A DNA stretch of 64,000 nucleotides, from the IMG/VR virus record IMGVR_UViG_3300010049_000002; one strand, written 5' to 3'. Below the pieces are notes generated by a model, which was not told the origin of the DNA, did not search any database, and saw only the letters and a list, made by a program, of their open reading frames with translations. Below are positions 1 to 64,000 of the stretch, piece by piece (position 1 is the stretch's first letter; each line of letters begins with the position of its first letter). This stretch comes from a virus. The translations under genes and the position numbers were made by a program.

Positions 1-1
1 C

Positions 2-106
2 AAGAGGCGAGCCCGAAAGCCCAACCCCGATACGACCACCCTGGCCGTTCTAGGCGGCGGGGTCGCATTCATCGGCCTTGGCCTCTTCCTTCTCCTGAAG
101 AAGTAG
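2..106 (+). CDS. 3' end of small membrane protein with basic-xNP-TM module (5' end outside window)
   Basis: Frame 2 reads KRRARKPNPDTTTLAVLGGGVAFIGLGLFLLLKK*; same layout as N-terminus of 26478..27164 product (RKENPDTTTILIIGGLVIATGVGVYFLT). Confidence 0.4.
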   Translation, partial: KRRARKPNPDTTTLAVLGGGVAFIGLGLFLLLKK

Positions 107-382
107 CTTCCGGGCCTGGATAATCTCCCCGGAGATGGCTACGGCATCCTCCTGGGTCATCTTCCCCAGGTCCACCTGCTCCTGCAAATCCGGGCCGGTG
201 ATGTAGTGGGCCATGAAGCGCACGACGCCAGCCCGATGTTTCTCGGGGTCGAACAAATCCGCGCCCAAGAGCCGGTTCACATAGAGCGGGATAGCGTGGA
301 ACATCACCACGAAGCTTCGCCAGACGAAGAGCGCCAGCCCCTTGAACCCCTTAGGCCGATGGGTGAGGTGCATCACCATCAT
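50..382 (-). CDS. hypothetical protein (110 aa)
   Basis: ORF 50..517 trimmed to MMVMHL start; AAGAGG SD; ATGA overlap with upstream stop at 379; 3' end overlaps convergent 2..106 ORF. Confidence 0.45.
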   Translation of the reverse strand: MMVMHLTHRPKGFKGLALFVWRSFVVMFHAIPLYVNRLLGADLFDPEKHRAGVVRFMAHYITGPDLQEQVDLGKMTQEDAVAISGEIIQARKLLLQEKEEAKADECDPAA

Positions 383-627
383 GACGGAACCTCTTGGCGC
401 ATCACGACCTGGGCCCCAAGGCGGCGCGACTCTTCGAACATCTGCCGGTGACGCACGCAGAGCCTCCCGAAGTCGATGGCGAGGCCCATCACCACCGTCG
501 CGGCCGACATCCCGCAAACGACTTGGGCTTCTTGATGCTCTAGCCGCCCCCCGTCGATGAGATGTTCATCGAGGTGCCGCGCGTAGACCTCGACCGCGCA
601 GAAGACGCAGGCATCCTCCGGTTTCAT
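379..627 (-). CDS. hypothetical protein (82 aa)
   Basis: Internal ATG (MKPEDACVFC..) of ORF 379..954; ATGA coupling at both ends. Confidence 0.45.
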   Translation of the reverse strand: MKPEDACVFCAVEVYARHLDEHLIDGGRLEHQEAQVVCGMSAATVVMGLAIDFGRLCVRHRQMFEESRRLGAQVVMRQEVPS

Positions 628-851
628 CGCCGATGCCGGTGGTCGTCGTCGGGGGGCGGAGCCGGGGCTGGGGCGCTCGCCTGGGGAATCAGCCGGGTAA
701 TCAAGCCAATTATCGCTCCAATCAGGCCAATGAGCCCGCTCAAGTCGATGGCCGCTTGGACGTCGGCCGGATGCCAGTGACTCCACGCCGCAGCTCCCGC
801 TGCAATCGCTCCGTCCACCTGCACGATGGCCTTGATGGTCTTCCAATTCAT
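624..851 (-). CDS. small membrane protein (75 aa)
   Basis: MNWKTIKAIV.. with hydrophobic helix LSGLIGLIGAIIGLITRLI; ATGA coupling both ends. Confidence 0.45.
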   Translation of the reverse strand: MNWKTIKAIVQVDGAIAAGAAAWSHWHPADVQAAIDLSGLIGLIGAIIGLITRLIPQASAPAPAPPPDDDHRHRR

Positions 852-1039
852 TGGGGCTCCTTCTTGAAGGTGGGCTGCGCGTAGTCGGGGTCCCCGTAGA
901 CTTTGTTGACCCGGCTCTTGCAGCCGGCGCAGAGGGTCCGGCCCATGGCCGCAATCATCGCGGCCTCCCCATGAACGCGGGCAATCTCGCGGAGCCTGGC
1001 CGCACACGTCTGGCAGAGCGGGACCTTGACCTGGGCCAT
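848..1039 (-). CDS. small CxxC..CxxC zinc-ribbon-like protein (63 aa)
   Basis: CQTC ... CAGC pairs; ATG start; coupled to downstream gene. Confidence 0.5.
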   Translation of the reverse strand: MAQVKVPLCQTCAARLREIARVHGEAAMIAAMGRTLCAGCKSRVNKVYGDPDYAQPTFKKEPQ

Positions 1040-1052
1040 CAGAGCGCTCCTG

Positions 1053-2540
1053 TCATCGGGGAGCTCCCCAACCTTGGGGTTGAGCCTGGGGTTGAGGCCC
1101 CTGGGGCATCGGCGGCATCGGGGGAGGAGCCATTGGAGCCATTGGAGCCATTGGAGCCATTGGAGCCATTGGAGCCACGTGGGGTGTCCCGTCGATGGCC
1201 CCCGGCGGGATATGGGAGACCACTTGGGGGCCCTGGGGGGCGCCGGCCACCTTCCGGACGACCTCCTGGACGGCCTGGCCGAGGCCTTCAGCTATCCCCA
1301 TCAGCTTCTCGGCGAAGATGGGATTCGTCATGGCGAGGCCCATCAAGGAAGGCCCACCCGATTCTTTGTCCAAAGCCAGCTTCACCGGCTGGCCATTCGA
1401 CCAATTGGCCCCGACTGGATAGCTTTTCCAGGGAACACCATCTTCGGGGTTCTCCGGGGGGACAATCTGGGCCGGTGGTTCGTCCCCCGGCTCCTCATCC
1501 CTTGGCGGAGCCCCGGCGCCGATGGATTTCTTGATGCCCTTCTCCATCTCGCCGACGAAGGTCTTGAGAGATGTCTCGAAGATGGAACCGACCGCCTGCT
1601 CCACCATCTTGGCCAATCCGGCTCCTGGCCCACTCGGAGCGGCCGGCATTGGAGCGGCAACCTGTGGCGGGTTCGCCATCCCGGCCCCTCGGAGGCCCTG
1701 GAGGACGCGGTTCGTTATCCGCTCCACGAGCTCATCGTCGGTCAGGCGCGGGGGATTGGCCAAGCCTGGAGGGGCCGGTGGGATGACGGGGTCGCGGCGC
1801 TCCTTGGCGGCGGAGAGCGCCTCCGAGAGGGCCCCCCGGAGGTAGGAGAGTTCCCCGAGCGTGGCCGCATCGACCGCCGGTGGAGCCTGGGGGGGATAGC
1901 CAAAGCCCCAAGGGGGAGGGGCCTGCCAGGGCGACGGGTAAGCGCCATAGCCCTCCGGAGCTCGAGGCGCAGCCGATGGCCCCGGGGGAACGGGGGGAAG
2001 GCCCAGCCCCGGAGAAGCCTCCACGCGCTCGGCCTGCTCGGCGGCGGCCATCATGGCGCGACACTCAGGACCCGAAGGCATAGGCAACCGACCGCTCGTC
2101 AGCAATGCCCCCGTGCCCTTCTTGAAGAAGAGCAAATCGTAGGTCGCCGGCTGGTCTGTGGTGGGGAGGTGCACATACCGGGTGATGAAATTTATCAACG
2201 CCTGGCCGGGCAGGGTGGTCCCGCTCCCCGCAACAGCCGAACCGGAGAAGCCCTGCCCAATCGGCTGGGCCAGCCCCGAAGCATGAGGGGGCCAGGTCCT
2301 CCTCACCTGGATGGTCACGTCGAAGGGGGAGCGCGTTGGTAATGCCGGGTCGTTCGACCCTGGGAGCCATTCGCAGACTTGATTCCAAACCAAATCCGCT
2401 TCGCTGACGCCGCTCCTGGCGAAGCTCTGGGGAGCCGAGGGGGCCTTTCCCGCGGGCCGCTCAAGGGGCCCATTGAGCTTTTTCTTCTTCGGAGCCTCCT
2501 CGTCATCGGGGCTCGGCGGGCTGACAACCTCCTCCGTCAT
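1053..2540 (-). CDS. hypothetical virion-module protein with Pro-rich and (MAP)5 C-terminus (495 aa)
   Basis: Long ORF, ATG start overlapping upstream stop; non-repetitive core, C-terminal PMAPMAPMAPMAPMAPPPMPPMPQGPQPQ. Confidence 0.6.
   Translation of the reverse strand: MTEEVVSPPSPDDEEAPKKKKLNGPLERPAGKAPSAPQSFARSGVSEADLVWNQVCEWLPGSNDPALPTRSPFDVTIQVRRTWPPHASGLAQPIGQGFSGSAVAGSGTTLPGQALINFITRYVHLPTTDQPATYDLLFFKKGTGALLTSGRLPMPSGPECRAMMAAAEQAERVEASPGLGLPPVPPGPSAAPRAPEGYGAYPSPWQAPPPWGFGYPPQAPPAVDAATLGELSYLRGALSEALSAAKERRDPVIPPAPPGLANPPRLTDDELVERITNRVLQGLRGAGMANPPQVAAPMPAAPSGPGAGLAKMVEQAVGSIFETSLKTFVGEMEKGIKKSIGAGAPPRDEEPGDEPPAQIVPPENPEDGVPWKSYPVGANWSNGQPVKLALDKESGGPSLMGLAMTNPIFAEKLMGIAEGLGQAVQEVVRKVAGAPQGPQVVSHIPPGAIDGTPHVAPMAPMAPMAPMAPMAPPPMPPMPQGPQPQAQPQGWGAPR
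1126..1179. repeat. 9-bp tandem repeat GGAGCCATT x5 plus one imperfect unit
   Basis: Direct reading of 1126..1179; encodes (MAP)n on the minus strand. Confidence 0.9.
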
Positions 2541-3481
2541 AGGAGAATCTCCGGCTCCAGCGCTGACACTGGCGACATGAGGGCCTGCTCGAATATCGGC
2601 GTGAAGAGATTCCGGAAGGGGAGCGCCTGGCGCTCGACGTCGATGAAGGGGTCATCAGACAACGGAAACAAATGCTGAAACCATGGGGTCAGAACGACGT
2701 CCGGCATGCTAACGAAGCCCGCCCCCCCGCGGGTGACTCGAATCTCATCGAGCTCGAGGATGAGATGAATCTCCGCCCCCGAGCCGGTCCCCTGCGGGTC
2801 GACGACAATCGCCGTCGGCATCTCAGCGAGGCCCCTCCCCGGGTCGAGGGTGTTGACCCCGACGAGGCTCCCCCCCGCACTGAAGACCGGCTGGAGCTGG
2901 GGGAGGATGGGGAAGTCGGCCGCGATGTTCATGGCCCCCGGCGGCAAAGCCGTTCCCTCGGGCTTCCCATAGAGGTTCGGGTCATTGGTGGTGGCCCGGA
3001 GCCTCCCCACCATCCTGATGAAGGAGTCCGGCGAGTAGCCCGCCCCCCCAGCCAAAGGCTCCGCGTGGTTCAGCTTCAGGTAGGCGAAGGCCTGGGCGGG
3101 CTGGTTCAGGGAATAGCTGTCCATGCTGACCCCACCGCCGGTCGGAGGGGGTGCGAGCCGGCCCCCCGCGAAGGTCACCACCGGGGGCTGTACATAGTCA
3201 AACCCCGTGTTGGTGACCGTGACGCTGGCGATGGGCGAGGCGCTGTTCCCACTCAAAGCGTTGGCCTGAGCGAAGCCATCATCCAGGGGATTCAGGCCCA
3301 AGAGGATGGTCCGGACCACGGGGTTGGCTGGAGGCACAACATGCCCGTCATCCACCAGCCTTACCCCCAGGAAGTTCAGGACATCCCGGGGCAGGCCCAC
3401 ATTGCCCATGATGGTTGCCGCCTCGGCGGGGGTGAGGCCCGCCAGGAAGGCGACGTACTGCAATCGGACCGCGCTACTCAT
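2537..3481 (-). CDS. putative structural protein (314 aa)
   Basis: Two G.G(F/Y)..xP.VV(T/L) blocks (TNTGFDYVQPPVVTFAGG; RGGAGFVSMPDVVLT) of the kind seen in phage structural proteins; coupled to neighbours. Confidence 0.55.
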   Translation of the reverse strand: MSSAVRLQYVAFLAGLTPAEAATIMGNVGLPRDVLNFLGVRLVDDGHVVPPANPVVRTILLGLNPLDDGFAQANALSGNSASPIASVTVTNTGFDYVQPPVVTFAGGRLAPPPTGGGVSMDSYSLNQPAQAFAYLKLNHAEPLAGGAGYSPDSFIRMVGRLRATTNDPNLYGKPEGTALPPGAMNIAADFPILPQLQPVFSAGGSLVGVNTLDPGRGLAEMPTAIVVDPQGTGSGAEIHLILELDEIRVTRGGAGFVSMPDVVLTPWFQHLFPLSDDPFIDVERQALPFRNLFTPIFEQALMSPVSALEPEILL

Positions 3482-4077
3482 GACGGCGGGGCCTGGGCCG
3501 GGGTTGGCGTCGGGGCAGGCTTCTCCGGGGTCGTGCCGTTCGTAGCTTCCTCCGGCTCCTCGTCCTCGGGTTCCGCCCCGGTGAAGGTCGCGTCATCGCC
3601 CGCGAGGTGCGCGCCATCCTCGAGGGCTTCCACCAGCTCGTCGCGCTTCAGCATCTCCTCCGACTGGCCCGCGATGTAGTCAATCATCATCTGGGTCTCG
3701 CCGCCGGCGAGTTCATTGCCATCAGCGACGACAGCTTGCGCCAATACGTCCCAGGTCATCGTCTCGGCGACATAGGTGGGCGCGACCCGGGTCAGGGTGT
3801 AGCGGGTCGGCCTTCTGTCCTGCCAATCCGAGGGGCGCGGGGTTGGGGGCGGGAGCGGAATGGAGTAGACCTTTATCACCTGCTCTGTTTGAAAGATGGC
3901 CAGTACCCCCGAGTAGCTGTCGAAGGGAACGGGCTTACTGACCTCGAACATGGTCGGCACCCCCGTCTGGGGATTTGCGAACCAAGCGCAGGAACGCCCT
4001 ACCGGGAGCTCGTCGGGCTCCACAATCATGTGGTCGGTGAGGTAGTCGCGGAAATCCTCGACGGTCTGGATGGGCAT
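3478..4077 (-). CDS. hypothetical protein, acidic C-terminus (199 aa)
   Basis: ATG start, first gene of minus-strand block diverging from 4213 gene. Confidence 0.6.
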   Translation of the reverse strand: MPIQTVEDFRDYLTDHMIVEPDELPVGRSCAWFANPQTGVPTMFEVSKPVPFDSYSGVLAIFQTEQVIKVYSIPLPPPTPRPSDWQDRRPTRYTLTRVAPTYVAETMTWDVLAQAVVADGNELAGGETQMMIDYIAGQSEEMLKRDELVEALEDGAHLAGDDATFTGAEPEDEEPEEATNGTTPEKPAPTPTPAQAPPS

Positions 4078-4133
4078 TTGGGCTCCAACCTGCGGCGCAG
4101 AAGAACCGGGGTCAAGGATAACGGGCAGGGAAA

Positions 4134-4146
4134 CCCGTGACCCGGT
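4134..4146 (+). promoter_or_regulatory. heptad-repeat motif copy CCCGTGACCCGGT followed by TAGAAT
   Basis: Divergent intergenic gap 4078..4212; same motif at 10 other intergenic sites. Confidence 0.55.
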
Positions 4147-4176
4147 TAGAATTAGCGCTCAGGCCGGCAGGCCTCC

Positions 4177-4206
4177 TTGCCCCTGGCCCCCGCCAGCCGG
4201 TACAAT
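4177..4206 (+). promoter_or_regulatory. sigma70-like promoter candidate (TTGCCC-N18-TACAAT), possibly leaderless for ATG 4213
   Basis: TACAAT ends 6 nt before ATG 4213; no SD in between. Confidence 0.4.
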
Positions 4207-4212
4207 CCCGTC

Positions 4213-4626
4213 ATGAGACAAGGGTTCAATCCGAGCGACGGGACGTTCTATCTGGTCCACCTCGCGCGGGCCCTCGCTTCCTCCGCCACCAACCCGCCGA
4301 CCCCACCGACTCCGCCGCCGACCCCGCCCACCGAGCAGTTCATCACCGCCCGCGGGGTGCTGCCCGTCGCGTCGCCACCGACCATCCCGCCCCTGACCGA
4401 CGCCCCGCTCGTCTACACCCTGACCGGCGCTCTGCCCGGCGATTTCATCATCGCGACGCCCAGCCCCAGCGTGGGCGGCACCGTCGCCGGGGTCATCGTC
4501 GGGACGGCGGTCTGTATCTTCCCCGACCTGGTGCAGCTCGACCTCGTCAACGGGGTGCAGGGGAGCCCCCCGGCCGACGTGAGCGCGCTGGCGTTCGACC
4601 TCGTGGCCATCCGGACGACGACCTAG
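4213..4626 (+). CDS. small spike/fibre-family protein (137 aa) with shared N-terminal FNP..FY..LA.A module
   Basis: MRQGFNPSDGTFYLVHLARALA matches N-termini at 59984, 60883, 61289; Pro/Thr linker; C-terminal PGDF.. head similar to 60897..61289 product. Confidence 0.55.
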   Translation: MRQGFNPSDGTFYLVHLARALASSATNPPTPPTPPPTPPTEQFITARGVLPVASPPTIPPLTDAPLVYTLTGALPGDFIIATPSPSVGGTVAGVIVGTAVCIFPDLVQLDLVNGVQGSPPADVSALAFDLVAIRTTT

Positions 4627-4635
4627 GCCGACGAG

Positions 4636-5844
4636 CTAAAACCCGAGCGTCGCCTCGACGATGGCCAGCTCCGTGTCGAGCTCCCTCTTCGTGATGCCCG
4701 GCTTGTCAGCGATGAGCTTCTTCCGGAGCGCCGCACGCACTCCTGCGGGGTCGGAGAGCATCTCGTCGATGGCCGCGTCGACCTCTTCTTGCGTCTTCGG
4801 TGTCTTGCTGAAGTCCACGGGCTTCCTCATCGTGTAGTAGTTGGGCCTGCCAAACCTAGCATAATTCCAGCCCGGTGGGGCGGACTCATCGTTGAACGGC
4901 GACTCGGTCTCGACAACGAAGCCATTGCGCTGATAGAGGTCCCGGAGGCCTTCGCCGAAGCACTCGAGGTAGTTTACCCCCTCGTGCTCGATGGCGAACC
5001 GGAGCATCCGTTCACCCATGCCCTTTCGGCCGCCCGCGTTGAAAAGTGCGGTACCCTCGACCCGCCCATCACCGTGGTCCTTGACCGCGATGCCGGCGAG
5101 GCCGTCGGGCGCGAGCAGGCGAGCCTTCATCGCCTGGAGCTCCTTGACCGAATAGTGCGTGACGAAGCCCGACGCCGGGTTGCTCGGGCCCATCGCGCGC
5201 TCGAACGCCTTGCGGAACTCCTTGGCGGTGGCCCGCAGGACTTCCGGGTCGCCGGTGGGGATTGGATTGGGCTCGGTGAGCCCGACCGAGACCTCCTCCT
5301 TGAATGTGTATTCCTTCTTCTCGACAATCGAATAGCAACTCGATGTTCCAATCACCACGTGGTCGAGGAACATCACCCCCTTGCCATAGGGCTTGGTGGC
5401 TTGCTGTATCTGCCGCGTGAGCTGCTTGTCCGCGGTGCTCGGCCGAGCCTTCCCACTGGGGTGGTTGTGGGCCACGATGAAGCCCTCGCAGCCGGATTCT
5501 AGGACCGCCCTCAAAACGTCTTCGACCCCGACGACGGTTGAGCTCCTCTGCCCCCTCGCAACTTCGTAGGGAGGAGTCTTCAATTCACACCGCAAGTCGA
5601 GTGGCAAAACGAGAAAAACCTCCTGGTCCTCTTGCCGTAGGCGCGGGGCCAAGAAGGCATATACTTTTTCCGTATTATCGAGTGGGCCCACCCGCTTGGA
5701 GAGAGCCAGCGCCGCCTCATGGGTCTTGGGGTCACGGGACACGCGCGCGAAGGGGATGACGCTCTCATGGGGAGCCTCGTGGACCACCTCGACGCTCTCG
5801 GCGGGTTCCCGCGCCCCCGGGCCTTGGATGACGGTCTTGGCCAT
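4636..5844 (-). CDS. RadC-like JAB/JAMM domain fused to GNAT acetyltransferase-like domain (402 aa)
   Basis: JAMM signature HNHPSGKARPSTAD; later GNAT motif A-like GGRKGMGERMLRFAIE..GF; ATG start. Confidence 0.75.
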   Translation of the reverse strand: MAKTVIQGPGAREPAESVEVVHEAPHESVIPFARVSRDPKTHEAALALSKRVGPLDNTEKVYAFLAPRLRQEDQEVFLVLPLDLRCELKTPPYEVARGQRSSTVVGVEDVLRAVLESGCEGFIVAHNHPSGKARPSTADKQLTRQIQQATKPYGKGVMFLDHVVIGTSSCYSIVEKKEYTFKEEVSVGLTEPNPIPTGDPEVLRATAKEFRKAFERAMGPSNPASGFVTHYSVKELQAMKARLLAPDGLAGIAVKDHGDGRVEGTALFNAGGRKGMGERMLRFAIEHEGVNYLECFGEGLRDLYQRNGFVVETESPFNDESAPPGWNYARFGRPNYYTMRKPVDFSKTPKTQEEVDAAIDEMLSDPAGVRAALRKKLIADKPGITKRELDTELAIVEATLGF

Positions 5845-5867
5845 GGGCTAGAGGATACCACCATGCC

Positions 5868-6188
5868 TTGTTGTCAAGGGGCTCCCGGGGTACCCTGACC
5901 CGTATGGAAGCGGGTCTCGTCGAGCAGAACCTCATCGTTCTCAGCTCCCGGCCCTTCAGCCTCGGGGCCGAGCATCGCCCCTACATGGTCTTGAGCCGCG
6001 GAGGGAGCGGCCCCTTCAACTGCCAGAACTGCAAGGCCTTCTCCCAGGACGAGCACGGCTGCTATCGCTGCTCGAGCCCGGAGTTTCAGGCCTTCATGGG
6101 GACGAGCCTGCTGCCTGATGAAAATGGCCGCCCGCTCGACGACCCGACGCGGTCTTGTTCGGACTGGTACCAGCCACGAGAGAAGTAA
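5868..6188 (+). CDS. Cys-rich hypothetical protein; start uncertain (TTG 5868 or ATG 5904)
   Basis: CQNC..C..C..C pattern; ORF track. Confidence 0.4.
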   Translation: MLSRGSRGTLTRMEAGLVEQNLIVLSSRPFSLGAEHRPYMVLSRGGSGPFNCQNCKAFSQDEHGCYRCSSPEFQAFMGTSLLPDENGRPLDDPTRSCSDWYQPREK

Positions 6189-6196
6189 GAGTCCCG

Positions 6197-6847
6197 ATGC
6201 CCCAGCTAGACCCCGCCCAGGCCGCGACCTACTACCTGGCCCGCCTGCCCCGGCGTAGCTCTGGCCAGCCCGCCGCTTTCCGCTTTGGCGCCCTCGACCT
6301 CTCCGGGATGACCCTACCCAGTAGCCTGCCCTACACCATCGCGCGCATCACTCCGCGCAACCAGATACCCTACGGCATAGGACCGTGGACGATACCTGCG
6401 GGCGGCAAGTTTGAGGACACCATCGACCTCGGCGCCCTGACCAACGACGACATTGTCCTCGTGAATATCGCGCAGCTCCCGACGGCGGGTAGCTCTTTGA
6501 TACTAGACCCCATCGCCTACCAGTACCTGGGGACGGTGACCTACCGCATCCGCAATCCAACGACCACCGATGTCACGATTCCCGACCTCCAACGGGGAAT
6601 CATTCAGTTCGTTGTCGTCAGAAAGAACCCCGGCAGCTATCTCACGACAGTCCCGATGACCGTCCCGGGGGCCCAGCCGGGCGACCTCGTCTTCGCCTCG
6701 GGCCTGCTTGGAGATGGAATCGGGGTCGCGGGGGCGGCTGTGACTGGAGTTGATTCCGTTTCGGTGAGCCTGTTCAACCTGACCGACACCCCCCAGATGC
6801 TGGGAGCGGGGTCGCTTTTGAGCGTCATGGTCCTCTCGGCCGGATAG
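6197..6847 (+). CDS. spike/fibre-family protein (216 aa)
   Basis: Trimmed to MPQLDPAQAATYYLARL (family N-terminus); C-terminal QPGDLVF.. head resembling 4213 and 60897 products. Confidence 0.55.
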   Translation: MPQLDPAQAATYYLARLPRRSSGQPAAFRFGALDLSGMTLPSSLPYTIARITPRNQIPYGIGPWTIPAGGKFEDTIDLGALTNDDIVLVNIAQLPTAGSSLILDPIAYQYLGTVTYRIRNPTTTDVTIPDLQRGIIQFVVVRKNPGSYLTTVPMTVPGAQPGDLVFASGLLGDGIGVAGAAVTGVDSVSVSLFNLTDTPQMLGAGSLLSVMVLSAG

Positions 6848-6860
6848 CCCCCTCCTCGAG

Positions 6861-7142
6861 CTACTCACGGTGGGCCTCCCGCAGCCTCCGTTCGACGCGG
6901 AGTAGGACAAGGTAGCCGAGCAAATCCAGCTCCACGTCCTCGCCCGCGGCGCTCCCCCGGGCCAGCCTGGAGAGCTTGTCATCGAGCCTCACCCGAATCG
7001 CCTCATCGGGCGGGGCCTTGGAGAAGATACGCAGCGGCCGGAGGGCCGAATCACCGTACGCCTCGTTCTTGGCAAGAAGCAGCGCCTTGAGCGCGTCGCA
7101 CTCCTTCTCGATGAGGGCCCGGGTGGCTCCGTCGTCATCCAT
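6861..7142 (-). CDS. DUF1599/Nmad1-like (MazG-fold-like) small protein (93 aa), tentative
   Basis: KNEAYGDS..RIFS...IRVRLDDKLSRL resembles my memory of the DUF1599 pattern (K.hDYG .. DK..R). Confidence 0.45.
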   Translation of the reverse strand: MDDDGATRALIEKECDALKALLLAKNEAYGDSALRPLRIFSKAPPDEAIRVRLDDKLSRLARGSAAGEDVELDLLGYLVLLRVERRLREAHRE

Positions 7143-7368
7143 CGTCTTCCCCCTTGATGCCCCTCCAGGCGCTCTCGCCAGCCAGAAAGAAAACCGCGAT
7201 GGCCCCCAGGACCTCCGACCAGGTGGTGAAGCTCGAGGGCCTAGTCACCGCGGACCACCAGACGGGATGGCAATCGCCGTCGCCCCAGCGGCGATTAGGA
7301 GCCGCCAGGCCCTCATCGGCTCCCCCCTCGGTTGCCCCTCCGCCAGCGGTCGATGCCTTCCTTCGCAC
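7135..7368 (-). CDS. possible small membrane protein (77 aa)
   Basis: ORF track only; hydrophobic segment VLGAIAVFFLAG; start unclear. Confidence 0.25.
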   Translation of the reverse strand: MRRKASTAGGGATEGGADEGLAAPNRRWGDGDCHPVWWSAVTRPSSFTTWSEVLGAIAVFFLAGESAWRGIKGEDDG

Positions 7369-7801
7369 CCAGCAGGGCGGCTACCAACAATTCCGAGATG
7401 GCCTCGCCCAGGCTAGGCCTAGCCGGCGACTCATCTTCCCCTTCGAAGCCCGCCTCGTCGATGGATTGCCACAGCCGGGCATGGCTTGTTGGCCGGAAGG
7501 GGATGGGCTCATCTTCATCCGGGGTGGACTGAACTCGCCCAGCCAGTCGTTCGGCCGTCTCGCGGCGGTCCGCTTCGAATCGTTCCGTTTGGGTCAAAGG
7601 CTTCATGGGTACCTTCTCCGGGTCAATCAGGCTGATGGGTTGAAAGAGCGAACCGTCCATGGGCGGCGTCCGGCTGTCGCGCGCCAGCTGGACGCAGAAC
7701 ACGCAGAAGGGCCGGTGGACGTTGTCGACGGGGAGAAACCACTCGGCCGGCCGCCCGCAGGCCCGCCCCTCGATGGGCCAGTCACAAGTGAAGGTTGTCA
7801 T
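7313..7801 (-). CDS. hypothetical protein (162 aa)
   Basis: Trimmed to MTTFTCDW; ATGA overlap with upstream stop at 7798. Confidence 0.5.
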   Translation of the reverse strand: MTTFTCDWPIEGRACGRPAEWFLPVDNVHRPFCVFCVQLARDSRTPPMDGSLFQPISLIDPEKVPMKPLTQTERFEADRRETAERLAGRVQSTPDEDEPIPFRPTSHARLWQSIDEAGFEGEDESPARPSLGEAISELLVAALLGAKEGIDRWRRGNRGGSR

Positions 7802-8361
7802 GGCGCTCCGCCCTCCCCGTCGAGGAAGCTCTCCTCGGGCCGACCGAACTCCTTGTCGATGTCCTCGAGGCGCGGCCGAGTCCACAGCCGCCAGACCCAC
7901 CCCCGCAGGGTTGCCAAGGCGAGGCCCAGCAAGGCCCCGCCGAGCCCGATGGGCCAGAGCACCAAGGCCTTTGGAACCCACTCCATGCCCGCGCAGATTC
8001 CCAACGCCAGGACCGTCAGCCCGGTCCCCCAGCGCCAGACCATCCGGGTCTCCCGCTCCCGGAGCTGGGCCACCCGCTCAAACTTCCTGACGGCCTCCTT
8101 GGCCTGAGCCAGCTGCTTGAGGACCGCCCGCCGGGGGGGAATGAGCTCGAAGAGGGCCAAAGGGCCCTCGGTCGTGGGCCCATCGAGAGGCTTGGCCAGC
8201 TCCAGCACGGCCCCAAGCGTTTTCTCGGCGGAGAGGTACTCGCTCGCGCACCCATCGCAGATAAGCCGGGTTGCGAAGGCGTTCCGGAACACGTAGGAGA
8301 CAGGCTCCCCGCAGAGCCGGTCCCCCCTTCTTGTTTCGCATCGGAGCATGGCGGGCAGCAT
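7798..8361 (-). CDS. membrane protein (187 aa)
   Basis: Trimmed to MLPAMLRCE (TGATG coupling with upstream stop); two hydrophobic helices near C-terminus. Confidence 0.5.
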   Translation of the reverse strand: MLPAMLRCETRRGDRLCGEPVSYVFRNAFATRLICDGCASEYLSAEKTLGAVLELAKPLDGPTTEGPLALFELIPPRRAVLKQLAQAKEAVRKFERVAQLRERETRMVWRWGTGLTVLALGICAGMEWVPKALVLWPIGLGGALLGLALATLRGWVWRLWTRPRLEDIDKEFGRPEESFLDGEGGAP

Positions 8362-8630
8362 CACCCATGCCCCATCTCGAGGTCGGAGAGGGACCCGAGC
8401 CCCGTGGCCCATAAGAGCCCTTGAACGAACCCAAGCCTCCGGAGGCGCATCCCGTCGCCCTCGCCCTCGGGAAGCTCAGAAGCCCGGATAGCCAGCCAGA
8501 GCGCCTGCTCCAGCATCTCTTCCCGGTCCGGCCAGGTCTTATTGGCAGGGAGCTTTCTCGCCTCCACCCCGCAGGAGTAGAGCTCCGCAATCCAGACCTT
8601 CAATGTCTCCTCGATGTTCTCTTCAGTCAT
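8361..8630 (-). CDS. hypothetical protein (89 aa)
   Basis: Internal ATG MTEENIEETL of ORF 8361..9161; overlaps upstream stop. Confidence 0.5.
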   Translation of the reverse strand: MTEENIEETLKVWIAELYSCGVEARKLPANKTWPDREEMLEQALWLAIRASELPEGEGDGMRLRRLGFVQGLLWATGLGSLSDLEMGHG

Positions 8631-8814
8631 CGCGCCGCTCCCCGTGTTCGTCGTTGTAGCGGGAGGGCATGCGTCTTCTCCACTCCCGGAGCATCTCGTC
8701 GGCCTGGACGGCAGCGTCACGCGGAAGGACCGGCGACGGCTGGCCCAGGAGGACCACGGCGAACGCGGTCCAGGTCTGCACTTCATCGACATTCTTGAAC
8801 TTGATATCAGCCAT
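8623..8814 (-). CDS. hypothetical protein (63 aa)
   Basis: Internal ATG MADIKFKN of ORF 8623..8874. Confidence 0.45.
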   Translation of the reverse strand: MADIKFKNVDEVQTWTAFAVVLLGQPSPVLPRDAAVQADEMLREWRRRMPSRYNDEHGERRDD

Positions 8815-9034
8815 GGTTCCTCTCGATGGTGTCTCCACAGATGATGCAGATGTCCCGGACGTAGGTCCGTACAATGAGCAGGTCCCGCGTGATGACGTCG
8901 CTCGGGATGGCTCCGTGCTTCATGCCCTCGAGGAGCCGGTCGATGACGTGGTCGGCGGAACGGTTGGGCGCCTCGTCGAACCGTCCTTCGAACCGGTGGT
9001 GGCCGAACAAGGTGGTGCACCGGACCCGGCTCAT
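8807..9034 (-). CDS. hypothetical protein (75 aa)
   Basis: ORF track; coupled to neighbours. Confidence 0.5.
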   Translation of the reverse strand: MSRVRCTTLFGHHRFEGRFDEAPNRSADHVIDRLLEGMKHGAIPSDVITRDLLIVRTYVRDICIICGDTIERNHG

Positions 9035-9264
9035 GGCTCCGGCTCGTCGGGAGGGTCATCCTCCCAGGGCTCCATGTCCTCGAACTTGTCGATGCCCCAC
9101 TCGGAGTTGTGCCAGGCCCCATCGAACTGCAAGGCCCCGCATTGGGGGCACCAATCAGCATTCTTGACCAGCTCCCGGCCGACCCAGATGCCGCTATAGC
9201 TCAAATCTGGGACTGCACCGTAGGCCGCCTCGATACGGACGCCGTTCGGGTGGGAGCAGCTCAC
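9031..9264 (-). CDS. small WCPxCG zinc-ribbon paralog 1 (77 aa)
   Basis: MSCSHPNGVRI...WCPQCGAL; paralogous to the next two genes. Confidence 0.6.
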   Translation of the reverse strand: MSCSHPNGVRIEAAYGAVPDLSYSGIWVGRELVKNADWCPQCGALQFDGAWHNSEWGIDKFEDMEPWEDDPPDEPEP

Positions 9265-9572
9265 GGTGTCTTCTCCTTGGGAGGCCCCAGGTCATTGCGG
9301 CTCGCTTCCCACTGATGCTTCTCGCAAACAGCCCCGACCACCTCCTCCCGAGGGAAGTCCCTCAGGTAGGCCATCATCCAGGAGGCCCCCTGGACCGCAG
9401 CTTGGGCTGCATCGTCACCGTGCTTGCAGAAGTCGGCAACCGCGCAGAAGGGGCATCGCATCTTCTGGAGCTCCGGCAGGCGCCACTTGTCGCCGACCGC
9501 GAGGAGCGCGCCGCAGTTCGGGCACCAATCGATGCCCTTTATCCGGACGCCATCGGAGTGGGTGCAGCTCAC
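9261..9572 (-). CDS. small WCPxCG zinc-ribbon paralog 2 (103 aa)
   Basis: MSCTHSDGVRI..WCPNCGAL. Confidence 0.6.
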   Translation of the reverse strand: MSCTHSDGVRIKGIDWCPNCGALLAVGDKWRLPELQKMRCPFCAVADFCKHGDDAAQAAVQGASWMMAYLRDFPREEVVGAVCEKHQWEASRNDLGPPKEKTP

Positions 9573-9838
9573 GGCTCACCTCCACGCCGCTCCAGGGCCT
9601 CCAGCGGCTCCTGATGCTTCTCGCCGGTCCACGGCGCGTGCCACTGCCCGCCGAAGAGCAGCGAGCCGCAGTCGGGGCACCACTCGGCCCGGAGGAACTC
9701 GTCGCGCTTCGCCTGGAAGCTCAAGGAGCCGTCGGCGCTCGGGCTAGGAATGAACCGGCCGATGGACAGACGCGCCCAGGGGCCAAACGGTGCGGGGTCG
9801 ATTTGGAAGGCCTTGTTGTGGCTACAGCTCGCGGTCAT
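9569..9838 (-). CDS. small WCPxCG zinc-ribbon paralog 3 (89 aa)
   Basis: MTASCSHNKAFQI...WCPDCGSL. Confidence 0.55.
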   Translation of the reverse strand: MTASCSHNKAFQIDPAPFGPWARLSIGRFIPSPSADGSLSFQAKRDEFLRAEWCPDCGSLLFGGQWHAPWTGEKHQEPLEALERRGGEP

Positions 9839-10059
9839 TCGGCTCCAGCCCCAATCCGCTCCATGAGCTCCCCGTAGAAATCATCTGCCAAATCAATGGT
9901 CATCGTCTTGGCGTCGCCCATGTCGAAGTCGTGGTCGTCGCCGGTCATGAAGGACGCTACTACCGTTGCCGCGGCCTCCAGGCACTCCAGCCAGTGGTGG
10001 GCCTGCTGGGCGGTGTGAAGCTCGGGGAAACCCACTTCCTCATCACTCTTCTTGGTCAT
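9835..10059 (-). CDS. acidic hypothetical protein (74 aa)
   Basis: AAGGAG SD upstream of ATG; first gene downstream of the repeat region. Confidence 0.55.
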   Translation of the reverse strand: MTKKSDEEVGFPELHTAQQAHHWLECLEAAATVVASFMTGDDHDFDMGDAKTMTIDLADDFYGELMERIGAGAE

Positions 10060-10726
10060 AGTTTCTTCTCCTTGGAAATGCCCTTACGGAACCAGCGATA
10101 CGCCACGAGACAGAACGTAGCCACACGTCACGGCAATAAGTTCTAGAGATGCCCTTACAGTACTGAGCGATACGCAACGAGACACGACGAAACGAGACAC
10201 TAAAAAACCGCGCCCTACAAAACCGCGCCGCACATAGCGGAACGCCACTGCGCGTAACCGACCCAACAGCGCGCGAGCCAACGCAACCTGACAAACGTCG
10301 CACCCGCACAGCCTCGAACATCCGCTTCTCCTCGTCGGAGACAAGTATTTTCATTTGGTTGGTTCGTTCCGCCATCTAGAAATGTCCTTACAGAACCGGA
10401 CTAGAGGTGACAGCACCACGCGCGACGACACATTGCCGCACCCCAATGAAACCCGCACTCTACTCGACGCAACCGTACGCAACGCAACGCCACAATACGG
10501 GACAGAACACCACCCAACGACATTGGAGTTCTTAGAAATGCCCTTACAGAACCGCACGAGGCATAACAGTGCCCCACGCAACCTGACACCGCCCAACGAC
10601 ACCCCGCGCAACCGGAAGCCACCTAACGTCACGCCACGTCATTATAAAAGCCATTACAGAAGATTGCCCGACGCGACACAACAACGCCATACGTAGCCAC
10701 ACCCGACAAAAGACACCGGAGGGGAC
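10060..10726. repeat. noncoding A+C-skewed region with five same-orientation copies of a 20-mer (AGAAATGCCCTTACAGAACC)
   Basis: Copies at 10074, 10145, 10378, 10534 and a degenerate copy at 10644. Extra shared words: CGCAACCTGAC at 10282 and 10577, ACGTAGCCACAC at 10115 and 10691. Plus strand is visibly T-poor. Confidence 0.8.
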
Positions 10727-11338
10727 CTAAGCCGCGAGTTCTTCCTCCTTCTGTTTCTCCCAGCATTGAATTACATATTGACCGTAAACGCCCTTCCGGT
10801 TAGGGCGAAAGTCCCCCAAGCCGCACCGCCTTCCCGCCTTGTCCCAGAGCTCCCGGATGGTGTTCTCCCCAATCTCGTGGTCGTCGATGAGAATCCTCGC
10901 CCCGAAGCTCCAGGCGTCGAAGCGCGGCCGACAGATGGCCACGGCCTCGCCCCCGTTCGGGTTTCGGCCTTGCTTGACGTCCGCCTCCCAGGTCGCGGGC
11001 TTCTCGGTGTTCGGGACGTAGAGGGGCATCACGAAATCCAACAGCGTCATGAGCCCGGGCAGTACCGTGGCTTTCGCCGTCGAGATTTGTCTCTTGGCAT
11101 CGAGCCGGACGAAGACCCCGGCCGCAATCAAGCAGGCCATGAGCATATCCCCCGGCAAGATGCACAGGTCCCCGTGCATGTAGACCTTGGTCTGGGCCTC
11201 CTCGCGCGGGGTCCGTGTGGTCCCGACGTTGGCGGCCTTGGGCTTCTTGATTTTCGTCCGGATGGTCTCGAGGGTGTTCTCGTCCATCCTATTGAACAAT
11301 AGCGGCGTGATTCCTCGACAGCGTATATTGATTAGCAT
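10727..11338 (-). CDS. conserved-looking hypothetical protein (203 aa) with Gly-rich C-terminal GLGDFRPNRKGVYG motif
   Basis: Trimmed to MLINIR (AAAGGA SD); sits between two A+C-skewed noncoding segments next to the polymerase. Confidence 0.6.
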   Translation of the reverse strand: MLINIRCRGITPLLFNRMDENTLETIRTKIKKPKAANVGTTRTPREEAQTKVYMHGDLCILPGDMLMACLIAAGVFVRLDAKRQISTAKATVLPGLMTLLDFVMPLYVPNTEKPATWEADVKQGRNPNGGEAVAICRPRFDAWSFGARILIDDHEIGENTIRELWDKAGRRCGLGDFRPNRKGVYGQYVIQCWEKQKEEELAA

Positions 11339-11395
11339 TGGATTTTTTCCTTTTTCCCCTTGCGGGGCCTTACAAAAGAGGAGGGCACATCGCAT

Positions 11396-11484
11396 AACGA
11401 GAACCTAGCGAACGTCGCGTAACCTGACGTAACAACACCCAACCCGACATGACGATACCTGGCGTCACCAGACGTAACCCGACG
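11396..11484. repeat. second A+C-skewed noncoding segment (GACGTAAC / CGTAACCTGAC words)
   Basis: CGTAACCTGAC at 11418 matches words in 10060..10726; weak 20-mer relic GCCTTACAAAAG at 11367. Confidence 0.5.
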
Positions 11485-14187
11485 TTATTCAAAGTCCCTC
11501 CATCTAAGCCCGACCTTCAAGTCAATGTCCTGAATGAACTCAACCCCTCCAGGTATTCGCACAGGCTCTGACCAAATCTCTTTTATAGCCTTAGTGGCCT
11601 TGTCGACCTTGTCTTCCGGGCACTCGTACACAGAACTGTCGTACTGATACAGACAATGCCGTATGCCCCCCGGGAGCCGCTGGTCGGTCAGGGCCAGCCG
11701 CTCGTTCATCACGTCGGCCACCCCGCTCTGCACGGGGAAATTAGCCACTTCCTGCGGCTTGGGGAAGTGGCCGAGCCACCTTTTCCGACCGAGGAACGGG
11801 GAACGCAAATAGCCCTGCTCCGAGCACACCTTGATGTTCTCCCGCACGTATTCCCCGTAGCGCCAGTACTTCACCCGGATGGCGTCGATGGCATCCTGGC
11901 AGGTATCCAGGTCGATGGTGAAGCCGTGCTCGAGCAAGTGCTGATGGAGCCGCTCGGCCTCGGCGAGGTAGATGATGGCGAAGCCGCAGTTCTTCGCGAT
12001 GTCTCTGAGTTCCTTCCCCTTGCCTTTGGGGTCCTCCAGGCGTTCCAGAGCGCCGGGCATACCGCCGAACAAAATCTTGGCGTTCGCAGTGTGGATGTCC
12101 GACCTGCAGGCCTCGATAAAGGCCGCGTCGCCGCTCAAGGCGCTAGCAAATCTCATCTCGGATTGCCGCAAATCGTAATAAATCAGCCGATGGCCCGGAG
12201 CGGCGATGTAGATGTCCCGGCATTGGTACTCAGCGAGAGGCTCTTTCCGCTTCTTGGGGTTGCAGGTCTCCTTGTGGGTCATCCCATCGATGAGGGCCAA
12301 ACCGCAACCGGGACAATGCTGAAATCTTGGGATATTCAATAAGTTAGGTACCCGAGCGGAGGGCCGTCCGGTCTCAGTCCCATAACTCCTCCAGTGAGCG
12401 TGAACGCGACAATCTGCCCCTAAATGCAAACCATCTAAATATTCCTTTCTTACGTCATTCGCCGTCCTCCAGGCCATAATCAATCTGGCTAATTGGGCCG
12501 CCTTGTTGCTCCCCATCGCCAGCTTTTCCAGGGTGGCCTTGTTGACGGCCAAGAGCCCGGTCGGGGTCAGCTCTGTCAGATAGGTCGGGGTCTTCAGCTG
12601 CTTGAAGAGGGCCCTGCGCAGGTCCCCCGGCCGGCTGGGTGAGAAGGTCCGCCGGTCGAGCAGGGCCCGCATCTGGCCGAGTAGTGAAGCCGACCGCCGG
12701 CGGAGATGAACGGAGAGCTCCCGCTTCCGCTCCTGGTCCACGAGGAGCCCGTTGACCTGCATCTTCCTACACAAGAGCGCATGCCTCATGTCGTGCTCGT
12801 AGACGCGCCTTTCTACACTCAGGTTGTCCTGCATCCGAATCCAGGCCAGAGACCCTAAATGGATATCGGCGGCGCAGTACATGGGTAGGTCCGCCTCGGC
12901 GACCCCAAAACCCCTTACCCCCTTCTCCTCGGAGCCGACCTTGAACTTTATCTTCCAGGGGGCGGAGCTGTTGTAGATGGAGCTGACAAAAGATAGCGAC
13001 TTCGGCTTGTCGCTCGCGAAAGCAAAGTGGGCAATCAACGTGTCCTCGCGCTTGGAGTAGGTCACCCCGAATCGGGCCAAGGCGATTTCATCGAAGCTAG
13101 GGCCGTTGTGGGTGACGACCGTTCGGTCCTTGAGAGCGTCCCGCAAAACGGAGAACATCTCCGGGGCTAGGAACACCTGGTCGGGAGGCTTGGTGAGGAG
13201 AACAATCCGGCTCTTGAGGAGCCTCTTGACCTTCCCCTTGGCCACCCTCTCGATGTGCTGAACGTCGGCCAGCCCGACGCACGTGATTCCAACTTCTAGC
13301 GGGTCAGTTCCGTCCGTCTCGATATCACAGTTGATGACCGGGCCCATCTTGGCCAGGAGCCGTCGAGCCTTCTCCGGGTCGCTCGTCTCGATGAACGGCA
13401 CCGCGTCCTCAAGGGGGAACCCTTCCGGGCCGCTGGCAATCCACCGGGCCATCCTCCCGATGTCGATGCGTAGGACCGGCATCCAGCTATCGGCCCCCCG
13501 CAGAATCATGGCGGGATGAACGCTGGGGATGACAACCCGGCCCTGGAGGGTGGCCCGGCACTTCAGCAACGCGAGGGAATCTCGGGCCGACTCAATCCGC
13601 TCCGGAGATGCTGGCCGCACCTCCAGGAAGGTCCCGTCCCGCTGTACGACCGAGCCCTGGAGCCGGAGCAGGTTCCTCTGGGCGCTCTTTATCGACCCAT
13701 GGGGGATTTCGGCCGCATGCCAGACAAACCCACGGATTCTCATCACCGATGATTTCCCGAGCGTCGGCCGGCAGGCCTCGGAGCCCAGGGTGAGAATCGG
13801 CACCCCGGGGAACTCCCCTAGCTCTTGAGCCAATCGGCCCGCGCAGCAGGGGATGGCGCGCTTCAAAGCTTGGTCGTTGTCGGAGACGCAAAGGGCTGCG
13901 TTGGTGATGTGGCATTCATCGCGACGTAGCCCAGCTTCCCCCAGGCACTCATTGAGCAACCGGCCGCTGGGTCCCTTGAAGGGACCACCGAGGTTCATCT
14001 CATATCGGCCCGGGTTCATCCCGATGATGATGAGCTTCGGGCTCCCGCGAGCGCGCTCCGGGGGAACGGGCTTGGAGCCGCGAAGAGAGCATCGATGACA
14101 CTCAGCTCCTTGAGCCGCCGGCCAAGGGACCTCCGGGGGGTCAGGCGGGATGGCCGCAGAGAGGGCAGACAATCCCGCCGCCGTCAT
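11485..14187 (-). CDS. family-4 UDG-like domain fused to family A DNA polymerase with 3'-5' exonuclease (900 aa)
   Basis: UDG-like GMNPGRYE..GGPFKGPSGRLL, HPAMILRG. Exo DIETDG. Pol motif A DLRQSEMRF, motif B RDIAKNCGFAIIYL, motif C QYDSSVYE. Confidence 0.9.
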   Translation of the reverse strand: MTAAGLSALSAAIPPDPPEVPWPAAQGAECHRCSLRGSKPVPPERARGSPKLIIIGMNPGRYEMNLGGPFKGPSGRLLNECLGEAGLRRDECHITNAALCVSDNDQALKRAIPCCAGRLAQELGEFPGVPILTLGSEACRPTLGKSSVMRIRGFVWHAAEIPHGSIKSAQRNLLRLQGSVVQRDGTFLEVRPASPERIESARDSLALLKCRATLQGRVVIPSVHPAMILRGADSWMPVLRIDIGRMARWIASGPEGFPLEDAVPFIETSDPEKARRLLAKMGPVINCDIETDGTDPLEVGITCVGLADVQHIERVAKGKVKRLLKSRIVLLTKPPDQVFLAPEMFSVLRDALKDRTVVTHNGPSFDEIALARFGVTYSKREDTLIAHFAFASDKPKSLSFVSSIYNSSAPWKIKFKVGSEEKGVRGFGVAEADLPMYCAADIHLGSLAWIRMQDNLSVERRVYEHDMRHALLCRKMQVNGLLVDQERKRELSVHLRRRSASLLGQMRALLDRRTFSPSRPGDLRRALFKQLKTPTYLTELTPTGLLAVNKATLEKLAMGSNKAAQLARLIMAWRTANDVRKEYLDGLHLGADCRVHAHWRSYGTETGRPSARVPNLLNIPRFQHCPGCGLALIDGMTHKETCNPKKRKEPLAEYQCRDIYIAAPGHRLIYYDLRQSEMRFASALSGDAAFIEACRSDIHTANAKILFGGMPGALERLEDPKGKGKELRDIAKNCGFAIIYLAEAERLHQHLLEHGFTIDLDTCQDAIDAIRVKYWRYGEYVRENIKVCSEQGYLRSPFLGRKRWLGHFPKPQEVANFPVQSGVADVMNERLALTDQRLPGGIRHCLYQYDSSVYECPEDKVDKATKAIKEIWSEPVRIPGGVEFIQDIDLKVGLRWRDFE

Positions 14188-14432
14188 GAGGGCTCCCCGT
14201 CGCGCCTAAAAGGAGCCACCACCGCCGCCATCCCCTGGCACTCCGCCAAGAGCTCACAGACGAGCTTCGAGATTCTCTCCACCCGCTCGACCGGGCAATC
14301 GCCCCGGATGGTCACAGCCAACAATTCCCGGCCCCGCTCGTCGATGACCGAGCACTCGGTGAAGTCGGCCGAGAAGTTCATGGTGAAGGTGATGAACTTC
14401 TTCGTTGGCTCGGCGAAGAACTCCGCCATCAT
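14184..14432 (-). CDS. hypothetical protein (82 aa)
   Basis: ORF track; coupled to polymerase gene. Confidence 0.5.
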   Translation of the reverse strand: MMAEFFAEPTKKFITFTMNFSADFTECSVIDERGRELLAVTIRGDCPVERVERISKLVCELLAECQGMAAVVAPFRRDGEPS

Positions 14433-14803
14433 GGGTCCCCCACTCCGGTTTCGCAGATGTCGCCCTTGTCGCCCGGAGCCCGTCGCCAGCCAGGGAGCTT
14501 CCGGTATTCGACGGGGAGCCCGGCCTCTTCGTACATCGCGAGGCTGGCTTTCATCCCGGGGGAGATGCCAAGGTCTGTGTAAGCGACCACTCTATCGCCG
14601 GTGATTCCCCAGACCTGCCCCGCGATAATCCCCAGGTGCCGCTCGAACCCCACCTCGTCGTCGAGGCACTGGGGGTAGAGCAGATGGGAAGCGAATGGGG
14701 CCTCGTCGTGGTGCATGAGGCAGTCCCGCATGCACTCCCGCGCATAGCGAAGATTCCGCTCCACATCCCCAGCGAAGGGGGTCTCCAGGATGACCCTCTT
14801 CAC
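14429..14803 (-). CDS. nucleoside 2-deoxyribosyltransferase-like/DUF4406-like protein (124 aa), tentative
   Basis: Short Rossmann-like N-terminus KRVILETPFAGD and general layout; weak recognition only. Confidence 0.4.
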   Translation of the reverse strand: MKRVILETPFAGDVERNLRYARECMRDCLMHHDEAPFASHLLYPQCLDDEVGFERHLGIIAGQVWGITGDRVVAYTDLGISPGMKASLAMYEEAGLPVEYRKLPGWRRAPGDKGDICETGVGDP

Positions 14804-15003
14804 CTTGCTAGCCCCGGAAAGAGGGGGAGGGTTCTCTCTTCAGCAGATAGCTTCAACCCGCTCAGCCTGGAGGCGTTTTCCTTGAGCAGGTTCAAATACG
14901 CGAGCTCGACGAGGCTACCCAAAAGCTCATTGGGCTTGACCCCCTCCTCGTCCGCCAATTCCTTGAGCCACCTGGATTGCCTTTCTGAGAGATAGACCAG
15001 CAT
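14800..15003 (-). CDS. small DNA-binding-like (RHH-like) protein (67 aa)
   Basis: MLVYLSERQSRWLKELADEEG.. beta-helix-helix-like start. Confidence 0.45.
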   Translation of the reverse strand: MLVYLSERQSRWLKELADEEGVKPNELLGSLVELAYLNLLKENASRLSGLKLSAEERTLPLFPGLAR

Positions 15004-15035
15004 CTTCAGCCTCCATTGAGTTGTCAGCCGAGAAG

Positions 15036-15102
15036 TGGGGTGGCGCCGAATCGAACGGCGCTCCTATTCCTCCGCAGCCCGAACCATGAGCTACGTCACC
15101 CC
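15036..15102 (-). pseudogene. tRNA-like fragment (acceptor, D-arm-like and perfect T-arm, no anticodon arm)
   Basis: Minus strand GGGGTGACGTAGCTCATGGTTCGGGCTGCGGAGGAATAGGAGCGCCGTTCGATTCGGCGCCACCCCA. T-arm is CGCCG-TTCGATT-CGGCG. Only 14 nt where about 23 are needed. Confidence 0.3.
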
Positions 15103-15127
15103 GGGGGGCCTCATGGGGCCCTATGCC

Positions 15128-15751
15128 TTATCGCCGAGAAGCCTTGGCCGGCCCGGGGCCTTTATGCTTCACCTTGGGAGGCTCCTCCAAATCCGGTTCC
15201 TCCTCCACCGGTTCGTCCTCGATGGCCTCGGGCTCTTCCCGGCGCGGGGTTGGGGCCTGAATCCTGCCCCTTGGTTCGTTGTATTCGATGTTGCACCGGA
15301 CCACGCCGTCGGCTTGCTTCCTGTTGGTGACCCAGCCCGTCAGCTCCCGGCCATAGACTTCTTCAGCGAATTGCTCGACAGTTTCCGGGGTCATCCGGCT
15401 GAAGTCGACGGTGAGCTCCAGCTTATCGCGGAGCGCCCGGAGCTTGGCCTTCCCCTGATTCCCCCGGCTCGAGTCGTCCAACACAATGTAGTCGAGCAGC
15501 TCCACCATCACGCTGGATTTGCACTCGGCCGAGTCCTCGTAGGTCTCAATCAGTTTGACCTCCAAGACAATCATCGGCCGGGAGGGGTGGCTATTGGTCC
15601 ACTTCCAGATGGCCTTCCCGAACCGGAACTCGTACTTGCCCGCGTAGGCCTCGGGCTTCATCTCGTCGATGTTCATCCCGAAGTCGAAGCGCTTTCCCCC
15701 GTAATCGTTCGAAGCCTGCTGCTCGATGGCATTATTATTGTGATTGGGCAT
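15128..15751 (-). CDS. DUF669-like putative ssDNA-binding protein with acidic tail (207 aa)
   Basis: Position directly after Sak4-like ATPase; acidic C-terminus EPVEEEPDLEEPP; family call tentative. Confidence 0.5.
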   Translation of the reverse strand: MPNHNNNAIEQQASNDYGGKRFDFGMNIDEMKPEAYAGKYEFRFGKAIWKWTNSHPSRPMIVLEVKLIETYEDSAECKSSVMVELLDYIVLDDSSRGNQGKAKLRALRDKLELTVDFSRMTPETVEQFAEEVYGRELTGWVTNRKQADGVVRCNIEYNEPRGRIQAPTPRREEPEAIEDEPVEEEPDLEEPPKVKHKGPGPAKASRR

Positions 15752-16556
15752 TGCTCACCTTCCTCTCTTGGCTCATGGCCTTGGGCTTCGGAGGCTCATA
15801 GTCCTCCCCATCTGGCTCCGGGATGGAGCACCACTCGATGAACTGGCCGACATGCGCGGGGAGCACGTGGGAGCCCTTCTTGCTCCGGCACCCCGGGCCC
15901 CACCACCCGGCGGTCTCTGTCACGAAGACCCGGTTCTTGTGGCTCTTCTCGCTCCCCCTTGAGACTTCGAACCGGACGACGTCGTGGAAGGCGGAGCCGG
16001 TCCACTTCCGGGCCCACCGGTTGGGGAGCAAAGGCACAATTCCCCGGCCGCTGGGCGAGCCGTCCTCGCCATCCTCGCCGGTCGTCTCTTCGAAATGGGA
16101 GACGACAATCACGTGGGCGGGAATGGTGAGCAATAAATCGATGATGTGCTTGTATCGGCGCTTGAAGAGGCCGTGGGCCGCCCGCCCGTCTTCGTTCCCC
16201 TGCTTCGTCCTGCTCAGTTTCATCGCCTCCTCGAGCAGGTTGTCAGCAAGAAACGAGAGTGGGTCCAACACCACGCTGGCTATCTTCTTTTTCCTCGCAT
16301 CGTCCTTGGCCGCGACGATGTACTTGACCGCGAGGTCGTAGATGTCACCGGCGGCATTGGGCTGGACCAGCTCCGCGTCGAACGCCAAGGTCTCGCGCCG
16401 GGCGCCGTTCGCGGCCGACTTGTCCTCACATAGGAGAAGCCTGACCGGGGGTGGGGCGGTGGAGACAGCTGTCGTTGTCTTCCCTAGCTTACTTTCGCCC
16501 AGAATCAGAAGGCGTGAATAGGCATCGCGTCCCAGCTCGCTCGCTGGAATTGGCAT
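15735..16556 (-). CDS. Sak4-like AAA/RecA-type ATPase (273 aa)
   Basis: Walker A GESKLGKTT, Walker B-like SVVLDPLS; GGAGG SD. Confidence 0.7.
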   Translation of the reverse strand: MPIPASELGRDAYSRLLILGESKLGKTTTAVSTAPPPVRLLLCEDKSAANGARRETLAFDAELVQPNAAGDIYDLAVKYIVAAKDDARKKKIASVVLDPLSFLADNLLEEAMKLSRTKQGNEDGRAAHGLFKRRYKHIIDLLLTIPAHVIVVSHFEETTGEDGEDGSPSGRGIVPLLPNRWARKWTGSAFHDVVRFEVSRGSEKSHKNRVFVTETAGWWGPGCRSKKGSHVLPAHVGQFIEWCSIPEPDGEDYEPPKPKAMSQERKVSNAQSQ

Positions 16557-16627
16557 GTGTCCCTCCTACGCTGGATGGCGGGCAAAGAACCCCCACAGCC
16601 GTCGGAGGGCAACCGGATGCCGCCCCC

Positions 16628-16658
16628 GACACGGGTTCGCTCGCCCGTTACGGGTCAC
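16628..16658 (-). promoter_or_regulatory. heptad-motif copies (GACCCGTAAC..N..AACCCGTGTC on minus strand)
   Basis: About 70 nt upstream of ATPase start 16556. Confidence 0.5.
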
Positions 16659-16764
16659 ACCAATGGCACTCGGCCGTCGCCGCGTCAATGGGTCATCTGG
16701 AGCTTATTTTCTCCCCAGGGGAACGTCGATGGAACCGCTGGGGGATTTCTGGCGGGCTCATTCC

Positions 16765-16778
16765 AAACGGGTCACGGG
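16765..16778 (-). promoter_or_regulatory. heptad-repeat motif copy (CCCGTGACCCGTTT on minus strand)
   Basis: Noncoding stretch; followed by AGAAATCCCCC as at 37466. Confidence 0.5.
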
Positions 16779-16810
16779 AGACCTTCCTGGCCCCGCGGAG
16801 TCCCGAGCCG

Positions 16811-17017
16811 TCATTCCGTCAGGAGTCGGTCCAGGCACGCTCCCGAGCAGGTGACGACCATCTCCGGGGCGTGGTCGCCGGAAACGAATCCTAGGGCCGC
16901 TCCTGGAGGAGGCAGGAGCATCTCCGGAGCCTCGGGGTGGCGACTCGTGCTCGAGCGCAGGATGACGACCCGGTCGCACATGCAACACCGCTGGGGGCGC
17001 TTGGAGTCAATCCGCAT
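16811..17017 (-). CDS. possible small Cys-rich protein (68 aa)
   Basis: MRIDSKRPQRCCMCDR...TCSGAC; weak SD; sits in otherwise low-coding region. Confidence 0.25.
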   Translation of the reverse strand: MRIDSKRPQRCCMCDRVVILRSSTSRHPEAPEMLLPPPGAALGFVSGDHAPEMVVTCSGACLDRLLTE

Positions 17018-17233
17018 GGCCGCCGCCGGGGAGGGGTTTTGTGGGGGCCCCGTCGGGGGGCTTGGCCCCTCTCGGGAAAGGCATGTCCCCCAAAAAGAAG
17101 TAGCCCCCCCGGTCTCGGTCCGGAGGGGCCACCCAGCGTAGGCGCCCAGGTCCGCAGGAAAGGCGGTCTCTCTCAACAATGGGGGAGAAGGAGCGACTGC
17201 GGGGAAGGTACGACACCCCCGAGCCGAGGTCAA

Positions 17234-17246
17234 CCCGTGACCCGTG
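17234..17246 (+). promoter_or_regulatory. heptad-repeat motif copy CCCGTGACCCGTG
   Basis: Plus-oriented although flanking genes are minus; followed by hairpins and a T-run. Confidence 0.45.
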
Positions 17247-17285
17247 CCGGGGCGGGATTTTGGGGGCCCCCGGGGGAACTAGAAC

Positions 17286-17346
17286 CTATCTTTCCACTGG
17301 GAATCCCACCAGATAGACACCCCCAGTGACGGGGGGCGCGATTTTT
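17286..17346 (+). ncRNA. candidate short structured transcript or terminator (two hairpins plus T-run)
   Basis: CTATCT..TGGGAATCCCA..AGATAG (17286..17316) then CCCCCAGTGACGGGGGG (17320..17336) then ATTTTT. Confidence 0.25.
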
Positions 17347-17527
17347 GGTCCCAAAGAGAATTATTAAGAGAGAGAGTGTATATAGGTATGGAAGAGAAAA
17401 TGGCGCCCTTGGCGCCCCCTACTATATTCCTCTTAGATTCTTAGAGAATAGAAGCGAAGTCATCTGCAAAAGTGGCCGCCCCTATCCCGCCCCCTGCCTG
17501 GGGGAGCACCCGAGCGGGGTCAGCCCT

Positions 17528-18955
17528 TCAGCCCCCACCGTCTTTCTCATTGGTTTCGCTATCTTTTAGCAGACGCAGCGGCCGGTATCGCTTCCCATTC
17601 ACCTTCCCCTCGAGGTGTCCGAGGGCGTTCAGGCGACGGCCAAAAGCGTTCATGCTGGGCGCACGAAACCCTCGTTTTTCAGCCCATTCAGTGAGGCCCC
17701 CATAGAGGTCCGCGATTGGCGTCCAGCCATTTTCTCGGGTGACGGGACGCTTCAGAGTGACCGAGAGCCGGTCCTTGACGAACTCATAGATAGGGTCGGT
17801 CTCGGCCCGCCAGTCGTCGATGGCCTGGGGGTGGGACGCCGGGATGGTGTAGGCGCCTCTGGCGAGGGCCTTGGCTCCGGTTCTAATGAGCCACGAGACC
17901 ATCTGGGGCCTCTCGGTGGCCAGGACCTTCTCGGCGAGCCCCAGGACCCGCGCCGGGTCGCCGGTGAACCTCCGGTTGAACGTCAGCACCAGAGGCCGCC
18001 TCCAGAAGCCGTGGCTGCTATCGGCGAACCGGGGATACTCATTGCTGGCTAGGATGTGGCCGGCGATGGGCTTGAACTCGATGGGCTTCTCGCGGATGGG
18101 CCGCCCGCGCATCTTGTCGCCGGTGGTGATGGCCTTGAGGGTGACGGAATCCAACACCTCCCGCTGGTTCACCTCACTCACCGTGTTGAGAAGCTTCCCG
18201 CACAAATCCGCCCGGTCGTACTCATTCTCGAGTCGCTCCGGCCGGATGGAGCAGGTGGACCCGGTCGGGAAGCACCCGGTGATGAGCTCCAGGAGAGTGG
18301 ATTTCCCGTCTTCCCCCGGGCCCTTCAGCAGGAGCCATTGCTGAAGACGTGTAGCCGCCCCTAGGAGGCACACCCCCGCGAACTCCCCCACCAGTTGCAC
18401 CTTCTCCGGCCCGTCGTCATCGGGCTTGAACATCCCCCGGAGCGCATCGAGGAGCAGGGCGGGTTCCTCCTCCGTGTAGGGGAAGTCGTATGCGAACCGG
18501 ACCAGGTGCTCGGGCGAGTGGTCCCGGAAGCCAATCTCACCCTCACCCGTGACGTAGACGAAGGCGTCGCGGAACGGCAGGCCGGGGGACGTGCCGGTGA
18601 AGAACTCGCGGCTCCACGCCAGGCCCCGCAAGCACCAGAGGGCCCCTTTGAGGTCGGCGGCCTTCAGGTGAATCACGTGCTTTCCGAAGGGGGTCCGGTC
18701 GTAGCGCTCCAGGGTTCTGGCGAGTTCTTCCTCTGAGATTCGCGCCCAGATGCCTACCGGGTCGTACCGGTAGAAAGCGCCCTCATCGTAGACGGGGGCG
18801 ATGACCTTCCCATCGAGGTTCACCGAGAACTCGTGCTGGAGGGCCTTGGCATACTGGATATGGCCCTTGCCCTTCAATCTGTAGGGTGACTTGGCGGCCT
18901 TGGGGGGCGCCTTCTGCGGCTCCTCCGGGGTCTTTCGGTTTTCATTGTCGTTCAT
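17528..18955 (-). CDS. D5/P4-family SF3 helicase-primase-like protein (475 aa)
   Basis: Walker A GPGEDGKST; LNTVSE..GDKMRGRPIREKPIEFKP..HILASNEYP block typical of phage/plasmid primase P4 C-terminal region; trimmed to MNDNEN (AAGGAGGA SD). Confidence 0.8.
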   Translation of the reverse strand: MNDNENRKTPEEPQKAPPKAAKSPYRLKGKGHIQYAKALQHEFSVNLDGKVIAPVYDEGAFYRYDPVGIWARISEEELARTLERYDRTPFGKHVIHLKAADLKGALWCLRGLAWSREFFTGTSPGLPFRDAFVYVTGEGEIGFRDHSPEHLVRFAYDFPYTEEEPALLLDALRGMFKPDDDGPEKVQLVGEFAGVCLLGAATRLQQWLLLKGPGEDGKSTLLELITGCFPTGSTCSIRPERLENEYDRADLCGKLLNTVSEVNQREVLDSVTLKAITTGDKMRGRPIREKPIEFKPIAGHILASNEYPRFADSSHGFWRRPLVLTFNRRFTGDPARVLGLAEKVLATERPQMVSWLIRTGAKALARGAYTIPASHPQAIDDWRAETDPIYEFVKDRLSVTLKRPVTRENGWTPIADLYGGLTEWAEKRGFRAPSMNAFGRRLNALGHLEGKVNGKRYRPLRLLKDSETNEKDGGG

Positions 18956-19112
18956 CACACCATCCTCCTTCCACGCCCGTAACGGGTCTGTGGAAATCTT
19001 GTTGAGAGCTCCTCCGGACCTCCTTCCCTTCAGAACCAGGACGCTACGCCGGGTTGACATTAGCCACCGGGTGCACATAACTCAAGCCACACACGGGATA
19101 CGGGTTGACGAT

Positions 19113-19298
19113 ATGCGGACGTCTACGAGGCAGGTGAGGACCCACTTCAACATGCGCCTGAGCGCCGAGGAGCGCTCCATGGTCGCGGAGCTTGCCCATG
19201 GACACGGCCTCAATTGGTCGGACTTCATTCGCCAGCTGATTCGGGCCGCATACTCCGCCCGGCATGTCGAAAGGAGAGCCCCCGATGAGGAACGGTAA
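19113..19298 (+). CDS. ribbon-helix-helix (MobC/CopG-like) protein (61 aa)
   Basis: THFNMRLSAEERSMVAELAHGHGLNWSDFIRQLI. Confidence 0.6.
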   Translation: MRTSTRQVRTHFNMRLSAEERSMVAELAHGHGLNWSDFIRQLIRAAYSARHVERRAPDEER

Positions 19299-19851
19299 GG
19301 TTCAGAGCCTCATCGACCGGGCTCTGCACCCCCGAACGCCAGTCGAGGAGGCCCGGACGAGCGCCATCATTGCCCTGCGCCAAGCGGTCTCCCAGGGACT
19401 TTTGTCATCCGGCATCCGGCTGGAGCCCCAGGTCGACAAGCGGGCCTTGGAGGACGCGGAGGCCACCGGCTACGCCCGAGGGATTGTCGAGGGGGTCAGG
19501 AAAGGCATCGCCGAGGGGGAGAAGCGCGCTTCAAGCGAAGCAAGGCGCATTGGGTTCGACGAGGGGAGGGCCGTCGGGATTGTCCAGGGGGCCGCAGAGG
19601 CGATGGACAAAGCCCGAAGGGCCTACCAAGAGGGCTTCGACGCGGGACGGGCGGAGGCCCTCGGGCACATCTCGGTCGACGTCGAGGCCTTCGGCAGGAT
19701 GCCAGAGGCCAAACCATCCAGGGCCCGGAAAATCATCCAAGCCAAGTATGCCGGCAGCTGCAACTACTGCGGGGTCTATTGGGATGTCGGTGAGCCGATT
19801 GCCTGGGCGAAGGGCCGGGGGGCCACCTGCGTCAACTGCCAGGAGAGATAA
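19285..19851 (+). CDS. hypothetical protein with C-terminal CxxC..CxxC motif (188 aa)
   Basis: AAAGGAG SD before ATG 19285; alternative ATG 19264. Confidence 0.55.
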   Translation: MRNGKVQSLIDRALHPRTPVEEARTSAIIALRQAVSQGLLSSGIRLEPQVDKRALEDAEATGYARGIVEGVRKGIAEGEKRASSEARRIGFDEGRAVGIVQGAAEAMDKARRAYQEGFDAGRAEALGHISVDVEAFGRMPEAKPSRARKIIQAKYAGSCNYCGVYWDVGEPIAWAKGRGATCVNCQER

Positions 19852-19853
19852 TC

Positions 19854-20270
19854 ATGACTCAGAAGGGCGACTTTTGGTCGGTGACGAACGAGGACATCCA
19901 CAAGGCCCTGGAGGAGCTCCAGAAGAAGGTCGCGGAGTCGAAAAGGGCCTCGACGACAGCCGCGCCGCGAATCGACATAGCGGCACAGAGGGACCAATGC
20001 GACCCCGAGTGGGCCCCGATGAGCCCCACCACCGAGCTGGAGCTGAAAATCCAGGCCCTGGAGATTGAATCCAAGATGTGGCGGGGCCGGGCGGAGACCG
20101 CGGAAAGGGAGCACCGGGCGACCGCGGCGCGCCTCGACACCATGACGGACCGCGCGATGGGGGTACACAGGCATAACATGTTCTTGGCCGACGAGTGCGG
20201 AAAGCTCAAAAGCGAGAACGAGGGCCTGCTGGCCGAGAACGCGCGCCTCCGGAGGAAGCATGGGCGCTGA
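19854..20270 (+). CDS. coiled-coil protein (138 aa)
   Basis: Heptad-like charged sequence; ORF track. Confidence 0.55.
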   Translation: MTQKGDFWSVTNEDIHKALEELQKKVAESKRASTTAAPRIDIAAQRDQCDPEWAPMSPTTELELKIQALEIESKMWRGRAETAEREHRATAARLDTMTDRAMGVHRHNMFLADECGKLKSENEGLLAENARLRRKHGR

Positions 20271-20499
20271 GCCGCCTCTGGGCTTTGACCTGCTCTGCGT
20301 GGGCAAGTTCCACGCGGCCGACCTGCACCCGTCCTACGGCGCCGCGGGACTACTACATGAACACGTCCTTGAGTTCCGACACGAGCCGGAGGGGGGTCTC
20401 AAGATGCGGCCCATCACGCCAGACTATCTCCGGGTGAAGTGTCCGAAGGAGGCCTGGGACCAGTTCGAGGTGGGGAAGGTCTACCGGGTGGTCCCATGA
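20260..20499 (+). CDS. hypothetical protein (79 aa)
   Basis: ORF track; overlaps neighbours by a few nt. Confidence 0.45.
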   Translation: MGAEPPLGFDLLCVGKFHAADLHPSYGAAGLLHEHVLEFRHEPEGGLKMRPITPDYLRVKCPKEAWDQFEVGKVYRVVP

Positions 20500-20759
20500 C
20501 AATTCCCTCAAAAGAGCGCGAATGGCGGGAGTGGGCCTGCCGGAAGATTGCCCGCCTCGACGCCGAGTGCGAGCAGCTCCTGGCGCAGCTCGAATCCTTG
20601 AGAGCCAGAAAGACGGCGGATGGCAGGCCCCGATGCGACTGTGGCTGGCTCCTACCACACCGCTTCGAATGTCTTGGTCATATGTCCATCCTCCGGGTCG
20701 AGTGCCCGGAATGCGGAGAGCGCTACCTCATCAAGTCCCCCAAGGAGGCCACCCAATGA
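20496..20759 (+). CDS. small zinc-ribbon-like protein (87 aa)
   Basis: Trimmed to MTIPSKER; CDC...CPEC. Confidence 0.5.
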   Translation: MTIPSKEREWREWACRKIARLDAECEQLLAQLESLRARKTADGRPRCDCGWLLPHRFECLGHMSILRVECPECGERYLIKSPKEATQ

Positions 20760-21934
20760 GGGGCGACAACGGCGCGGAGCTGCTCGAAGAGCTGGAGCGG
20801 GAACCCCGGGGCGAATCAACCCAGGAAGACCCTGAGATTGTCCCGACGGCGAGCCGGACCGACCTGCTATTCGCCTGCACCTATCCCTGGGGCCGGCGGG
20901 CTCCAAAGACTGACCCGGGACCCCCGGCCAGATTCGGGCTCGCGTTTCATAAGGCCATGGAGCTTCTCTTCAGCGAAGGGGCCTACGACCCGGAGACCAT
21001 CGCTTCTCGCCATGGGATAGACGCCGAGGAGCTGCGCACGCGCGTTGAGCCGTCCTATTCGGTCCTCCGCAAGTGGCTCACGGAGAACCTGTTCGACCTC
21101 AAGTTCATCCGTCCCCAAACCGAGGTCAGCGTGGCCTACAATCCCTGGGAGGATACGGCCCGGGACTGCCTGCCTCCGACCGAGGAGACCCACGAGTACT
21201 CCGACCGCAGGCCGGGGGAGATTCCCGGGACCGCGGACCTCGTGGCCGCCGCCCAGGGCGACCGCTCGAAGATTCTGGGCGACCCCTCAAAGGTCCTGGT
21301 CGTCGACTACAAATCCGGCTGGGACGTCGGAGCGAGCTGGCAACCTCATACCCCCGCGGAGTCGGGCCAGCTCCGGTCCCTGGCCCTGGCCTTCTCCAGG
21401 CTCTGGGGGGCCAAGGAACTCTTCGTCGCCTTCCTCCACGCTCCGGCCGGGGGCGCCCCCGAGGTTCTCTCCGACCGGTTGACATTGGAAGACCTCGAGG
21501 AGCACCGGAGGAACCTGCGCCGGGCCATGGGCCAGATTGGCTCCGGCTGGATGAGGCCTAGAGAGTGGTGCGCCCACTGCCCGGGGTTCAGTATTTGTCC
21601 TGCGCAGAGCAATGCTTTGGTGGCCTTGAACAGACCCCCGGGACCTCTCTCGGCGAGCCGCGTTGGGGCCATCCACCAAGCGACGGGGCTCTACGACAAA
21701 CTTCGGGAGCGGCTGAGAGACGAGATAAGAGCCTGGGTGAAACAACATGGCCCGGGAATCCGCCCCGACGGCCAAATCGTCGACCTGGTCGAGACCGAGA
21801 CGACGAACCTCTCCCAGGCCAGCATCGAGAGAGCCTTGGGCCCGCTGAAAGGTGCCAAAGAGATAGAGCGCCTCAATAAGCTTGGGTGCATTGAGAAGAA
21901 GAAACGGGTCGAGCTTCGAGCGAGGAAACAATGA
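20756..21934 (+). CDS. Cas4/RecB-like PD-(D/E)XK exonuclease with Fe-S-type Cys cluster (392 aa)
   Basis: GTADLV and VVDYKSG nuclease motifs; CAHCPGFSIC (CxxCx5C) plus N-terminal Cys; AAGGAGG SD. Confidence 0.75.
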   Translation: MRGDNGAELLEELEREPRGESTQEDPEIVPTASRTDLLFACTYPWGRRAPKTDPGPPARFGLAFHKAMELLFSEGAYDPETIASRHGIDAEELRTRVEPSYSVLRKWLTENLFDLKFIRPQTEVSVAYNPWEDTARDCLPPTEETHEYSDRRPGEIPGTADLVAAAQGDRSKILGDPSKVLVVDYKSGWDVGASWQPHTPAESGQLRSLALAFSRLWGAKELFVAFLHAPAGGAPEVLSDRLTLEDLEEHRRNLRRAMGQIGSGWMRPREWCAHCPGFSICPAQSNALVALNRPPGPLSASRVGAIHQATGLYDKLRERLRDEIRAWVKQHGPGIRPDGQIVDLVETETTNLSQASIERALGPLKGAKEIERLNKLGCIEKKKRVELRARKQ

Positions 21935-22548
21935 CCATCGCTAGACTCCCGCCGCCTGTGAAGCGCAAACGTGTCGATACCATCTGGCTCACCCGGGAGA
22001 TTTGGAACAGCTACGAAAAGCCCGAGGCCCAACGTCCCACCAAAGACGAGTTACCGAAGGTCGCGGAGGTCGCACGGGAAATCAAGGTGACCGGGGTGTT
22101 TCCCGGCATCCTGACCATCGGCCTCTTCGCTGGGAAGGAATGGGTCATCGACGGCTTGCACCGGGGCGCCGGATTCATGCAGAGCGGCCGGAGCGAAGTC
22201 TTGTGCGACGTCCACTACATTGAATGCGCGTCGCAAGCAGATATCGCCAAGGAGTTCATCAAGCACCAGACCTCGATTGTGCGATTCCTGCCCGACGACA
22301 GGCTCCGCGCGCTCGAGGTGGCCGGTTGCGCCGCACTCTCCGTCATCCGCGGGGCATGCCCCTTCGTCGGATATGGCAACCTTCGCCGCAGCGGGTCTGC
22401 TACGCCACGCCATCGTGCTATTGGACGTCGAGAGGGGTGGGGTCGTGCTCAGGGGAAAGCCCCATATCCTCCTCGCGGGCCCGCGGCGGCCCACCGACGT
22501 CTTACCCGACGAGGCCCAGCAGCTGCTCGTGGATTTCGATTGTCTTGA
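21931..22548 (+). CDS. ParB-like nuclease domain protein; 3' third looks out of frame
   Basis: VIDGLHRGAGF (DGxHR) motif; tail after about 22375 is Arg-rich nonsense while the +1 frame reads protein-like. Confidence 0.55.
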   Translation: MTIARLPPPVKRKRVDTIWLTREIWNSYEKPEAQRPTKDELPKVAEVAREIKVTGVFPGILTIGLFAGKEWVIDGLHRGAGFMQSGRSEVLCDVHYIECASQADIAKEFIKHQTSIVRFLPDDRLRALEVAGCAALSVIRGACPFVGYGNLRRSGSATPRHRAIGRREGWGRAQGKAPYPPRGPAAAHRRLTRRGPAAARGFRLS

Positions 22549-22618
22549 CCTAGATGAGCCGGTCGAGAAGGTCGTCGATGACCTGGTCGGGCTTTATGTG
22601 GATTTGTGGAAAAAATAA
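22373..22618 (+). CDS. separate 81-aa ORF or frameshifted C-terminus of the ParB-like gene
   Basis: MATFAAAGLLRHAIVLLDVERGG...DDLVGLYVDLWKK in +1 frame relative to 21931 ORF. Confidence 0.4.
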   Translation: MATFAAAGLLRHAIVLLDVERGGVVLRGKPHILLAGPRRPTDVLPDEAQQLLVDFDCLDLDEPVEKVVDDLVGLYVDLWKK

Positions 22619-22627
22619 GGTGTAGCC

Positions 22628-22960
22628 ATGAGAGACTACTGGCATGACGGGATTGTCCTGCGCATCCGACCCAAGAACCCACCGGAGGGGGATTATCCCA
22701 ACGGGCTCCTGTTCGGCGACGCACTGCTCTTTCTCCAATTGCTGGAAAAGCGCCTCCCCCCCAAGAAGGAGAAGGGCTACCACCACGGGCTGGTGTATAC
22801 CCGCGATGGAGCCTTCTGCGTCGAGCTCTGGGAGCCGGACGGCATCCGATGGCAGGTTCAGCTGACCAGCGAGGACTTGAGAGGAGTCTCCGTCGAGGAG
22901 CTGGTGGAGAATCTCGCGAGGAGGGTGGAGGAGGGCATGGGGTGGCCCAAGACGAAGTGA
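22628..22960 (+). CDS. hypothetical protein (110 aa)
   Basis: ORF track, ATG start. Confidence 0.5.
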   Translation: MRDYWHDGIVLRIRPKNPPEGDYPNGLLFGDALLFLQLLEKRLPPKKEKGYHHGLVYTRDGAFCVELWEPDGIRWQVQLTSEDLRGVSVEELVENLARRVEEGMGWPKTK

Positions 22961-22977
22961 TTTGGCTGGAAAAGCTG

Positions 22978-23229
22978 ATGCCCACCACCAACCGCCCCGG
23001 CGAGAAGACCCTGCACCTCTTCTGCGCCAACCACCACCATCGGGACCATGAAAGCAAGAAGCCCACGACCATGCATCGCCACGGGACGCACGTCCTATTC
23101 GAGGCGAAGTCTCACACGAACGGCGAGCGCCCGGTGGTTGTCGACATAAAACACGGCATCACCGTCGACGTCTTCGCGTGCGAGGTGTGCGGCTACGTGG
23201 AACTCTACGCCCAGCCGGAGGAAGAATGA
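22978..23229 (+). CDS. hypothetical His-rich small protein (83 aa)
   Basis: Trimmed to MPTTNRPG; C-terminal CEVCG. Confidence 0.45.
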   Translation: MPTTNRPGEKTLHLFCANHHHRDHESKKPTTMHRHGTHVLFEAKSHTNGERPVVVDIKHGITVDVFACEVCGYVELYAQPEEE

Positions 23230-23495
23230 CCATCTGGCTCCGGGCCCGCGCCCGCGACTGCGGGATGTACGAACTGCACGCCGATAAAGCCCCGACGGCG
23301 AGAGACCTCCGGAGCATCATCCGGGTCTTGGGGGTCATGGCGGCATACGAAGAGGGCTCCGACATCGACAAGGTCATCGCTTGGCTAGACAAGCAGCCAG
23401 ACCTATTGGGCCTGGATGTCGGCAAGCGGCTCCGAAAGGCGCTCCTAGGCGGGGACCAGCCCGAGGGAGAGCACTGCGGGCCGGAAGTCGGCTAG
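23226..23495 (+). CDS. hypothetical protein (89 aa)
   Basis: ATGA coupling with previous gene. Confidence 0.5.
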   Translation: MTIWLRARARDCGMYELHADKAPTARDLRSIIRVLGVMAAYEEGSDIDKVIAWLDKQPDLLGLDVGKRLRKALLGGDQPEGEHCGPEVG

Positions 23496-23504
23496 AATCT
23501 TCTC

Positions 23505-24059
23505 ATGGGAAAGCCGCACGACTCCCCGGACTGCCCCTGCGCCGCCTGCCGGGAGCGGCTGGACAGCGCCGGGACCGCGGCCAGCTCCCATTGGAGGGCT
23601 TTCCAGAACTATCTCGCCCGTCGCTACGAGTGGGTCCGGCCGCGCCCGAGCCTGTACTCGTCCTGGGTCGTCTTCTCACCCAGTGAGTTGCCTGGCGCCT
23701 GGACCGCGCACGCCCTGGAGTTCGACGTCATCACGCAGGGAAACAGCCCCGAGCACACCTACCAGATGGCGCTCGAGGCGGTCGAGATGGTACTCACCGA
23801 CGACATCGCGCGCGGGGCCGACCCGTTCGCCCGTCGTGCCCCGGACGAGTACTGGGACCGGCTCTTCGACCTCCGGGAGCACGGTGAGAAGGTGGACCCT
23901 TCCATGAAGCTCTCCGAGCTGATGAAGCCCCCTCGCCCATTCGCCGCCCTGGTGATGTTTCGGTCAGGCCGGGACCAGCCGCCGGAAAGCCTTTGGGTTG
24001 GTGAGGTACCAAGCCAGCAAACCGCTCCCGGCGACGATGGCGACCCCAATCGCGACTGA
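23505..24059 (+). CDS. hypothetical protein with HicB/UPF0150-like core (184 aa), tentative
   Basis: AHALEFDVITQGNSPEHTYQMALEAVEMVL resembles the HicB-fold pattern; 3' 96 nt overlap the convergent lysozyme gene. Confidence 0.45.
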   Translation: MGKPHDSPDCPCAACRERLDSAGTAASSHWRAFQNYLARRYEWVRPRPSLYSSWVVFSPSELPGAWTAHALEFDVITQGNSPEHTYQMALEAVEMVLTDDIARGADPFARRAPDEYWDRLFDLREHGEKVDPSMKLSELMKPPRPFAALVMFRSGRDQPPESLWVGEVPSQQTAPGDDGDPNRD

Positions 24060-24491
24060 CCCCCAGGGGAACCCCGGTGGCGGATTCCCCGTCGAGCTAT
24101 TCAGGCTGGGGTCATAAAACGCCTTGTAGTTCCCGTTGTTGAAGGTCGACCAAGGCCCGAAGTTCTGGCCCCCGTTCGGAGCCTTCAGCCAGACCTGGTA
24201 GGCGGCCTGGGCATTATAATTTGGGTCGAGCAGGTTCCCGCCGGAGTCGAGGTCCGGATGGAATGCCACATCGATTTGCCAGAGGCCTTTCGATGGCCCC
24301 TGCACGTTCGGCCCCGTGTCCCCAATCGCTCCGTCGTCGGCGAACCCCTGCCCACACTGCCCCGGGCAGAGACTCGTGTCGCTGGAGAGACATTGGCTCT
24401 CGGCCATGGCAATCGCCGCGGCCATCGCCGGGTCGGGGAACCCAGCTCCAGCCGCCAGCCAGACGAGCTGTTCAATGGTCCAACATCCCAT
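23964..24491 (-). CDS. lysozyme-like/lytic transglycosylase with C-terminal TM anchor (175 aa)
   Basis: AIAMAESQ ... GLWQIDVAFH motifs; C-terminal helix VAIGVAIVAGSGLLAWYL; trimmed to ATG (GAGAGG SD). Confidence 0.7.
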   Translation of the reverse strand: MGCWTIEQLVWLAAGAGFPDPAMAAAIAMAESQCLSSDTSLCPGQCGQGFADDGAIGDTGPNVQGPSKGLWQIDVAFHPDLDSGGNLLDPNYNAQAAYQVWLKAPNGGQNFGPWSTFNNGNYKAFYDPSLNSSTGNPPPGFPWGSVAIGVAIVAGSGLLAWYLTNPKAFRRLVPA

Positions 24492-24517
24492 GGGGCCTCT
24501 CGAACCGGCCAACGTAA

Positions 24518-24530
24518 CCCGTCACCCGTA
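24518..24530 (+). promoter_or_regulatory. heptad-repeat motif copy CCCGTCACCCGTA
   Basis: Divergent gap between 24491 and 24585. Confidence 0.5.
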
Positions 24531-24584
24531 TCAGGCTACCCCAAGCTTTCCCCGGGTGGTAGGCTCCTTGTCAAGGAGAACCTC

Positions 24585-25670
24585 ATGGCCAAGAGAAACC
24601 CCATTGACGGGAGCATCCTGCTGGAGGGGGCGGCAATCGGTGCGCTGGGGTGGACCGGCGGCCAGATGATTCTGAACCAGGCAAGGAACCAGGCCTGGGG
24701 CAGCCCGCCAGGCACGCCGGGAGTCAATCCCATCACCCAGACCGCCCCGGCCACCTGGGCCTCGGGCGCTTTGGGGGGCGCGGGAGTGGGGTTGGGAGTC
24801 GCCGGGCTCGCGGCGGCGGCGTCCGGGGGCGGAACGGAGACGCTCCTCGTCGGGCTCGTCGGAGCGGCGGCGGGCATCTTCGGAGCCATGTCCATCGCGA
24901 GCAACCCCCAGACGGTGGGCCTGGCGGGGCTCGGAGCAAGGAGCCGGCGGCCGATTCCGCCAGTGATGCGGCAACACTCGCCAACCGCTTCCGTGGGCCG
25001 GCGCGCTCCCAGCGTCCGGGAGATGACCCGGGCCCTTCCCCCGGGCCTGCGGGAAAGCCACGGGTATGGGTGCGTCAACTGCCCGGACAACCAACCGGCT
25101 AGCGTCGCTGGACCCTACCAGGGAGCGCACCCGCCGCTGCCTCTGCATCCCTACCATCCCCATTTGTCGCCCCGCACCATGGGGGAGGCGGAGAATGTCC
25201 GGCGATTGCTCCCGCCCGAGCCGTGGACGCCCATGGCCATGATGTGGGACAACGACGATTACAACTTCCCCCAGCAGGCCCAAGCCGCCGCGCAGATGGT
25301 CCCCACATCCGCCGCGCCAACGCCAGGCCCTCCGGCGCAGAACCAGACCGTCGTCCCGGTGGCCCCCGTGCAACCGGCCCCTGGGGTCCCCGCCGGCTCT
25401 GCGGATACCGCCCTCCCGCAGGCCCCAGCCCCTACTACCCCGGTCGGAGCCGCCCCTTGGGCTTCTCACCGCATCGCCCAACAGCATCCGGCGCCCAGCG
25501 TTCCCATCGGAGCGGTGCATCCCGTTCAAAGAATCCCCTTCCAGATGCAGCCGGTGCAGCACACGCCGTTCCCGAACAACCGGATAGCGGCCCAGCATCC
25601 CGCTCCATCGGTGCCCATCGGAGCCCCCGGATATCCGGCCGGGAGCTGGGAAGCCTACCACCGGCGATAA
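24585..25670 (+). CDS. membrane protein with N-terminal KRNP-TM module and Pro/Gln-rich tail (361 aa)
   Basis: MAKRNPIDGSILLEGAAIGALGW; AAGGAG SD; repeated HPAPSVPIGA segments. Confidence 0.6.
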   Translation: MAKRNPIDGSILLEGAAIGALGWTGGQMILNQARNQAWGSPPGTPGVNPITQTAPATWASGALGGAGVGLGVAGLAAAASGGGTETLLVGLVGAAAGIFGAMSIASNPQTVGLAGLGARSRRPIPPVMRQHSPTASVGRRAPSVREMTRALPPGLRESHGYGCVNCPDNQPASVAGPYQGAHPPLPLHPYHPHLSPRTMGEAENVRRLLPPEPWTPMAMMWDNDDYNFPQQAQAAAQMVPTSAAPTPGPPAQNQTVVPVAPVQPAPGVPAGSADTALPQAPAPTTPVGAAPWASHRIAQQHPAPSVPIGAVHPVQRIPFQMQPVQHTPFPNNRIAAQHPAPSVPIGAPGYPAGSWEAYHRR

Positions 25671-25671
25671 A

Positions 25672-25989
25672 ATGCGCCGAGCTCTCTCCAGAAAGAAGAA
25701 TCCCCCCTCCTCCGCCGAGGCGGTGCTGGGTGTCCTGGTCATGGCCGGCTTTGGCGCCGCGGTGGCGGCGGGGTCTTCTGCGCTCGCGGGCGCAACCACC
25801 CAGGCGACTCCGAAGACCAGTGACCTCGCCGTGATGGGCGCTGCCATCGGGACCGCGTGGGGCGGCATCACCGAGGGTTTGGCCGCCGGGCGGGGGGAGT
25901 ACATGATTCTGGGGTTGGCGCTTGGTGGTGGGATTGTCTTCGCGTTCAAACAGAGCCAGGGGCAGAGCGCTCCACCCCCGGGGGCTTGA
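25672..25989 (+). CDS. small multi-TM protein with RKKNP-TM module (105 aa)
   Basis: MRRALSRKKNPPSSAEAVLGVLVMAGFGAAVAAG. Confidence 0.55.
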   Translation: MRRALSRKKNPPSSAEAVLGVLVMAGFGAAVAAGSSALAGATTQATPKTSDLAVMGAAIGTAWGGITEGLAAGRGEYMILGLALGGGIVFAFKQSQGQSAPPPGA

Positions 25990-25992
25990 GCG

Positions 25993-26481
25993 ATGCCCCT
26001 GATTCATGGCTATTCGGATGCCACCCGGTCGAAGAACATCAAGAAGCTCCGGCGGGAGGGCTATTCGTCCAAACAAGCCTCCGCCATTGCGTATCGGGTC
26101 CAACGGCAAGAACTGAGAAAGCACCACATGTCCACTCGGAAGCTGGCCAAGCGTTCTCGGGACAAGCCTCGAGCTCGAAGACGCAAGGAGGCCAAGGAGA
26201 ATCCCTCCCCCGCGATGGATACGGCCATCAAGTGGCTCGGGGGTGGGGCGTTGGTGGGTGGCGCTCTGGGAGCCTTCGTCGGCATCGGCGCGGGGCCCAC
26301 CAACAACACGATAGCTTCCGCGATGGGTGGAGCCGCATCAGCGGTGGGGCTGGTGGCGATAGGGGGCCTCGTCTACGGCCTGGTGGAACCCAAAGACCGC
26401 GATGCCGCCTTCGCCACGGCAGGCCTCGGGCTCGCTGGGTCCATCCTCCTGGGCGTCATCACCAACATGAGGGGCATATGA
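25993..26481 (+). CDS. basic N-terminal (KQAxAIAY motif) protein with KENP-TM module (162 aa)
   Basis: SSKQASAIAYRVQR; ..RARRRKEAKENPSP..WLGGGALVGGALGAFVGIGAG. Confidence 0.55.
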   Translation: MPLIHGYSDATRSKNIKKLRREGYSSKQASAIAYRVQRQELRKHHMSTRKLAKRSRDKPRARRRKEAKENPSPAMDTAIKWLGGGALVGGALGAFVGIGAGPTNNTIASAMGGAASAVGLVAIGGLVYGLVEPKDRDAAFATAGLGLAGSILLGVITNMRGI

Positions 26482-27164
26482 GTCGGCGACGGAGCAGCAG
26501 GCGGGTTCAGAAGCGGAAAGAGAACCCGGACACGACGACCATCCTCATCATCGGGGGGCTCGTGATAGCTACCGGTGTCGGGGTCTACTTCCTCACCCGG
26601 CCCCAGCAACAGCAGAATGGGGGCGGCAACGGTGGAGGAGGCGGGGGAGGCAATAATCCCCCGCCCCCCACCGGCATCACCTACGGCGGCAATACCTTCA
26701 GCCTGACCGACGTCTGCGCTCGAGCGGGCCAGACGGCCGCCCAGACCGGAGCTGACCCGAGCATCTGGGCCGCGCTCTGCCAAGAGCACGGAGGCACACC
26801 AGCTCCTCCACCGACAACCCCGCCGCCGACCAACACCCTGCCCCCCGCAGCGTCGACCGCCACCGACTCCACCGTCGTCTGGACCGACCCCCACGGCGTT
26901 CCGTACACGCGCCTGCAGGCCTGTCAGCTGTCGATTGTCCCTGGGGGGTACGGCGGCAAGACACCAAGCCAGTGGTACGACCTCTGCTCGTCGAACGGCG
27001 GGTCGGGGCCGACTATGGTCGGTGTCAACGATAACACCGTCGTCTATGGGCCGGACCCGGGGGGCGTCACCTATACGCGCAAGAAGGCCTGCCAGCTGGC
27101 CCAGGGCGGCGGTACGTTCTGGCCGGCTCTTTGCAAAATGTACGGCGGCACCCCAGGACCCTGA
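26478..27164 (+). CDS. KENP-TM anchored protein with three 2-Cys repeat domains (228 aa)
   Basis: MSRRRSSRRVQKRKENPDTTTILIIGGLVIATGVGVYFLT; three C..(W/F)..LC...GG(T/S) units; ATGA coupling. Confidence 0.65.
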   Translation: MSRRRSSRRVQKRKENPDTTTILIIGGLVIATGVGVYFLTRPQQQQNGGGNGGGGGGGNNPPPPTGITYGGNTFSLTDVCARAGQTAAQTGADPSIWAALCQEHGGTPAPPPTTPPPTNTLPPAASTATDSTVVWTDPHGVPYTRLQACQLSIVPGGYGGKTPSQWYDLCSSNGGSGPTMVGVNDNTVVYGPDPGGVTYTRKKACQLAQGGGTFWPALCKMYGGTPGP

Positions 27165-27166
27165 CC

Positions 27167-27637
27167 ATGAGCAAGAGAATCCAAAGAAGAAAGAGCAAGG
27201 AGAACCCCAACGTCGTGCCGATGTTGGTCATCGGGGGGCTGGTCATCGCCGCGGGGGTGGGCGTCTACTTCCTCACCCAGCAACAATCTGGAGGGGGAGG
27301 AGGAAGCTCTACCCCGAACATCTCCGTCCAGGGCAAGAACTTCACCCTTGCGCAAATCTGCGCGAACGCGGGTCTGCCCCAGAGCCAGACCAACGTCGAC
27401 CCGGCGACCTTCGCCTCGCTCTGCACCCAGCATGGGGGGACACCCGCCGCCGCGCCGACCGGCCCCAACATGACCGTGGCCAAATTCCCGAATGGCACCG
27501 TCAACGTCACCCGGGCGATGGCCTGCGGGTGGGGCAAGTTCGCACAGACGGCGCCCACCGGCTCCATCGCCGGGAAGACCTACGCTCAGTGGGCAACTCT
27601 CTGCACGCAAAACGGCGGAACGGTAGGGGGGAGCTGA
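27167..27637 (+). CDS. KENP-TM anchored protein with two 2-Cys repeat domains (156 aa)
   Basis: MSKRIQRRKSKENPNVVPMLVIGGLVIAAGVGVYFLT; paralog of previous gene. Confidence 0.65.
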   Translation: MSKRIQRRKSKENPNVVPMLVIGGLVIAAGVGVYFLTQQQSGGGGGSSTPNISVQGKNFTLAQICANAGLPQSQTNVDPATFASLCTQHGGTPAAAPTGPNMTVAKFPNGTVNVTRAMACGWGKFAQTAPTGSIAGKTYAQWATLCTQNGGTVGGS

Positions 27638-27638
27638 G

Positions 27639-28202
27639 ATGGCGAGACGCAAATCGAACCCAATCAGCAATACCACCTGGCTCCTGGTTGGGGGAGGGGT
27701 GCTGGTGGTCGGCGGTGTCGCGTTCTGGGCCATGACCCGCAGGACGACCCCTCCACCTGGGGGGCCGCGGAACTTCACCCAGAGCACCGGCGGCGGATGT
27801 GACCCAGGCTACGTGCTAGGGCCCGATGGCAACTGCTGGGCACCGTGCCAAAACGGGAGCGCGCCTGATGCCAACGGGTGCTGCCCGGAGGACTACCAGA
27901 ACGGCAACTGCGGCGGAGGGGGAGGCGGTGGCGGTGGCGGGCAGGTCTACGATGACAACACGGTGGTCGGGACCGATGTGAATGGGAATAATGTCACCAG
28001 GTGGCAGGCCTGCCAGTGGGCCGTGCAGTATGCGACCAACTCGATAGCGGGCAACACCAGCGACAATCTGAACAAGGCCGGGCTCCTGGCCGGGGCGTGT
28101 CAGGCCTTCCAGGGAACCTTCAACGCGCCGTTCGGAGTCAGCCTCCAGATTCAGACCCCGCCGATTGGGGTTCTGCAGTCGAATCTGCCGACGGCCCCCT
28201 GA
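27639..28202 (+). CDS. KSNP-TM anchored Cys-rich protein with poly-Gly run (187 aa)
   Basis: [32 protein letters not shown]; G10 run; one 2-Cys unit. Confidence 0.6.
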
Positions 28203-28205
28203 GCC

Positions 28206-28772
28206 ATGCCGCTTGAGAAGGACCCCGCGCTCCAGTATTTGGCCCGGCTGGCGCTGGCGAGGAGCGGAATGCCTGGCCCACCGGGACCTCCGGGGCCGCC
28301 GGGCGAGCCGGGCGAGGATGGGCCCCCGGGCATCGATGGGCCCCCCGGAGAACCAGGCCAGGATGGGCCCCCCGGGCCTCCGGGTTTGAACGCCGGCAAC
28401 ATCATCGGTCCGGTCAGTAACACGTCCGTCGCCACCAGTGTGTCATCAGCCTCTATCGACCTCCCAGGGCCCTCTGGATATATGCCTCGTAGCTCCGGGA
28501 CTGTCCTATTTTGGGCCACGGTCAACGGCACGATGGATGCAACTCCAGGGTTCATCGTCCTGGACGTCCAGTTAGATGGGGGGACAGTAGTATCTTCCGC
28601 GAGGACCGGCGGGACAGTGATACCGAACGGCGTATTTACCGTAGTCAATCTCGGGACCGCTCAACTTCCGCTGGATGGGAGTCCTCACTTCTTGAGAGTT
28701 GCTTCAAGCACCACGGCCGGAACCTACACCGTCCAGGCCGGCAGCCTCACAATTTTCGCTGTCGAGCTCTAA
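28206..28772 (+). CDS. collagen-like (GXY) fibre protein 1 (188 aa)
   Basis: [40 protein letters not shown] then beta-rich head; N-terminus [18 protein letters not shown]. Confidence 0.75.
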
Positions 28773-29308
28773 TGCCGCTCAGTGACGAGTACCTCACCAA
28801 GCTTGCGGTTGGAAGACCGGTGGTTCCGGGACCCCAGGGTGCTCGGGGTGTTGACGGCACTCCAGGCAACCCAGGCGCGAACGGCGCTACAGGGATACCG
28901 GGCGAGGATGGAAATCCAGGGCCCGCAGGTGAGAGCACGGCCAACTACCTATTTACGGCGCAGAACACGGCTAGCAGCGGAACGAGTATATCGACAACTA
29001 CGGTAAACTACACATCCCACGGCTCTGGTATCATCATCGTATGGCTCATGGCCAATATCGCTAGGCTGGTGGAAAGCGCGACACAAGGGTCATTGACGAT
29101 AAGGCTCTATGTCAATGGATCAGGGCAGCCAGTTAAATTTGTGCGATTTGATGCTGTCAATGGGATACGTGGGGCGGGTCAGATTTTCTTGTGGGTGGTG
29201 GCGATAACCACAGGAAGCACCGCAGCCTTTTATGCGAATGCATCGGGTACTTTGACAACAAATGCCCAACTCGGAAACCTGAGACTTCTCGGCCTGGAAT
29301 TGACCTGA
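28772..29308 (+). CDS. collagen-like (GXY) fibre protein 2 (178 aa)
   Basis: GPQGARGVDGTPGNPGANGATGIPGEDGNPGPAG; start overlaps previous stop (TAATG). Confidence 0.75.
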   Translation: MPLSDEYLTKLAVGRPVVPGPQGARGVDGTPGNPGANGATGIPGEDGNPGPAGESTANYLFTAQNTASSGTSISTTTVNYTSHGSGIIIVWLMANIARLVESATQGSLTIRLYVNGSGQPVKFVRFDAVNGIRGAGQIFLWVVAITTGSTAAFYANASGTLTTNAQLGNLRLLGLELT

Positions 29309-29313
29309 AGAGG

Positions 29314-30936
29314 CTAGGCTCCAACGGCTTGTTCGTAGAGCCTCCTAAGCCTCTCCATCGCGCTCTCCTTCCTGGCATCCATCAACTCTCTCAAGTCGGC
29401 ATCCAGCTGGTCGTCGCCCTTCCCGAGGGCCCCGTTCATGGCATCTAGCTTATCGATGACAGCCTTCCGGATGACGTCATCGGCGCTGCCTCTTGCTATC
29501 GGAATTTGAATCAAGACCTTCTGGCCTTTGAACCTCCCAAACCGATTCTCGAACTGCAGCAGGGTAGTCGCGAGATAGCTCAACTCCGCGATGACGACGT
29601 TGCCCGCATAGGATAGGAGATTGACCCCCTCCTTGCAGGAGTCAAAAGTTAGACATAGGCAGTCCGGCTGAGATTTGTAAATCAATTCCCGTTTCTCCAC
29701 CGGCAGGCCCCCATGACTCACCTTCACCCGCGCCTCGGGGCAGCGCCCAGAGACTGCCCCGGCAATCCCCTCGGCGATGGAGCGCCGGTGGCTCCCCACG
29801 ACCACCTTAGCCCCAGCCTCCAGGTGTAGCGCTACAAGCGCCACCACCATGTCGAACTTCCCCTCGGCGGCAAGCCCCAACGCCTTCTGGAAGGCCTTCT
29901 CTTTGAATTCGATGGGGGCAATAAAGCGAGGGTCTATCTCCGTCGAGAAGACCTGCCTCGTCCGCGGGGGGAGTTCCAGCTCCACGTCGCTCTTCGTCCT
30001 CCGGAGCATGAACCCCCAGGGCCTAGCCGGGGACCACATGAGCCGCTCATTGAGCTCCTCGAGGTTGGAAGAGCCGTCCCATTTCCATACCGTTTTGAAG
30101 ATGCCCACCCCATCTTCCCGCATCTGAATCTGCTCCTGGCGCCCGCCACAATACCGGAGCCCGTATTTGAAGAAGCTCTTGCCGAGACGGCCCGGGGATA
30201 TCACTTCCAATGGCCCGAAGAACTGCTTCACGCGGTTGGAAATCGGCGTGCCCGTGAGCATCATCCGGTGGGAACACTTCTCCCCCAGCTCCCTGGCGGC
30301 CTTGGAGCGCCTCGCCTCGAGGTCCACCAACCTGTGGCCTTCATCGAGGATGAGCGTCTTGACCCCCCAAGCGATGAGGCTCTCCGCCCAGGCGTGGAGA
30401 ATCTCGTAGTGGACCACGCAGACGTCGAGGGATGGGTCGATGGGCGACGGCTTGGTGCCTTGGAGCCCCCCGCGCTTGGCCGCCGGCCACCACTTCTCCA
30501 GCTCCCCGCCCTCCGACAGCCAGACCCCGCGCACGGCGTTGGGGCAAACGATGACGGTCTTCTGGCGGAGGGCCCTTGCTGCTGTCGCCGCTTGGCTACT
30601 CTTGCCGAGCCCCATGCTGTCCGCGAGGATGCAGCCCTCGGAGCTCTTCTGAAGGAGGAAGTCGACCCCCACCCGCTGGTAGTCCCGGAGGCCCTTGGAG
30701 GCGGTCAGGAGCCCAGAAGGCCCGACCAGCCCGGACCAGTCGCCGTGAATCACGAGGCCCCGCTGGTGGGCGTTCTTCGCGGTCACATGCACCGCGTCCG
30801 GGTAGCCCACCAAGCAGCGCAAGGCCTTGTCCCAGCGCATCCCCGGGACCTTGTCGGCCTCCTCTTTCAACACCTGAGAGAAGCCCGAGGAGCGCAGAGC
30901 CCATAAAGGCCCACCCACGTGCTGGATTTGAATCAC
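29314..30936 (-). CDS. SNF2-family helicase (540 aa)
   Basis: Motif I ADSMGLGKS, motif II LILDEGHRL, C-terminal helicase lobe. Confidence 0.85.
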   Translation of the reverse strand: MIQIQHVGGPLWALRSSGFSQVLKEEADKVPGMRWDKALRCLVGYPDAVHVTAKNAHQRGLVIHGDWSGLVGPSGLLTASKGLRDYQRVGVDFLLQKSSEGCILADSMGLGKSSQAATAARALRQKTVIVCPNAVRGVWLSEGGELEKWWPAAKRGGLQGTKPSPIDPSLDVCVVHYEILHAWAESLIAWGVKTLILDEGHRLVDLEARRSKAARELGEKCSHRMMLTGTPISNRVKQFFGPLEVISPGRLGKSFFKYGLRYCGGRQEQIQMREDGVGIFKTVWKWDGSSNLEELNERLMWSPARPWGFMLRRTKSDVELELPPRTRQVFSTEIDPRFIAPIEFKEKAFQKALGLAAEGKFDMVVALVALHLEAGAKVVVGSHRRSIAEGIAGAVSGRCPEARVKVSHGGLPVEKRELIYKSQPDCLCLTFDSCKEGVNLLSYAGNVVIAELSYLATTLLQFENRFGRFKGQKVLIQIPIARGSADDVIRKAVIDKLDAMNGALGKGDDQLDADLRELMDARKESAMERLRRLYEQAVGA

Positions 30937-31103
30937 CGGCGAGAGCCCCCGAGAGAAAGGGCCACCCGGCAGCTCTCGAAAGGAGCCCCGCCCAGGGGGG
31001 TAGGCGAGGGGGGAACGAGCAGCGCGCCGGGCGCCCTTTGACCCTTGTAGCAGGGCCTGTCGCCGGGGGCCTTATTTTTTACTAAAGGACAAGCAGGGCC
31101 AGC

Positions 31104-31397
31104 CTATTTGTTCTGCTTGCTGACCCACCGCAGGACGCGCTCCCGCTCCCGCTCGCTTTGGATGACTCCGGGCGCTCCAGCCCTGAGCGGGAGATACTGG
31201 ACCAGCCAGCCGCTCCGTTTGAACCGCTCGGAGAACCCCGGGATGGGGACGTAGGTACAAAGCCCCCGCTCTTTCAGCCGGTCCAGCTTGTCGAGGGTCA
31301 CAATGCTCGAGTTCGTATCCACCACGTGGATGTGGCCGGCGTAGATGTCGTCCAGCAGGATGCGGTCTTCGGGGGCGATTCCTAGCCGATGGGCCAT
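31104..31397 (-). CDS. hypothetical protein (97 aa)
   Basis: ORF track; immediately upstream of SNF2 gene. Confidence 0.5.
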   Translation of the reverse strand: MAHRLGIAPEDRILLDDIYAGHIHVVDTNSSIVTLDKLDRLKERGLCTYVPIPGFSERFKRSGWLVQYLPLRAGAPGVIQSERERERVLRWVSKQNK

Positions 31398-31442
31398 CTC
31401 TCCGGCGTAGCCATAAGGGCTGAGAGCGTCAACGGTCTAGTG

Positions 31443-31937
31443 TCACCCCTTGGTGTCATCCTTCCGGGGGACAAACTGGTCGGAGGAGACAGCTGCGACG
31501 GCGTCGCGCAGGGCCTGGAGCATCGCGATGCGCCGGTCCAGAGACTCGATGAACTCGCTCATGGTGGTGCTGGGGCCGGCGAGCGGGGGCTCACCCACGA
31601 ACCCCGATGGGGATGACGCGGGCTGAGATGCCGCAACGCGCTGGCCGACCTCGACGGCCATCTGCGCCCATTTCCTGCCCGACGCCTTGTCGACGCGGTT
31701 GGCTCTCTGGAGGTAGGTCTCCCCTCGGCCGCGCCTGGGGAGGAAGTCGGGGTACTCCTCAAGGAACAGTCTCCGGCGCTCTTTCGGGTCCACGACGTCG
31801 GGGTGCCAGTCGGGGTGCGCGTCGACAGGGGAAATATGGTGTTGCCAGCCCATCGCGCCAAATCGGAACGCATATCCACAAATGGGACATACCTTCTTCG
31901 GAGGACCAGAATACGGCTCCTCCTTTTTCTTGGTCAT
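31443..31937 (-). CDS. hypothetical protein, paralog of 35771..36358 (164 aa)
   Basis: CPICGYAFRFGAMGWQHHI..HPDWHP..RRRLFLEEYPDFLPRRGR matches CPLGCGHVFRYGVNGWHHHI..HPHWHP..RKALFLDEFPDFLPKRGR. Confidence 0.6.
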   Translation of the reverse strand: MTKKKEEPYSGPPKKVCPICGYAFRFGAMGWQHHISPVDAHPDWHPDVVDPKERRRLFLEEYPDFLPRRGRGETYLQRANRVDKASGRKWAQMAVEVGQRVAASQPASSPSGFVGEPPLAGPSTTMSEFIESLDRRIAMLQALRDAVAAVSSDQFVPRKDDTKG

Positions 31938-31992
31938 GGCCCGGATTTATGCGGCTGGGGCCACAACGTCAATCCCGCAGTGTATAGGCACT

Positions 31993-32026
31993 CAATTACC
32001 GGTTAGTGCTTATCCATTAGTAATTG
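31993..32026. repeat. inverted repeat CAATTAC-N20-GTAATTG in an AT-richer gap (att or operator candidate)
   Basis: Direct reading; contains TTACCGGTTAG also seen after heptad motifs at 4141 and 58955. Confidence 0.5.
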
Positions 32027-32292
32027 GGATAGGGCTCCGGCCAGGGGCGGTCGAGGGGCCCCCGGGCGACGGATGAACCTCGGGCGAGCCCCGGGAGGCT
32101 TTGGCAGCCCCGCGGTGTCAAGACGAAATGGACCTCGAGGGGCTTGTAGCGCCGGCGGGCCTGCACCGCCAGCCTGGACCTTGGGGGGTTCAGGGGGCTG
32201 GGCGGGCGGTTTGGGGGGAAATCGGAAGGGAAGATTCCGATTTGGGGCCCCTTGAACGCGGCCTCTGGGGGACCCACCCTCCGGGCGACCCA

Positions 32293-32568
32293 ATGCTCTC
32301 CCGCGCACAACGACGCCTCATCCGCCAGACCATCGGGTCGGCCCCAGCCCCACCGCCGGCTCCGCTTGAGAGGGCGGGCTACTCAATAGCCGAGGCCGCT
32401 CAGGTGGTAGGCGTCCGGCCGGCGACGCTCCGGCGGATGGTCGAGCGCTACGCCCAGGTCGAGGGCGACGAGGTCGTGTCGCGCTTGACCGGCATGACCG
32501 TCAGAAAGCGCGGCGGCCTGGGCCGGTGGGTCGTTACCCTCGACCCGTGGCTGAAAGGCCCGGCCTAG
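32293..32568 (+). CDS. helix-turn-helix DNA-binding protein (91 aa), excisionase/regulator-like
   Basis: YSIAEAAQVVGVRPATLRRMVERY; converges on and overlaps serine recombinase stop. Confidence 0.5.
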   Translation: MLSRAQRRLIRQTIGSAPAPPPAPLERAGYSIAEAAQVVGVRPATLRRMVERYAQVEGDEVVSRLTGMTVRKRGGLGRWVVTLDPWLKGPA

Positions 32569-34181
32569 GCCACCGCCGAGAGTTCAATGGTTCGTTCAAC
32601 AGCCCTGCGGCTACTGTTCAAACCATTGAAGTCGACGTCGCAGCCGGCCAGGCCTGCGTAGGTCCCCGTCCCGTGGAGCTTCCAGGCTCTTTTCCCTTGG
32701 ATTGTGACCAGGCTTGCCCGGAGCCGCTGGCCGCCCAGCAGGACCCGGACAGCCTCCGCGGCCTCGCGGCCCCCCTTGGCCAGGCTCTGGCGCAATTGCT
32801 CGGCCTGCTTCTCCAGGTTGGCGACGAGCCTTCGGGCATCCAACTCCGGAGGGCCAGCCTTCAACCGCTCCAGGCTCTTCTCCAAGGTCGCCAGCCGCGC
32901 CTTCTCCTTGTCCAAAGCCTCGTAGATGTCCCCCCGGTGGGCTTGTGGGGCGGTGGCGACGGCGTCGATGAGGTTGGCCTTGCGTCTCTTGGCGCTGGTG
33001 ATTTCCGCCTCGATGCGCTTTCGGTCGTCGGCCCGCTTGGGGGTCGTCCGGAGCTCCTTCCGGAGCCGGTCGCAGGTCTGCTTGATTCGTTCGGGGGTCA
33101 GCATCCCCGCCGCCATTTCGATGACCGCCTTCTCGACCCGCCAGGCGACACGCATCCCGATGCCAGGACAGGCTTTGGTCCGCGTGTGGTTGCAGTGATA
33201 AGACCGGGTGGGGCCGGAACCGGTCGCCGCGATACACCCCCCGCAGAGGCCGCAGGCGATGACGCCCGAGCAGACGTTGAACACGGTCCCCTTTCGCTCG
33301 GTGAAGTGCCATGGCCTGTTGGTCCGAGCGTGCGCCATCGCAGCCTCGAGGCGGGTGATTTGCTCCGGGGAGAGAATCGCCAGGTCCGGGAGCTCGTAGC
33401 GCTGGCCGGAGAACATCCGGTACCCCCGGTAATACGGATTCTTCAGGACGAACAAAACAGAGCTCATGACCCAGGGCCCCTCGGCCGACCGGAGGCCCTC
33501 GTCATTCAGGATGATGGCTGTCCGCCGGTAGCTCTCGGTCTGGAGGAACACATCGAAGAGCCGGCGGACGACAGCTAGCTCCGGCTCGTGCTTGACGGCC
33601 CATTTGCCGGGCCGGTCGCCAGTGCCCCGTGCGTCGGCGATGGTCACGGTTTTGAGCCGGTAGCCGAATGGCGGTTTGCCGGTGGCCCGGCCCTCGTTGG
33701 CGCGCTTTTGCAGATTCTCCTTAGACCGGTAGCTCGCGGCGAGTCTCTCTCCTTCGCCCCGGAAGCTATCGACGGTCGTCAGAAGCAGGTCGGGACCGCG
33801 GATACCGACCTCCTTGCCCTCCCGGTACTTCCAGACCTTGACCCCCACGGCGTGTAGGTCGCTCAGGATGGCGATGGACCGGTGGGCCTCGAGGCGCGAT
33901 AGCCGGTCGAGGGCCCGGACGACGATGACGTCGAACTCTCGCCGTTTGGCCGCCGCCAGCATCGCCTGGAGCGCCTTGCGTTCCTCGGTGCCGCCCGAGA
34001 CGCCGTCGTCGACGTAGACGTGGCCTTCATCGAGGCGCCACGCCTGGGCGGCGATTGCCTCGCGAGCGTTCTCCTCCTGGACCCGACAGGATTCGATGCC
34101 TAGCTGCTGGCCGCGAAGGTCCTCCTTGGAGAGACGTACGTAGATGGCGGCCCGGAGGGCGGTGGTCGAGGGCTTGTTCAT
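32565..34181 (-). CDS. large serine recombinase/integrase (538 aa)
   Basis: AAIYVRLSKED, DDGVSGG, VVVRALDRLSR resolvase motifs; recombinase domain, Cys zinc ribbon (CGLCGG..CNH..C), coiled-coil C-terminus. Confidence 0.9.
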   Translation of the reverse strand: MNKPSTTALRAAIYVRLSKEDLRGQQLGIESCRVQEENAREAIAAQAWRLDEGHVYVDDGVSGGTEERKALQAMLAAAKRREFDVIVVRALDRLSRLEAHRSIAILSDLHAVGVKVWKYREGKEVGIRGPDLLLTTVDSFRGEGERLAASYRSKENLQKRANEGRATGKPPFGYRLKTVTIADARGTGDRPGKWAVKHEPELAVVRRLFDVFLQTESYRRTAIILNDEGLRSAEGPWVMSSVLFVLKNPYYRGYRMFSGQRYELPDLAILSPEQITRLEAAMAHARTNRPWHFTERKGTVFNVCSGVIACGLCGGCIAATGSGPTRSYHCNHTRTKACPGIGMRVAWRVEKAVIEMAAGMLTPERIKQTCDRLRKELRTTPKRADDRKRIEAEITSAKRRKANLIDAVATAPQAHRGDIYEALDKEKARLATLEKSLERLKAGPPELDARRLVANLEKQAEQLRQSLAKGGREAAEAVRVLLGGQRLRASLVTIQGKRAWKLHGTGTYAGLAGCDVDFNGLNSSRRAVERTIELSAVA

Positions 34182-34555
34182 CGAGCACCTCGGGCAATGA
34201 ACATCTTGGCCAGCTCCTGGGCGATAGGGTCATCGGGCGGGACGTCCATGGCCGGGATGCTACCAGCCTTACAGATGAGGATGGCTTCCGCCTGGTTCGG
34301 CGCATCGACGAAGACAACCGGAGCCCGGTAGATGATTTCCTCGTCGGCCTCGAGGGCGATGGGCTCGGCGGGTAGGCCCTCTGGCGAGAGGGCGATACGC
34401 AGTTCCCCCCTGGCACCACGGAGCATCCGTCGGAACCGGTCGGGCGCAGCCGAGAAAATGACGGCCGGAATGGTGTGCGGGCGTAGCGGCTCGAGGGCAA
34501 TGAGCCGGGGCCGGGGCCTGGCCTTCTTGACCGAGGGCCCCCTCCGGCGGGTCAC
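34178..34555 (-). CDS. hypothetical protein (125 aa), GTG start
   Basis: GTGA coupling with upstream stop at 34552; ATGA-type overlap with recombinase start. Confidence 0.4.
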   Translation of the reverse strand: MTRRRGPSVKKARPRPRLIALEPLRPHTIPAVIFSAAPDRFRRMLRGARGELRIALSPEGLPAEPIALEADEEIIYRAPVVFVDAPNQAEAILICKAGSIPAMDVPPDDPIAQELAKMFIARGAR

Positions 34556-34869
34556 GGCCCGGGCTCCCGCATCACAAAGCCAGGCGCCTGCATAAAGTAC
34601 GTCGCCGCCCCTATCTGCCGCGCCAGGGCCAGCCACCGGCGCTCGTCCGCGGCCATCAGCCGCCACCGGAGCTCGGCGAGCCACTGCTCGGGGCCCATCG
34701 GGGTCTCGCGCTCCCGGCGGCGCTGCAGGATGCGCGCGGATGCCAGCCGGTCGGCGGGGCTCGTCTTGCGAAAGAGCACGACCCCGCGCTCGTGCCGACC
34801 GCCATGAATCCGGACGCCGTGGTGTACGATGGCCCGCTTCTCGTAGAGGTTCAGTTCGTCCGGTCTCAT
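34552..34869 (-). CDS. hypothetical protein (105 aa)
   Basis: Trimmed to MRPDELNLYEK; ATGA coupling. Confidence 0.45.
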   Translation of the reverse strand: MRPDELNLYEKRAIVHHGVRIHGGRHERGVVLFRKTSPADRLASARILQRRRERETPMGPEQWLAELRWRLMAADERRWLALARQIGAATYFMQAPGFVMREPGP

Positions 34870-35252
34870 GATGAGACCCCCCAGCGCCGCAGCTGCTCCA
34901 GGCGCGCTCGTTCCTCCCGGCCCAGCTCGCCCCGCAAGGCCACCCGCTCCAGCCGGTCGAGGGTCGCCCGCTTCATCACGTCCGCGGTGACGCCCAGCGC
35001 CTCCCAGCACTTCCTCGGCCCCCTCTGCAGGTACTCCGCGCACGCCCGGTCCCAAGCCTGCACCTGGCATTCGCAGAAGGCGCCGCGGTTGGCCGCCACC
35101 ACTACGCCCACGCGCGCCCACCCGTAGGCCATCATGTCCGCCCGCTCGAAGCTGTCGATGCTCCGGAGCATCACGTCGCGGCGCCAGGCAGCTTCAGTGG
35201 GGGCCATCGGCTGTTGGTCGATATCTCGCCCACACTTCCGACATTGTTTCAT
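34866..35252 (-). CDS. hypothetical protein with N-terminal CxxC (128 aa)
   Basis: Trimmed to MKQCRKCGRD. Confidence 0.45.
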   Translation of the reverse strand: MKQCRKCGRDIDQQPMAPTEAAWRRDVMLRSIDSFERADMMAYGWARVGVVVAANRGAFCECQVQAWDRACAEYLQRGPRKCWEALGVTADVMKRATLDRLERVALRGELGREERARLEQLRRWGVSS

Positions 35253-35262
35253 GTGGATAACC

Positions 35263-35568
35263 CTATTCCCGCGGATAGCGAAGGAGCCCCGTACAGGTGA
35301 GCTCCACATACCAGGCCTCGATACCCCACTCCCGCACCGCATAAGAAATCGGAATCACCTCGACGAATCCCGCCTCCTCCAGGCTCCGAAGTTCCTCCCG
35401 GGAGACGAGCCCGGCGTCGACCTGGGCCGGGTCGGAGCGGCCCCGGAAGATAATCTCGAGCACCTCCCGGTCGGAGCGGCTGGGGGGCAGCCTCGTCGCT
35501 TTGGCGAGGTCAGGAGCAATCGGGGTTGCTGCGCGGAGGTTCCTGCTGCTCGTGGGGTGTTTGGCCAT
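35263..35568 (-). CDS. hypothetical protein (101 aa)
   Basis: Trimmed to MAKHPTSS (AAAGGGA SD). Confidence 0.45.
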   Translation of the reverse strand: MAKHPTSSRNLRAATPIAPDLAKATRLPPSRSDREVLEIIFRGRSDPAQVDAGLVSREELRSLEEAGFVEVIPISYAVREWGIEAWYVELTCTGLLRYPRE

Positions 35569-35708
35569 GGGCTTTTTGTCCCTTTCCCGAAGACGAGATG
35601 CCGCCGTCCCATAGGAAACCCCCCGCAGGGCAGACCTCGGTTGGGCGGGCCTTCCGGCTACCCACCTGCATCCACCCCTCATGTAGGCCCCCGCTGGTCG
35701 GCCCAATC

Positions 35709-35737
35709 ACTGACTGGCCAAGTTATGACCAGTCAGT
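35709..35737. repeat. perfect 9-bp inverted repeat ACTGACTGG-N11-CCAGTCAGT
   Basis: Direct reading; lies in gap between 35771 gene stop and 35568 gene start. Confidence 0.6.
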
Positions 35738-35770
35738 AACGAACCGGCTTAGCGCCCCGACCGCCGCCGG

Positions 35771-36358
35771 TCAACGGTCTTCACGCCGAATCGTAGCAGG
35801 CTCGCCACTACTGGCCTCGGCCAGGCTGAGCATCGCCTGGAGCTTGCCGATTTCGGCCCGGATTTCCCGGACAACCCCTGGCCGGTCGGCTCGGAGCCGC
35901 TCGGCGAACTCTTCGATGGAGAGAGCCGACAACCGCGGGGCCGGCACCACGTACGGGCTGGAGGCCGGCTCGATAAGGCTCTTCTTGCCGGAGGGCTTTG
36001 GGGGCTTGGCCTGGGGCCTCGGGATGAGAACCCCCGGGACCGACATCCCCATCCGCTGGGCTCTAGTTGCTTCGATGCGCTCCTGGCGCTTCTCCCTCGT
36101 CTCCCGGCCCCGCTTGGGAAGGAAGTCCGGGAACTCGTCGAGGAAGAGAGCTTTTCGAACCTCCGGGTCGCGCTCCTCCGGGTGCCAGTGGGGGTGCCTG
36201 GCCCAGGGCCCGATGTGATGGTGCCAGCCATTGACGCCATAGCGAAAGACGTGGCCACACCCAAGGGGACACGGGCGGGGCTTCAGGGTTCCTTCCGGCT
36301 CTTCAGGCTCGGGGGGCTTAGGGGATTTGGGGGGTGGCAACTTCTTCTTGGAGGCCAT
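35771..36358 (-). CDS. hypothetical protein, paralog of 31443..31937 (195 aa)
   Basis: See 31443..31937. Confidence 0.6.
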   Translation of the reverse strand: MASKKKLPPPKSPKPPEPEEPEGTLKPRPCPLGCGHVFRYGVNGWHHHIGPWARHPHWHPEERDPEVRKALFLDEFPDFLPKRGRETREKRQERIEATRAQRMGMSVPGVLIPRPQAKPPKPSGKKSLIEPASSPYVVPAPRLSALSIEEFAERLRADRPGVVREIRAEIGKLQAMLSLAEASSGEPATIRREDR

Positions 36359-36424
36359 TCGGGGGTTCCTTTCAAAAAGGAGCGACCCGCGGGGACCTGC
36401 CCCGAAGGCCGCCCCTCTCGATTG

Positions 36425-36976
36425 CTACTCACAACAGAACGCGAGATTGCCGCTGGGGTCGTTCATTGCGGCCCCGCAAGTCAGCTGGGGGGCGAGCGCG
36501 CGCGGGGTCGAGCCGTTGCACAGGTATCCGGTGGCGACCGAGGAGCAGGGGACCGATGGCGCAAGCTGGCAGGCGCCGAAAGCGAGGCCGGTGCTGCTGC
36601 CGGTCGTGCAGAAGCTGCACTCGTTCATGCAGTCCAAACAGGCGCACGAGTCGACCCACTTCGTCCACTCGTCCCGGGCGGCCGTCGACTCGACGTCCTC
36701 GCAGGTGTTGACGCACGTCTGGTCGACCTGGCCGCTGCAGTGGTTGACGCAGTCGTTCAGCGAGACGCAGCTCGTGTCTCTACTGCAGGCGGTCGCTTGC
36801 GGCTTGCAGGCGTTCCCAGAAGCGGCCACAAGGCAGCTCTGACAGACCTGGCTGACCGTGGGGTTGTCGAGCGGAAGGGCGATGAGGTCGGACGGGGGGC
36901 CGCTCGTCGATGAGGAGTTCCCTGAGCAGGCGGGGATAAGTAAGAGGAATAAGAGGGTGGTGGTACTGCGATTCAT
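36425..36976 (-). CDS. Cys-rich secreted lipoprotein (183 aa)
   Basis: Signal peptide MNRSTTTLLFLLLIPAC (lipobox-like); many Cys in the mature part. Confidence 0.65.
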   Translation of the reverse strand: MNRSTTTLLFLLLIPACSGNSSSTSGPPSDLIALPLDNPTVSQVCQSCLVAASGNACKPQATACSRDTSCVSLNDCVNHCSGQVDQTCVNTCEDVESTAARDEWTKWVDSCACLDCMNECSFCTTGSSTGLAFGACQLAPSVPCSSVATGYLCNGSTPRALAPQLTCGAAMNDPSGNLAFCCE

Positions 36977-36979
36977 GAC

Positions 36980-37345
36980 TTACTCCGTTGGGGGTTCTTC
37001 TTTGGGGGGATTGTCTTCGGGGGGTTCTTCTTTAGGGGGTTCTTCTTGGGGAATGTCTTCGGGAAGGGGTTCTTCCGGAATGTCTTCCCGGATGTGTTCT
37101 CGCGTCAGGTCCTCGAGCGTTTTCCCCCGAACGAGCTTGGCCTGAGCGCGGATGGCATTGGACACCGCTATCGTGCGGCACCGCCCCGGAGCCAGGCCGG
37201 AGCTGATGCTTTCGAAGAGGCAGAGGATTTCCAAGTCGCCCGCGATATCGTCCGGAAGCCAGACGTCGACCCGCACCAGGCCCGCGGCCCGGCGGCCTGT
37301 TTTCTTCTGGCGCAGCTCCCTCGTGTTCTTCTTCTTGGCGGCCAT
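36980..37345 (-). CDS. hypothetical protein with basic N-terminus and PKEEPP repeats (121 aa)
   Basis: ORF track; repetitive EEPPKEEPPEDNPPKEEPP tail. Confidence 0.55.
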   Translation of the reverse strand: MAAKKKNTRELRQKKTGRRAAGLVRVDVWLPDDIAGDLEILCLFESISSGLAPGRCRTIAVSNAIRAQAKLVRGKTLEDLTREHIREDIPEEPLPEDIPQEEPPKEEPPEDNPPKEEPPTE

Positions 37346-37432
37346 CGTCGGTCGACCCGTTTATAGCTCAGTCTGTCGCTTTCCAGCAAGGTTTACCCGT
37401 GTGGCCGGCGGATGGGCTTGTCAATGGCCTGA

Positions 37433-37445
37433 CCCGTGACCCTTG
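37433..37445 (+). promoter_or_regulatory. heptad-repeat motif copy CCCGTGACCCTTG (half-site ACCCGTGT at 37395)
   Basis: Divergent gap 37346..37477; TAGAAAT box at 37466 ends 5-6 nt before ATG 37478. Confidence 0.55.
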
Positions 37446-37477
37446 TCGGGACAGAGCCGGCGCGGTAGAAATCCCCC

Positions 37478-37738
37478 ATGAGCAAAGAAAGAGACGCGGC
37501 CGAGCTTCCCGAGCTCGAAGAGGCGGTCAAGAAGACGGTCTTCGACACCATCACGGGCGAAGTGCAAACGTGGGTCAAGGGCATCGTCGACTACGAGCTC
37601 CAGACGCGGGAAGTGCGCGAGCTCCGGCCCTACGTGGCGGATTTGGTGCGTGACGCCCTTCGCGATGCGCTCAAGGAACGCGACAAGAAGAAGAGCCCGG
37701 ACGACACGCAGTCGACGAGCAGCGACGAGAACCTCTAG
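37478..37738 (+). CDS. hypothetical charged protein (86 aa), possibly leaderless
   Basis: ATG with no SD; ORF track. Confidence 0.55.
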   Translation: MSKERDAAELPELEEAVKKTVFDTITGEVQTWVKGIVDYELQTREVRELRPYVADLVRDALRDALKERDKKKSPDDTQSTSSDENL

Positions 37739-37914
37739 GGCTTCTGGCCTCGGCTCGGCTGGAGCATCTCATCGAGCGCCGCGTCGCACACCTCGCAGAC
37801 GTGGCCCCGTAGGCGGTCGACCCGTACTCGGGGAGACTTCTCGCCGTCGCAGTGCTCGCAGGGGGTGTTTGCCGGCCAGTGCGCGCCGGTGGTGTCCCAA
37901 TAGCGGCGGGTCAT
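37735..37914 (-). CDS. small CxxC protein (59 aa)
   Basis: Trimmed to MTRRYWDT; CEHC..CEVC; ATGA coupling. Confidence 0.45.
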   Translation of the reverse strand: MTRRYWDTTGAHWPANTPCEHCDGEKSPRVRVDRLRGHVCEVCDAALDEMLQPSRGQKP

Positions 37915-38132
37915 CGGCGGCCCCCGTCGCAGGTGCAGGCGTAGAGGTCGCCGCTCTCTCCCGGTGGAGCGCGCTCGACCACGGCGCAGAACCGGCCGCA
38001 CCTGGAACAGCGCGGCGGCAGGCGTTGGGCGACAAGGACGTGGTCCTCGAATTTGTTGCCGCACTTTGGGCACGGCCCGTCACCCGGCCCCGGCCATTCG
38101 TGCTCGCAGCGCCCGCAGATGAAGTGCGTCAT
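37911..38132 (-). CDS. small multi-CxxC zinc-ribbon protein (73 aa)
   Basis: CGRC..CPKC..CSRC..C.C. Confidence 0.5.
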   Translation of the reverse strand: MTHFICGRCEHEWPGPGDGPCPKCGNKFEDHVLVAQRLPPRCSRCGRFCAVVERAPPGESGDLYACTCDGGRR

Positions 38133-38332
38133 GGCTCCCCCCGGCCCAGGCCCCCGAGCTTGATAGGCCTGAGCGCTGCCGTGAAGCGGTGGTAGGCCCG
38201 GATGCGGTCCACCTCACGGACAGCTGTTTCTAGCCTCACGATGTACTCGAGCGCGGCTAAGAGGGCCGCCCGCATGTCGTCGCGCAGGTCCGGGTCGCTG
38301 GCGACGACATGGCGAAGCTCACTCAGGGTCAT
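38129..38332 (-). CDS. hypothetical protein (67 aa)
   Basis: ORF track; coupled. Confidence 0.5.
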   Translation of the reverse strand: MTLSELRHVVASDPDLRDDMRAALLAALEYIVRLETAVREVDRIRAYHRFTAALRPIKLGGLGRGEP

Positions 38333-38568
38333 TGGGGGGCCTCCTTCCAGAACCAGAACTTCCGGACGAAGTCGGCCACGCCTGCCCCGATGGTCGACGC
38401 CGGATAGGACGCCAACAGCATATCGCCGCTGAGCACTCGCAAGCGCCCCCTGCGCACCCCTAGCCGTGCCAGCTTCTTGCCGTCGCGGGAAATGAATCCG
38501 TCGTCGGATAGCTCAGCACCATAGCGGCGGAGCGTGGCGGTGACCCATTCGCGTTGCTCTGGAGTCAT
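38329..38568 (-). CDS. hypothetical protein (79 aa)
   Basis: Trimmed to MTPEQREW; ATGA coupling. Confidence 0.45.
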   Translation of the reverse strand: MTPEQREWVTATLRRYGAELSDDGFISRDGKKLARLGVRRGRLRVLSGDMLLASYPASTIGAGVADFVRKFWFWKEAPQ

Positions 38569-38753
38569 TGGTCGGTCTCCACAGCCCCGGGTTGTCGGAA
38601 TCGCACATAGCCGTTCTGGAACCAGAAGGCGGGCGCTGGTCGGGGTTCGTTCCACCGGTGGCCGCAGTCCTCGCAGCGCTTGACCAAGCTGCGCAGCTTG
38701 ACGAGCACCAAGACCGGTGGGCCGTGGCACTCGGGACAAAAGCTATCCCTCAT
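38565..38753 (-). CDS. small zinc-ribbon protein (62 aa)
   Basis: Trimmed to MRDSFCPECHG..CEDCG; ATGA coupling. Confidence 0.45.
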   Translation of the reverse strand: MRDSFCPECHGPPVLVLVKLRSLVKRCEDCGHRWNEPRPAPAFWFQNGYVRFRQPGAVETDQ

Positions 38754-39172
38754 GAGACGTACACCTTTCCGTCGTCGCCCACGTAGAAGTCCTGAGAGCC
38801 GAACGTCTTTGCGGCTTTGCTGAGCAGTTCCCCCGCGTCCCGGCCGCGGTCCCAGAATCCGGTCCCATGCCCGTTTCGGGTGAGGAAGAAGTCGTGCCCG
38901 GCCTCCTCCGCGCTCCACTCATCGAGGGAGATGCCTAGGTCCGCGCAGTAGCCGAGGAAGTTCTCGCAATCCTTTTTGACCTCCGCGAGCGCCTCCGGAG
39001 CGAGGTCGTCGGGCCCGAAGTTGTCCTCGAGCGGGTCGCCCCCGTCATCGCGGCCGCAATAGCCATTCTCGTCTAGCTGGTTGTCCGGATGGCCCTCTCC
39101 GAGATAGCCGTTATCGTTCGTCGCCCAGAGGGCGCAGTCGATGTAGCCACCGACGAATGCATCCAAGTCCAC
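38750..39172 (-). CDS. conserved hypothetical acidic protein (140 aa) with GHDFFLTRNGHGTGFWD motif
   Basis: Motif I recall from plasmid/phage accessory-region proteins; family name not recalled. Confidence 0.6.
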   Translation of the reverse strand: MDLDAFVGGYIDCALWATNDNGYLGEGHPDNQLDENGYCGRDDGGDPLEDNFGPDDLAPEALAEVKKDCENFLGYCADLGISLDEWSAEEAGHDFFLTRNGHGTGFWDRGRDAGELLSKAAKTFGSQDFYVGDDGKVYVS

Positions 39173-39184
39173 GTTGGCCTCCTT

Positions 39185-39319
39185 TCAATGCCAGTGATGG
39201 TGATGGTGGCCCCAGCCGCGCCGGGGACCTCGCCAGCCGTGGCGGTACCAGCCCCCGCGATGGTGCCAGCGGCTGAGCAGGAACAGTCCCCCGAAGAGCC
39301 ATAAAACGATGAGAGCCAT
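39185..39319 (-). CDS. tiny membrane peptide with His/Trp/Arg/Gly tail (44 aa)
   Basis: Not in ORF track (<60 aa): MALIVLWLFGGLFLLSRWHHRGGWYRHGWRGPRRGWGHHHHHWH*; AAAGGA SD. Confidence 0.4.
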   Translation of the reverse strand: MALIVLWLFGGLFLLSRWHHRGGWYRHGWRGPRRGWGHHHHHWH

Positions 39320-39332
39320 GGGCGTTGTCCTT

Positions 39333-39533
39333 TCAGGCTTCTGAGACCAGGACGTCACTCCCCTCGGGAACGTCCCCCCGTTCGTCGAGCATCCGGGCGA
39401 CCTCGCTCCGGAGCCATGGGTGGCCGGGCGACCAGAGGAAGACCTTCACGCGCTTGCCGGTGTTGGTTTTGAACTCGACCCGGTAGCGGCGATGGGTCAC
39501 GCCCTCGACAACGAGTTCGCGGGGGCGCTTCAT
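39333..39533 (-). CDS. hypothetical protein (66 aa)
   Basis: ORF track; ATGA coupling. Confidence 0.5.
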   Translation of the reverse strand: MKRPRELVVEGVTHRRYRVEFKTNTGKRVKVFLWSPGHPWLRSEVARMLDERGDVPEGSDVLVSEA

Positions 39534-40066
39534 GGCTTCCCCGCGAGGATGCGACGGCCCTCCGCCTCGTAGGCGCTCCGCGCGCGCTCGACTTGGTCCG
39601 CGTCCGGTTCTTCGCCCAGCAGCTTATCGAGGGCGGTCCGATGCTCGCCGGACCACTGTCCGTCAAAAGTCAGGCCATCGTCCGCGTGCTCGGCGCAGAC
39701 ACGGGCGTCCCGACGGGCGAGGTCGCGGGCCCACTCATGCACCAGCTTTCTGGCCCGGCGCGTCTCCCACTCGCCTCCTATCCCGCAGAAGTCGTTCCAC
39801 CCCTCATCGCCCAGCCAGCGGAGGATTTCCTCCTCCAATTCGTAGTCCTTCCTGCCCTCGTCGAGGGTCTTTCCGCCCGTGACCTGACAGGTGTCGTCTC
39901 CGGCTCCGCCGAACCTCGCTTGTTGGACCTCGACCTCGTAGCCCTCGAGCCACGGTGCCTCACTCAGGGTGTCGTCTACGAAGTCTCGCCAGCAATCGAA
40001 GTCCGTCCCGTCGACGTCGCCCATGCTCGCGCTGGAAAGGGTGATGATGATGCGCCTCGCTGCCAT
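39530..40066 (-). CDS. hypothetical acidic protein (178 aa)
   Basis: ORF track. Confidence 0.55.
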   Translation of the reverse strand: MAARRIIITLSSASMGDVDGTDFDCWRDFVDDTLSEAPWLEGYEVEVQQARFGGAGDDTCQVTGGKTLDEGRKDYELEEEILRWLGDEGWNDFCGIGGEWETRRARKLVHEWARDLARRDARVCAEHADDGLTFDGQWSGEHRTALDKLLGEEPDADQVERARSAYEAEGRRILAGKP

Positions 40067-40156
40067 GATTCGCTCCGTTGGGTGAGAGAATAGCTCAGTC
40101 TGCCATGAGCCGGCCGCCCCCCCCGGCGCGGCTCAGCTCCCCCCCTTTGGGCCCCC

Positions 40157-40444
40157 CTACCGGTGGCCCGGCCGGAAGCCCCCAAAGCCCCCGTGGCCCC
40201 CGCCGAACCCCGGCCGGTAGCCTCCCCCGGGCCGGGGGCCGATGTGCCCGAACGGGCGCCCGCCATGGCCGAAGCTTCCGCCATGCCCCCCGTAGCCGCC
40301 CCCGTAGGAGTGGCCGTAGCCGCCCCCGCGGCCTCCGCCGTAGCCTCCGCCTCCGCGCCCGCCGTAGCCGCGCCCAGCCGCGCTCGCGATGGGACTCAGG
40401 GCAAAGATGCCGAGGAACGCGCCGAGGATGATGATGCTTTTCAT
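40157..40444 (-). CDS. secreted Gly/Tyr/Arg/His-rich peptide (95 aa)
   Basis: Signal peptide MKSIIILGAFLGIFALSPIASA then GRGYGGRGGGGYGGGRGGGYGHSYGGGYGGHGG.. Confidence 0.55.
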   Translation of the reverse strand: MKSIIILGAFLGIFALSPIASAAGRGYGGRGGGGYGGGRGGGYGHSYGGGYGGHGGSFGHGGRPFGHIGPRPGGGYRPGFGGGHGGFGGFRPGHR

Positions 40445-40677
40445 GGTCGGGACTCCTTTTCATAATCGTGTTCGAAGACAAGCTTTCGTCCGAACGGATA
40501 GCGCTCGTCTTCCTGGTAGATTTCCGCGCGCTCGACGCGGCCCTCGCTGACGAGCGCCTGCAGTCGGGCGTCCGCCTCGGCGCGGGAGTCGAACATCTCT
40601 TCGTAGCTCCCGTGCTTGAACGCTGAGGGGTATGGCTCTAGCCCGGCGTACGGGAGGTAAGATAGTAGGTGTCGCAT
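40441..40677 (-). CDS. hypothetical protein (78 aa)
   Basis: Trimmed to MRHLLSYLPY. Confidence 0.5.
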   Translation of the reverse strand: MRHLLSYLPYAGLEPYPSAFKHGSYEEMFDSRAEADARLQALVSEGRVERAEIYQEDERYPFGRKLVFEHDYEKESRP

Positions 40678-40679
40678 GG

Positions 40680-40835
40680 TCAGTCCCCCTCGTCGCAATC
40701 GCAGCAGCGCCGGTTGCATCGGCCTCGCCCCGTGACGATGACCGGGGGCTCACGGCGGTCCCCTCGACCGCTCGCGGCGGCAAGGACGATGACGAATCCA
40801 ATCAGGATGAGAAACAGGGGAAACATGTGGTGCAT
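40680..40835 (-). CDS. tiny membrane peptide with Cys-rich tail (51 aa)
   Basis: Not in ORF track: MHHMFPLFLILIGFVIVLAAASGRGDRREPPVIVTGRGRCNRRCCDCDEGD*; AAGGAG SD. Confidence 0.4.
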   Translation of the reverse strand: MHHMFPLFLILIGFVIVLAAASGRGDRREPPVIVTGRGRCNRRCCDCDEGD

Positions 40836-40847
40836 GGTGGTGACTCC

Positions 40848-40964
40848 TTATTGAGAGACGAGAGTGGTAATCGGTTTATTCAGATGGTCGGCTCTAACCT
40901 GTTGCCGAATGTTGAGGGCCAGGCTGGCCAGGAGGAGGGCGATAATCAGCGATTCGAGTTTCAT
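40848..40964 (-). CDS. tiny membrane peptide (38 aa)
   Basis: MKLESLIIALLLASLALNIRQQ..; same TGACCATG junction as at 40675. Confidence 0.35.
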   Translation of the reverse strand: MKLESLIIALLLASLALNIRQQVRADHLNKPITTLVSQ

Positions 40965-40966
40965 GG

Positions 40967-41362
40967 TCAGTGCTCCGCGCCGGCAACGTTGTCGAAGTGC
41001 TCGCCGAGGAACCGACGGAGGCGCGGGGCCATCCGCACGCAAGCGGCGTGAATCCTCTCCGCCTTGCGGCTATCGGAGTCGTACCCAAGGTCGGAGCAAA
41101 ACTCTTCGAACGACTGTTCCCCGGCGTTTGCGTCAATGACCAGGCAGGCCAGAACATCCGCCGCGGTAGGTTCCCTCGTGCTGGCCGGGCCCATAAAGAA
41201 GTCGACGGTGAGCTGTCTCCGGCCTCCGCCCGCGGTGCGACGGGTCAAAGTCACGCGGTACGGGTGCGTCCCCGGTTGCCAGCCTTCCGGTACCTCCGCT
41301 CCGCCATATTGGGATTCGGCCGTGATTCCGAGCTTCTCGCAGAGCGCCTCTAGCTGACTCAT
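40967..41362 (-). CDS. hypothetical protein (131 aa)
   Basis: Trimmed to MSQLEALCEK. Confidence 0.5.
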   Translation of the reverse strand: MSQLEALCEKLGITAESQYGGAEVPEGWQPGTHPYRVTLTRRTAGGGRRQLTVDFFMGPASTREPTAADVLACLVIDANAGEQSFEEFCSDLGYDSDSRKAERIHAACVRMAPRLRRFLGEHFDNVAGAEH

Positions 41363-41444
41363 TGATGCCTCCAATACCCCATGCCCCGGCCCGCCGGTTG
41401 TCCGGCGAGTGCGGGGCGGGGCAGGGGGCTTGGCGGCCCAGGCG

Positions 41445-42125
41445 CTACTCGTCGCTGTCGTCGTCGTCGTCTTCCGGCTCATCGGCCGGCACATAGACGG
41501 ACCACTTGCAGTAAAACTGACTCTGCTCGTCCTTGTGAAAGATGAATCGCCGGTAACCCTTCGCGACTAGCTCCTTCGCGACCTTCTTCGGGTCGTCGGT
41601 CTGCCCCGGGTGAAACCCGGTTTCATAGGAATCCTCATTCAGCCGGACGTACCCATGGTCCGTCGGGTCAATCGAGGCGATAGAATTGAACCCCTGCCCG
41701 TCGGCCAAGCCGCGGAGATACTCCGCCGGGTCCAGGCAATCGGTGCAGGTGATATCCCCGTCACCCACAACGAATTCCGGTTGCCAGCCGTAGGAGTCCG
41801 GCTCGGTTTTAATCAGGCGCCCGCAATCGCCACAGGTGGTCACCTCGTCAGACCAGTCAATCTCGGCGCCGGCTTTCTCCAGAAGGTCTCCGAGGCGCTT
41901 CATCAGGGTTTTCGCCCGCTCGGAGTAGCTGTTATCATGGTAGCCTCCGATATCGTTCCAGTCGGCGTACCATATACCGCCTTTTGGGGCCTCGCGTCGG
42001 TCCGCCCACTCGGCCGCCCACCCGACGTTCTCGACCTCATTGGAGAACACGTGGGTGCCATACTGCTTGTCGAACCGCTTCGCGTCGGCGCGGGCGGCTT
42101 CATAGACTCGGGATGCGGTGACCAT
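41445..42125 (-). CDS. hypothetical acidic protein with CxxC..CxxC (226 aa)
   Basis: ORF track; poly-Asp C-terminus. Confidence 0.6.
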   Translation of the reverse strand: MVTASRVYEAARADAKRFDKQYGTHVFSNEVENVGWAAEWADRREAPKGGIWYADWNDIGGYHDNSYSERAKTLMKRLGDLLEKAGAEIDWSDEVTTCGDCGRLIKTEPDSYGWQPEFVVGDGDITCTDCLDPAEYLRGLADGQGFNSIASIDPTDHGYVRLNEDSYETGFHPGQTDDPKKVAKELVAKGYRRFIFHKDEQSQFYCKWSVYVPADEPEDDDDDSDE

Positions 42126-42154
42126 CGGAGAACCTTCCTTTTTGATTCGTGAGA

Positions 42155-42370
42155 CTATGGGCGGTAAGATTCGAGGCTACGGGCGGTAAGCTCCACCTGC
42201 TCCAGCTGCCCCGCCATATCGTCCAGCCGCCGCTGGATAACACCTAGAGCCTCGCTGCACGTGAGCGGCATGTCGCTGGCGTATCGCGCGTCCGCTACCT
42301 CGCAGATTGCGTGCTGCAATGCGGTAAAAGCGGCGTGAATTAGTTCGGACGGTGCTTTGGGTGTGACCAT
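42155..42370 (-). CDS. hypothetical protein (71 aa)
   Basis: ORF track. Confidence 0.5.
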   Translation of the reverse strand: MVTPKAPSELIHAAFTALQHAICEVADARYASDMPLTCSEALGVIQRRLDDMAGQLEQVELTARSLESYRP

Positions 42371-42388
42371 GTGCAGATTCCTTTCGGG

Positions 42389-42589
42389 CTAGCGACAGAC
42401 GTAACCGCACTTCTTGCAGGTATTGAAGGAGTAGTTGACCAACATGCGTAGCGTCACCCGCTTTCCGGCCCCACCGCACGCCTTGCAGGTGACGGTGTGA
42501 GACGGGTCCTCTGCGGTACCCTTCCCGAAGTACAGCGGGTTCGCGTCCAGCCTTGCCTGTAACCTCTGCTGCCAAACGGGCTTCGCCAT
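42389..42589 (-). CDS. small zinc-ribbon protein (66 aa)
   Basis: CKACGG..CKKCG. Confidence 0.5.
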   Translation of the reverse strand: MAKPVWQQRLQARLDANPLYFGKGTAEDPSHTVTCKACGGAGKRVTLRMLVNYSFNTCKKCGYVCR

Positions 42590-42599
42590 GAGGTGCCTG

Positions 42600-42629
42600 C
42601 CTTCCTTCTGTCAGCCTTCCTTCTGTCAG
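42600..42629. repeat. 15-bp tandem duplication CCTTCCTTCTGTCAG x2 (duplicated SD region on minus strand)
   Basis: Direct reading; lies immediately 5' of ATG 42589. Confidence 0.85.
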
Positions 42630-42644
42630 TCTGAAAGGGTCGAC

Positions 42645-42980
42645 TCAGAATATATTCACGTTGTCCGGACAACGCAACCTGAATGCCTTCACTTCCGCCA
42701 GCGCTTCGTCGGCGGAGCCATAGGGCCCCATCCAGCTGGTCGTATCCGTGTAGCCCGGGGCCGACAAGCGGCTGTACCACCCTTCCTTGCGCTCAACCTC
42801 GCGGACGGTGGAGCCTTCCAAGTAGTCGCGAAGGTCCGCCTTGACCCTTCCGGGGCCGTGAACACCCATCGCCGCGAGGTCGAGAATCCCGCACACATTC
42901 TGGGGCACAAGCTCCAGCCCTACTTCCGTCTCTACGTGGTACATGACAAGATGTTCCGCAACAGGCACCATGAATCCCAT
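42645..42980 (-). CDS. hypothetical protein (111 aa)
   Basis: ORF track; first gene of the minus-strand accessory block. Confidence 0.55.
   Translation of the reverse strand: MGFMVPVAEHLVMYHVETEVGLELVPQNVCGILDLAAMGVHGPGRVKADLRDYLEGSTVREVERKEGWYSRLSAPGYTDTTSWMGPYGSADEALAEVKAFRLRCPDNVNIF
42659..42674. promoter_or_regulatory. perfect 16-bp palindrome CGTTGTCCGGACAACG (operator candidate), copy 1
   Basis: Followed on minus strand by TGAA-TATATT (-10-like); second copy at 43032. Confidence 0.45.
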
Positions 42981-43031
42981 AGTCTCGTCTCCCTTCTTGC
43001 CTAGTTAGACGCAGGGGCGGGCGTGTTTATT

Positions 43032-43046
43032 CGTTGTCCGGACAAC
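43032..43046. promoter_or_regulatory. palindrome CGTTGTCCGGACAAC (operator candidate), copy 2
   Basis: Upstream of ATG 42980 on minus strand; flanked by a T7/A7 tract. Confidence 0.45.
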
Positions 43047-43055
43047 TTTTTTTAT

Positions 43056-43105
43056 GGGGCCTACCCCCCAACAAGCGGGGCCTGACCCCATGGGGCGAAA
43101 TCCCC
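43056..43105. repeat. three tandem GGGG-N4/6-CCCC mini-palindromes
   Basis: GGGGCCTACCCC, GGGGCCTGACCCC, GGGGCGAAATCCCC read directly. Confidence 0.7.
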
Positions 43106-43309
43106 TTGTTTCTGGCCCTCGTCGTCGGCTAGGACATGACATATTCTGTCACGTCTCGTGCCAGCCTGAGCCTAGCCCATGTCCGGCCCGGGACCGTGCC
43201 CCGCCCCGGTCCGGAATCGGCCCTAGGGACGCGTCTTCTCAATCCCCGCTACTCCCCCCCTAGGCTAGTGGCCAATCGGCCCTCCTAAGGGCCATTCCGG
43301 CCCGCCTGT

Positions 43310-43322
43310 CCCGTGACCCGTT
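43310..43322 (+). promoter_or_regulatory. heptad-repeat motif copy CCCGTGACCCGTT
   Basis: 52 nt upstream of integrase ATG; TATATT box at about 43354. Confidence 0.55.
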
Positions 43323-43373
43323 GCGGGCCGGCGCCCCCGGGAGTAGCCTAAGGTATATTAGCGCCAACACGGG

Positions 43374-44780
43374 ATGGCTGAGATGGGTATAAAAGATAAT
43401 GATTCCGGATACTTAGACACGAAAGCGCGCATCATGGCGGCGATACGGGGCAAGGGCTACTCCCCCCCGGCTACCCAGCGAGAGCCCGACCCGCCCGCGG
43501 AAGCTATACCGGCCGACGAAGATAGCCCCGATAGCGAACCGGTCGAAGAGCCCACCGAGCAGGAGCTCCTGGAGGCGGCGGGAATCCCGAGCCACGTAGC
43601 GGCGGCGATAGCGGCCCCGGACGAGGGCGCGCCCGGCGAGCTACCGGAGGTGGGCGCGGATGCTAACGGGGCCCCGGGGGCTCCAAGCCGAGCGCTGGCC
43701 CTGCGCACCGATTTGCTCCCGCCCGGCGCAGGGGTGCTCTGCGCGCTTGAGGACGACCCGGGCCTCTACTGCATGCAGAGCTACCTGGCGTCGCGGGTTT
43801 CCGGCGACAGCAAACGAACGATGCTCCAATCCCTGCAAAGGGTCGCCCGGATGCTCAACACCACCCCGGACAAAATCGCCTGGCACAAGCTCCGGTTCCA
43901 GCACACCGATGCGATTCGAGCAAAGCTCCTCGACTGCGGCTACTCCCGCGCGACGGTGATGATGACGCTGGCCGGCCTGAAGGGGGTGCTTCGTCAAGCA
44001 AAGCGGCTCGGGCTCATGTCCGTCGAGGATTACGACCGGGCCACGGACTGGGACCCGGCGACGGGCGTTTCGCTCCCCCCCGGGCGCGAGCTCTTGGCCG
44101 TCGACATCCAGAGCATCCAAGCCTATCTCGGCCAGCTTGAGGGCACGGCGTACGGGGCGTATCTGGAGGCCGTCTTCGCGCTCTGCCTGGGCCTGGGATT
44201 GCGCGGCGACGAGGCTTCCAACGTGCTGACGGTCGGCCTGGACCTTGGGAAAGCAACGTTGAAGCTCCTGGGCAAGGGCCACAAGGAGGACGAGGTTCCG
44301 CTAGGGCCCGCGGAGAGCCGGGCGCTAAGCTCCTGGCTCGCCTGGCGCAAGTTCTTCGAACGTCGGCACCGCGTTCCCCACCTGCTTCTCAGGGTCCAGC
44401 CGAACGACACCGTGATGAAGAGCCGGCCCACCTGCGACCGAAAGCAGCTCGAGTACCTGTGCCGCCGCGTCGCCCGCGAGGCCGGGGTCAAGCACTTCTC
44501 GCCCCACGACTTGCGGCGGACCTTCTGCACCCGGGCCATCCGCGAGAGTGGGGGCGACCTCGCGACGGTCCAGCGGCTCATGCGCCACGCCGACATCGGT
44601 ACCACGAAACGCTATGACCGGCGAAGCGACGAGGAGCGCCACGCCGCCCGGCAGAAGTGGACCATCTGGCGGCCCCCGGAGCCGGTCGAGCCCGAGCCGC
44701 TTGAGGAGCCCGAGCCGCCGGAGAGCCCGCCGGAAACTCGCAAGCCCGGGTTCCGGTTGCTCCCCGGGGGCAAGACTTGA
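43374..44780 (+). CDS. int: tyrosine recombinase/integrase (468 aa)
   Basis: LGLRGDE (box I Arg), HDLRRTF, LMRHADIGTTKRY (His-x-x-Arg..Tyr) catalytic signature. Confidence 0.9.
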   Translation: MAEMGIKDNDSGYLDTKARIMAAIRGKGYSPPATQREPDPPAEAIPADEDSPDSEPVEEPTEQELLEAAGIPSHVAAAIAAPDEGAPGELPEVGADANGAPGAPSRALALRTDLLPPGAGVLCALEDDPGLYCMQSYLASRVSGDSKRTMLQSLQRVARMLNTTPDKIAWHKLRFQHTDAIRAKLLDCGYSRATVMMTLAGLKGVLRQAKRLGLMSVEDYDRATDWDPATGVSLPPGRELLAVDIQSIQAYLGQLEGTAYGAYLEAVFALCLGLGLRGDEASNVLTVGLDLGKATLKLLGKGHKEDEVPLGPAESRALSSWLAWRKFFERRHRVPHLLLRVQPNDTVMKSRPTCDRKQLEYLCRRVAREAGVKHFSPHDLRRTFCTRAIRESGGDLATVQRLMRHADIGTTKRYDRRSDEERHAARQKWTIWRPPEPVEPEPLEEPEPPESPPETRKPGFRLLPGGKT

Positions 44781-44823
44781 CCATTGGCTGGCCGACCGGC
44801 GGTCTCTGCTATGCTCGCCGGGC

Positions 44824-45516
44824 ATGCTCGGCAACTTCAGAACCCCCGGGGAGGTGAGGAAACTGGCCCTGGAGATGTCAGCCCTGCTCTTCGACCATTG
44901 CGGGGAAGGGCCGTTCGGTGACGAACAGGTCCTTGATAAGGCCCGCCAGCATCAGCTCTTCGGGGAGTTCCTGGAGCTAAGCGGGGGCCCGGGGCAGCTC
45001 CAGACCATCGCACAGTACCGCTGGGCGGAAAGCGGCTTCCCAGTCGTTTCCCTGGGCGAGAAGTTCGCGGCTGCCCTGCTCGTCACCAGCGCGAGCCTCG
45101 AGGCGGTCCAAGCTGTCATGCCGCCGTTCCCGGCCTTCTTCCTGGAGGTTCCAGTTGGCTTGATTCGATGCCGGGACCACGAGGGAAAGCCCGATGACGT
45201 CCTGGCCGCGTACGTCATGCGCTACCACCACCGCGGCCGGGGCCTCGACAACGCCTGGGCCTACTGCACCTGCTCGGCGAAGGGGACCGCGCTCTACCGA
45301 TTCGGCTGCACCTCGGAGGAGTTGCTTCCGCCGGAGCTGGTGGGGGACCTATCGATTGACGCCTTCGATGCCTTCGCGGGTGAGCTCACAGGGGTTGATG
45401 AACGGGCCATGGCAATGATGGGCCGGCTCATTGTGAACACCTGCCTGGCCTTCTCCGACCCGACGAACGTCAGGCCGCCCAAGGAGACCCGGGTTCGCCA
45501 TCGACTCTCCCTTTAG
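44824..45516 (+). CDS. hypothetical protein (230 aa)
   Basis: Trimmed to MLGNFRTPGE. Confidence 0.55.
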   Translation: MLGNFRTPGEVRKLALEMSALLFDHCGEGPFGDEQVLDKARQHQLFGEFLELSGGPGQLQTIAQYRWAESGFPVVSLGEKFAAALLVTSASLEAVQAVMPPFPAFFLEVPVGLIRCRDHEGKPDDVLAAYVMRYHHRGRGLDNAWAYCTCSAKGTALYRFGCTSEELLPPELVGDLSIDAFDAFAGELTGVDERAMAMMGRLIVNTCLAFSDPTNVRPPKETRVRHRLSL

Positions 45517-45553
45517 CGGGAGAAATGAGCCGACCCCCACCGCGCGGGTCTAC

Positions 45554-45775
45554 GTGCTGAGTCGCCCGGTGAAGCATGACTTCCGGGACCGGGTCCGGGA
45601 CTACGTGGAGGGCAAGAGCCACTCCGCCCCGAACGTGCAGGTGTTGGTCTCCGGCCACCACAAGATGCAGCCCCACGGGCCCGGCAACTCGCTCCGCAAG
45701 CTCATCTGGCGGGAGCCCTTCTGGCGCGGGCCGGAGGATGCGCCCATCGCCATCCGGCCCCACAAACTGGACTAG
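45554..45775 (+). CDS. hypothetical protein (73 aa)
   Basis: ORF track. Confidence 0.4.
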   Translation: MLSRPVKHDFRDRVRDYVEGKSHSAPNVQVLVSGHHKMQPHGPGNSLRKLIWREPFWRGPEDAPIAIRPHKLD

Positions 45776-45781
45776 GCCGCG

Positions 45782-46168
45782 CTAAACGCTGGAGCCGCCC
45801 CCGCCCGCGTCATTGGGATTGGGCGGAAGACACGAGCTGGTCTCCATGCTGTAGGTCCAGCCGGGGTCGCAGTACGGGATACAGGACGCGCTATCGACGT
45901 CGTAGACCTCGCCCTGGTCACAGGCCGGGGGAGCGCAGGAGCTCGTCGAGGGGTCGAACGTCCAGCCCGAGTCGCAGTTCTGGGTCCCCGTAGCCGGGGG
46001 CCGGTTCGGGGGATTCTGCTTGGCCGGGACGGACCCGGGCGGGCCGCCTCCTCCCCCGGTCTTCTGCATGCCTGTATAGATGAGATACCCCACCACTCCA
46101 GCCGCAACGAGGCCCCCCGCGATGAGAAGCCCGTTGGGGTTCTCTTTGGCTTTCCTGGAGCGACTCAT
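45782..46168 (-). CDS. KENP-TM anchored Cys-rich protein (128 aa)
   Basis: MSRSRKAKENPNGLLIAGGLVAAGVVGYLIY then Cys-rich ectodomain. Confidence 0.6.
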   Translation of the reverse strand: MSRSRKAKENPNGLLIAGGLVAAGVVGYLIYTGMQKTGGGGGPPGSVPAKQNPPNRPPATGTQNCDSGWTFDPSTSSCAPPACDQGEVYDVDSASCIPYCDPGWTYSMETSSCLPPNPNDAGGGGSSV

Positions 46169-46170
46169 GC

Positions 46171-46443
46171 TCAGACCGCGACAATCTTGGGGTCGGGCTG
46201 GTCGGCAAGGTCCCCCAAGCCCACCTCGACGTCGGCCAGGGCCACAATCGCGTCGGCGACCTGCTCCGGGGCCATGTCGAGCTCCTCGGCATCCAGGGTG
46301 AACAGGCGAAATTGCTGCGAGCCCTGAACCGGAGCCAGAGCGACCGACAGCCGGCCCTCGCCCAGGATGAGCGCGTGGTGCTGGCCCTCGAGCGGCGGGA
46401 GTCTCTCAGAGAGCAATTCCAGGAGCCGGAGGGCGCTACGCAT
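46171..46443 (-). CDS. hypothetical protein (90 aa)
   Basis: Trimmed to MRSALRLLEL. Confidence 0.45.
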   Translation of the reverse strand: MRSALRLLELLSERLPPLEGQHHALILGEGRLSVALAPVQGSQQFRLFTLDAEELDMAPEQVADAIVALADVEVGLGDLADQPDPKIVAV

Positions 46444-46448
46444 CGCGC

Positions 46449-46679
46449 TTAGGGCCGGTGGGTCCGGCTCCGGCTGGGAGGGATTCCCGGGGGAGGCTTG
46501 GCGGCTCCAGGCCCCCTCGCATAGGCGGCATTCCTGGCCGCGGTCTTGTCCCGCCACTCGCCGCAATTGCGGCATCGGCCATCCGGCCGTGCCCGGTCCC
46601 TTGGGGTGACCCCGCAATGATTGCACTTGGGCACCTGGGGAGTGGGCCTACCTCGGAATCGATGGGAATCCGCCGCCAT
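46449..46679 (-). CDS. possible CxxC..CxxC small protein (76 aa)
   Basis: CNHC..CRNC; overlaps upstream gene by 32 nt. Confidence 0.35.
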   Translation of the reverse strand: MAADSHRFRGRPTPQVPKCNHCGVTPRDRARPDGRCRNCGEWRDKTAARNAAYARGPGAAKPPPGIPPSRSRTHRP

Positions 46680-46848
46680 CTTCTTCTTCCTCTTCCAGCT
46701 TCTTGGCCTTGGCAGCCGCTTGGTGCTCGTCGTGAACCCGCTTCCAGCTCTCGATGGCTTGCTGGGTGAGCTTGTAGATGAGCCGGACCGTCACCTCGAC
46801 GCCGAACTTGGAGAGAAACTCCAAGAGGGGCTTGGCAATGTCAATCAT
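46648..46848 (-). CDS. hypothetical protein (66 aa)
   Basis: ORF track. Confidence 0.45.
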   Translation of the reverse strand: MIDIAKPLLEFLSKFGVEVTVRLIYKLTQQAIESWKRVHDEHQAAAKAKKLEEEEEDGGGFPSIPR

Positions 46849-47026
46849 CTTCTCCGGCCCGGCCCCGAGCGATGCTCCCAGCCCGCTTGGCGCCCTTCTT
46901 GACCCGTCGGTCGGCCTCTTCAGTCAGCTTGCCGACTTCCTCGAGGGCCCTTTCCACCCCCGCGGCCAGGACCTTCCCGCCGACGGATTTTAGCTCCTCC
47001 GCCATGGCCCTCATGAAGGGGTTCAT
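46841..47026 (-). CDS. hypothetical protein (61 aa)
   Basis: Trimmed to MNPFMRAMAEEL; ATGA coupling. Confidence 0.4.
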   Translation of the reverse strand: MNPFMRAMAEELKSVGGKVLAAGVERALEEVGKLTEEADRRVKKGAKRAGSIARGRAGEDD

Positions 47027-47220
47027 GCAAACCGGGCCTTCTCCTCGGAGAGGCTCAAAACCCTCAAGGGGTTTCCCTGGAGCCAGGCCAAGTCCTGCTC
47101 TGCGAGGGGACGCCTCCAGCCGAGGGGGGAGACAGCCTGGAGCAGAGCAAATTGCCGGCCTCGAGCGACGCCGATGTTGGCCCGTCCTCCCCACCGTCGG
47201 AGCCGGCTGGTCCACCTCAT
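47023..47220 (-). CDS. hypothetical basic protein (65 aa)
   Basis: ATGA coupling at both ends (GroES stop 47217; next start 47026). Confidence 0.4.
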   Translation of the reverse strand: MRWTSRLRRWGGRANIGVARGRQFALLQAVSPLGWRRPLAEQDLAWLQGNPLRVLSLSEEKARFA

Positions 47221-47540
47221 GGCTCTTCGACAATCTGAGCCAGGATGGCTTCATCCCGGGCCATGAGGAGCTCTTCGCCGTTCAATTCCACCACCGGGAA
47301 GGGGTTCCGGGCATTGAACACCACCCTATCCCCGGGGCGTATGTCCGGCATCGGCCACCGGGTCCCGTCTTTCAGGCGCATCCCCCGACCCATCGCAATG
47401 ACGGTCCCAAAGGAAGAAGGCTTGCGGTAGGCCGGGGGGATGACCAGTCCCCCCCGGGAGAACGCTGAAGGTTCGTCCGGCCGAATGAGTATCCGGTTCT
47501 GGAGAAGCCCCAGGCGCTCAGGGTCGAAGGTGGCGGTCAT
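47217..47540 (-). CDS. groES: GroES/Cpn10-like co-chaperonin (107 aa)
   Basis: NRILIRPDE..SRGGLVIP..FGTVIAMGRG..IRPGDRVVF..GEELLMARDEAILAQI aligns by eye with GroES. Confidence 0.8.
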   Translation of the reverse strand: MTATFDPERLGLLQNRILIRPDEPSAFSRGGLVIPPAYRKPSSFGTVIAMGRGMRLKDGTRWPMPDIRPGDRVVFNARNPFPVVELNGEELLMARDEAILAQIVEEP

Positions 47541-47776
47541 GCGGCGGAGTCCTCTTTGCGATTGCGACTCCGGGCCTGGCCACCCTTGCGGCCAATCTCG
47601 GCCATATGGGCCCTGTCCGAAGCTACCTTCTCGCCGCCCTTCCTGCCCGCCGCCGCGGCCTCGCGTGTGGTGAACTCGTGGGCCTTGCCAGCGGCGTGGG
47701 CCGCAATCCCGCCCTTGCGGGCAATCTCGGCCTGCTTGGCGGGGTCCATCGACGCGAAGCCGCGGGGTTTGCTCAT
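47537..47776 (-). CDS. KGG-repeat general stress protein (YciG-like) (79 aa)
   Basis: GFASMDPAKQAEIARKGG..GRKGGEK..IGRKGGQA. Confidence 0.75.
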   Translation of the reverse strand: MSKPRGFASMDPAKQAEIARKGGIAAHAAGKAHEFTTREAAAAGRKGGEKVASDRAHMAEIGRKGGQARSRNRKEDSAA

Positions 47777-47785
47777 GGCAGCGCC

Positions 47786-48781
47786 TTAGTCTCGGTTCCG
47801 GTCCCGGCCGCCGCGGTCGCCGCGGTCACCCCGGTCGCCGCGGTCGTCGCCCCGGCGGTCATCATCATCGCGCTCCCTGTCGTCGTCATCGCGCTCGCGG
47901 TCCCGGTCGTCATCGTCCCGGTCTCGCCGGTCGTCGTCGTCGTCCTCGCGCTCACGTTCTCCGCGCTCACGCTCACGTCGGCGCCCAAACCGGTCATGGT
48001 CCAGGCTCTCCCTCCAGGTGTGGTCGCCCTGGTGGACTTCGACCATCTTCTTGCCATCGCGTTCAAAGAGACGAACTCGGCCCTTGCCCCGGACGTGATG
48101 CCGGCGGCACATGTCGGCCGCCTGGCGAGCCGCGCACTCGTGGTCCTCGCGCTCGAACATGCTGCGCTCCTTCTCTTTCTCGTGGAACTTGCTCTCGTCT
48201 TCCTCGTCCTCGTCGCGCGAGCTCTTCTTGGCCTTGTGCTCGTCCTCGTCGTACTTGCGACGGTTCTCGTCCTCCTCGCGCTCCTTGTATTTGCGCTCGG
48301 CGTGGCCCTTCTGCTCGTCCTCTTCGTGCTCGCCTTCCTCGCGGTCGTACTCGACGCGCTTGTACTCGACGACGTGCTCGCGCTCGTGGTGCTTCTTCTC
48401 GTGCTCCCGCTCCCCGCTGCGCTCACGCTCGGCAGACTCGCGCTCATGGCGCTCATGCTCCTTGGAGGCGGACTCCTTTTCCTTGCGGCCGTACTCGGAG
48501 CGGGCGGATTCCTTCTCCTTGCGCTCGCGCTCCCGGGAGCGGTCCTCGTCCTCGGCGCGGGAACGCTTCTCTTCGCGCTCATGTCGGCCCTCGGAACGCT
48601 CGCCCCGCTCGCGCTTCTCGAAGTCGTCATCACGACTCTTGTCGCGGCCCTCGAAGCGGTCCTCCCGGCCTTCGCGACCTTCGCGCTCCTTCTTGCGCCA
48701 GCCCTCGTCGGAGCGACGCCGGAGGTGGTTTTCCAGGTCCTCGCGACCCAGGTCATCGATTTCAAAATTGATTCCAGCCAT
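47786..48781 (-). CDS. extreme mixed-charge (E/R/D/K/H) low-complexity protein (331 aa)
   Basis: MAGINFEIDDLGRED.. then ERER/EKE/DDDRRDR tracts; short Cys/His-containing non-repeat island; AAGGA SD; frame choice not certain. Confidence 0.55.
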   Translation of the reverse strand: MAGINFEIDDLGREDLENHLRRRSDEGWRKKEREGREGREDRFEGRDKSRDDDFEKRERGERSEGRHEREEKRSRAEDEDRSRERERKEKESARSEYGRKEKESASKEHERHERESAERERSGEREHEKKHHEREHVVEYKRVEYDREEGEHEEDEQKGHAERKYKEREEDENRRKYDEDEHKAKKSSRDEDEEDESKFHEKEKERSMFEREDHECAARQAADMCRRHHVRGKGRVRLFERDGKKMVEVHQGDHTWRESLDHDRFGRRRERERGEREREDDDDDRRDRDDDDRDRERDDDDRERDDDDRRGDDRGDRGDRGDRGGRDRNRD

Positions 48782-48820
48782 CTTCGTCATCCTTTCAAAG
48801 AGTCGTTGGAGGGGCCCCAA

Positions 48821-49954
48821 TCACCAGTTTTCCCAGCCCTCGTCATCCCAATCCCGCCCCCGCCGGCGGTCATCCCAGTCGCGCCCTCGGCGGCGGTCGT
48901 CCCAGTCGCGCCTTCGGCAGTCGTCCCAGTCCCGGTAGACGACGCGCGGGTAGTAGCGGCCGACCGGGTCGTGGGCGTGGTGCCAGTCGTTCTCGCGCTG
49001 CTGCGCGTAGAAGTTCCCGGCTCGGGGCGAGCAGTAGGCCATCGGACCGTAGCCCCTTCCGGGGCCATAACCGTAGCCATAGCCCCCCCGGCCGTAGCCG
49101 CCGGTATAGTAGTTGGCGCGCCCGTACCCGTAGCCCATGTAGCCGTCCCGATACGGGTAACGTCCCATGGCATATCGGTCCCCATAGAGATAGGGGTGTC
49201 GGGCCCCGTACGCGTAGGGCATGGGATAGTAGCGCCCGTCCCAATACGGGGCCGGGTAGGGGTAGTAGTAATCGCCCCGGCGGCGGTCGTCCCAGTCGTG
49301 CCGGCGGCGCTCATCCCAGTCCCCCCGGCGCCAGCCTCGGCGGCGGTCATCATCATCCCGTCGGTCGTCATCATCTCGCCGGCGGTCGTCGTCGTCTCGT
49401 CGTTCCCGGCGGCCTTCCCAGCGCTCATCGAAGTCGACGTGGTGCCGCTCCCGCCGCTCGCCCCGGTCGTCATCCCGGTCTCGGCGGCGGTCATCATCGT
49501 CTCGCCGGTCGTCCCAGTCTCGCCTGTCGTCTCGGTCTCGGTATGCCATCTGCATTTCCTCCCAATCGGGTTCTTGTGCTTCTCGAGCCCGGCGCTCCAG
49601 GCGCTCCCGGTCGCCGTAGGTAAAAATAGCGCGCCCGTAACCCGTGTCATCCCCCCACCAGCTCGCCCGTGTGGGTGCCAGGGACATTGGGTAGGATGAG
49701 GGGACCACCGGGGGGTTGGCCTCGCTGGAGACTCGGCCCGGGGTCACAATCATCTGCTGCGGACGGGGGTTGGCCGGGGTCGGTCTTTGCACCCCCTGAG
49801 CGCCCGCGGGGAATTGCCGTTGCGCCACCCGCCAGTTGGTGGTGATGCCAGCTCGTATCGTCGGGGAAAACCCGCGATACCACCGGGGGTTTGGAACCCG
49901 GAATGGCATCGGGCCCGCGGGGTTTCGTGTCGGGTCACCGGGGCGGCTGGGCAT
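48821..49954 (-). CDS. RD-repeat plus Tyr/Gly-rich low-complexity protein (377 aa)
   Basis: AAGGAG SD before ATG 49954; RDWDDRRR repeats, GYGYGRANYYTGGYGRGGYGYGYGPGRGYGP segment; alternative starts 50005 and 49549. Confidence 0.55.
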   Translation of the reverse strand: MPSRPGDPTRNPAGPMPFRVPNPRWYRGFSPTIRAGITTNWRVAQRQFPAGAQGVQRPTPANPRPQQMIVTPGRVSSEANPPVVPSSYPMSLAPTRASWWGDDTGYGRAIFTYGDRERLERRAREAQEPDWEEMQMAYRDRDDRRDWDDRRDDDDRRRDRDDDRGERRERHHVDFDERWEGRRERRDDDDRRRDDDDRRDDDDRRRGWRRGDWDERRRHDWDDRRRGDYYYPYPAPYWDGRYYPMPYAYGARHPYLYGDRYAMGRYPYRDGYMGYGYGRANYYTGGYGRGGYGYGYGPGRGYGPMAYCSPRAGNFYAQQRENDWHHAHDPVGRYYPRVVYRDWDDCRRRDWDDRRRGRDWDDRRRGRDWDDEGWENW

Positions 49955-50012
49955 TCTCGGCTCCTTGGCTTCTCGGGCAACTTCTCGGTGCCAGGTCAGT
50001 GACACCCTCCAG

Positions 50013-50651
50013 TCAAGTCTTGTGAATCATCGTCCAGGCGAGCAGGCCGCCGCCGACGAGGACCGCTCCGCCGATAATCCACGGGGTCCAGTCGGTGGGC
50101 TTGGCGGCCGGGGGATTCGTTCCGGTGGTGCTTGCCGGGGTGGTGGTGCTGGTCCCGCCCCCGCTGGTGGTCCCGCCCTGCTGGTTGGTCGAACCGCCAC
50201 CGCCCCCGGAGGCCTGCCCGACGCACCCCGGGGGAGCGGTGTTGGAGAAGGTCCCGGCCGGAGAGTCGGAGATGACCTGGTCGAGCGCGCTCATGGTGTT
50301 GGTCCCATAGAGGTCGTCGACCGCAATTGCAGGCGAGTATTCGGCGTTGTAGGCGGTCTGGAAGGCGGAGACGACGCCTCCTCCCGCAGGACACCCACCG
50401 TTGTTGTATTGGTTGAAGACGGCCTGCGCGGCGCTGATAAGGCTGCCCGAGGGCTGGCCGAACCCGAAGGCGACGTACCTCATGGGGCGCATCGTCACCC
50501 GCTCGCGGGCATACCAGGTTCCCTCATGGAGCAATGGCTGGGTGGCCCCCAGGCCCGGCGGAGCGAAGGGTGAAAGGAACCATCCACCGGCAGGGCCAAC
50601 CCTCGGGCGGACCAGGCTCATAATCTTGGGGGCGCTATTGGGGGGAATCAT
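50013..50651 (-). CDS. PG-binding-like protein with C-terminal TM anchor (212 aa)
   Basis: VSAFQTAYNAEYSPAIAVDDLYGTNTMSALDQV resembles the PG_binding_1 pattern; C-terminal WIIGGAVLVGGGLLAW. Confidence 0.5.
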   Translation of the reverse strand: MIPPNSAPKIMSLVRPRVGPAGGWFLSPFAPPGLGATQPLLHEGTWYARERVTMRPMRYVAFGFGQPSGSLISAAQAVFNQYNNGGCPAGGGVVSAFQTAYNAEYSPAIAVDDLYGTNTMSALDQVISDSPAGTFSNTAPPGCVGQASGGGGGSTNQQGGTTSGGGTSTTTPASTTGTNPPAAKPTDWTPWIIGGAVLVGGGLLAWTMIHKT

Positions 50652-51544
50652 TGGGGCCTCTCTATGCCGGTTCCAACCTCGAGAATCAGAGCGCCACCCA
50701 CCCGCCAGTAGATAGGCCGCTGGGCCGGCTCGACGTCGAAGAGGTGGTTCGCGATGAACTTCTCCTCCTGGGGGAGGCCATCGAACGGCGGGCTGGCGAC
50801 GTCGTACTGGCCGGCGGATTGATGCACGCTGGCGAAGAAGGCAATCGTTGATGGGCCATCCACTCGCATGTTGAGACTGCTCCAGGCCTGCGCCGCTCGC
50901 CAGGGGGCCCTTTGGTCATAAAAAGTGGGTTGATGCCCGGATTGGATGGACGTGCCGTAGGGCCGTCCAAGAGTCGGGGGAACGTATCGGGTGAGCTGGG
51001 TATAGATGCGATTCCCATCCGGGATGTCGTAATCCTCATAGAGCAGACATGGCCCATCCGCCCAAACTTCCTTGAAGGAGGGGAGGTCTCTATTGAGGGT
51101 CGGCGGGTCCCTCTGGATGGAGCCATCAGGAGGGATATTCCCATCCCCTCTGACGTTGGCGAAGCTTGGGGGTGGTCTAGCCACCCGCCGATTTGGAACC
51201 CGGGGGATGCCCTGCGCGTTCGGCCCCCCCAGCTGCCGGAGGTGCCAGGAGATGTTCCCATCAGGGAGTCTCCAGTTCGGGCTGGCGATTTCCAGCTCAT
51301 AGAACCGCCCAAGGCCAGGGGACCACCCGATGGAGCTGAACTGCCGGTAGCCTCGGATGATAGACGTCTCGCCCTCCCCCAGGGAAAAGGAGGCCAGAAG
51401 AAACAAATATCGGTGGTTCGCGTCGGGGGTCGGGAGCGTGGGGACCCGCAATCCGAAGCTAGACCATTCCCTGAAGCCAGAACTCCCAATGCCCTGGATG
51501 TATTCGTCGTAGCCTGCCGATGATATCTCGATAAGTTGGGCCAC
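50648..51544 (-). CDS. virion-module hypothetical protein (298 aa)
   Basis: ORF track; coupled to neighbours. Confidence 0.6.
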   Translation of the reverse strand: MAQLIEISSAGYDEYIQGIGSSGFREWSSFGLRVPTLPTPDANHRYLFLLASFSLGEGETSIIRGYRQFSSIGWSPGLGRFYELEIASPNWRLPDGNISWHLRQLGGPNAQGIPRVPNRRVARPPPSFANVRGDGNIPPDGSIQRDPPTLNRDLPSFKEVWADGPCLLYEDYDIPDGNRIYTQLTRYVPPTLGRPYGTSIQSGHQPTFYDQRAPWRAAQAWSSLNMRVDGPSTIAFFASVHQSAGQYDVASPPFDGLPQEEKFIANHLFDVEPAQRPIYWRVGGALILEVGTGIERPQ

Positions 51545-51556
51545 ATCATCGCTCCA

Positions 51557-52357
51557 TCAGTTGATGGCAATCATGCGGTCCACGTAACTTTGAGCTAATT
51601 CTATGCCAAACTCTGTTTGGAGCGCGCTAATGGCTTCCCGGGTCGTCATCACGACGAAGGATTGAGTCACCGGCTGCCAGGTCCGGAAGGTCACAATCAC
51701 CTCAATCGGCGCGTAGGGCAGGGCAATCCTGGCCTGGAAGTCCATCTTCAGCTGCTGCTGGTAGGTGAGTATCCACCCGCCTGGCCACCGGCAGCATCCG
51801 TTTATTACGTCCGCTATGTTGGCCAAGGGGGTGAATTTGACCACCGGGGAATATCGAGGTGCTCCCGTGACGCTCAAAGTTGCCTCAATCCCGCTGGTGA
51901 AGCCGAAGAAGAAATCACTCAGGCTCTGGAAGACGTTCTGGTTGGCGGTCAGGCTCAGGTTCTGGACCCGGGCCACCATGGAGTCGACGATGAGGTCCTG
52001 GGTTATCTTCTCGTCGGACCCCACATCGGGGACGATGGCAGTAGTTGTGTCTGGGAAGACCGCCCGGACGTTGATGGTCTGCGGGGCCAGCGGGATGCCC
52101 CGGGCTTTGCAGAGGGCCAACCTTGGGGACCCGCCCGCCAGCATCGTATAGACGCCCGCGGAGAGCGGGCCTAACCCGTCTCCATCGCCGCTGGTCGTCA
52201 TGTCCCCGCAACAGCCCAACCCGAACATCTTGGGGGAGGGCTTCCCGGGAGCCCCCAGCCCCGGTCCCTTCTGCACGATAGAGGGGAGCACCGCGAGCAG
52301 CCGTTCGAACTGCTCCGGGGTGAAGCTCGCGCCGAAGGGGCCGGGGGGGTGATTCAT
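51557..52357 (-). CDS. virion-module hypothetical protein (266 aa)
   Basis: ORF track. Confidence 0.6.
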   Translation of the reverse strand: MNHPPGPFGASFTPEQFERLLAVLPSIVQKGPGLGAPGKPSPKMFGLGCCGDMTTSGDGDGLGPLSAGVYTMLAGGSPRLALCKARGIPLAPQTINVRAVFPDTTTAIVPDVGSDEKITQDLIVDSMVARVQNLSLTANQNVFQSLSDFFFGFTSGIEATLSVTGAPRYSPVVKFTPLANIADVINGCCRWPGGWILTYQQQLKMDFQARIALPYAPIEVIVTFRTWQPVTQSFVVMTTREAISALQTEFGIELAQSYVDRMIAIN

Positions 52358-52373
52358 CGGGGTCGCTCAGAGC

Positions 52374-53843
52374 TCAGAGGGCGAACTTGATTCCGACGCA
52401 GGCGAAGATGGCATCCCGCAGGTCGGCATTGGACGACAGCTGCGTGTACCAGTCCTGGCTGACTTCGAAGCCGCGGATGGGCAGGGTCAGTTTCAGGTCG
52501 CCTCCCTGGAAGATGACCCGCTGGGCATCGACCTGCTGGGCGGCGTAGGTGCTAGCCTCCATCGTGGCCTCGAGCATCACCGTATTGACGCTGGTGAGGT
52601 TCGGGTCGTTGGTCCAGGTGAAGTCGGCGTTCCAATTGAGGTCTGGGGTGATGGCCGGAGGCGTCTGCCCGCCCAAACCTTGGGTAATCGAGAGGAATTG
52701 CCTCATCTGGTCGCCCTGCACGGAGTCGGTTTCCTGGAGGAAAATCCCAATCGGCACCCCTCGGGGAATCACATACGGAACGCACATCTTGCGGAACTCG
52801 GAGTTGCCCCGAAGCATGGAGCGGAGGTCCATCCCGCCGTAGGTCGCCGGGACGAGCTCGAAGTGCCGATTCGGGTTGAAGACCCCGAGGTTGACCGTCG
52901 GGTTGGCGTCGGTGGGCGGAGCCGCGAGAGGGTTCTGGATGCTGCTGGTGCTCCCCGACCTAACAAAGTCGACCGGCATGAAGTTCAAGGCGCTCCCCAG
53001 GGCGTCGTATCGCTTGTTCACATTCGAGACGAACGTCACGGTGTCGACTTGGGAATTGGACGCTGACCCCTCTTGGGCGTTGGGAGGCATGTAGGCCGTA
53101 TGCCTAAGCTGCTCGTCCATGATGTTGACGTGCTGGCCAATCTTCCAACGGTAGTTGTAGGCTCGAGCGAGGTGCCAGCCGACGTAGTTGGCCCACCATC
53201 CCCACCGGAGAATCGCCGGAACGAAGCTCATTCCCACATTGGGGCCATTGGGGTCAAACAATGCCCCGTTGAAGTAGTCGTTGCGGGTGAACACGTCCGG
53301 GCTGGGGGGCTTCTGGCCGCCCTGGGTCGGATGGTCGACCGCGTTTCCAATCACGGTCCAGCAGAGGGGCTCGGGCTCGATATGGAATCCCACATAGCAG
53401 GCCACAAAATTTACTTGAGTTTGACCCGTCTGGGCCATCGTGGTCTCGACGTAGTCAATCCCGAAGGGTGATTTCCCGCTTCCGAAGAGGTCAATCTCAG
53501 CGCCGAAGTTGACGGTGATGCTCTCGTCGACCTGGGGCCCGGTCATGGTCCAGCGGACTTGCTCAATCACGTCCATGTTCCACACGGGCGTCTGGCTAGA
53601 CTGCTGCATGGCATCGAGGATGGACCCCGCTCCCACCCTCAATTGCTCTGCGGTGCGAATCCGGCTCAAGTCGATGGCCACGCCGGCGCCGACCTGGTAG
53701 CGGTTGGCCGGCCGCTCCCGCACAACGGGCTTGGTCACCCGCGGGGGAACGGGACGCGTCTCCCATTGCTTCCTCACAAAGGGCGGCCTGGCGAGGGCCC
53801 GGCTGGGCTGGGCGGGACGATGTGCTGCTGCTCCAACTTTCAT
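52374..53843 (-). CDS. large virion-module protein, capsid candidate by size and position only (489 aa)
   Basis: Largest non-repetitive structural-block ORF; no family recognised by eye. Confidence 0.55.
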   Translation of the reverse strand: MKVGAAAHRPAQPSRALARPPFVRKQWETRPVPPRVTKPVVRERPANRYQVGAGVAIDLSRIRTAEQLRVGAGSILDAMQQSSQTPVWNMDVIEQVRWTMTGPQVDESITVNFGAEIDLFGSGKSPFGIDYVETTMAQTGQTQVNFVACYVGFHIEPEPLCWTVIGNAVDHPTQGGQKPPSPDVFTRNDYFNGALFDPNGPNVGMSFVPAILRWGWWANYVGWHLARAYNYRWKIGQHVNIMDEQLRHTAYMPPNAQEGSASNSQVDTVTFVSNVNKRYDALGSALNFMPVDFVRSGSTSSIQNPLAAPPTDANPTVNLGVFNPNRHFELVPATYGGMDLRSMLRGNSEFRKMCVPYVIPRGVPIGIFLQETDSVQGDQMRQFLSITQGLGGQTPPAITPDLNWNADFTWTNDPNLTSVNTVMLEATMEASTYAAQQVDAQRVIFQGGDLKLTLPIRGFEVSQDWYTQLSSNADLRDAIFACVGIKFAL

Positions 53844-53912
53844 GGCTCGATTTCCTTGGTAGAGCCGCCTACCCCACGGGCTCAGGCGGGTTTATTGCTC
53901 GGGAGTCGAAAC

Positions 53913-55619
53913 TCAGTCCCCGCCCTCGTCCGGGTATCCCCAGGTGAACGGGTTGAACTTGGGTTGCGGGGGGGCCGCCATGCCGTACGGACTCCCGCGA
54001 AGGGTCTCGGTGATGGCCGCGCGCGGGGGAGGGGGAGGCGGCGGTGGAACCGGCGGAGCGGTGGCGGGCACCGGCGGGAGGTTCACCTGCTGGGGAGGAA
54101 CCGCGGTCGGGGGAGGGGGAACGGTATTGGCGGTTGCCACTTCCCGGGGGAGTGAAGGCCAAGCGGCCCCAACTCCCCGGGCGGGATATCCAACCCCATG
54201 ATGGGAATGGGGCGCTCCGTGGCCGGCGGCTCCGTGACCGCCGCAGCCGGGGCAGGGATTGCCCGGCCCGCACCCACCGCATCCAGCCTTTTGAGGAGCT
54301 CCCAACGCTCGAATGGGCGCCCGCCGGCCCAACCCGGCGCTGGGGAGTTGCGGGCCAGTGGTGGGGAGCGTCCCACCCTTGACCGTCTGGAGGAGATTGG
54401 CGCGCATCTCTCCGTCGAAGAGCTGCTGGCCCATGGGGCTGGTCATGGTCATGGCCGCGAGGCCGTCGATGGCCATCTTTCCGAAGATGCGAACTCCGGC
54501 GCCATAACCGGCTATCGTCAATCCCGTCTTGAGGCCGGGCCCCTTGGCGAGACCTGCCCCACCCCAAAAGAGCAAAAGAACCCCGCCCGCCACCAGCATG
54601 CGCATGGGCGAGGCCCACATGGGCGCGGCTATCGCGGTGGGGTTGTAGAGGCCCTCATAAGGGCTCCCCGTGGGTCCCCGGGGGTCGGAGTAGATGACAT
54701 TCCCCGTGGAGTCCTTCTGCCCCGAGTCTTGGAGGGAATGGGTTGTGGCGAACCGGTCGACGATGTCGCCGACCATGAAGCCCGCCAGGGCGCTGAAGAA
54801 GTGCCCGACGTACTCGCCCTTTCCCTCGAGCGGATTCTCCAGGGTCGCGTGGGAGGAATGGCGCCGGTAGCGGCTAGGGTTCTTGCGCCGGCCCCGTCGA
54901 CGTTCGCTCGCCGGGGGACGCTCGGGGCCGTAGTGCGTCTCGTGCTCGATGGTCGCCCCGTGCGTGCCGTGCATCTTCGCGGGCGCGCGCCTCTTCTTCT
55001 TCCGGTGGCTCGACTTACCGCTCCGGCCTCGTGTGAATTGGCCCTTCTTGTTGCGCTTGGGGCCTCGGCCGGAGCTTCGTTTGCCGACCTTGCCTTTGCC
55101 CTTCCTGCCCCTCTTTCGACGTTGCCAGCCGAGCCTCGCCGCCTTCGCGTGGGCGGAGCGGTTGCCGTGCCAGGCCTCCCGCGCTCCGCTCTTCTTCTTC
55201 TTTTTGTAGGCCTTGCGCTTTCCCTTGCTGCGCTTGATGAAGCGGCCCTTGGAGTCGCGCTTCATGCGACCCGCGTGGCGCTTGCCCTTTCGACGCTGAT
55301 GGCCCTTGAGCGCGGCTTTGCGGTGGCCGGCCCGATTGCCGTGCCAAGCCTCCATCGCTCGACTGCGCCTACGACGCGAGGAACGACGGGGCTTCTTGCT
55401 CCCGGATTCGCTGGCCCGGGAGCTTCCCCGGCGACGAGCCGTCCGGCGCTTCCTGGGCTTCTCTCCGGCCCTGGCCCTCGAGGTCCGGCCCCGGCGCCGG
55501 GCGGTCTTCACCCGAGGCTTCTCACTGGCCTTCGCCCGACGGGCAGCCCTCGCCTTGCGGAGGTTGCGCATGCTGGCCTCGCGGGCTCTCGCGCTCTGCC
55601 GGCGCTTGGTCTTTGCCAT
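53913..55619 (-). CDS. hyper-basic (Lys/Arg) N-terminal domain fused to membrane domain and Pro-rich tail (568 aa)
   Basis: Trimmed to MAKTKRRQSA (GAGGA SD; motif copy lies upstream). Duplicated EAWHGNR..H.KAA..G.QRRK motif. RKNP and LENP precede hydrophobic segments. Confidence 0.6.
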   Translation of the reverse strand: MAKTKRRQSARAREASMRNLRKARAARRAKASEKPRVKTARRRGRTSRARAGEKPRKRRTARRRGSSRASESGSKKPRRSSRRRRSRAMEAWHGNRAGHRKAALKGHQRRKGKRHAGRMKRDSKGRFIKRSKGKRKAYKKKKKSGAREAWHGNRSAHAKAARLGWQRRKRGRKGKGKVGKRSSGRGPKRNKKGQFTRGRSGKSSHRKKKRRAPAKMHGTHGATIEHETHYGPERPPASERRRGRRKNPSRYRRHSSHATLENPLEGKGEYVGHFFSALAGFMVGDIVDRFATTHSLQDSGQKDSTGNVIYSDPRGPTGSPYEGLYNPTAIAAPMWASPMRMLVAGGVLLLFWGGAGLAKGPGLKTGLTIAGYGAGVRIFGKMAIDGLAAMTMTSPMGQQLFDGEMRANLLQTVKGGTLPTTGPQLPSAGLGRRAPIRALGAPQKAGCGGCGPGNPCPGCGGHGAAGHGAPHSHHGVGYPARGVGAAWPSLPREVATANTVPPPPTAVPPQQVNLPPVPATAPPVPPPPPPPPRAAITETLRGSPYGMAAPPQPKFNPFTWGYPDEGGD

Positions 55620-55696
55620 CACTGTTCCTCGAGTTGGCTTGCCTTGGGCTCCTTTCCTTTCAGAACCAGACGCTACGCTGGCCTTTAGTGTCTCCT

Positions 55697-55709
55697 GACG
55701 GGACACGGG
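55697..55709 (-). promoter_or_regulatory. heptad-repeat motif copy (CCCGTGTCCCGTC on minus strand, preceded by TTGACG)
   Basis: 78 nt upstream of ATG 55619. Confidence 0.5.
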
Positions 55710-55834
55710 CGTCAAGGACCGGGGGTTGACTTTCCCTTGGGAGCCCTGGGGGGCCTTGCCGGACGCGGCATACTCGGGGCCCTCCTCCCGGTTCTCGTCC
55801 AACATCCTTTGGTAGTCGGCCACCCCCCGATGGT

Positions 55835-55860
55835 GTCACGGGACACGGGTAAGGTCACGG
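55835..55860 (-). promoter_or_regulatory. heptad-repeat motif cluster (CCGTGACCTTACCCGTGTCCCGTGAC on minus strand)
   Basis: Gap after 55855 gene stop. Confidence 0.5.
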
Positions 55861-56415
55861 CTTGACGAATCCGCGAGCGTTCAAGACTGACCCCCGGGGG
55901 AGCTGAATCCGCCACCACCGGCCCCGACGGTAGAGCGTCACCCTTCCGTGATTGAACATCCCCTGGCCGAACCCGTGGTGATACCGGCCGGGGTGCGACC
56001 TTCCCCCGCGCGTGTAGTAGATATCGGTCACCGTCCCGACCCGTTGCCACCCTTGGAGCCCCCGGGGGGGAACTTTCGCGCTCCCGACCTTGGCCCGATA
56101 GCCGGACCCGAAGTAGGCCTGGGCATCATCATCGGGCGGGGCTCCCCGGTGGCCGCGAGCAATCGGCCCGAAAAGAACCGAGTTGCGGGGCCAGGCTTTC
56201 CCCTCCGGGTCGTGGAGCATGGTCCCGGGGAGAGTCACCTCCCGGCCATCGGACAAATCCACGAACACATTGCGCCCTTTGGCAATCAGCCGGCGGCGCC
56301 TCGGGGCCGTCTCGAGACCGACGGGATTCTCACGCCCTTCCCGAGAGACCAGCCAAGCCCCGAGCCCCAGGACCACGAGCGCCCCGATGACCAGCGGCAC
56401 CGAGCTCTGAGCCAT
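55855..56415 (-). CDS. N-terminally anchored protein (186 aa)
   Basis: MAQSSVPLVIGALVVLGLGAWLVSREGRENP. Confidence 0.55.
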   Translation of the reverse strand: MAQSSVPLVIGALVVLGLGAWLVSREGRENPVGLETAPRRRRLIAKGRNVFVDLSDGREVTLPGTMLHDPEGKAWPRNSVLFGPIARGHRGAPPDDDAQAYFGSGYRAKVGSAKVPPRGLQGWQRVGTVTDIYYTRGGRSHPGRYHHGFGQGMFNHGRVTLYRRGRWWRIQLPRGSVLNARGFVKP

Positions 56416-56418
56416 GGC

Positions 56419-56487
56419 TCACTTCCGGAGGAGAACCAGGAACACCGCCAAGAAGGCCGCCGCGGTGACCCAGAAGAGCAGCGTCAT
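56419..56487 (-). CDS. possible 22-aa TM peptide
   Basis: MTLLFWVTAAAFLAVFLVLLRK*; ATGA coupling with upstream stop. Confidence 0.3.
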   Translation of the reverse strand: MTLLFWVTAAAFLAVFLVLLRK

Positions 56488-56978
56488 GCCCGCCCTCGAG
56501 TGAAGTACCAGTAGGCTCCCCCACCGAGGGCCAACACACCGGCCGCGATGAGGACCACCGTCGTCGTGCTGATGCCCTGAGCCGGCGGGTTGTTGTTGTT
56601 GTTGCCACTCGGGGGTGGCGTCCCCGTCGTCTGGCACTGGTCCATGACGACCTGAATCTCGGCGTCGAGCGACATCAGGCGGTTGCCGATGTTGTCGATG
56701 GTCGTCGTGTCGTACGGATAGGAGTCCCAGAGGCTGGGGTCGATGGGGTTGACCGCGTCGCCGGTCTCCGCGGCCTGGATGGCGGCCGCCTCGTTGTTCA
56801 AATCGCTCTGGGCCTGATTGAAGCGGTTCTTCCAGTCAGGGAAGCCGGTCCAGTTGGGGCAGAAGTACTGGGAGAGTTTCGAAAGGGTGGCCTGCGCGCT
56901 GGATAGCGAATCAGCCGCGTCCTTGATGGTCGGGACGATGCTGGACCCGACCCCCCGGGCTGGAAGCCAAGGCATCAT
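56484..56978 (-). CDS. C-terminally anchored protein (164 aa)
   Basis: C-terminal VVLIAAGVLALGGGAYWYF; similar layout to next gene. Confidence 0.55.
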   Translation of the reverse strand: MMPWLPARGVGSSIVPTIKDAADSLSSAQATLSKLSQYFCPNWTGFPDWKNRFNQAQSDLNNEAAAIQAAETGDAVNPIDPSLWDSYPYDTTTIDNIGNRLMSLDAEIQVVMDQCQTTGTPPPSGNNNNNPPAQGISTTTVVLIAAGVLALGGGAYWYFTRGRA

Positions 56979-57433
56979 TCCTTCTTCTCCGGGGCTTCTC
57001 GAGGCGGTGGCGGAATGAGCTGGAGAATCGAGTAGAGGACGTACGCGCCCGTCAGGCCCCCGACGACGAAGGCGGTGTACTTCAGCGCGTTCAGAAACTG
57101 GTCGACCTGCGGGTTGGCGTCGGGGTCGACGACCGGGATGCCCAGGTTGCAGCCGGCCTTCTGGAGCTGCTGCTGCCAGGCGTACAGCGTCCGGGCGTAG
57201 ACCCGGGCCTGCTCATAGACCGCGTCACTCGAGGGGGTTATCCAGCCTGGGGTTGTGGTCTTGGCCCACTGGCTGGCGGTCATGTAGAAGCTGTTCCAGG
57301 CCTGGGCTTGCGTGCTGCTGAGAGCCGTACAGCTCAAAACGGCGTTGTTGGTCGAGTCGAGGTTCGTGGCAAGGCTCGTGAGCTGGGACGTCGCGGCCGC
57401 GGGGTCGATGAAGGTCGGAAGCAGGCCTCCCAT
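56975..57433 (-). CDS. C-terminally anchored protein (152 aa)
   Basis: C-terminal AFVVGGLTGAYVLYSIL. Confidence 0.55.
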   Translation of the reverse strand: MGGLLPTFIDPAAATSQLTSLATNLDSTNNAVLSCTALSSTQAQAWNSFYMTASQWAKTTTPGWITPSSDAVYEQARVYARTLYAWQQQLQKAGCNLGIPVVDPDANPQVDQFLNALKYTAFVVGGLTGAYVLYSILQLIPPPPREAPEKKE

Positions 57434-58602
57434 CAGCGCCTCCTCCTATGACCATGATGGCCGTGCCAGAAGTAGAAGCCCAAGCCCCCGACGACCGCGA
57501 TGCCGCCCGCGACGGCGAGCATGGTGCCCATCCCAACGGCAGCATCTTGGGGCGCAGCCGGGTCCGGGATACCGGCCGCCTGGGGGTGGAGCAGCGTCTG
57601 GGGGGTCGGAGCCGATGGGTTGATTTGCAGCGCCCCATCGATGAAGGACCGGTTCGTATCCGAGTCGAGGCTCCCGGAGCGCAGAGCCACCCCCTGGACG
57701 TACCACCACGCGTAGCCCTGCGCGTCGCCCGCCCCGGCGGAGGTCACGGCCTCGACATTCAAATCATTCGCGAAGAGATTCTCAACATCGCTCGACTGTG
57801 CGACGCTCCCATCGCTGTTCGGAGAAACGAGAACCTGGAACCGGTAGCGGTTGCCGTCGACCAGCTGGTAGGAGAAGCCGCCCGCGTCGGCGTTGGGGGT
57901 GTTCGTGAACGGCAGCTCGGCGAAGTCGGGGTCGGGCAGGGTGATGGGGGAAGACGCTTGGCCCAGGCTTCCCAGCCAAGGAGGCTTTCCGAAGGTCACA
58001 ATTCTCGCCTCCTGTTCAGGCAGCGCGCCGACCGGGCCGAAGGGGTCAATCCATGTCTCGTTGGCGGTCCCCAGGGTGCTCCCGAAGGGCAGATTGGTGC
58101 TGGGGTCCGCGTAGTGCCAGTCATCCCCGGTAAACACCGCGGTCAGAACATGGTCTTGTTTATCGGGGCCATAGGACTGCTTGACAATCTGGACGGGGAT
58201 ACCGACACTCAGGCAGAGTGACCCGTAAGCTGCCGTAAGTCCATCACAATCCTCGCCATTCAGGCATAGATTCGGCCGCAAGCATAACGTCGCTCCCGCT
58301 GATGGGATAAGCTCTGTTGCATAAGGGTCGGGGGCATAAACGGTCGCCTTTCTGAAGCACTCAAGCAAAGCCGCGGCCTGCTTGAACGGGGTGGTGGTGG
58401 CATCGCGGCCATCTAACCCGGCTTGTTTCAGGCAATCCAAGGCCCACCCGCGAACGGATGCATCGATGGCCCCATCCCGCATCTTGGAGGACATCTCCTC
58501 CAGGCTCATCTTTATCTGCTGGGCGTTGGTCCCCACGTAAGGCCGGACGGAGTTCTTTATCCCCGCCTGGGTCATGCTCTGGGGCCCGGGAGCGAAAGCC
58601 AT
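57433..58602 (-). CDS. transglutaminase-like Cys protease-fold protein with C-terminal TM anchor (389 aa)
   Basis: EDCDGLTAAYGSLCLSVGIPVQIV..DHVLTAV..WHYADPS fits the C-H-D core; C-terminal AVAGGIAVVGGLGFYFW. Confidence 0.65.
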   Translation of the reverse strand: MAFAPGPQSMTQAGIKNSVRPYVGTNAQQIKMSLEEMSSKMRDGAIDASVRGWALDCLKQAGLDGRDATTTPFKQAAALLECFRKATVYAPDPYATELIPSAGATLCLRPNLCLNGEDCDGLTAAYGSLCLSVGIPVQIVKQSYGPDKQDHVLTAVFTGDDWHYADPSTNLPFGSTLGTANETWIDPFGPVGALPEQEARIVTFGKPPWLGSLGQASSPITLPDPDFAELPFTNTPNADAGGFSYQLVDGNRYRFQVLVSPNSDGSVAQSSDVENLFANDLNVEAVTSAGAGDAQGYAWWYVQGVALRSGSLDSDTNRSFIDGALQINPSAPTPQTLLHPQAAGIPDPAAPQDAAVGMGTMLAVAGGIAVVGGLGFYFWHGHHGHRRRR

Positions 58603-58611
58603 GGCGAGCCC

Positions 58612-58932
58612 CTAGGGAACCCCGCGGGTCGCTGTGGGCTGGACGTGCGGGGGGGAGCCTTCCGTGTTCATCGGCAACACCGGGAACCCGGCATTGGCCG
58701 GCATGGAGCTCGAGGAGCTCTGAACCGGGAACCCTTGGGGGGTGGGTGGTCTCACCTGGCTCCCGTCCCACTTCCGATGGGCCCCGGCCCGGAGCTGGGT
58801 CTGGCCCCCCGAGGCGCCCATGAAGGCCCCGACGACAGCGCCCCCAGCCGTCAGGATGAACGAGCGCCCGAGTAGCCAGCCGACGAAGGCCCCCACGCCA
58901 GCCCCGACCGCGGCGCCCGTCTTGACATCCAT
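58612..58932 (-). CDS. Gly-zipper membrane protein (106 aa), possibly leaderless
   Basis: GAAVGAGVGAFVGWLLG..GGAVVGAFMGASGG; no SD. Confidence 0.55.
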   Translation of the reverse strand: MDVKTGAAVGAGVGAFVGWLLGRSFILTAGGAVVGAFMGASGGQTQLRAGAHRKWDGSQVRPPTPQGFPVQSSSSSMPANAGFPVLPMNTEGSPPHVQPTATRGVP

Positions 58933-58960
58933 ACGGGACAGGCTAGCGCACCTTGACTAA

Positions 58961-58979
58961 CCGGTCACGGGTCACGGGG
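58961..58979 (-). promoter_or_regulatory. heptad-repeat motif (CCCCGTGACCCGTGACCGG on minus strand) followed by TTAGTCA
   Basis: 29 nt upstream of ATG 58932. Confidence 0.55.
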
Positions 58980-59000
58980 TTCAGCCCGAGCCCCCCCGGG

Positions 59001-59984
59001 TCATCCCGCAATCAGCCCCTGGTCGCTGGACACGACCATCACGCACCCGCCCTGGAGGATGAGCGGGTTCACCGCGACGTCGCCGAAGCCCCAGAGAGTC
59101 ACCATCCACGTTCCTACGGGGAGGTTCTCGAAGACGGTGAAGTTGGTCACCGTCGTGTTGACGTCCGCCGGCATGTAGAGGCTCGTCTCCAGGCCCTGCG
59201 TCGTGTTTCCGGCCGTGTCTGACAGGTCCGGCCGGAGATAGACGTTCCCGGGGTTATTGGGGATGCCGGATTGGCGGTAGACCTGCGCCTGCGTCGTCAC
59301 CACCACCGTCTGGCCCTGGACCGTGGTCTGGAAGGCCTGGGCCTCGATGATGGGGGTGAGGTTGGTGAACGGGACGTCGGCGGGGTTCTGGTATTGAGGC
59401 AGAATCGTCGCCGCGCTCCCCCCACCAGTTCCCCCGGGCTCGGTGACAATCGCTTGGATGGCCCCGTAGCCGGCCTGCACGCGAACGGCGTTGGCAGCGG
59501 GCGTTCCAACCGGCGTCCCCGGGCTGGCCAGAGCGCTCACCGTGATGGTGTAGAGGCCGGCCGCGAGCGGGGTCGGGACGGCCCCCGGCTGAGCGCCTAC
59601 CGGTAGAACCGTGGAAGCTGTGAGCCAGATGAAGTCACCGGACTGGGAGATGATGCTCCGGGGGTTGGCCTCAATGGCGCTCGCTGGGTCGGCCTGGGGA
59701 GCGATGGAGAGGATGAGCTGAACCTCTTGCAAGACGGCATCCGGGTTGGTCGCCGTGACCCCCGCGAAGACGAAGATGCCGGAGATACCCTCATTCCCCG
59801 ACAGACTGATGTCGAGGCTGGCGATGGGCGTCAGGCCCGTGCTATCGATGGGGATGTCGTGGTCGTTGACGGCATAATACGTGGTGACGAGACCTCCGGC
59901 TGGGACTGGAGCCGAGGTCGCCGCGACGGCGAGGGCGGCCTTGTAGAAGGTGGCCGCAGTGGGATTGAACCCGGTGTTGCTCAT
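59001..59984 (-). CDS. spike/fibre-family protein (327 aa)
   Basis: MSNTGFNPTAATFYKAALAVAA family N-terminus; ATGA coupling. Confidence 0.65.
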   Translation of the reverse strand: MSNTGFNPTAATFYKAALAVAATSAPVPAGGLVTTYYAVNDHDIPIDSTGLTPIASLDISLSGNEGISGIFVFAGVTATNPDAVLQEVQLILSIAPQADPASAIEANPRSIISQSGDFIWLTASTVLPVGAQPGAVPTPLAAGLYTITVSALASPGTPVGTPAANAVRVQAGYGAIQAIVTEPGGTGGGSAATILPQYQNPADVPFTNLTPIIEAQAFQTTVQGQTVVVTTQAQVYRQSGIPNNPGNVYLRPDLSDTAGNTTQGLETSLYMPADVNTTVTNFTVFENLPVGTWMVTLWGFGDVAVNPLILQGGCVMVVSSDQGLIAG

Positions 59985-60883
59985 GAGGTGATGAGCACCT
60001 GCAAGATGGCCTCGCCCGGTGCCACCGCGAGTTCGTCCGTAGGCGTACCGACAACATCGGAAGCCACGACCGTTCGAACCGTGTGCGGACCCGCGGGCAC
60101 ATTCGTGTAGGCGCCCACAATCGGGAACCACGCCTCCCCTCCGACGCCGATATTCGCGGTATAAATCGGTCCGGCGATTTCCCCAGGCAGCCCGCGGTCG
60201 AGGAACGTCTGGGCGGTGGCAAAGCCCGCGGCGACGCCTTGCGATATGATTCGGACGTTGCCCGACGCGAAGATGGTGGACGGGGCAGCCAGTTGGATGT
60301 TGTCCACCGCGGCGATGATGGTCGCCGTGGGCGTCACCGGGGTGATGTCGGCGTTGCTGTTCGACAGCGCGACAACAGGGCTCGCCGCCCCCGGGGTGTT
60401 GTCGATGTCCAGGAGCAGCAGGCTCGTGCTCAAGTCGAAGACCCGGAGGTCATTCCCCGCCCCGCTGAGCAGCACCGTGTAGGCGATGTTCGGGTCGAGG
60501 TCGAAGGCCAGCGTCGATACGATGTTGGCCGAGAGGGTCGGGGGAATCACCCAGTCTGAGATGGTCTTCTCGGCGACGATGGTCCCGGTATCGTCCGCGA
60601 TGGCGAGCTGGAACCACGGCTCTGCGCTGTTGGCGGAGCTGATATTCTGATAGGGGATGATTCCGAACGCGACCACCGTTCTCGCATTGGGCGACGAGGG
60701 CAGCGCAATCTGTGCGATGACCGTGGGCGGTGGGGTGTTGGAGAGGTAGAGGTCCGACCCGTTGTCGTTGGTCGCGAAGAGGGGGATGACTCGGCTACCG
60801 GTGGTGACCGGTGTGCCCGCCTGCGCCAAAGCGAGGGCGAGCTCGGCCCGATAAAAAGTCGCCGGATTCGAAATCTGGGTCAT
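59981..60883 (-). CDS. spike/fibre-family protein (300 aa)
   Basis: MTQISNPATFYRAELALALAQAG. Confidence 0.65.
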   Translation of the reverse strand: MTQISNPATFYRAELALALAQAGTPVTTGSRVIPLFATNDNGSDLYLSNTPPPTVIAQIALPSSPNARTVVAFGIIPYQNISSANSAEPWFQLAIADDTGTIVAEKTISDWVIPPTLSANIVSTLAFDLDPNIAYTVLLSGAGNDLRVFDLSTSLLLLDIDNTPGAASPVVALSNSNADITPVTPTATIIAAVDNIQLAAPSTIFASGNVRIISQGVAAGFATAQTFLDRGLPGEIAGPIYTANIGVGGEAWFPIVGAYTNVPAGPHTVRTVVASDVVGTPTDELAVAPGEAILQVLITS

Positions 60884-60896
60884 GGCTTGCTCCTTT

Positions 60897-61289
60897 TCAG
60901 ACGAGCGTGGGGTTGCCCCGGACGAGCAGGAAATCGAACGGCTGGTCGAGCAACGTTCCGCCGGGGTCGGTGTTGTCGTTCTGGATGGCCAGGATGAGAA
61001 TCCCGGGCGCTGGAACATAGACGCTCGTCACCCACAAGCCGGCCGGTAGGGCCCCGAAGCTTCCCTGCCAGAGGACGAAGTCGCCGGGCATCACAATCGG
61101 CACCGTGAAGGTGAGGTTTGGCTGGTAGCCGGGCAGGATTGTGTTCGGGAAGCCGTTTGCCTGGACGGCCTTGGCGATGAGAAGCTGGGGCGCGTTCGCA
61201 GCCGCAGCGGCGGCGGCCGAGGCCTGCGCCAGGGCGACCTGCACCTTGTAGAAGATGGCGCTATTCGGGTTGAAGTCCTGGGTCGTCAT
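60897..61289 (-). CDS. small spike/fibre-family protein (130 aa)
   Basis: MTTQDFNPNSAIFYKVQVALAQASAA; PGDFVL.. head. Confidence 0.6.
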   Translation of the reverse strand: MTTQDFNPNSAIFYKVQVALAQASAAAAAAANAPQLLIAKAVQANGFPNTILPGYQPNLTFTVPIVMPGDFVLWQGSFGALPAGLWVTSVYVPAPGILILAIQNDNTDPGGTLLDQPFDFLLVRGNPTLV

Positions 61290-61296
61290 CGGGTCC

Positions 61297-61914
61297 TCAT
61301 AGTTTGGGCGCAGCCATCTGCGTCTGAATCTGCATGGTCATGGGCTTGCCCTTGGCGACCCCGGACGTTGCGTCGATGAGGGTCATCGAAACCGTGACCG
61401 TGCCCTCCCCCTGGGCGGTGATGACCATCCAGTCGGGGCCCCCCTGGCTGGTGAAAAAACTGCCCGAGATGATGTCGGTCTGGAACTGGTAGCGGGTGTT
61501 CATGTCCGAAGGCGGCCCCGGGGGGACAACGGCGAGCGTCTTTCCGAATGCGAGCTGCGAGCCTTGAGCCATCAGCCCGCCGGCGACTATCGGGGTCATG
61601 GGGACCTGGAAGTCCGCCTGGGGGACCGGCTGCGTGATGGTGACCGTCATCGGGATGGAGTCTTCCGGCCCGCTCGGGGTCGTGTGGCTGTAGTCGACCT
61701 CGAGCTGCCCAACGGCCGTGGCCTGAATCCAGAACCAGTTCTGGGCCTTCTGGGAGGTGAAGAAAGGCGCCGCCGGGGGCTTGGAACTGAACTCCCACCA
61801 GTTGCCGGCGCCCGGGTCTCCGGGCTGGTTGATGAGCAAAGACTGCCCGACGGCCAGCTGCGCCGGGGGCCCGGCGGCGACGGAGATGGAAGCATTGGGG
61901 GGCACGGTGGACAC
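61297..61914 (-). CDS. virion-module protein with internal duplication (205 aa)
   Basis: PFFTSQKAQNWFWIQATAVGQLEV vs SFFTSQGGPDWMVITAQGEGTVTV. Confidence 0.6.
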   Translation of the reverse strand: MSTVPPNASISVAAGPPAQLAVGQSLLINQPGDPGAGNWWEFSSKPPAAPFFTSQKAQNWFWIQATAVGQLEVDYSHTTPSGPEDSIPMTVTITQPVPQADFQVPMTPIVAGGLMAQGSQLAFGKTLAVVPPGPPSDMNTRYQFQTDIISGSFFTSQGGPDWMVITAQGEGTVTVSMTLIDATSGVAKGKPMTMQIQTQMAAPKL

Positions 61915-61937
61915 CGCTAGGCCTGCGGGGGCTGCAC

Positions 61938-62390
61938 CTATGGTGGTACCGGCGTGATGGCGGTCGCACCATAGGGCAAGGTCGTGGGGATGGGCATCTG
62001 CGTACCGTTGTAGGTGAGGGTCACATGCCAGTCGGAACCCACCAGAGTCGCGCTGTTGGTCCAGGTCCAGGGAGAGCCGACCTGCTGGACCTCCGATGAG
62101 ATGACAGATTGCCCCCCCTGCCCGACGACGGACGCGGGGATGGTCAGGACGTAGCTCGTCCCGGGAATCAGGGCGTTCAGCGGGGTCTGGAACGTGGACC
62201 CACCGCCGCCGGCATCATTGGGATTCGGGTTCGGACCGCTACCCCCATTGGACCCCGGGGATGTCTTCCGGGTGGCCAGATAAATCGCTACCCCGCCGAC
62301 GAGCAGAACCCCGACACCGATGGCAATCCAGACCTCGGTACTTGGATTCTCCTCCCGGCTCCGGGCTCGGGCTAGATGTCGGCGGGGCAT
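61938..62390 (-). CDS. EENP-TM anchored protein (150 aa)
   Basis: MPRRHLARARSREENPSTEVWIAIGVGVLLVGGVAIYLA. Confidence 0.6.
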   Translation of the reverse strand: MPRRHLARARSREENPSTEVWIAIGVGVLLVGGVAIYLATRKTSPGSNGGSGPNPNPNDAGGGGSTFQTPLNALIPGTSYVLTIPASVVGQGGQSVISSEVQQVGSPWTWTNSATLVGSDWHVTLTYNGTQMPIPTTLPYGATAITPVPP

Positions 62391-62391
62391 C

Positions 62392-63279
62392 TCAATTCAA
62401 GCTGGTGATGGGGGTGTGGCTGGGGAAGGACCCATACGCCGCGGCGGTGACTCCCGCGGAGCTGACCGGCGTTCCCCCCTGACCGTTCCACTGCGCGGTG
62501 GCGGTGAACTGGCCGGTGGGGATGGTCAGGAGCGCGGAGATGCTCCCAGGCAACGTGCTGATATCGCCCGAGCCCGCGTAGGAGATGATTTGAATCGCGC
62601 CCCAGCCGAAATTCTTGAGCGTCTGGGCCATCTCGCCCGCGCTCGGGGGGCCCAGGGTGCTGGAAGCCCCAGGGATGGTCCCGATGAAGGTGTACTGCTG
62701 CAGATTGCCCAGGCCCTCGGTGCCAACCAAGCTTCCCGCCTGGGGAGCCGTCGTGGGCTGCGCGGTCATCCCCGCCTGGGCCACCGGGTTCGTTGGCGGG
62801 AAGCTTCCGGCAATCGCCTGGACCCCGATGCCGCTTGGAACGGGGGCGCTTGGCTGGCCCCAGACTGCCGTGGCCACCAAGTTGGTGCTGGTCGTCGCCA
62901 AAGCGGGTTGTTGCGTAGCCGGGTCCACCGGCATCGTTTGAATCCCCTGCGCCTGGGGCCCAAACCAGATGATTTGCACGTTGGTCCAGCCGTTGGCCAC
63001 GAGGACGTTCGCCTGGGTCGCGGCATCGACCACCCCGGCGGAGACTGGAACGCTGAAGGTGTAGCTGTTTCCCTGGATGAACCAGGAAACTGGGCTGCCC
63101 TGGGTCTCGGTCACCGTCCCGCTTGGCAGGGGAGTCGACTGCGGCCCATAGCCTCCCTGAGAAGGTCCGTATCCAGGCAGGCCCGCCTGGGATTGCCGCG
63201 AGGTCATGACCACCGCGCCCACGACCAGGGCCGCCAACGCAGCGCCGCCCACCCAAAGCATGGTCTTTTCGTCTGCCAT
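62392..63279 (-). CDS. N-terminally anchored protein with internal duplication (295 aa)
   Basis: TM MLWVGGAALAALVVGAVVM; NSYTFSVP..ANGWTNVQIIWFG vs QQYTFIGT..NFGWGAIQIISYAG. Confidence 0.6.
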   Translation of the reverse strand: MADEKTMLWVGGAALAALVVGAVVMTSRQSQAGLPGYGPSQGGYGPQSTPLPSGTVTETQGSPVSWFIQGNSYTFSVPVSAGVVDAATQANVLVANGWTNVQIIWFGPQAQGIQTMPVDPATQQPALATTSTNLVATAVWGQPSAPVPSGIGVQAIAGSFPPTNPVAQAGMTAQPTTAPQAGSLVGTEGLGNLQQYTFIGTIPGASSTLGPPSAGEMAQTLKNFGWGAIQIISYAGSGDISTLPGSISALLTIPTGQFTATAQWNGQGGTPVSSAGVTAAAYGSFPSHTPITSLN

Positions 63280-63298
63280 CCCGTCACCCGTTACCGGT
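63280..63298 (+). promoter_or_regulatory. heptad-repeat motif CCCGTCACCCGTTACCGGT
   Basis: Divergent gap; abuts ATG of 62392..63279. Confidence 0.5.
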
Positions 63299-63395
63299 GA
63301 GGCTACCGCGAAGCATGGGGTTGGGCTAGCGTCAAGGGGATGAAACTGCGGGCGGATAGCCGACTCAGCGCGAGGGCCGGCGTGAGGGGTGTCCC

Positions 63396-64000
63396 GTGAG
63401 CGCGTGGCCCCAGCACTGGCCGGCGCCGGCTGGATTCGGCCGCCCCCCTGGGTTCGGTTTTAGTGCCCTGGAGGCCCAAGCCATCCGAGCCGCCGCGACC
63501 GCCGGTCCCATCGACGTCACGTCCGCGACCAAGCTCCTAGGTTCAGGCTCGCCCATTGGTCTGCAGGCCCTCATGAGCGCCCAGGGCCTGAGCCCCGACG
63601 CCGTTATGGCCATGGTCCAGCAGACGACCGACCAGCTGGTCTCCCAAGGCATGGCCGACGCCCAGGCGCTCTTCGACCAGAGCCAGACCCCGCAGGCCAA
63701 CGACGCGCGCATCGCCAACGGCGCCAACGCCTTGATGGACCTCATCACCAGCGGCTACGACCCCGACAAGCCGGCCGACAACCAGAAGATGATTATCGCC
63801 GTCGCGGGGGCGGTCTCGCTCATCATTCCGGTCGGGAGCATGATTGGCGGCATCATCCTCTTGGGCGACGCGGTCGCCATGGGCCTCGCCAACGTGCTGG
63901 TGGCCGTCGGCTTGATGCCTGCGTTCGGCTGCCACTCCAGCGGCAACTGGACCGAAGTGATGATTACCCAAGGCGCGCAGAGCTGGTTCAACCAGGGCAC
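63396..64000 (+). CDS. membrane protein, 3' end outside window; start uncertain (GTG 63396; first ATG 63573)
   Basis: Open frame from 63360 to the window end, not in ORF track. Reads ..LMSAQGLSPDAVMAMVQQTTDQL..IIAVAGAVSLIIPVGSMIGGIILLGDAVAMGLANVLVAVGL. Confidence 0.5.
   Translation, partial: MSAWPQHWPAPAGFGRPPGFGFSALEAQAIRAAATAGPIDVTSATKLLGSGSPIGLQALMSAQGLSPDAVMAMVQQTTDQLVSQGMADAQALFDQSQTPQANDARIANGANALMDLITSGYDPDKPADNQKMIIAVAGAVSLIIPVGSMIGGIILLGDAVAMGLANVLVAVGLMPAFGCHSSGNWTEVMITQGAQSWFNQG

Follow-up and report, generated by a model that had tools for sequence, protein, structure and literature searches.

VIPR (Viral Interference Programmable Repeat) systems are a form of RNA-guided DNA recognition known only since 2026, made up of one 20-kDa protein and a short guide, and have been proposed to be older than CRISPR. 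The prototypes are the type II system of Escherichia phage SUSP1 and Felixounavirus, and that of a Pseudomonas fulva prophage (10.64898/2026.04.26.720920, 10.64898/2026.04.26.720927). The Vipr protein is accompanied by vrRNAs in which YNNGG repeats lead into an invariant 3' tail, and NNNGG, YNNNG and NNNNG have been published as other repeat consensuses; long intergenic regions lie on either side of vipr, SUSP1 has one upstream vrRNA and a downstream array, and the published systems are without self-targeting (10.64898/2026.04.26.720920). A vrRNA is defined by at least four tandem pentanucleotide repeats in which a conserved GGY, or a related consensus, alternates with a variable NN. The published vrRNAs have 9-16 repeats, and internal degeneracy is frequent in functional ones. 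In SUSP1, a change of GGY to AGY abolished silencing. An accessory gene, vap, adjacent to vipr is typical but not universal. Membership of the class further entails vrRNAs of about 100 nt that co-purify with Vipr, and programmable silencing, and the types (I-VII) are assigned by Vipr phylogeny, vrRNA architecture and the identity of vap.

Here we report that the window (the whole 64-kb stretch of viral DNA analyzed) very probably carries, at 10072-11484, a minus-strand VIPR locus of a temperate phage. The locus is a fresh example of the class already described in 2026, and contains vipr and six vrRNAs, of which one is upstream and the other five form a downstream array (Table 1). Protein homology and fold, retention of the contact residues, the repeat architecture with its strand and register, the handle and the layout in relatives were shown by this analysis. 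The viral context is given by a phage DNA polymerase, a primase/helicase, an exonuclease and an integrase encoded in the window, and by relatives found on IMG/VR contigs.

Table 1 Positions of vipr, the six vrRNAs and the spacer in the window.
Feature	Coordinates	Strand	Description
Upstream vrRNA (U)	11339..11484	minus	23 pentamers in one register (11484..11370), the first 15 perfect xGYNN; last unit TGTAA (11374..11370), then a CCCC-GCAA-GGGG hairpin (11367..11356)
vipr	10727..11338	minus	203 aa; single-RRM RAMP; thumb CR137PRFD; G-loop GLGD176-F177-R178-P
vrRNA D1	10642..10708	minus	9 xGYNN units; handle TCTTC TGTAA; degenerate tail TGGCTTTTATAA
vrRNA D2	10532..10638	minus	17 units; GGTTC TGTAA; tail GGGCATTTCTAA
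vrRNA D3 (composite, 144 nt)	10376..10519	minus	13 units (10519..10455), a 12-nt register-shifting break, then 9 units and GGTTC TGTAA (10442..10388); tail GGACATTTCTAG
Spacer within the array	10294..10375	minus	82 nt, without pentamer repeat
vrRNA D4 (composite, 151 nt)	10143..10293	minus	7 units (10293..10259), a slip of 1 nt in the register, and 21 units that end in AGTAC TGTAA (10259..10155); tail GGGCATCTCTAG
vrRNA D5	10072..10132	minus	8 units, a 1-nt deletion after the eighth, GGTTC CGTAA; tail GGGCATTTCCAA

The small gene beside the polymerase encodes a Vipr homologue

The gene had been noted for the Gly-rich C-terminal motif of its product (GLGDFRPNRKGVYG), and both the gene and the motif are as described. 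Pfam, NCBIfam and PADLOC returned nothing for the 203-aa protein, and a full-length match was obtained to PHROG 4652 (E = 3e-17). Felixounavirus hypothetical proteins were matched by tblastn at 94% coverage, hhalign against the Felixounavirus VpaE1 homologue gave a probability of 95.9% (E = 5e-9), and a profile of 37 homologues matched PDB entry 36pp, 'SUSP1 Vipr protein', with E = 1.8e-5. Identity to the Felixounavirus homologue is only about 24-25%. The AF2 model of the protein (pLDDT 88.3, pTM 0.82) was compared with the PDB using Foldseek, and the best 50 matches listed were all Cas7-type RAMPs, namely Csm3, Cmr4, type VII Cas7 and Csf2 (best E = 5e-6, TM 0.41-0.56). As in the SUSP1/Felixounavirus and P. 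fulva systems, there is a single RAMP, some 200 aa long and built of an RRM core, a thumb with a conserved Arg, and a G-loop of the form GxGD-aromatic-RP.

In the cryo-EM structure of the SUSP1 system, R138, D177, W178 and R179 hold G2 and Y3 of the repeat (10.64898/2026.04.26.720927). These residues align to R137, D176, F177 and R178 of the window protein, which are present in all 18 loci, among 32 aligned, that share the Asn and Phe of the window; three more of the 32 keep the contact residues, with Tyr replacing Phe or Lys replacing Asn. SUSP1 H17, which reads G1, is replaced here by Asn16, a residue invariant in the 37-sequence alignment, and this replacement fits the non-conserved first position of the repeat described below. 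Asn16 was considered as a sufficient cause of the relaxed first position and rejected, because two Asn-bearing loci (L002 and L007) have 95% and 78% G there.

The window protein is intact, and many of its relatives are 55-72% identical to it with invariant contact residues. The closest of them has a protein 72% identical and a different tail, and the closest named relative lies in a Planctomycetaceae MAG (48% identity). The clade is very common in metagenomes, with 3,759 clusters (50% identity, E ≤ 0.001).

Pentanucleotide repeats run on the vipr strand

The preliminary description recorded a plus strand rich in A+C and poor in T around the gene. The minus strand of 10060-10726 is 34.5% G, 30.7% T, 21% C and 13.8% A, and this G/T richness accounts for the skew on the other strand. 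The same description rightly listed a set of 20-mers as repeats and missed the main regularity, a 5-nt tandem repeat on the minus strand between them. The minus-strand noncoding segments consist of xGYNN repeats, with 105 units in 8 in-phase tracts. G occupies position 2 in 95% of the units and position 3 is always a pyrimidine (T 82%, C 18%), figures that are partly built in because the tracts were sought by G and Y at positions 2-3; when the register was anchored on the tails alone, the values were 70% for G and 80% for Y. Only A is disfavored at position 1 (C.40, G.30, T.25, A.05), and any base is accepted, at near-uniform frequency, at positions 4-5. The consensus thus matches the YNNNG variant, not the canonical YNNGG.

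The periodicity was also evident from G autocorrelation, which was 0.25, 0.29 and 0.21 at lags 5, 10 and 15 and absent in the polymerase gene. At period 5 it reached z = 10.7 in the downstream segment and z = 4.9 in the upstream segment against 1000 dinucleotide shuffles. When the whole 64 kb was scanned, the tracts with at least 7 hits were all in the locus and all on the vipr strand. No two of the eight tracts have three or more consecutive identical NN units in common, while GY and the tail are constant. The region had been described as without a credible open reading frame. Long mechanical frames of 110, 113 and 93 aa do cross it, all of them in sequence of period 5 and not period 3, and the 110-aa frame (the one of the three that was scanned) matched no Pfam or PHROG family.

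The upstream noncoding segment, previously given as 11396..11484, extends over 11339..11484. Its tract begins immediately after the polymerase stop codon (11487..11485), its final (3') third is partly degenerate, and an A-rich stretch bearing the vipr ribosome-binding site lies 3' of the hairpin. D2 is the best-formed guide, with xGY in 18 of 19 units. Within the array, the gap from a tail to the following tract is only 3-13 nt, and the D5 tail abuts AAGGAG, which is the ribosome-binding site of the next gene (ATG at 10059). The 82-nt spacer could hold an internal promoter or be what is left of a gene. Given the register breaks in D3 and D4 and their lengths beyond the reported 9-16 repeats, parts of the array may be decayed.

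The 20-mer is a shared 3' handle

On the minus strand, the previously noted 20-mer is the conserved 3' end of the tracts, GGTTC TGTAA GGGCATTTCTA. It had been taken as the functional repeat, with the plus strand as the reference; it is instead the 3' handle, and specificity lies in the minus-strand 5-nt tract upstream of it. The copies were found where they had been placed: AGAAATGCCCTTACAGAACC occurs on the plus strand at 10074, 10145, 10378 and 10534 with 2, 3, 1 and 0 mismatches, and the degenerate fifth copy at 10642-10661 has 85% identity over 20 nt. No further copy of AGAAATGCCCTTACAGAACC exists in the 64 kb; the expectation from 100 dinucleotide shuffles is 0 matches. The weak relic reported near 11367 is real and corresponds to TTTTGTAAGG on the minus strand (11379..11370), and the other shared words, CGCAACCTGAC / CGTAACCTGAC, ACGTAGCCACAC and AGCGATACGC.ACGAGACA, were found as well. 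The five downstream copies of GGTTCTGTAAGGGCATTTCTA are 85-100% identical, each 3' of a tract and in register with it, and all six tails, the upstream one included, have an invariant GTAA.G.C core in common.

No structure was predicted for the five downstream tails, which fold no better than shuffles (z 0.0 to +1.4); the upstream tail alone has a hairpin, of 4 bp with a GNRA loop. A hairpin in the 20-mer itself was considered and rejected, as the GTTCT/AGAAC pairing exists in the D2 copy only and folds no better than shuffles. The GGGCATTTCTA handle is unlike the hairpin tails of the closest relatives of the locus. A search of IMG/VR with a degenerate 19-mer of the tail for closer relatives gave 4 chance hits, in low-GC contigs without tracts.

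The layout follows vipr in related loci

Same-strand tracts were found within 1.3 kb of the vipr homologue in 25 of 32 related loci, the Felixounavirus control included, in which GGYNN tracts and tails flank vipr on both sides. Among the relatives the architecture tracks vipr amid varied neighbors without a polymerase, such as an SNF2 helicase, RadC and a methyltransferase. An all-against-all BLASTP comparison of the open reading frames within 3 kb in 23 loci revealed no conserved vap gene, that is, no family besides vipr shared with the window. The next gene (74 aa, acidic) had no family match, and the three genes downstream of the array matched no PADLOC or NCBIfam Cas or defense model. Rfam gave no match for the RNAs and no hammerhead ribozyme, no tRNAs were found, and the single terminator-like site is on the wrong strand.

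Searches for guide targets

Within the 64 kb, the best NN match was at most 65% for guides of at least 10 units and never better than for shuffled guides; the 7-unit tract D4a reached 86%, also no better than shuffled guides. Targets were sought in 41 loci, and nothing exceeded the shuffled-guide controls. D2, U, D3a and D4b, each searched as an exact 10-unit NNx pattern, had 0 hits in IMG/VR contigs, the exact NNx patterns of D2 and U had 0 hits in JGI metagenome contigs, and an exact 11-unit D2 pattern had 0 hits in GTDB genomes. An 8-unit D2 pattern gave 4 hits in IMG/VR, all of which failed on extension (3-6 of 18 further bases). These IMG/VR, JGI and GTDB scans required exact matches with zero mismatches and are therefore a weak test. 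The published search, with NNx queries in nhmmer and without gaps, tolerates mismatches (at least 80% NN).

Alternative explanations

The preliminary description had proposed a lytic replication origin, in which the 20-mers would be initiator-bound iterons next to replication genes. Iteron origins such as lambda ori and P1 oriR do have short direct repeats of one orientation beside replication genes, and here five direct 20-bp repeats in a single orientation lie between the DNA polymerase and other replication genes. An iteron origin, however, has clustered, phased iterons beside an AT-rich unwinding element and an initiator gene. The spacing at this locus is long and irregular (71, 233, 156 and 110 nt), no AT-rich element is present (GC 0.53-0.57), cumulative GC skew has no inflection and there is no initiator-binding logic. 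An origin would also leave the strand-specific 5-nt periodicity of the inter-repeat DNA unexplained, and in relatives the tracts go with vipr in polymerase-free neighborhoods and not with replication genes, so we regard it as highly improbable. Tandem promoters, the other role suggested earlier, would have every 20-mer start a short transcript, from the plus-strand TAGAAAT or from a minus-strand motif. The plus strand has a -10-like TAGAAAT/TATAAA core, each vrRNA needs its own start or processing site, and the tail-to-tract gap is short. Against this, no sigma-70-like -35/-10 pair was detected on either strand in 9800-11700, TAGAAATG is present at two copies only, the motif is absent elsewhere in the 64 kb and so is not a general phage promoter, and plus-strand transcripts would be antisense to all genes of the region. 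The motif also sits in register at the 3' ends of tracts, as VIPR tails do. Promoters alone are thus very unlikely to explain the repeats; a tail might still have two roles and also provide the signal from which the next guide is started. The third role suggested earlier, in which the flanked RAMP-like protein binds GU-rich RNAs of one family, is the one supported by the homology to SUSP1 Vipr and by the minus-strand pentanucleotide architecture.

A CRISPR mini-array or an RNA anti-CRISPR, with the 20-mers mimicking the repeats of a host array, is brought to mind by direct repeats beside a Cas7-like protein in a phage. In a CRISPR array, repeats of 23-50 nt recur at regular spacing, the spacers between them are unique and about as long, and cas genes are usually present. 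Here the repeat of 20-26 nt has no palindrome or stable fold, its irregular intervals (51-213 nt) consist of 5-nt repeats and not unique spacers, and no PADLOC or NCBIfam Cas model matches the RAMP or any of the three downstream genes, leaving this explanation hardly credible. The predicted fold does match that of the Class 1 CRISPR backbone RAMPs (Cas7 family) on crRNA, which likewise place one protomer per RNA repeat length and flip bases at a fixed period with the thumb. Unlike Class 1 CRISPR, the window locus has no CRISPR array, no Cas5, Cas6, Cas10 or Cas1 and no repeat-spacer structure. Two bases would be read in each 5-nt period, against five in each 6-nt period of Class 1 CRISPR, and the guide is genome-encoded and not acquired. 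The locus might also be a decayed remnant, that is, a VIPR-derived array that is unexpressed or unloaded, or a protein with another RNA-binding role. The degenerate D1 tail, the 1-nt deletion in D5, the register breaks in D3 and D4 and the partly degenerate end of U point in this direction, as does the lack of matches in the exact-match target scans. On the other side stand the intact protein with many relatives at 55-72% identity and invariant contact residues, the near-perfect D2 and first 15 units of U, and the internal degeneracy often seen in published functional vrRNAs; we consider such a remnant very unlikely.

Comparison with SUSP1 and proposed mode of action

The VIPR reading places the locus close to SUSP1-type systems, with which it shares guide genes that flank vipr in long intergenic regions and have its orientation, 5-nt repeats with a conserved G-Y and two free bases, and a common 3' tail starting with GGG. 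One upstream guide with a downstream array, carriage by a phage and the lack of a self-target are further likenesses. Unlike in SUSP1, the first position of the repeat varies among C, G and T (30% G), giving YNNNG and not YNNGG, H17 is replaced by Asn, and no vap gene is adjacent. The six guides include two composite ones, the tail sequence differs, and the five downstream copies have no predicted pseudoknot or stable hairpin; the missing pseudoknot is a difference and not an exclusion, as such a tail has been stated for the SUSP1 clade only. Given the low identity to the Felixounavirus homologue, the lack of vap1 and the YNNNG consensus, the sequence indicates that the locus is probably not VIPR type II.

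By homology to SUSP1, each repeat would be bound by one Vipr protomer, with the conserved G and pyrimidine flipped into the pockets formed by the thumb Arg and the G-loop Asp-aromatic-Arg. As in the SUSP1 system, the two variable bases of each repeat would be displayed and could pair with dsDNA bearing matching dinucleotides, with one base skipped between each, leading to a gapped R-loop and a block of transcription. We infer that the vrRNAs are expressed and processed, and the 1-nt-skip code would apply to the YNNNG-type repeat of this locus. The six guides have no common runs of three or more variable dinucleotides and no match in their own 64 kb. Competing phages, prophages or satellites are the most likely bearers of the genes that they would silence.

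A more speculative proposal is that the Asn16 Vipr clade, which is large and mostly metagenomic, uses a code other than the published GGY/NN 1-nt-skip rule, a proposal that we hold to be unlikely. The repeats retain G2 and Y3 alone. In such a code, position 1 could also be displayed and paired together with NN, so that three bases of each repeat would be read and the target would be contiguous. Alternatively, the unstructured GGGCATTTCTA handle could mark a different capping or processing route without an accessory protein. The NNx scans could also catch contiguous targets, and their results do not bear on this proposal either way.

Implications

A practical lesson for annotation is that, where A+C-rich, T-poor noncoding DNA with scattered 20-mers lies beside a small unannotated gene, a check for period-5 G-Y should be made on the strand of that gene. 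Read as VIPR, the locus adds a well-preserved six-guide case from an uncultivated, GC-rich temperate phage, in which the repeat can retain no more than G-Y as its conserved core and the system can lack the accessory gene. As a natural test case, it could show whether the 1-nt-skip code holds for YNNNG repeats, how the 3' end of a guide is defined without a structured tail, and what such phages target.

Pentanucleotide repeats flank the 203-aa gene

Because all credible genes of this region lie on the minus strand, we analyzed the noncoding DNA in the same orientation. On this strand, 10060-10726 is 34.5% G, 30.7% T, 21% C and 13.8% A, and base counts together with a repeat search bore out the preliminary description of an A+C-rich plus strand with copies of a 20-mer. 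This 20-mer, AGAAATGCCCTTACAGAACC, occurs at 10074, 10145, 10378 and 10534 (2, 3, 1 and 0 mismatches), with a degenerate fifth copy at 10642-10661; the rest of the 64-kb window has no further copy, and the number expected by chance is zero.

G residues recur every five nucleotides on the minus strand, with autocorrelations at lags 5, 10 and 15 of 0.25, 0.29 and 0.21 (downstream segment) and 0.31, 0.22 and 0.17 (upstream segment); the polymerase gene has no such periodicity. Relative to 1000 dinucleotide-preserving shuffles, the period-5 signal had z = 10.7 (downstream) and 4.9 (upstream). In six-pentamer windows, G-pyrimidine was found in up to 6/6 units in one phase and mostly in 0-2 in the other four. 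In register, both segments are runs of xGYNN (105 units in eight tracts), with position 1 C.40, G.30, T.25 and A.05, position 2 G.95 and position 3 T.82 and C.18 (this G and pyrimidine being part of the search criterion), and near-uniform base use at positions 4 and 5. In an independent register, counted back from the tails and taking in every unit between elements, position 2 was G in 70% and position 3 a pyrimidine in 80%. Across the 64 kb, tracts of at least 7 units were confined to the minus strand of this locus. D3 and D4, two of the downstream guides, are composite and change register internally. The guides have no run of at least three identical NN units in common. Other words previously listed as shared, for example TGTCA GGTTG CG, proved to be coincidences of pentamer runs.

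On the minus strand, the 20-mer reads GGTTC TGTAA GGGCATTTCT, that is, the final two tract units plus a common 3' extension. Six such 3' ends are present at the locus; five of them closely resemble one another, and the sixth, upstream (TGTAA GGCCCCGCAAGGGG), has the invariant core GTAA.G.C in common with them. No structure was predicted in the downstream tails. A pentamer-free stretch of 82 nt divides the downstream array and may represent an internal promoter region or what is left of a gene. It holds an ATG followed by MKILVSDEEKRMFEAV, resembling the start of a ribbon-helix-helix protein, and the frame then enters the repeat tract.

Features of the locus and other genes of the element
Feature	Position	Strand
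Three small ORFs (77, 103, 89 aa)	9031..9838	-
74-aa gene	9835..10059	-
Guide D4	10143..10293	-
Non-repeat spacer	10294..10375	-
Guide D3	10376..10519	-
Guide D2	10532..10638	-
203-aa gene (vipr)	10727..11338	-
Upstream guide U	11339..11484	-
DNA polymerase gene	11485..14187	-
Primase/helicase	17528..19078	
Exonuclease	20522..21934	
Tyrosine integrase	43374..44780	+

The 203-aa protein is a Vipr homologue

VIPR systems, described in two 2026 preprints, combine a minimal phage-borne RAMP (Vipr) with vrRNAs of 9-16 YNNGG repeats and an invariant 3' tail, encoded in long intergenic DNA on either side of vipr (in phage SUSP1, one lies upstream and three lie downstream). Each repeat is bound by one Vipr protomer that sequesters GGY, and the NN dinucleotides pair with DNA, skipping every third base, which silences transcription. 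In nature the systems target rival phages, prophages and satellites, and self-targets are absent. Seven types are known, some with the consensus NNNGG, YNNNG or NNNNG, and accessory genes vary or are absent. In SUSP1 Vipr, thumb R138 and G-loop W178 hold G2, R179 holds Y3, D177 is also in the G-loop, and H17 reads G1 (10.64898/2026.04.26.720920; 10.64898/2026.04.26.720927).

The 203-aa protein had no matches in Pfam, NCBIfam or PADLOC, which as yet hold no model for its Vipr family, and was matched end to end by PHROG 4652 (function unknown, E = 3e-17). By tblastn it resembled Felixounavirus hypothetical proteins (24-25% identity, 94% coverage), and hhalign against the Felixounavirus VpaE1 homologue gave 95.9% probability (E = 5e-9, residues 52-193). 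A profile of 37 homologues retrieved one PDB entry, 36pp 'SUSP1 Vipr protein' (E = 1.8e-5). The AlphaFold model was confident (pLDDT 88.3, pTM 0.82), and its best 50 Foldseek matches in the PDB were Cas7-type RAMPs throughout (Csm3, Cmr4, type VII Cas7, Csf2). The metagenomic family comprises 3,759 clusters at 50% identity (E ≤ 0.001; 1,014 at E ≤ 1e-10), far exceeding its membership in annotated databases.

SUSP1 R138, W178, R179 and D177 align with R137, F177, R178 and D176, and all four contact residues are found in 21 of 32 aligned loci (in a few, Tyr replaces Phe or Lys replaces the Asn described next). The H17 position is Asn, invariant in the 37-sequence alignment, which fits the unconserved repeat position 1. 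Asn is not a sufficient cause of this relaxation, as some Asn-bearing relatives have 78-95% G there.

Related loci and neighboring genes

The layout is conserved among relatives: same-strand tracts adjoin the vipr homologue in 25/32 related loci, which derive from IMG/VR, from metagenomes and from MAGs of Planctomycetaceae, Terriglobales, Gammaproteobacteria and Patescibacteria. In a locus from Felixounavirus that served as control, vipr is flanked on either side by canonical GGYNN tracts and by GGGTAG... tails. In the closest relative (L020, 72% identity), a single guide lies upstream, its hairpin tail placed immediately ahead of the ribosome-binding site of vipr, and a single guide lies downstream, with a tail (AGTAA TCCAAGGGCTACTTCTAAAAGG) similar to those of the window.

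Two relatives have unbroken in-phase runs of 43-55 pentamers (L010 5633..5907; L013 4303..4572 and 5441..5655; G-Y in 52/55, 44/54 and 36/43 units), far above the repeats reported per single vrRNA, and these may be staggered or unpunctuated arrays. A distant relative (L018, 24% identity) has A-W-R rather than D-F-R in the G-loop and Ala at the His17 position, and its repeats (4869..4963, 5602..5744, 6591..6660) are AGCNN-like (position 1 A 50%, position 3 C 93%); this is another repeat consensus co-varying with the protein.

No neighboring gene family is common to the window and its relatives, so no vap is recognizable. The 74-aa ORF is very acidic, its ribosome-binding site overlaps the last vrRNA tail, and Pfam, PHROGs, PADLOC and NCBIfam gave no family match for it; as relatives do not conserve it beside vipr, it is unlikely to be a vap. 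Just downstream of the array, three tandem paralogous ORFs have WCPxCGAL-type zinc-ribbon motifs (3/3) and an MSC(S/T)H start (2/3), with only faint zinc-ribbon family matches. The polymerase is a fusion protein: its N-terminal domain resembles family-4 uracil-DNA glycosylases (PF03167, E = 3e-15) and precedes an exonuclease-like region and a family A polymerase. The element encodes a tyrosine integrase (PHROG 1, E = 3e-29) and is therefore a temperate phage or provirus; it also encodes a primase/helicase and an exonuclease.

A variant VIPR locus

The preliminary description had offered an iteron origin, tandem promoters, or GU-rich RNAs bound by the flanked protein, with a hint of RAMP affinity. 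Neither the origin nor the promoters were supported, as each leaves the strand-specific 5-nt repeat, its 20-mer register and the association with vipr in unrelated neighborhoods jointly unexplained. A CRISPR mini-array and coding sequence were rejected on the same grounds. The RNA proposal and the RAMP hunch were right, given the Vipr homology, the Cas7-type fold matches and the pentamer tracts. All VIPR-defining features that could be checked are present in the window, and the locus is a real, well-preserved VIPR locus, a further example of the recently described system.

Guide matches did not exceed shuffled-guide controls in the window or in a set of 41 loci, and scans of IMG/VR, JGI metagenomes and GTDB genomes gave nothing surviving extension, a weak negative since only exact matches were sought. 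By homology, the system would most likely use its guide RNAs to silence transcription of competing mobile elements. Unlike the SUSP1-type prototype, the window has a YNNNG-like consensus, no recognizable vap, downstream tails without predicted structure, composite guides and an array split by a non-repeat spacer, and these variant features merit experimental attention.

Follow-up and report, generated by a model that had tools for sequence, protein, structure and literature searches.

A putative signal-anchor module with an Arg-rich tail, Asn-Pro and a Gly-rich membrane helix on about ten proteins of a soil virus-like element

The window analyzed here, i.e. the whole stretch of 64,000 nucleotides taken from IMG/VR record IMGVR_UViG_3300010049_000002, belongs to a bacterial-type element of about 65 kb. 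About ten proteins of this soil virus-like element share a unit of approximately 40 residues, which consists of an Arg-rich tail, an Asn-Pro dipeptide (NP) and a Gly-rich transmembrane (TM) helix, hereafter called the module. The genes are listed in Table 1 and are named in the text by their first coordinate. Further gene products of the element include an SLT lysozyme, collagen-like proteins and numerous proteins with a C-terminal anchor, and many small ORFs of the window have no detectable family.

Table 1. Genes of the window that carry the module, a variant of it or the reversed order.
Coordinates	Strand	Type	Layout and details
2..106	+	Stand-alone module protein, 3' part	41 residues at full length, cut by the window edge; P0001 = MKSRKLAKRRARKPNPDTTTLAVLGGGVAFIGLGLFLLLKK; NP codons 23-28
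23964..24512	-	SLT_3 lysozyme-like protein, reversed order	C-terminal Gly-rich TM, NPKAFRR directly after
24585..25670	+	Weak/variant member	MAKRNPIDG, Glu-containing Gly-rich helix, more hydrophobic helices, Pro-rich tail
25672..25989	+	Module protein	MRRALSRKKNP-PSSAE-TM; second hydrophobic region after; Cys absent
25993..26481	+	Internal module	phrog_2423 domain, basic cluster, KENP, three Gly-rich hydrophobic helices; NP codons 26200-26205
26478..27164	+	Module protein	MSRRRSSRRVQKRKENPDTTT-TM, Gly/Pro stalk, three 2-Cys repeats (6 Cys)
27167..27637	+	Module protein	MSKRIQRRKSKENPNVVP-TM, Gly stalk, two 2-Cys repeats
27639..28202	+	Module protein	Cys-rich ectodomain, 8 Cys; in-frame stop 5 codons upstream of Met
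45782..46168	-	Module protein	MSRSRKAKENPNG-TM, Gly/Pro stalk, 6-Cys ectodomain
53913..55823	-	Conserved core gene, internal layout	Adjoins putative capsid gene; NP codons 54836-54831
55855..56415	-	Reversed order	N-terminal TM, 5 residues, RENP (N codon at 56328), RRRR
61938..62390	-	Module protein	MPRRHLARARSREENPSTEVW-TM, stalk, Cys-free beta-rich-looking ectodomain; in-frame stop 3 codons upstream of Met

The six reading frames of the window were scanned for at least three Lys/Arg within 12 residues, followed by NP, at most 12 further residues and a 17-residue uncharged hydrophobic window. Exactly eight matches were obtained with this strict scan (2..106, 25672, 25993, 26478, 27167, 27639, 45782 and 61938), all of them in ORFs supported by GC3 and close to the protein start. 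The three isolated copies reported in the preliminary description (2..106, partial here, 45782..46168 and 61938..62390) were thus recovered. That description had also assigned the layout to six consecutive genes: five were found by the scan, while 24585 is a weak variant with two basic residues only and a Glu within its hydrophobic stretch. This protein weakly resembles the membrane domain of the 53913 protein (E=0.065), to which it is possibly related. The fifth of the six genes starts at 27167, which corrects the earlier account. The N-terminal placement claimed for the module does not extend to 25993, where its Asn is residue 70 and a 47-residue N-terminal domain upstream matches phrog_2423.

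When all arrangements of a basic cluster followed by a TM helix were collected in the six frames (n=28), NP was present in 8/8 real anchors and in 0/20 of the others. With an NP frequency of 0.0040 in the window proteome, the chance of finding it is about 0.05 for a single anchor and about 5e-11 for all eight of them; shuffling of the tails, protein by protein, gave a joint probability of about 5e-8. The layout is therefore not random. In the proteome, NP was over-represented 1.78-fold, and SP, TP and DP were not. The NP codons vary (AAC/AAT for Asn; CCC/CCG/CCA for Pro), and this synonymous variation implies that the constraint acts on the protein and not on the DNA.

The layout also occurs inside the product of the conserved core gene 53913, as previously described. 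This protein, with a net charge of +99, comprises a K/R-rich region of about 300 residues, L-ENP, a first hydrophobic helix directly after it, a membrane domain and a Cys-/Pro-rich tail. Loss of NP in related elements had been named beforehand as an argument against the module. In an NP-blind test, in which the query for orthologues of 53913 comprised nothing but the sequence after NP, the dipeptide was kept just ahead of the first helix in 16/16 orthologues (32-44% identity). The reversed order reported for 55855 is preserved as KENP or RDNP in its three TM-bearing orthologues (L001, L002 and L007), and it is also found in the lysozyme 23964, which the earlier list did not contain. As NP lies C-terminal to the TM helix in 55855, its orthologues and the lysozyme, it cannot be an N-cap there. 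Three other paralogues (59001, 59981 and 60897) start a helix with (F/S)NPxxAxFYK.

Beyond the window, a profile of the module, a search that had been proposed, matched 161 protein clusters. No matching family was found in Pfam, NCBIfam or PHROGs, in agreement with the earlier statement that no N-terminal signal of this form is known. The arrangement basic-NP-TM was present in 145 of the 153 sequences inspected. This figure overstates the conservation of NP, since the profile search strongly favours the dipeptide, which contributes about 15 bits: after its replacement by SA, only 18 of 140 matches would survive. The samples free of this bias are small. For matches that would have been recovered even without NP, the ratio was about 18 to 1.

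In an alignment the modules form one family, in which Gly, Trp and Tyr positions are conserved; the consensus is MARRRRxAR(E/K/R)-NP-STTTW-LLIGGGV...GVG.Y(F/Y)LT, followed by an Ala/Pro/Thr stalk. The positions flanking NP are semi-conserved (A at -3, R/K at -2, E/K/R at -1). On average, 5.7 K/R occur in the 14 residues ahead of NP, with R:K of about 4:1 in the arm, and the Asn is within the first 25 residues in 120/145 sequences. The hydrophobic span extends from +6 to +23 (about 18-22 residues) and has aromatic belts at both ends. In many family members an Ala/Ser/Thr-rich stretch follows the helix; the window copies have Gln/Gly/Pro stretches and no AxA.

The module has been shuffled onto many ectodomains, since at least 69 unrelated families were counted after the TM helix among 113. 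The claim that these domains differ is thus mostly upheld; the ectodomains of 26478 and 27167, however, are paralogues (E=3e-19). Furthermore, 17 family members are bare modules without cargo (at most 66 residues), which argues for a function of the module itself, beyond that of an address label. Related loci contain 1-5 copies per ~20 kb, and in one lineage the module is amplified to 3-10 copies per genome. In that lineage, anchors without NP (MKKxTK-TM, with short Lys tails) sit beside the module. Membrane insertion does not, therefore, require NP, and the earlier argument that a plain positive-inside anchor would not conserve it holds. In P0004, of the 2-Cys family, both the Arg tail and NP are absent; tail and dipeptide are coupled, as the NP-less anchors also indicate.

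Several features bear on the topology of these proteins. A positive segment immediately precedes a single hydrophobic helix, about 20 residues long, as in type II signal-anchors. Basic residues are found only upstream of the helix, and the regions after it are nearly uncharged. The number of Cys after the TM helix is even and at least two in 42 proteins and odd in three, and the window modules have no Cys ahead of the ectodomain. The even counts imply export and, together with the nearly uncharged post-TM regions, indirectly suggest that the C-terminal domains are located outside the cytoplasm.

AlphaFold2, run on the module alignment, predicted a coil for residues 1-18 and a helix for residues 19-40, with NP at positions 16-17. 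Since NP would then stand two residues before the TM helix, a role as helix start or hinge is the more economical reading. A generic helix cap, however, would tolerate Ser-Pro, Thr-Pro or Asp-Pro, and essentially Asn-Pro alone is seen. This strictness and the semi-conserved flanks point to a role more specific than capping.

The module was compared with the signals that it recalls. Tat signal peptides are defined by S/T-R-R-x-F-L-K abutting a mildly hydrophobic h-region, plus a cleavage site; here, what comes after the Arg run is (E/K/R)-N-P-S-T-T-T, and no NCBIfam Tat match was obtained at E<=1. A type IV pilin or class III signal, which would have Gly at -1 of its cleavage site and Glu at +5 of the hydrophobic segment, is not supported either, as no conserved Gly-Phe or Glu+5 appears in the columns and no pilin-type NCBIfam model matched. 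A lipobox, L-(A/S)-(G/A)-C, is not recognisable: from -14 to +33, no column of the module has Cys among its five most frequent residues.

The likeness to PEP-CTERM put forward in the preliminary description could not be maintained. LPXTG, PEP-CTERM and GlyGly-CTERM signals also have three parts (motif, Gly-rich TM helix, basic residues) and unrelated passenger domains. However, signals of the sortase, exosortase or rhombosortase type have the order motif-TM-basic at the extreme C-terminus, whereas the module is N-terminal and mirrored, with its motif on the basic (cytoplasmic) side instead of the exported side. The NCBIfam models LPxTATN, LAVTG and PVV-CTERM gave 12-17 bits against cut-offs of 27-32 and covered the helix alone. 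In addition, unlike the pairs LPXTG/sortase, PEP-CTERM/exosortase and GlyGly-CTERM/rhombosortase, no dedicated sorting enzyme was found for the module in the window; the search for a co-occurring protease or insertase, as had been suggested, returned neither these nor a dedicated processing enzyme among the ~70 window proteins scanned against Pfam.

SAR domains of endolysins and pinholins are likewise phage-encoded N-terminal anchors with a basic start and a weakly hydrophobic Gly/Ala/Ser/Thr-rich helix, which leaves the membrane on depolarisation, but the module has strong aromatic belts and a Leu/Ile/Val content that distinguish it from them. The sole lysozyme, 23964, is C-terminally anchored, and the cargoes of the module are not muralytic domains. 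Type II signal-anchors such as phage i-spanins and bitopic bacterial proteins share the positive N-terminus, the ~20-residue helix and the exported C-terminal domain. Generic signal-anchors nevertheless have no conserved sequence, whereas the module has an invariant Asn-Pro, fixed Gly/Trp/Tyr and an Arg-rich arm, and also exists alone. The Arg-rich arms of icosahedral capsid proteins are also short, disordered oligo-Arg N-termini on viral proteins of structural type; they sit on a jelly-roll shell domain, those of the module on a membrane helix. In the element they have a parallel in the K/R-rich region of 53913, about 300 residues long, which an identical ENP junction links to the membrane.

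The explanation that we favour, with a probability of about one half, is that the module is a conserved, evolutionarily mobile and shuffled type II signal-anchor of about 40 residues, uncleaved and with its N-terminus in the cytoplasm, in a large and as yet undescribed lineage of bacterial-type, virus-like soil elements. The arm is rich in Arg, bears an average of 5-6 positive charges and would stay on the cytoplasmic face. The almost invariant Asn-Pro would end the arm and start the helix, as an N-cap or hinge; after it would come a first turn rich in hydroxyl groups (S/T-T-T) and then an interfacial Trp. The helix, 18 residues long and with two Gly clusters at a distance of seven residues, would reach a Tyr-Phe/Tyr belt at the far interface and lead into a low-complexity Ala/Pro/Thr/Ser/Gly stalk and an optional small ectodomain, probably often disulfide-bonded. 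In 53913, the K/R-rich region is joined to the membrane domain by this very junction of basic region, E-N-P and hydrophobic helix. In this way, the element may place a family of proteins in one membrane, most likely that of the virion. The Arg arms would share a face with the large basic domain and might interact there with DNA, with anionic lipid or with an acidic layer of protein. Budding of the PRD1 type into the cytoplasm would set them against the shell and not the DNA.

We consider it unlikely that (A)R(E/K/R)-Asn-Pro is instead a dedicated viral signal, be it a virion-incorporation motif or a self-cleavage site freeing oligo-arginine peptides. In the former case, itself a doubtful one, the juxtamembrane motif would be bound in the cytoplasm by a viral partner, e.g. 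a capsid, matrix or scaffold protein or the 53913 protein, and some ten membrane proteins would be gathered into a virion patch, much as the tails of alphavirus E2 dock onto the nucleocapsid. Such a role is consistent with the strict Asn-Pro where any helix cap would do, with its semi-conserved flanks, with its position next to basic clusters both before and after TM helices, with the many unrelated ectodomains and copies per genome, and with the dispensability of NP for insertion. However, no partner was identified, modules free of cargo exist, and those proteins of the same structural block whose anchor is C-terminal mostly lack NP. Moreover, L023 and L031 contain a single copy, and no homologue of a core gene of the lineage is detectable within 10 kb of it. 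If the motif were a dedicated signal, the junction would mark the membrane proteome of a large and so far undescribed lineage of bacterial viruses that contain a membrane and have no recognisable capsid or packaging genes; if it were self-cleaved, oligo-arginine peptides would be freed during assembly or entry.

The single alignable family and the tandem paralogues 26478 and 27167 would also fit a historical accident, in which all modules go back to a single ancestral anchor that was duplicated and shuffled between domains, and a roleless NP has not yet mutated. This is very unlikely: flanks and ectodomains have diverged past recognition while NP persists, third codon positions differ at NP, and both the orthologues of 53913 and the ratio of about 18 to 1 speak against it. 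We give as little credit to a cleavable Sec-type signal peptide, whose long Arg-rich n-region would include NP and which would free the ectodomains into the periplasm. The basic region, the hydrophobic core, the small residues after it in many members and the exported, disulfide-type cargo agree with such a peptide; nevertheless, the span with its aromatic belts resembles a TM anchor and not an h-region of 7-15 residues, the window copies continue without AxA, and stand-alone modules would leave no mature product.

Finally, processing of the Asn-Pro bond, by Asn cyclisation or a protease, would yield an oligo-arginine peptide of 7-16 residues, which may resemble Arg-rich membrane-active or DNA-condensing peptides, and a new N-terminal Pro; an invariant Asn and Pro would suit chemistry that needs exactly this bond, and Asn-dependent maturation cleavages are known in viruses, yet this is most improbable, as no protease was found in the window, cleavage in 53913 and 25993 would detach large conserved N-terminal domains from the membrane, and NPTH (FlhB/YscU-type autocleavage) occurs in 1/153 sequences and NPGP (2A-like ribosome skipping, D(V/I)ExNPGP) in 0/153. 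FlhB/YscU and reovirus mu1 (N42|P43) are likewise membrane-associated or viral proteins with an invariant Asn-Pro, but known N|P autocleavages require a folded, strained loop, whereas the motif lies in a predicted coil directly before the TM helix.

A parallel is offered by phages with an internal membrane, whose virions contain small membrane proteins (P7/P14/P16/P18/P20/P22/P32/P34 in PRD1; P3-P10 in PM2). Like theirs, the genome of the element encodes, among structural genes, about ten small membrane proteins that are mostly single-pass, together with a membrane-linked transglycosylase and collagen-like spike-type proteins. It is, however, 4-6 times larger than theirs; PHROG and Pfam searches revealed no similarity in sequence or profile, and neither an A32/FtsK-type packaging ATPase nor a recognisable double jelly-roll capsid protein was found. 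More generally, the element gave no structural match in PHROGs, and neither a packaging ATPase nor a recognised capsid protein could be identified among its products. The gene adjoining 53913 is a putative capsid gene, an assignment based on non-significant fold matches: the model of its product is beta-rich, and its sole structural neighbours, which are weak, are jelly-roll capsid proteins. This gene has more than 214 metagenomic homologues, on contigs of 60-82 kb.

ORFs of the window (G+C content, 65%) were called by GC3 and are named here by their first coordinate. A strict six-frame scan (three or more K/R within a stretch of 12 residues, followed in order by NP, a gap of no more than 12 residues and an uncharged hydrophobic window of 17 residues) gave eight matches, 2..106, 25672, 25993, 26478, 27167, 27639, 45782(-) and 61938(-), all located in real genes. 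The basic-(E/K)NP-TM layout that the preliminary description reported on about ten proteins was thus borne out and extended, and every coordinate assigned there translates as it said. Some details were amended. The 2..106 stretch represents the 3' part of P0001, a protein of 41 residues whose gene is cut at the window edge; the start of the fifth gene of the cluster was corrected to 27167; and in 25993 the module, thought to be N-terminal, is internal, after a 47-residue phrog_2423 domain. As for 24585, it does show a variant of the layout, but only a weak one.

When the NP requirement was dropped, 28 occurrences of a basic cluster followed by a TM segment were found across the six frames. NP was present in 8/8 of the real-gene anchors versus 0/20 of the remaining occurrences, which lie mostly in non-coding frames. 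Given the NP frequency of the window proteome (0.0040), the dipeptide is expected by chance in a 13-position linker with a probability of about 0.05, and in all eight anchors with a probability of about 5e-11; the joint chance obtained by shuffling each tail was about 5e-8. Over the whole proteome of the window, NP is over-represented 1.78-fold, and SP, TP and DP are not. The codons used at NP vary (AAC/AAT for Asn; CCC/CCG/CCA for Pro). This synonymous variation places the constraint on the protein level and rules out a DNA- or RNA-level cause.

Small ORFs of related loci have the same layout (for example MRRRRGRRNPTGTTWAVLGVG, MARRRARANPGVDVWLALGAG and MRRRARRNPTLPTWALVLGG), with up to five copies of the module per 20 kb. 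The profile search proposed earlier, built from twelve modules and run against 1.84 billion representative proteins (E<=0.001), returned 161 clusters at 50% identity, nearly all of them small proteins (median, 122 residues) aligned from residue 1. The consensus is M-A-R-R-R-R-x-A-R-(E/K/R)-N-P-(S/D/T)-T-T-T-W-L-L-I-G-G-G-V-x3-G-V-G-x-Y-(F/Y)-L-T-(R/K), followed by an Ala/Pro/Thr/Ser-rich stretch. The basic-NP-TM order was observed in 145 of the 153 family sequences inspected, a proportion to be read with the bias of the search towards NP, which is worth about 15 bits: 18/140 matches would pass with NP changed to SA. Among matches strong enough without NP, a single real NP-less sequence was found (P0174, NG).

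Unbiased tests of NP had smaller samples than the profile search, and their outcome was clear. When the sequence of 53913 downstream of NP was used as an NP-blind query, NP was found directly before the first hydrophobic helix in 16/16 orthologues with upstream sequence (32-44% identity), the junction being usually A-M-E-N-P. The reversed order described in 55855 was retained as well, TM-x5-(K/R)(E/D)NP being kept in the three orthologues that possess the TM segment. Furthermore, tblastn of eight ectodomains against the fetched loci yielded one match, a homologue of the 26478 ectodomain, in which NP is kept. NP is thus conserved in homologues. Two other approaches added no homologue: the 26478 ectodomain alone, as a query for an NP-blind family, matched only itself, and none of the 8 matches to a DNA pattern for N-P-S-T-T-T-W-L in IMG/VR was genuine, as they lay in wrong frames or on low-GC contigs.

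The domains following the helix, previously described as unrelated, were grouped by BLAST, and the 113 post-helix regions represent at least 69 families unrelated to one another; this description does not apply to 26478 and 27167, whose ectodomains are paralogous and whose 2-Cys repeat defines the largest family. Charged residues are nearly absent from the post-helix regions, where Ala, Pro, Thr, Ser and Gly abound. The number of Cys is even in 42 and odd in 3, which argues for disulfide-bonded, exported domains. Together, this Cys pattern and the location of all the positive charge upstream of the helix indicate an N-in/C-out topology, as judged from sequence. Seventeen members of at most 66 residues, including the window's own 41-residue protein, therefore consist of the module alone. 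When ten module proteins were compared with PHROGs, the only match was that of the first 47 residues of 25993 (25993-26133, +) with phrog_2423, a family of unknown function (E=2e-17). Basic-NP-TM is likewise preceded by this head in the relatives P0203 and P0215 and at the related locus L032.

No family matching the module was found in Pfam, NCBIfam or PHROGs, in agreement with the earlier view that it is not a known signal type. The sole NCBIfam matches were sub-threshold and aligned the helix with C-terminal sorting-domain models. The consensus fails the motif definitions of Tat, pilin-type and lipoprotein (lipobox) signals, and the family fails those of the NPTH and NPGP readings. Neither the motif nor the lineage was found described in the literature searched.

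An AlphaFold prediction on the module alignment gave a coil for residues 1-18 and a helix for residues 19-40, with NP at positions 16-17. Asn as N-cap, Pro at N1 and hydroxyl residues in the first turn constitute a textbook helix start. A helix also begins with (F/S)NPxxAxFYK in 59001, 59981 and 60897, three other paralogues of the element. Our preferred reading is that the module is a conserved type II signal-anchor, in which a break in the chain at NP would separate the TM helix from an Arg-rich cytoplasmic arm. In the product of 53913, the same junction joins a K/R-rich region of about 300 residues (net charge of the protein, +99) to the membrane domain. As the junction is shared, the Arg arms and the basic domain of 53913 are probably exposed on one membrane face, and probably to one kind of partner, be it DNA, anionic lipid or an acidic protein layer.

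Capping alone fails to explain why Asn-Pro is used almost exclusively, why the flanking positions are semi-conserved and why NP also occurs after a TM helix. These three features leave room for a junction read by a partner as a recognition motif, a reading which we hold to be unlikely. They also leave room for a cleavage site at Asn-Pro, which is more remote. A search for a co-occurring protease or insertase had been suggested, and the roughly 70 window proteins scanned yielded neither, nor a sortase-like enzyme. Homologues of 57433 display a weak transglutaminase-core match (precomputed Pfam marks), and this domain, judging from the C-terminal anchor of 57433, would lie on the opposite membrane side from the motif. 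The initial interpretation as a targeting, insertion or processing signal is partly supported.

The pattern has limits. Other N-terminal anchors of the same lineage carry short Lys tails without NP (for example MKKTTKRVLWIGG and MTKKEKTLALGV), which indicates that NP is not needed for anchoring. Both the Arg tail and NP are missing from one member of the 2-Cys family (P0004), in which a stop upstream confirms the N-terminus; arm and NP thus go together. Basic-tailed C-terminal anchors are mostly devoid of NP. A single copy of the module is found in each of L023 (170-kb contig Ga0502761_0000101) and L031 (35.5-kb Logan contig); within 10 kb of this copy, neither shows a gene with detectable homology to those of the lineage. 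Ten L023 proteins had no match in PHROGs. Both may represent additional viruses or mobile elements of unknown type.

The window covers nearly all of a 65,174-bp metagenomic contig and is a nearly complete element of about 65 kb from an undescribed lineage. Its main features are listed in the table.

Features of the element outside the module genes
Feature	Coordinates	Strand	Remarks
Family A DNA polymerase fused to an N-terminal uracil-DNA-glycosylase-superfamily (UDG) domain	11485-14187	-	
SLT_3 lysozyme-like protein	23964-24512	-	C-terminal Gly-rich TM anchor, then NPKAFRR
Two tandem collagen-repeat (G-P-P/G-x-y) proteins	28206-28772, 28775-29308	+	similar C-terminal beta-rich domains
Large serine recombinase	32565-34181	-	
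Tyrosine integrase	43374-44780	+	
GroES/Cpn10 homologue	47217-47540	-	lineage-wide conservation, in every case a few kb downstream of the capsid block
Two adjacent ORFs, extremely charged low-complexity proteins	47786-48820, 48821-50005	-	
Putative capsid gene, 489-codon ORF	52374..53843	-	beta-rich AlphaFold model, pLDDT 77.6
636-residue protein, net charge +99	53913-55823	-	always directly upstream of the putative capsid gene
Three consecutive paralogues, shared non-module N-terminal unit	59001-60131, 59981-61018, 60897-61289	-	
DUF5906 primase-helicase, SNF2, AAA_24, PD-(D/E)XK and RadC-JAB proteins			

The core conserved in relatives comprises 57433, 55855, 53913, 52374, 51557 and 50648, together with GroES and the integrase. 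At least five C-terminally anchored proteins are encoded in the window, which makes bitopic membrane proteins unusually frequent in the element; the tail-anchored lysozyme 23964 is an unusual arrangement for a phage muralytic enzyme. The collagen-repeat genes directly follow the six-gene module cluster, and their products are candidate fibres. The conserved block 50648-58602 had no match in PHROGs or Pfam, nor had ten structural-block proteins in PHROGs. GenBank phages gave no match, whether to megablast of the 20-32 kb region or to tblastn with the putative capsid protein as query; searches for related loci with single proteins (SNF2, PD-(D/E)XK), in which near-identical 8-mers are scanned, retrieved no relatives. 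No terminase or packaging ATPase was recognised in the window, where the sole Walker A motifs are those of the AAA_24 and DUF5906 proteins, and no tRNA gene was found there. The genome collection gave one match, a 2.3 kb MAG contig labelled Polyangiaceae; one protein bears the label Chloroflexota.

Foldseek of the 52374 model against PDB and BFVD gave nothing at E<=0.001; the best matches were papillomavirus L1 and other jelly-roll capsid proteins (E of about 0.008-0.1). From these weak structural neighbours, mostly jelly-roll capsid proteins, 52374 is considered as the putative (major) capsid gene, and its product may represent a new capsid-protein family. Its homologues, more than 214 and all unnamed, are in many cases on 60-82 kb soil/peat metagenome contigs. 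In 53913, a conserved acidic head is followed by about 300 K/R-rich residues, the ENP junction and a multi-helix membrane domain; it also has a CGGCGPGNPCPGCGG stretch and a region of poly-Pro, and its C-terminal end is conserved and NPFxWGY-like. This product is a candidate membrane-tethered genome-condensing protein. That the junction is found on a protein of such charge, with its gene beside the putative capsid gene, suggests how such elements may couple genome and membrane.

On the preferred reading, the module is a new, well-defined form of signal-anchor, a known kind of membrane module, in an undescribed, apparently abundant lineage of soil virus-like elements. Its Arg-rich start, Asn-Pro and Gly-rich helix provide a sequence handle for listing the membrane proteins of these widespread, uncharacterised 60-82 kb elements, for the structural genes of which PHROGs and Pfam offer no match. 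With its 161 clusters and at least 69 different passenger domains, the module counts as a new conserved domain family even if read conservatively, and merits a domain-database profile. Should the junction prove to be cleaved or recognised by a partner, no N-terminal signal for the sorting or processing of phage membrane proteins would have been described before it, and membrane acquisition in such viruses would become directly testable.

The three paralogues 59001, 59981 and 60897 begin with M-x(3-5)-(F/S)NP-x(1-3)-A-x-FY(K/R)-x-x-(L/V)A(L/V)A, followed by Ala-rich and beta-rich domains; this unit may serve spike-type proteins as a common attachment helix. In the pair 47786/48821, one protein contains 101 K/R and 123 D/E in 344 residues and the other contains RD/RDD/DRR repeats and Tyr-Gly-rich stretches; the opposite strand of 47786-50005 also holds a long ORF. 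Finally, NPNDAGGGGS is common to 45782-46168 (-) and 61938-62390 (-), at the C-terminus in one and in the stalk in the other.
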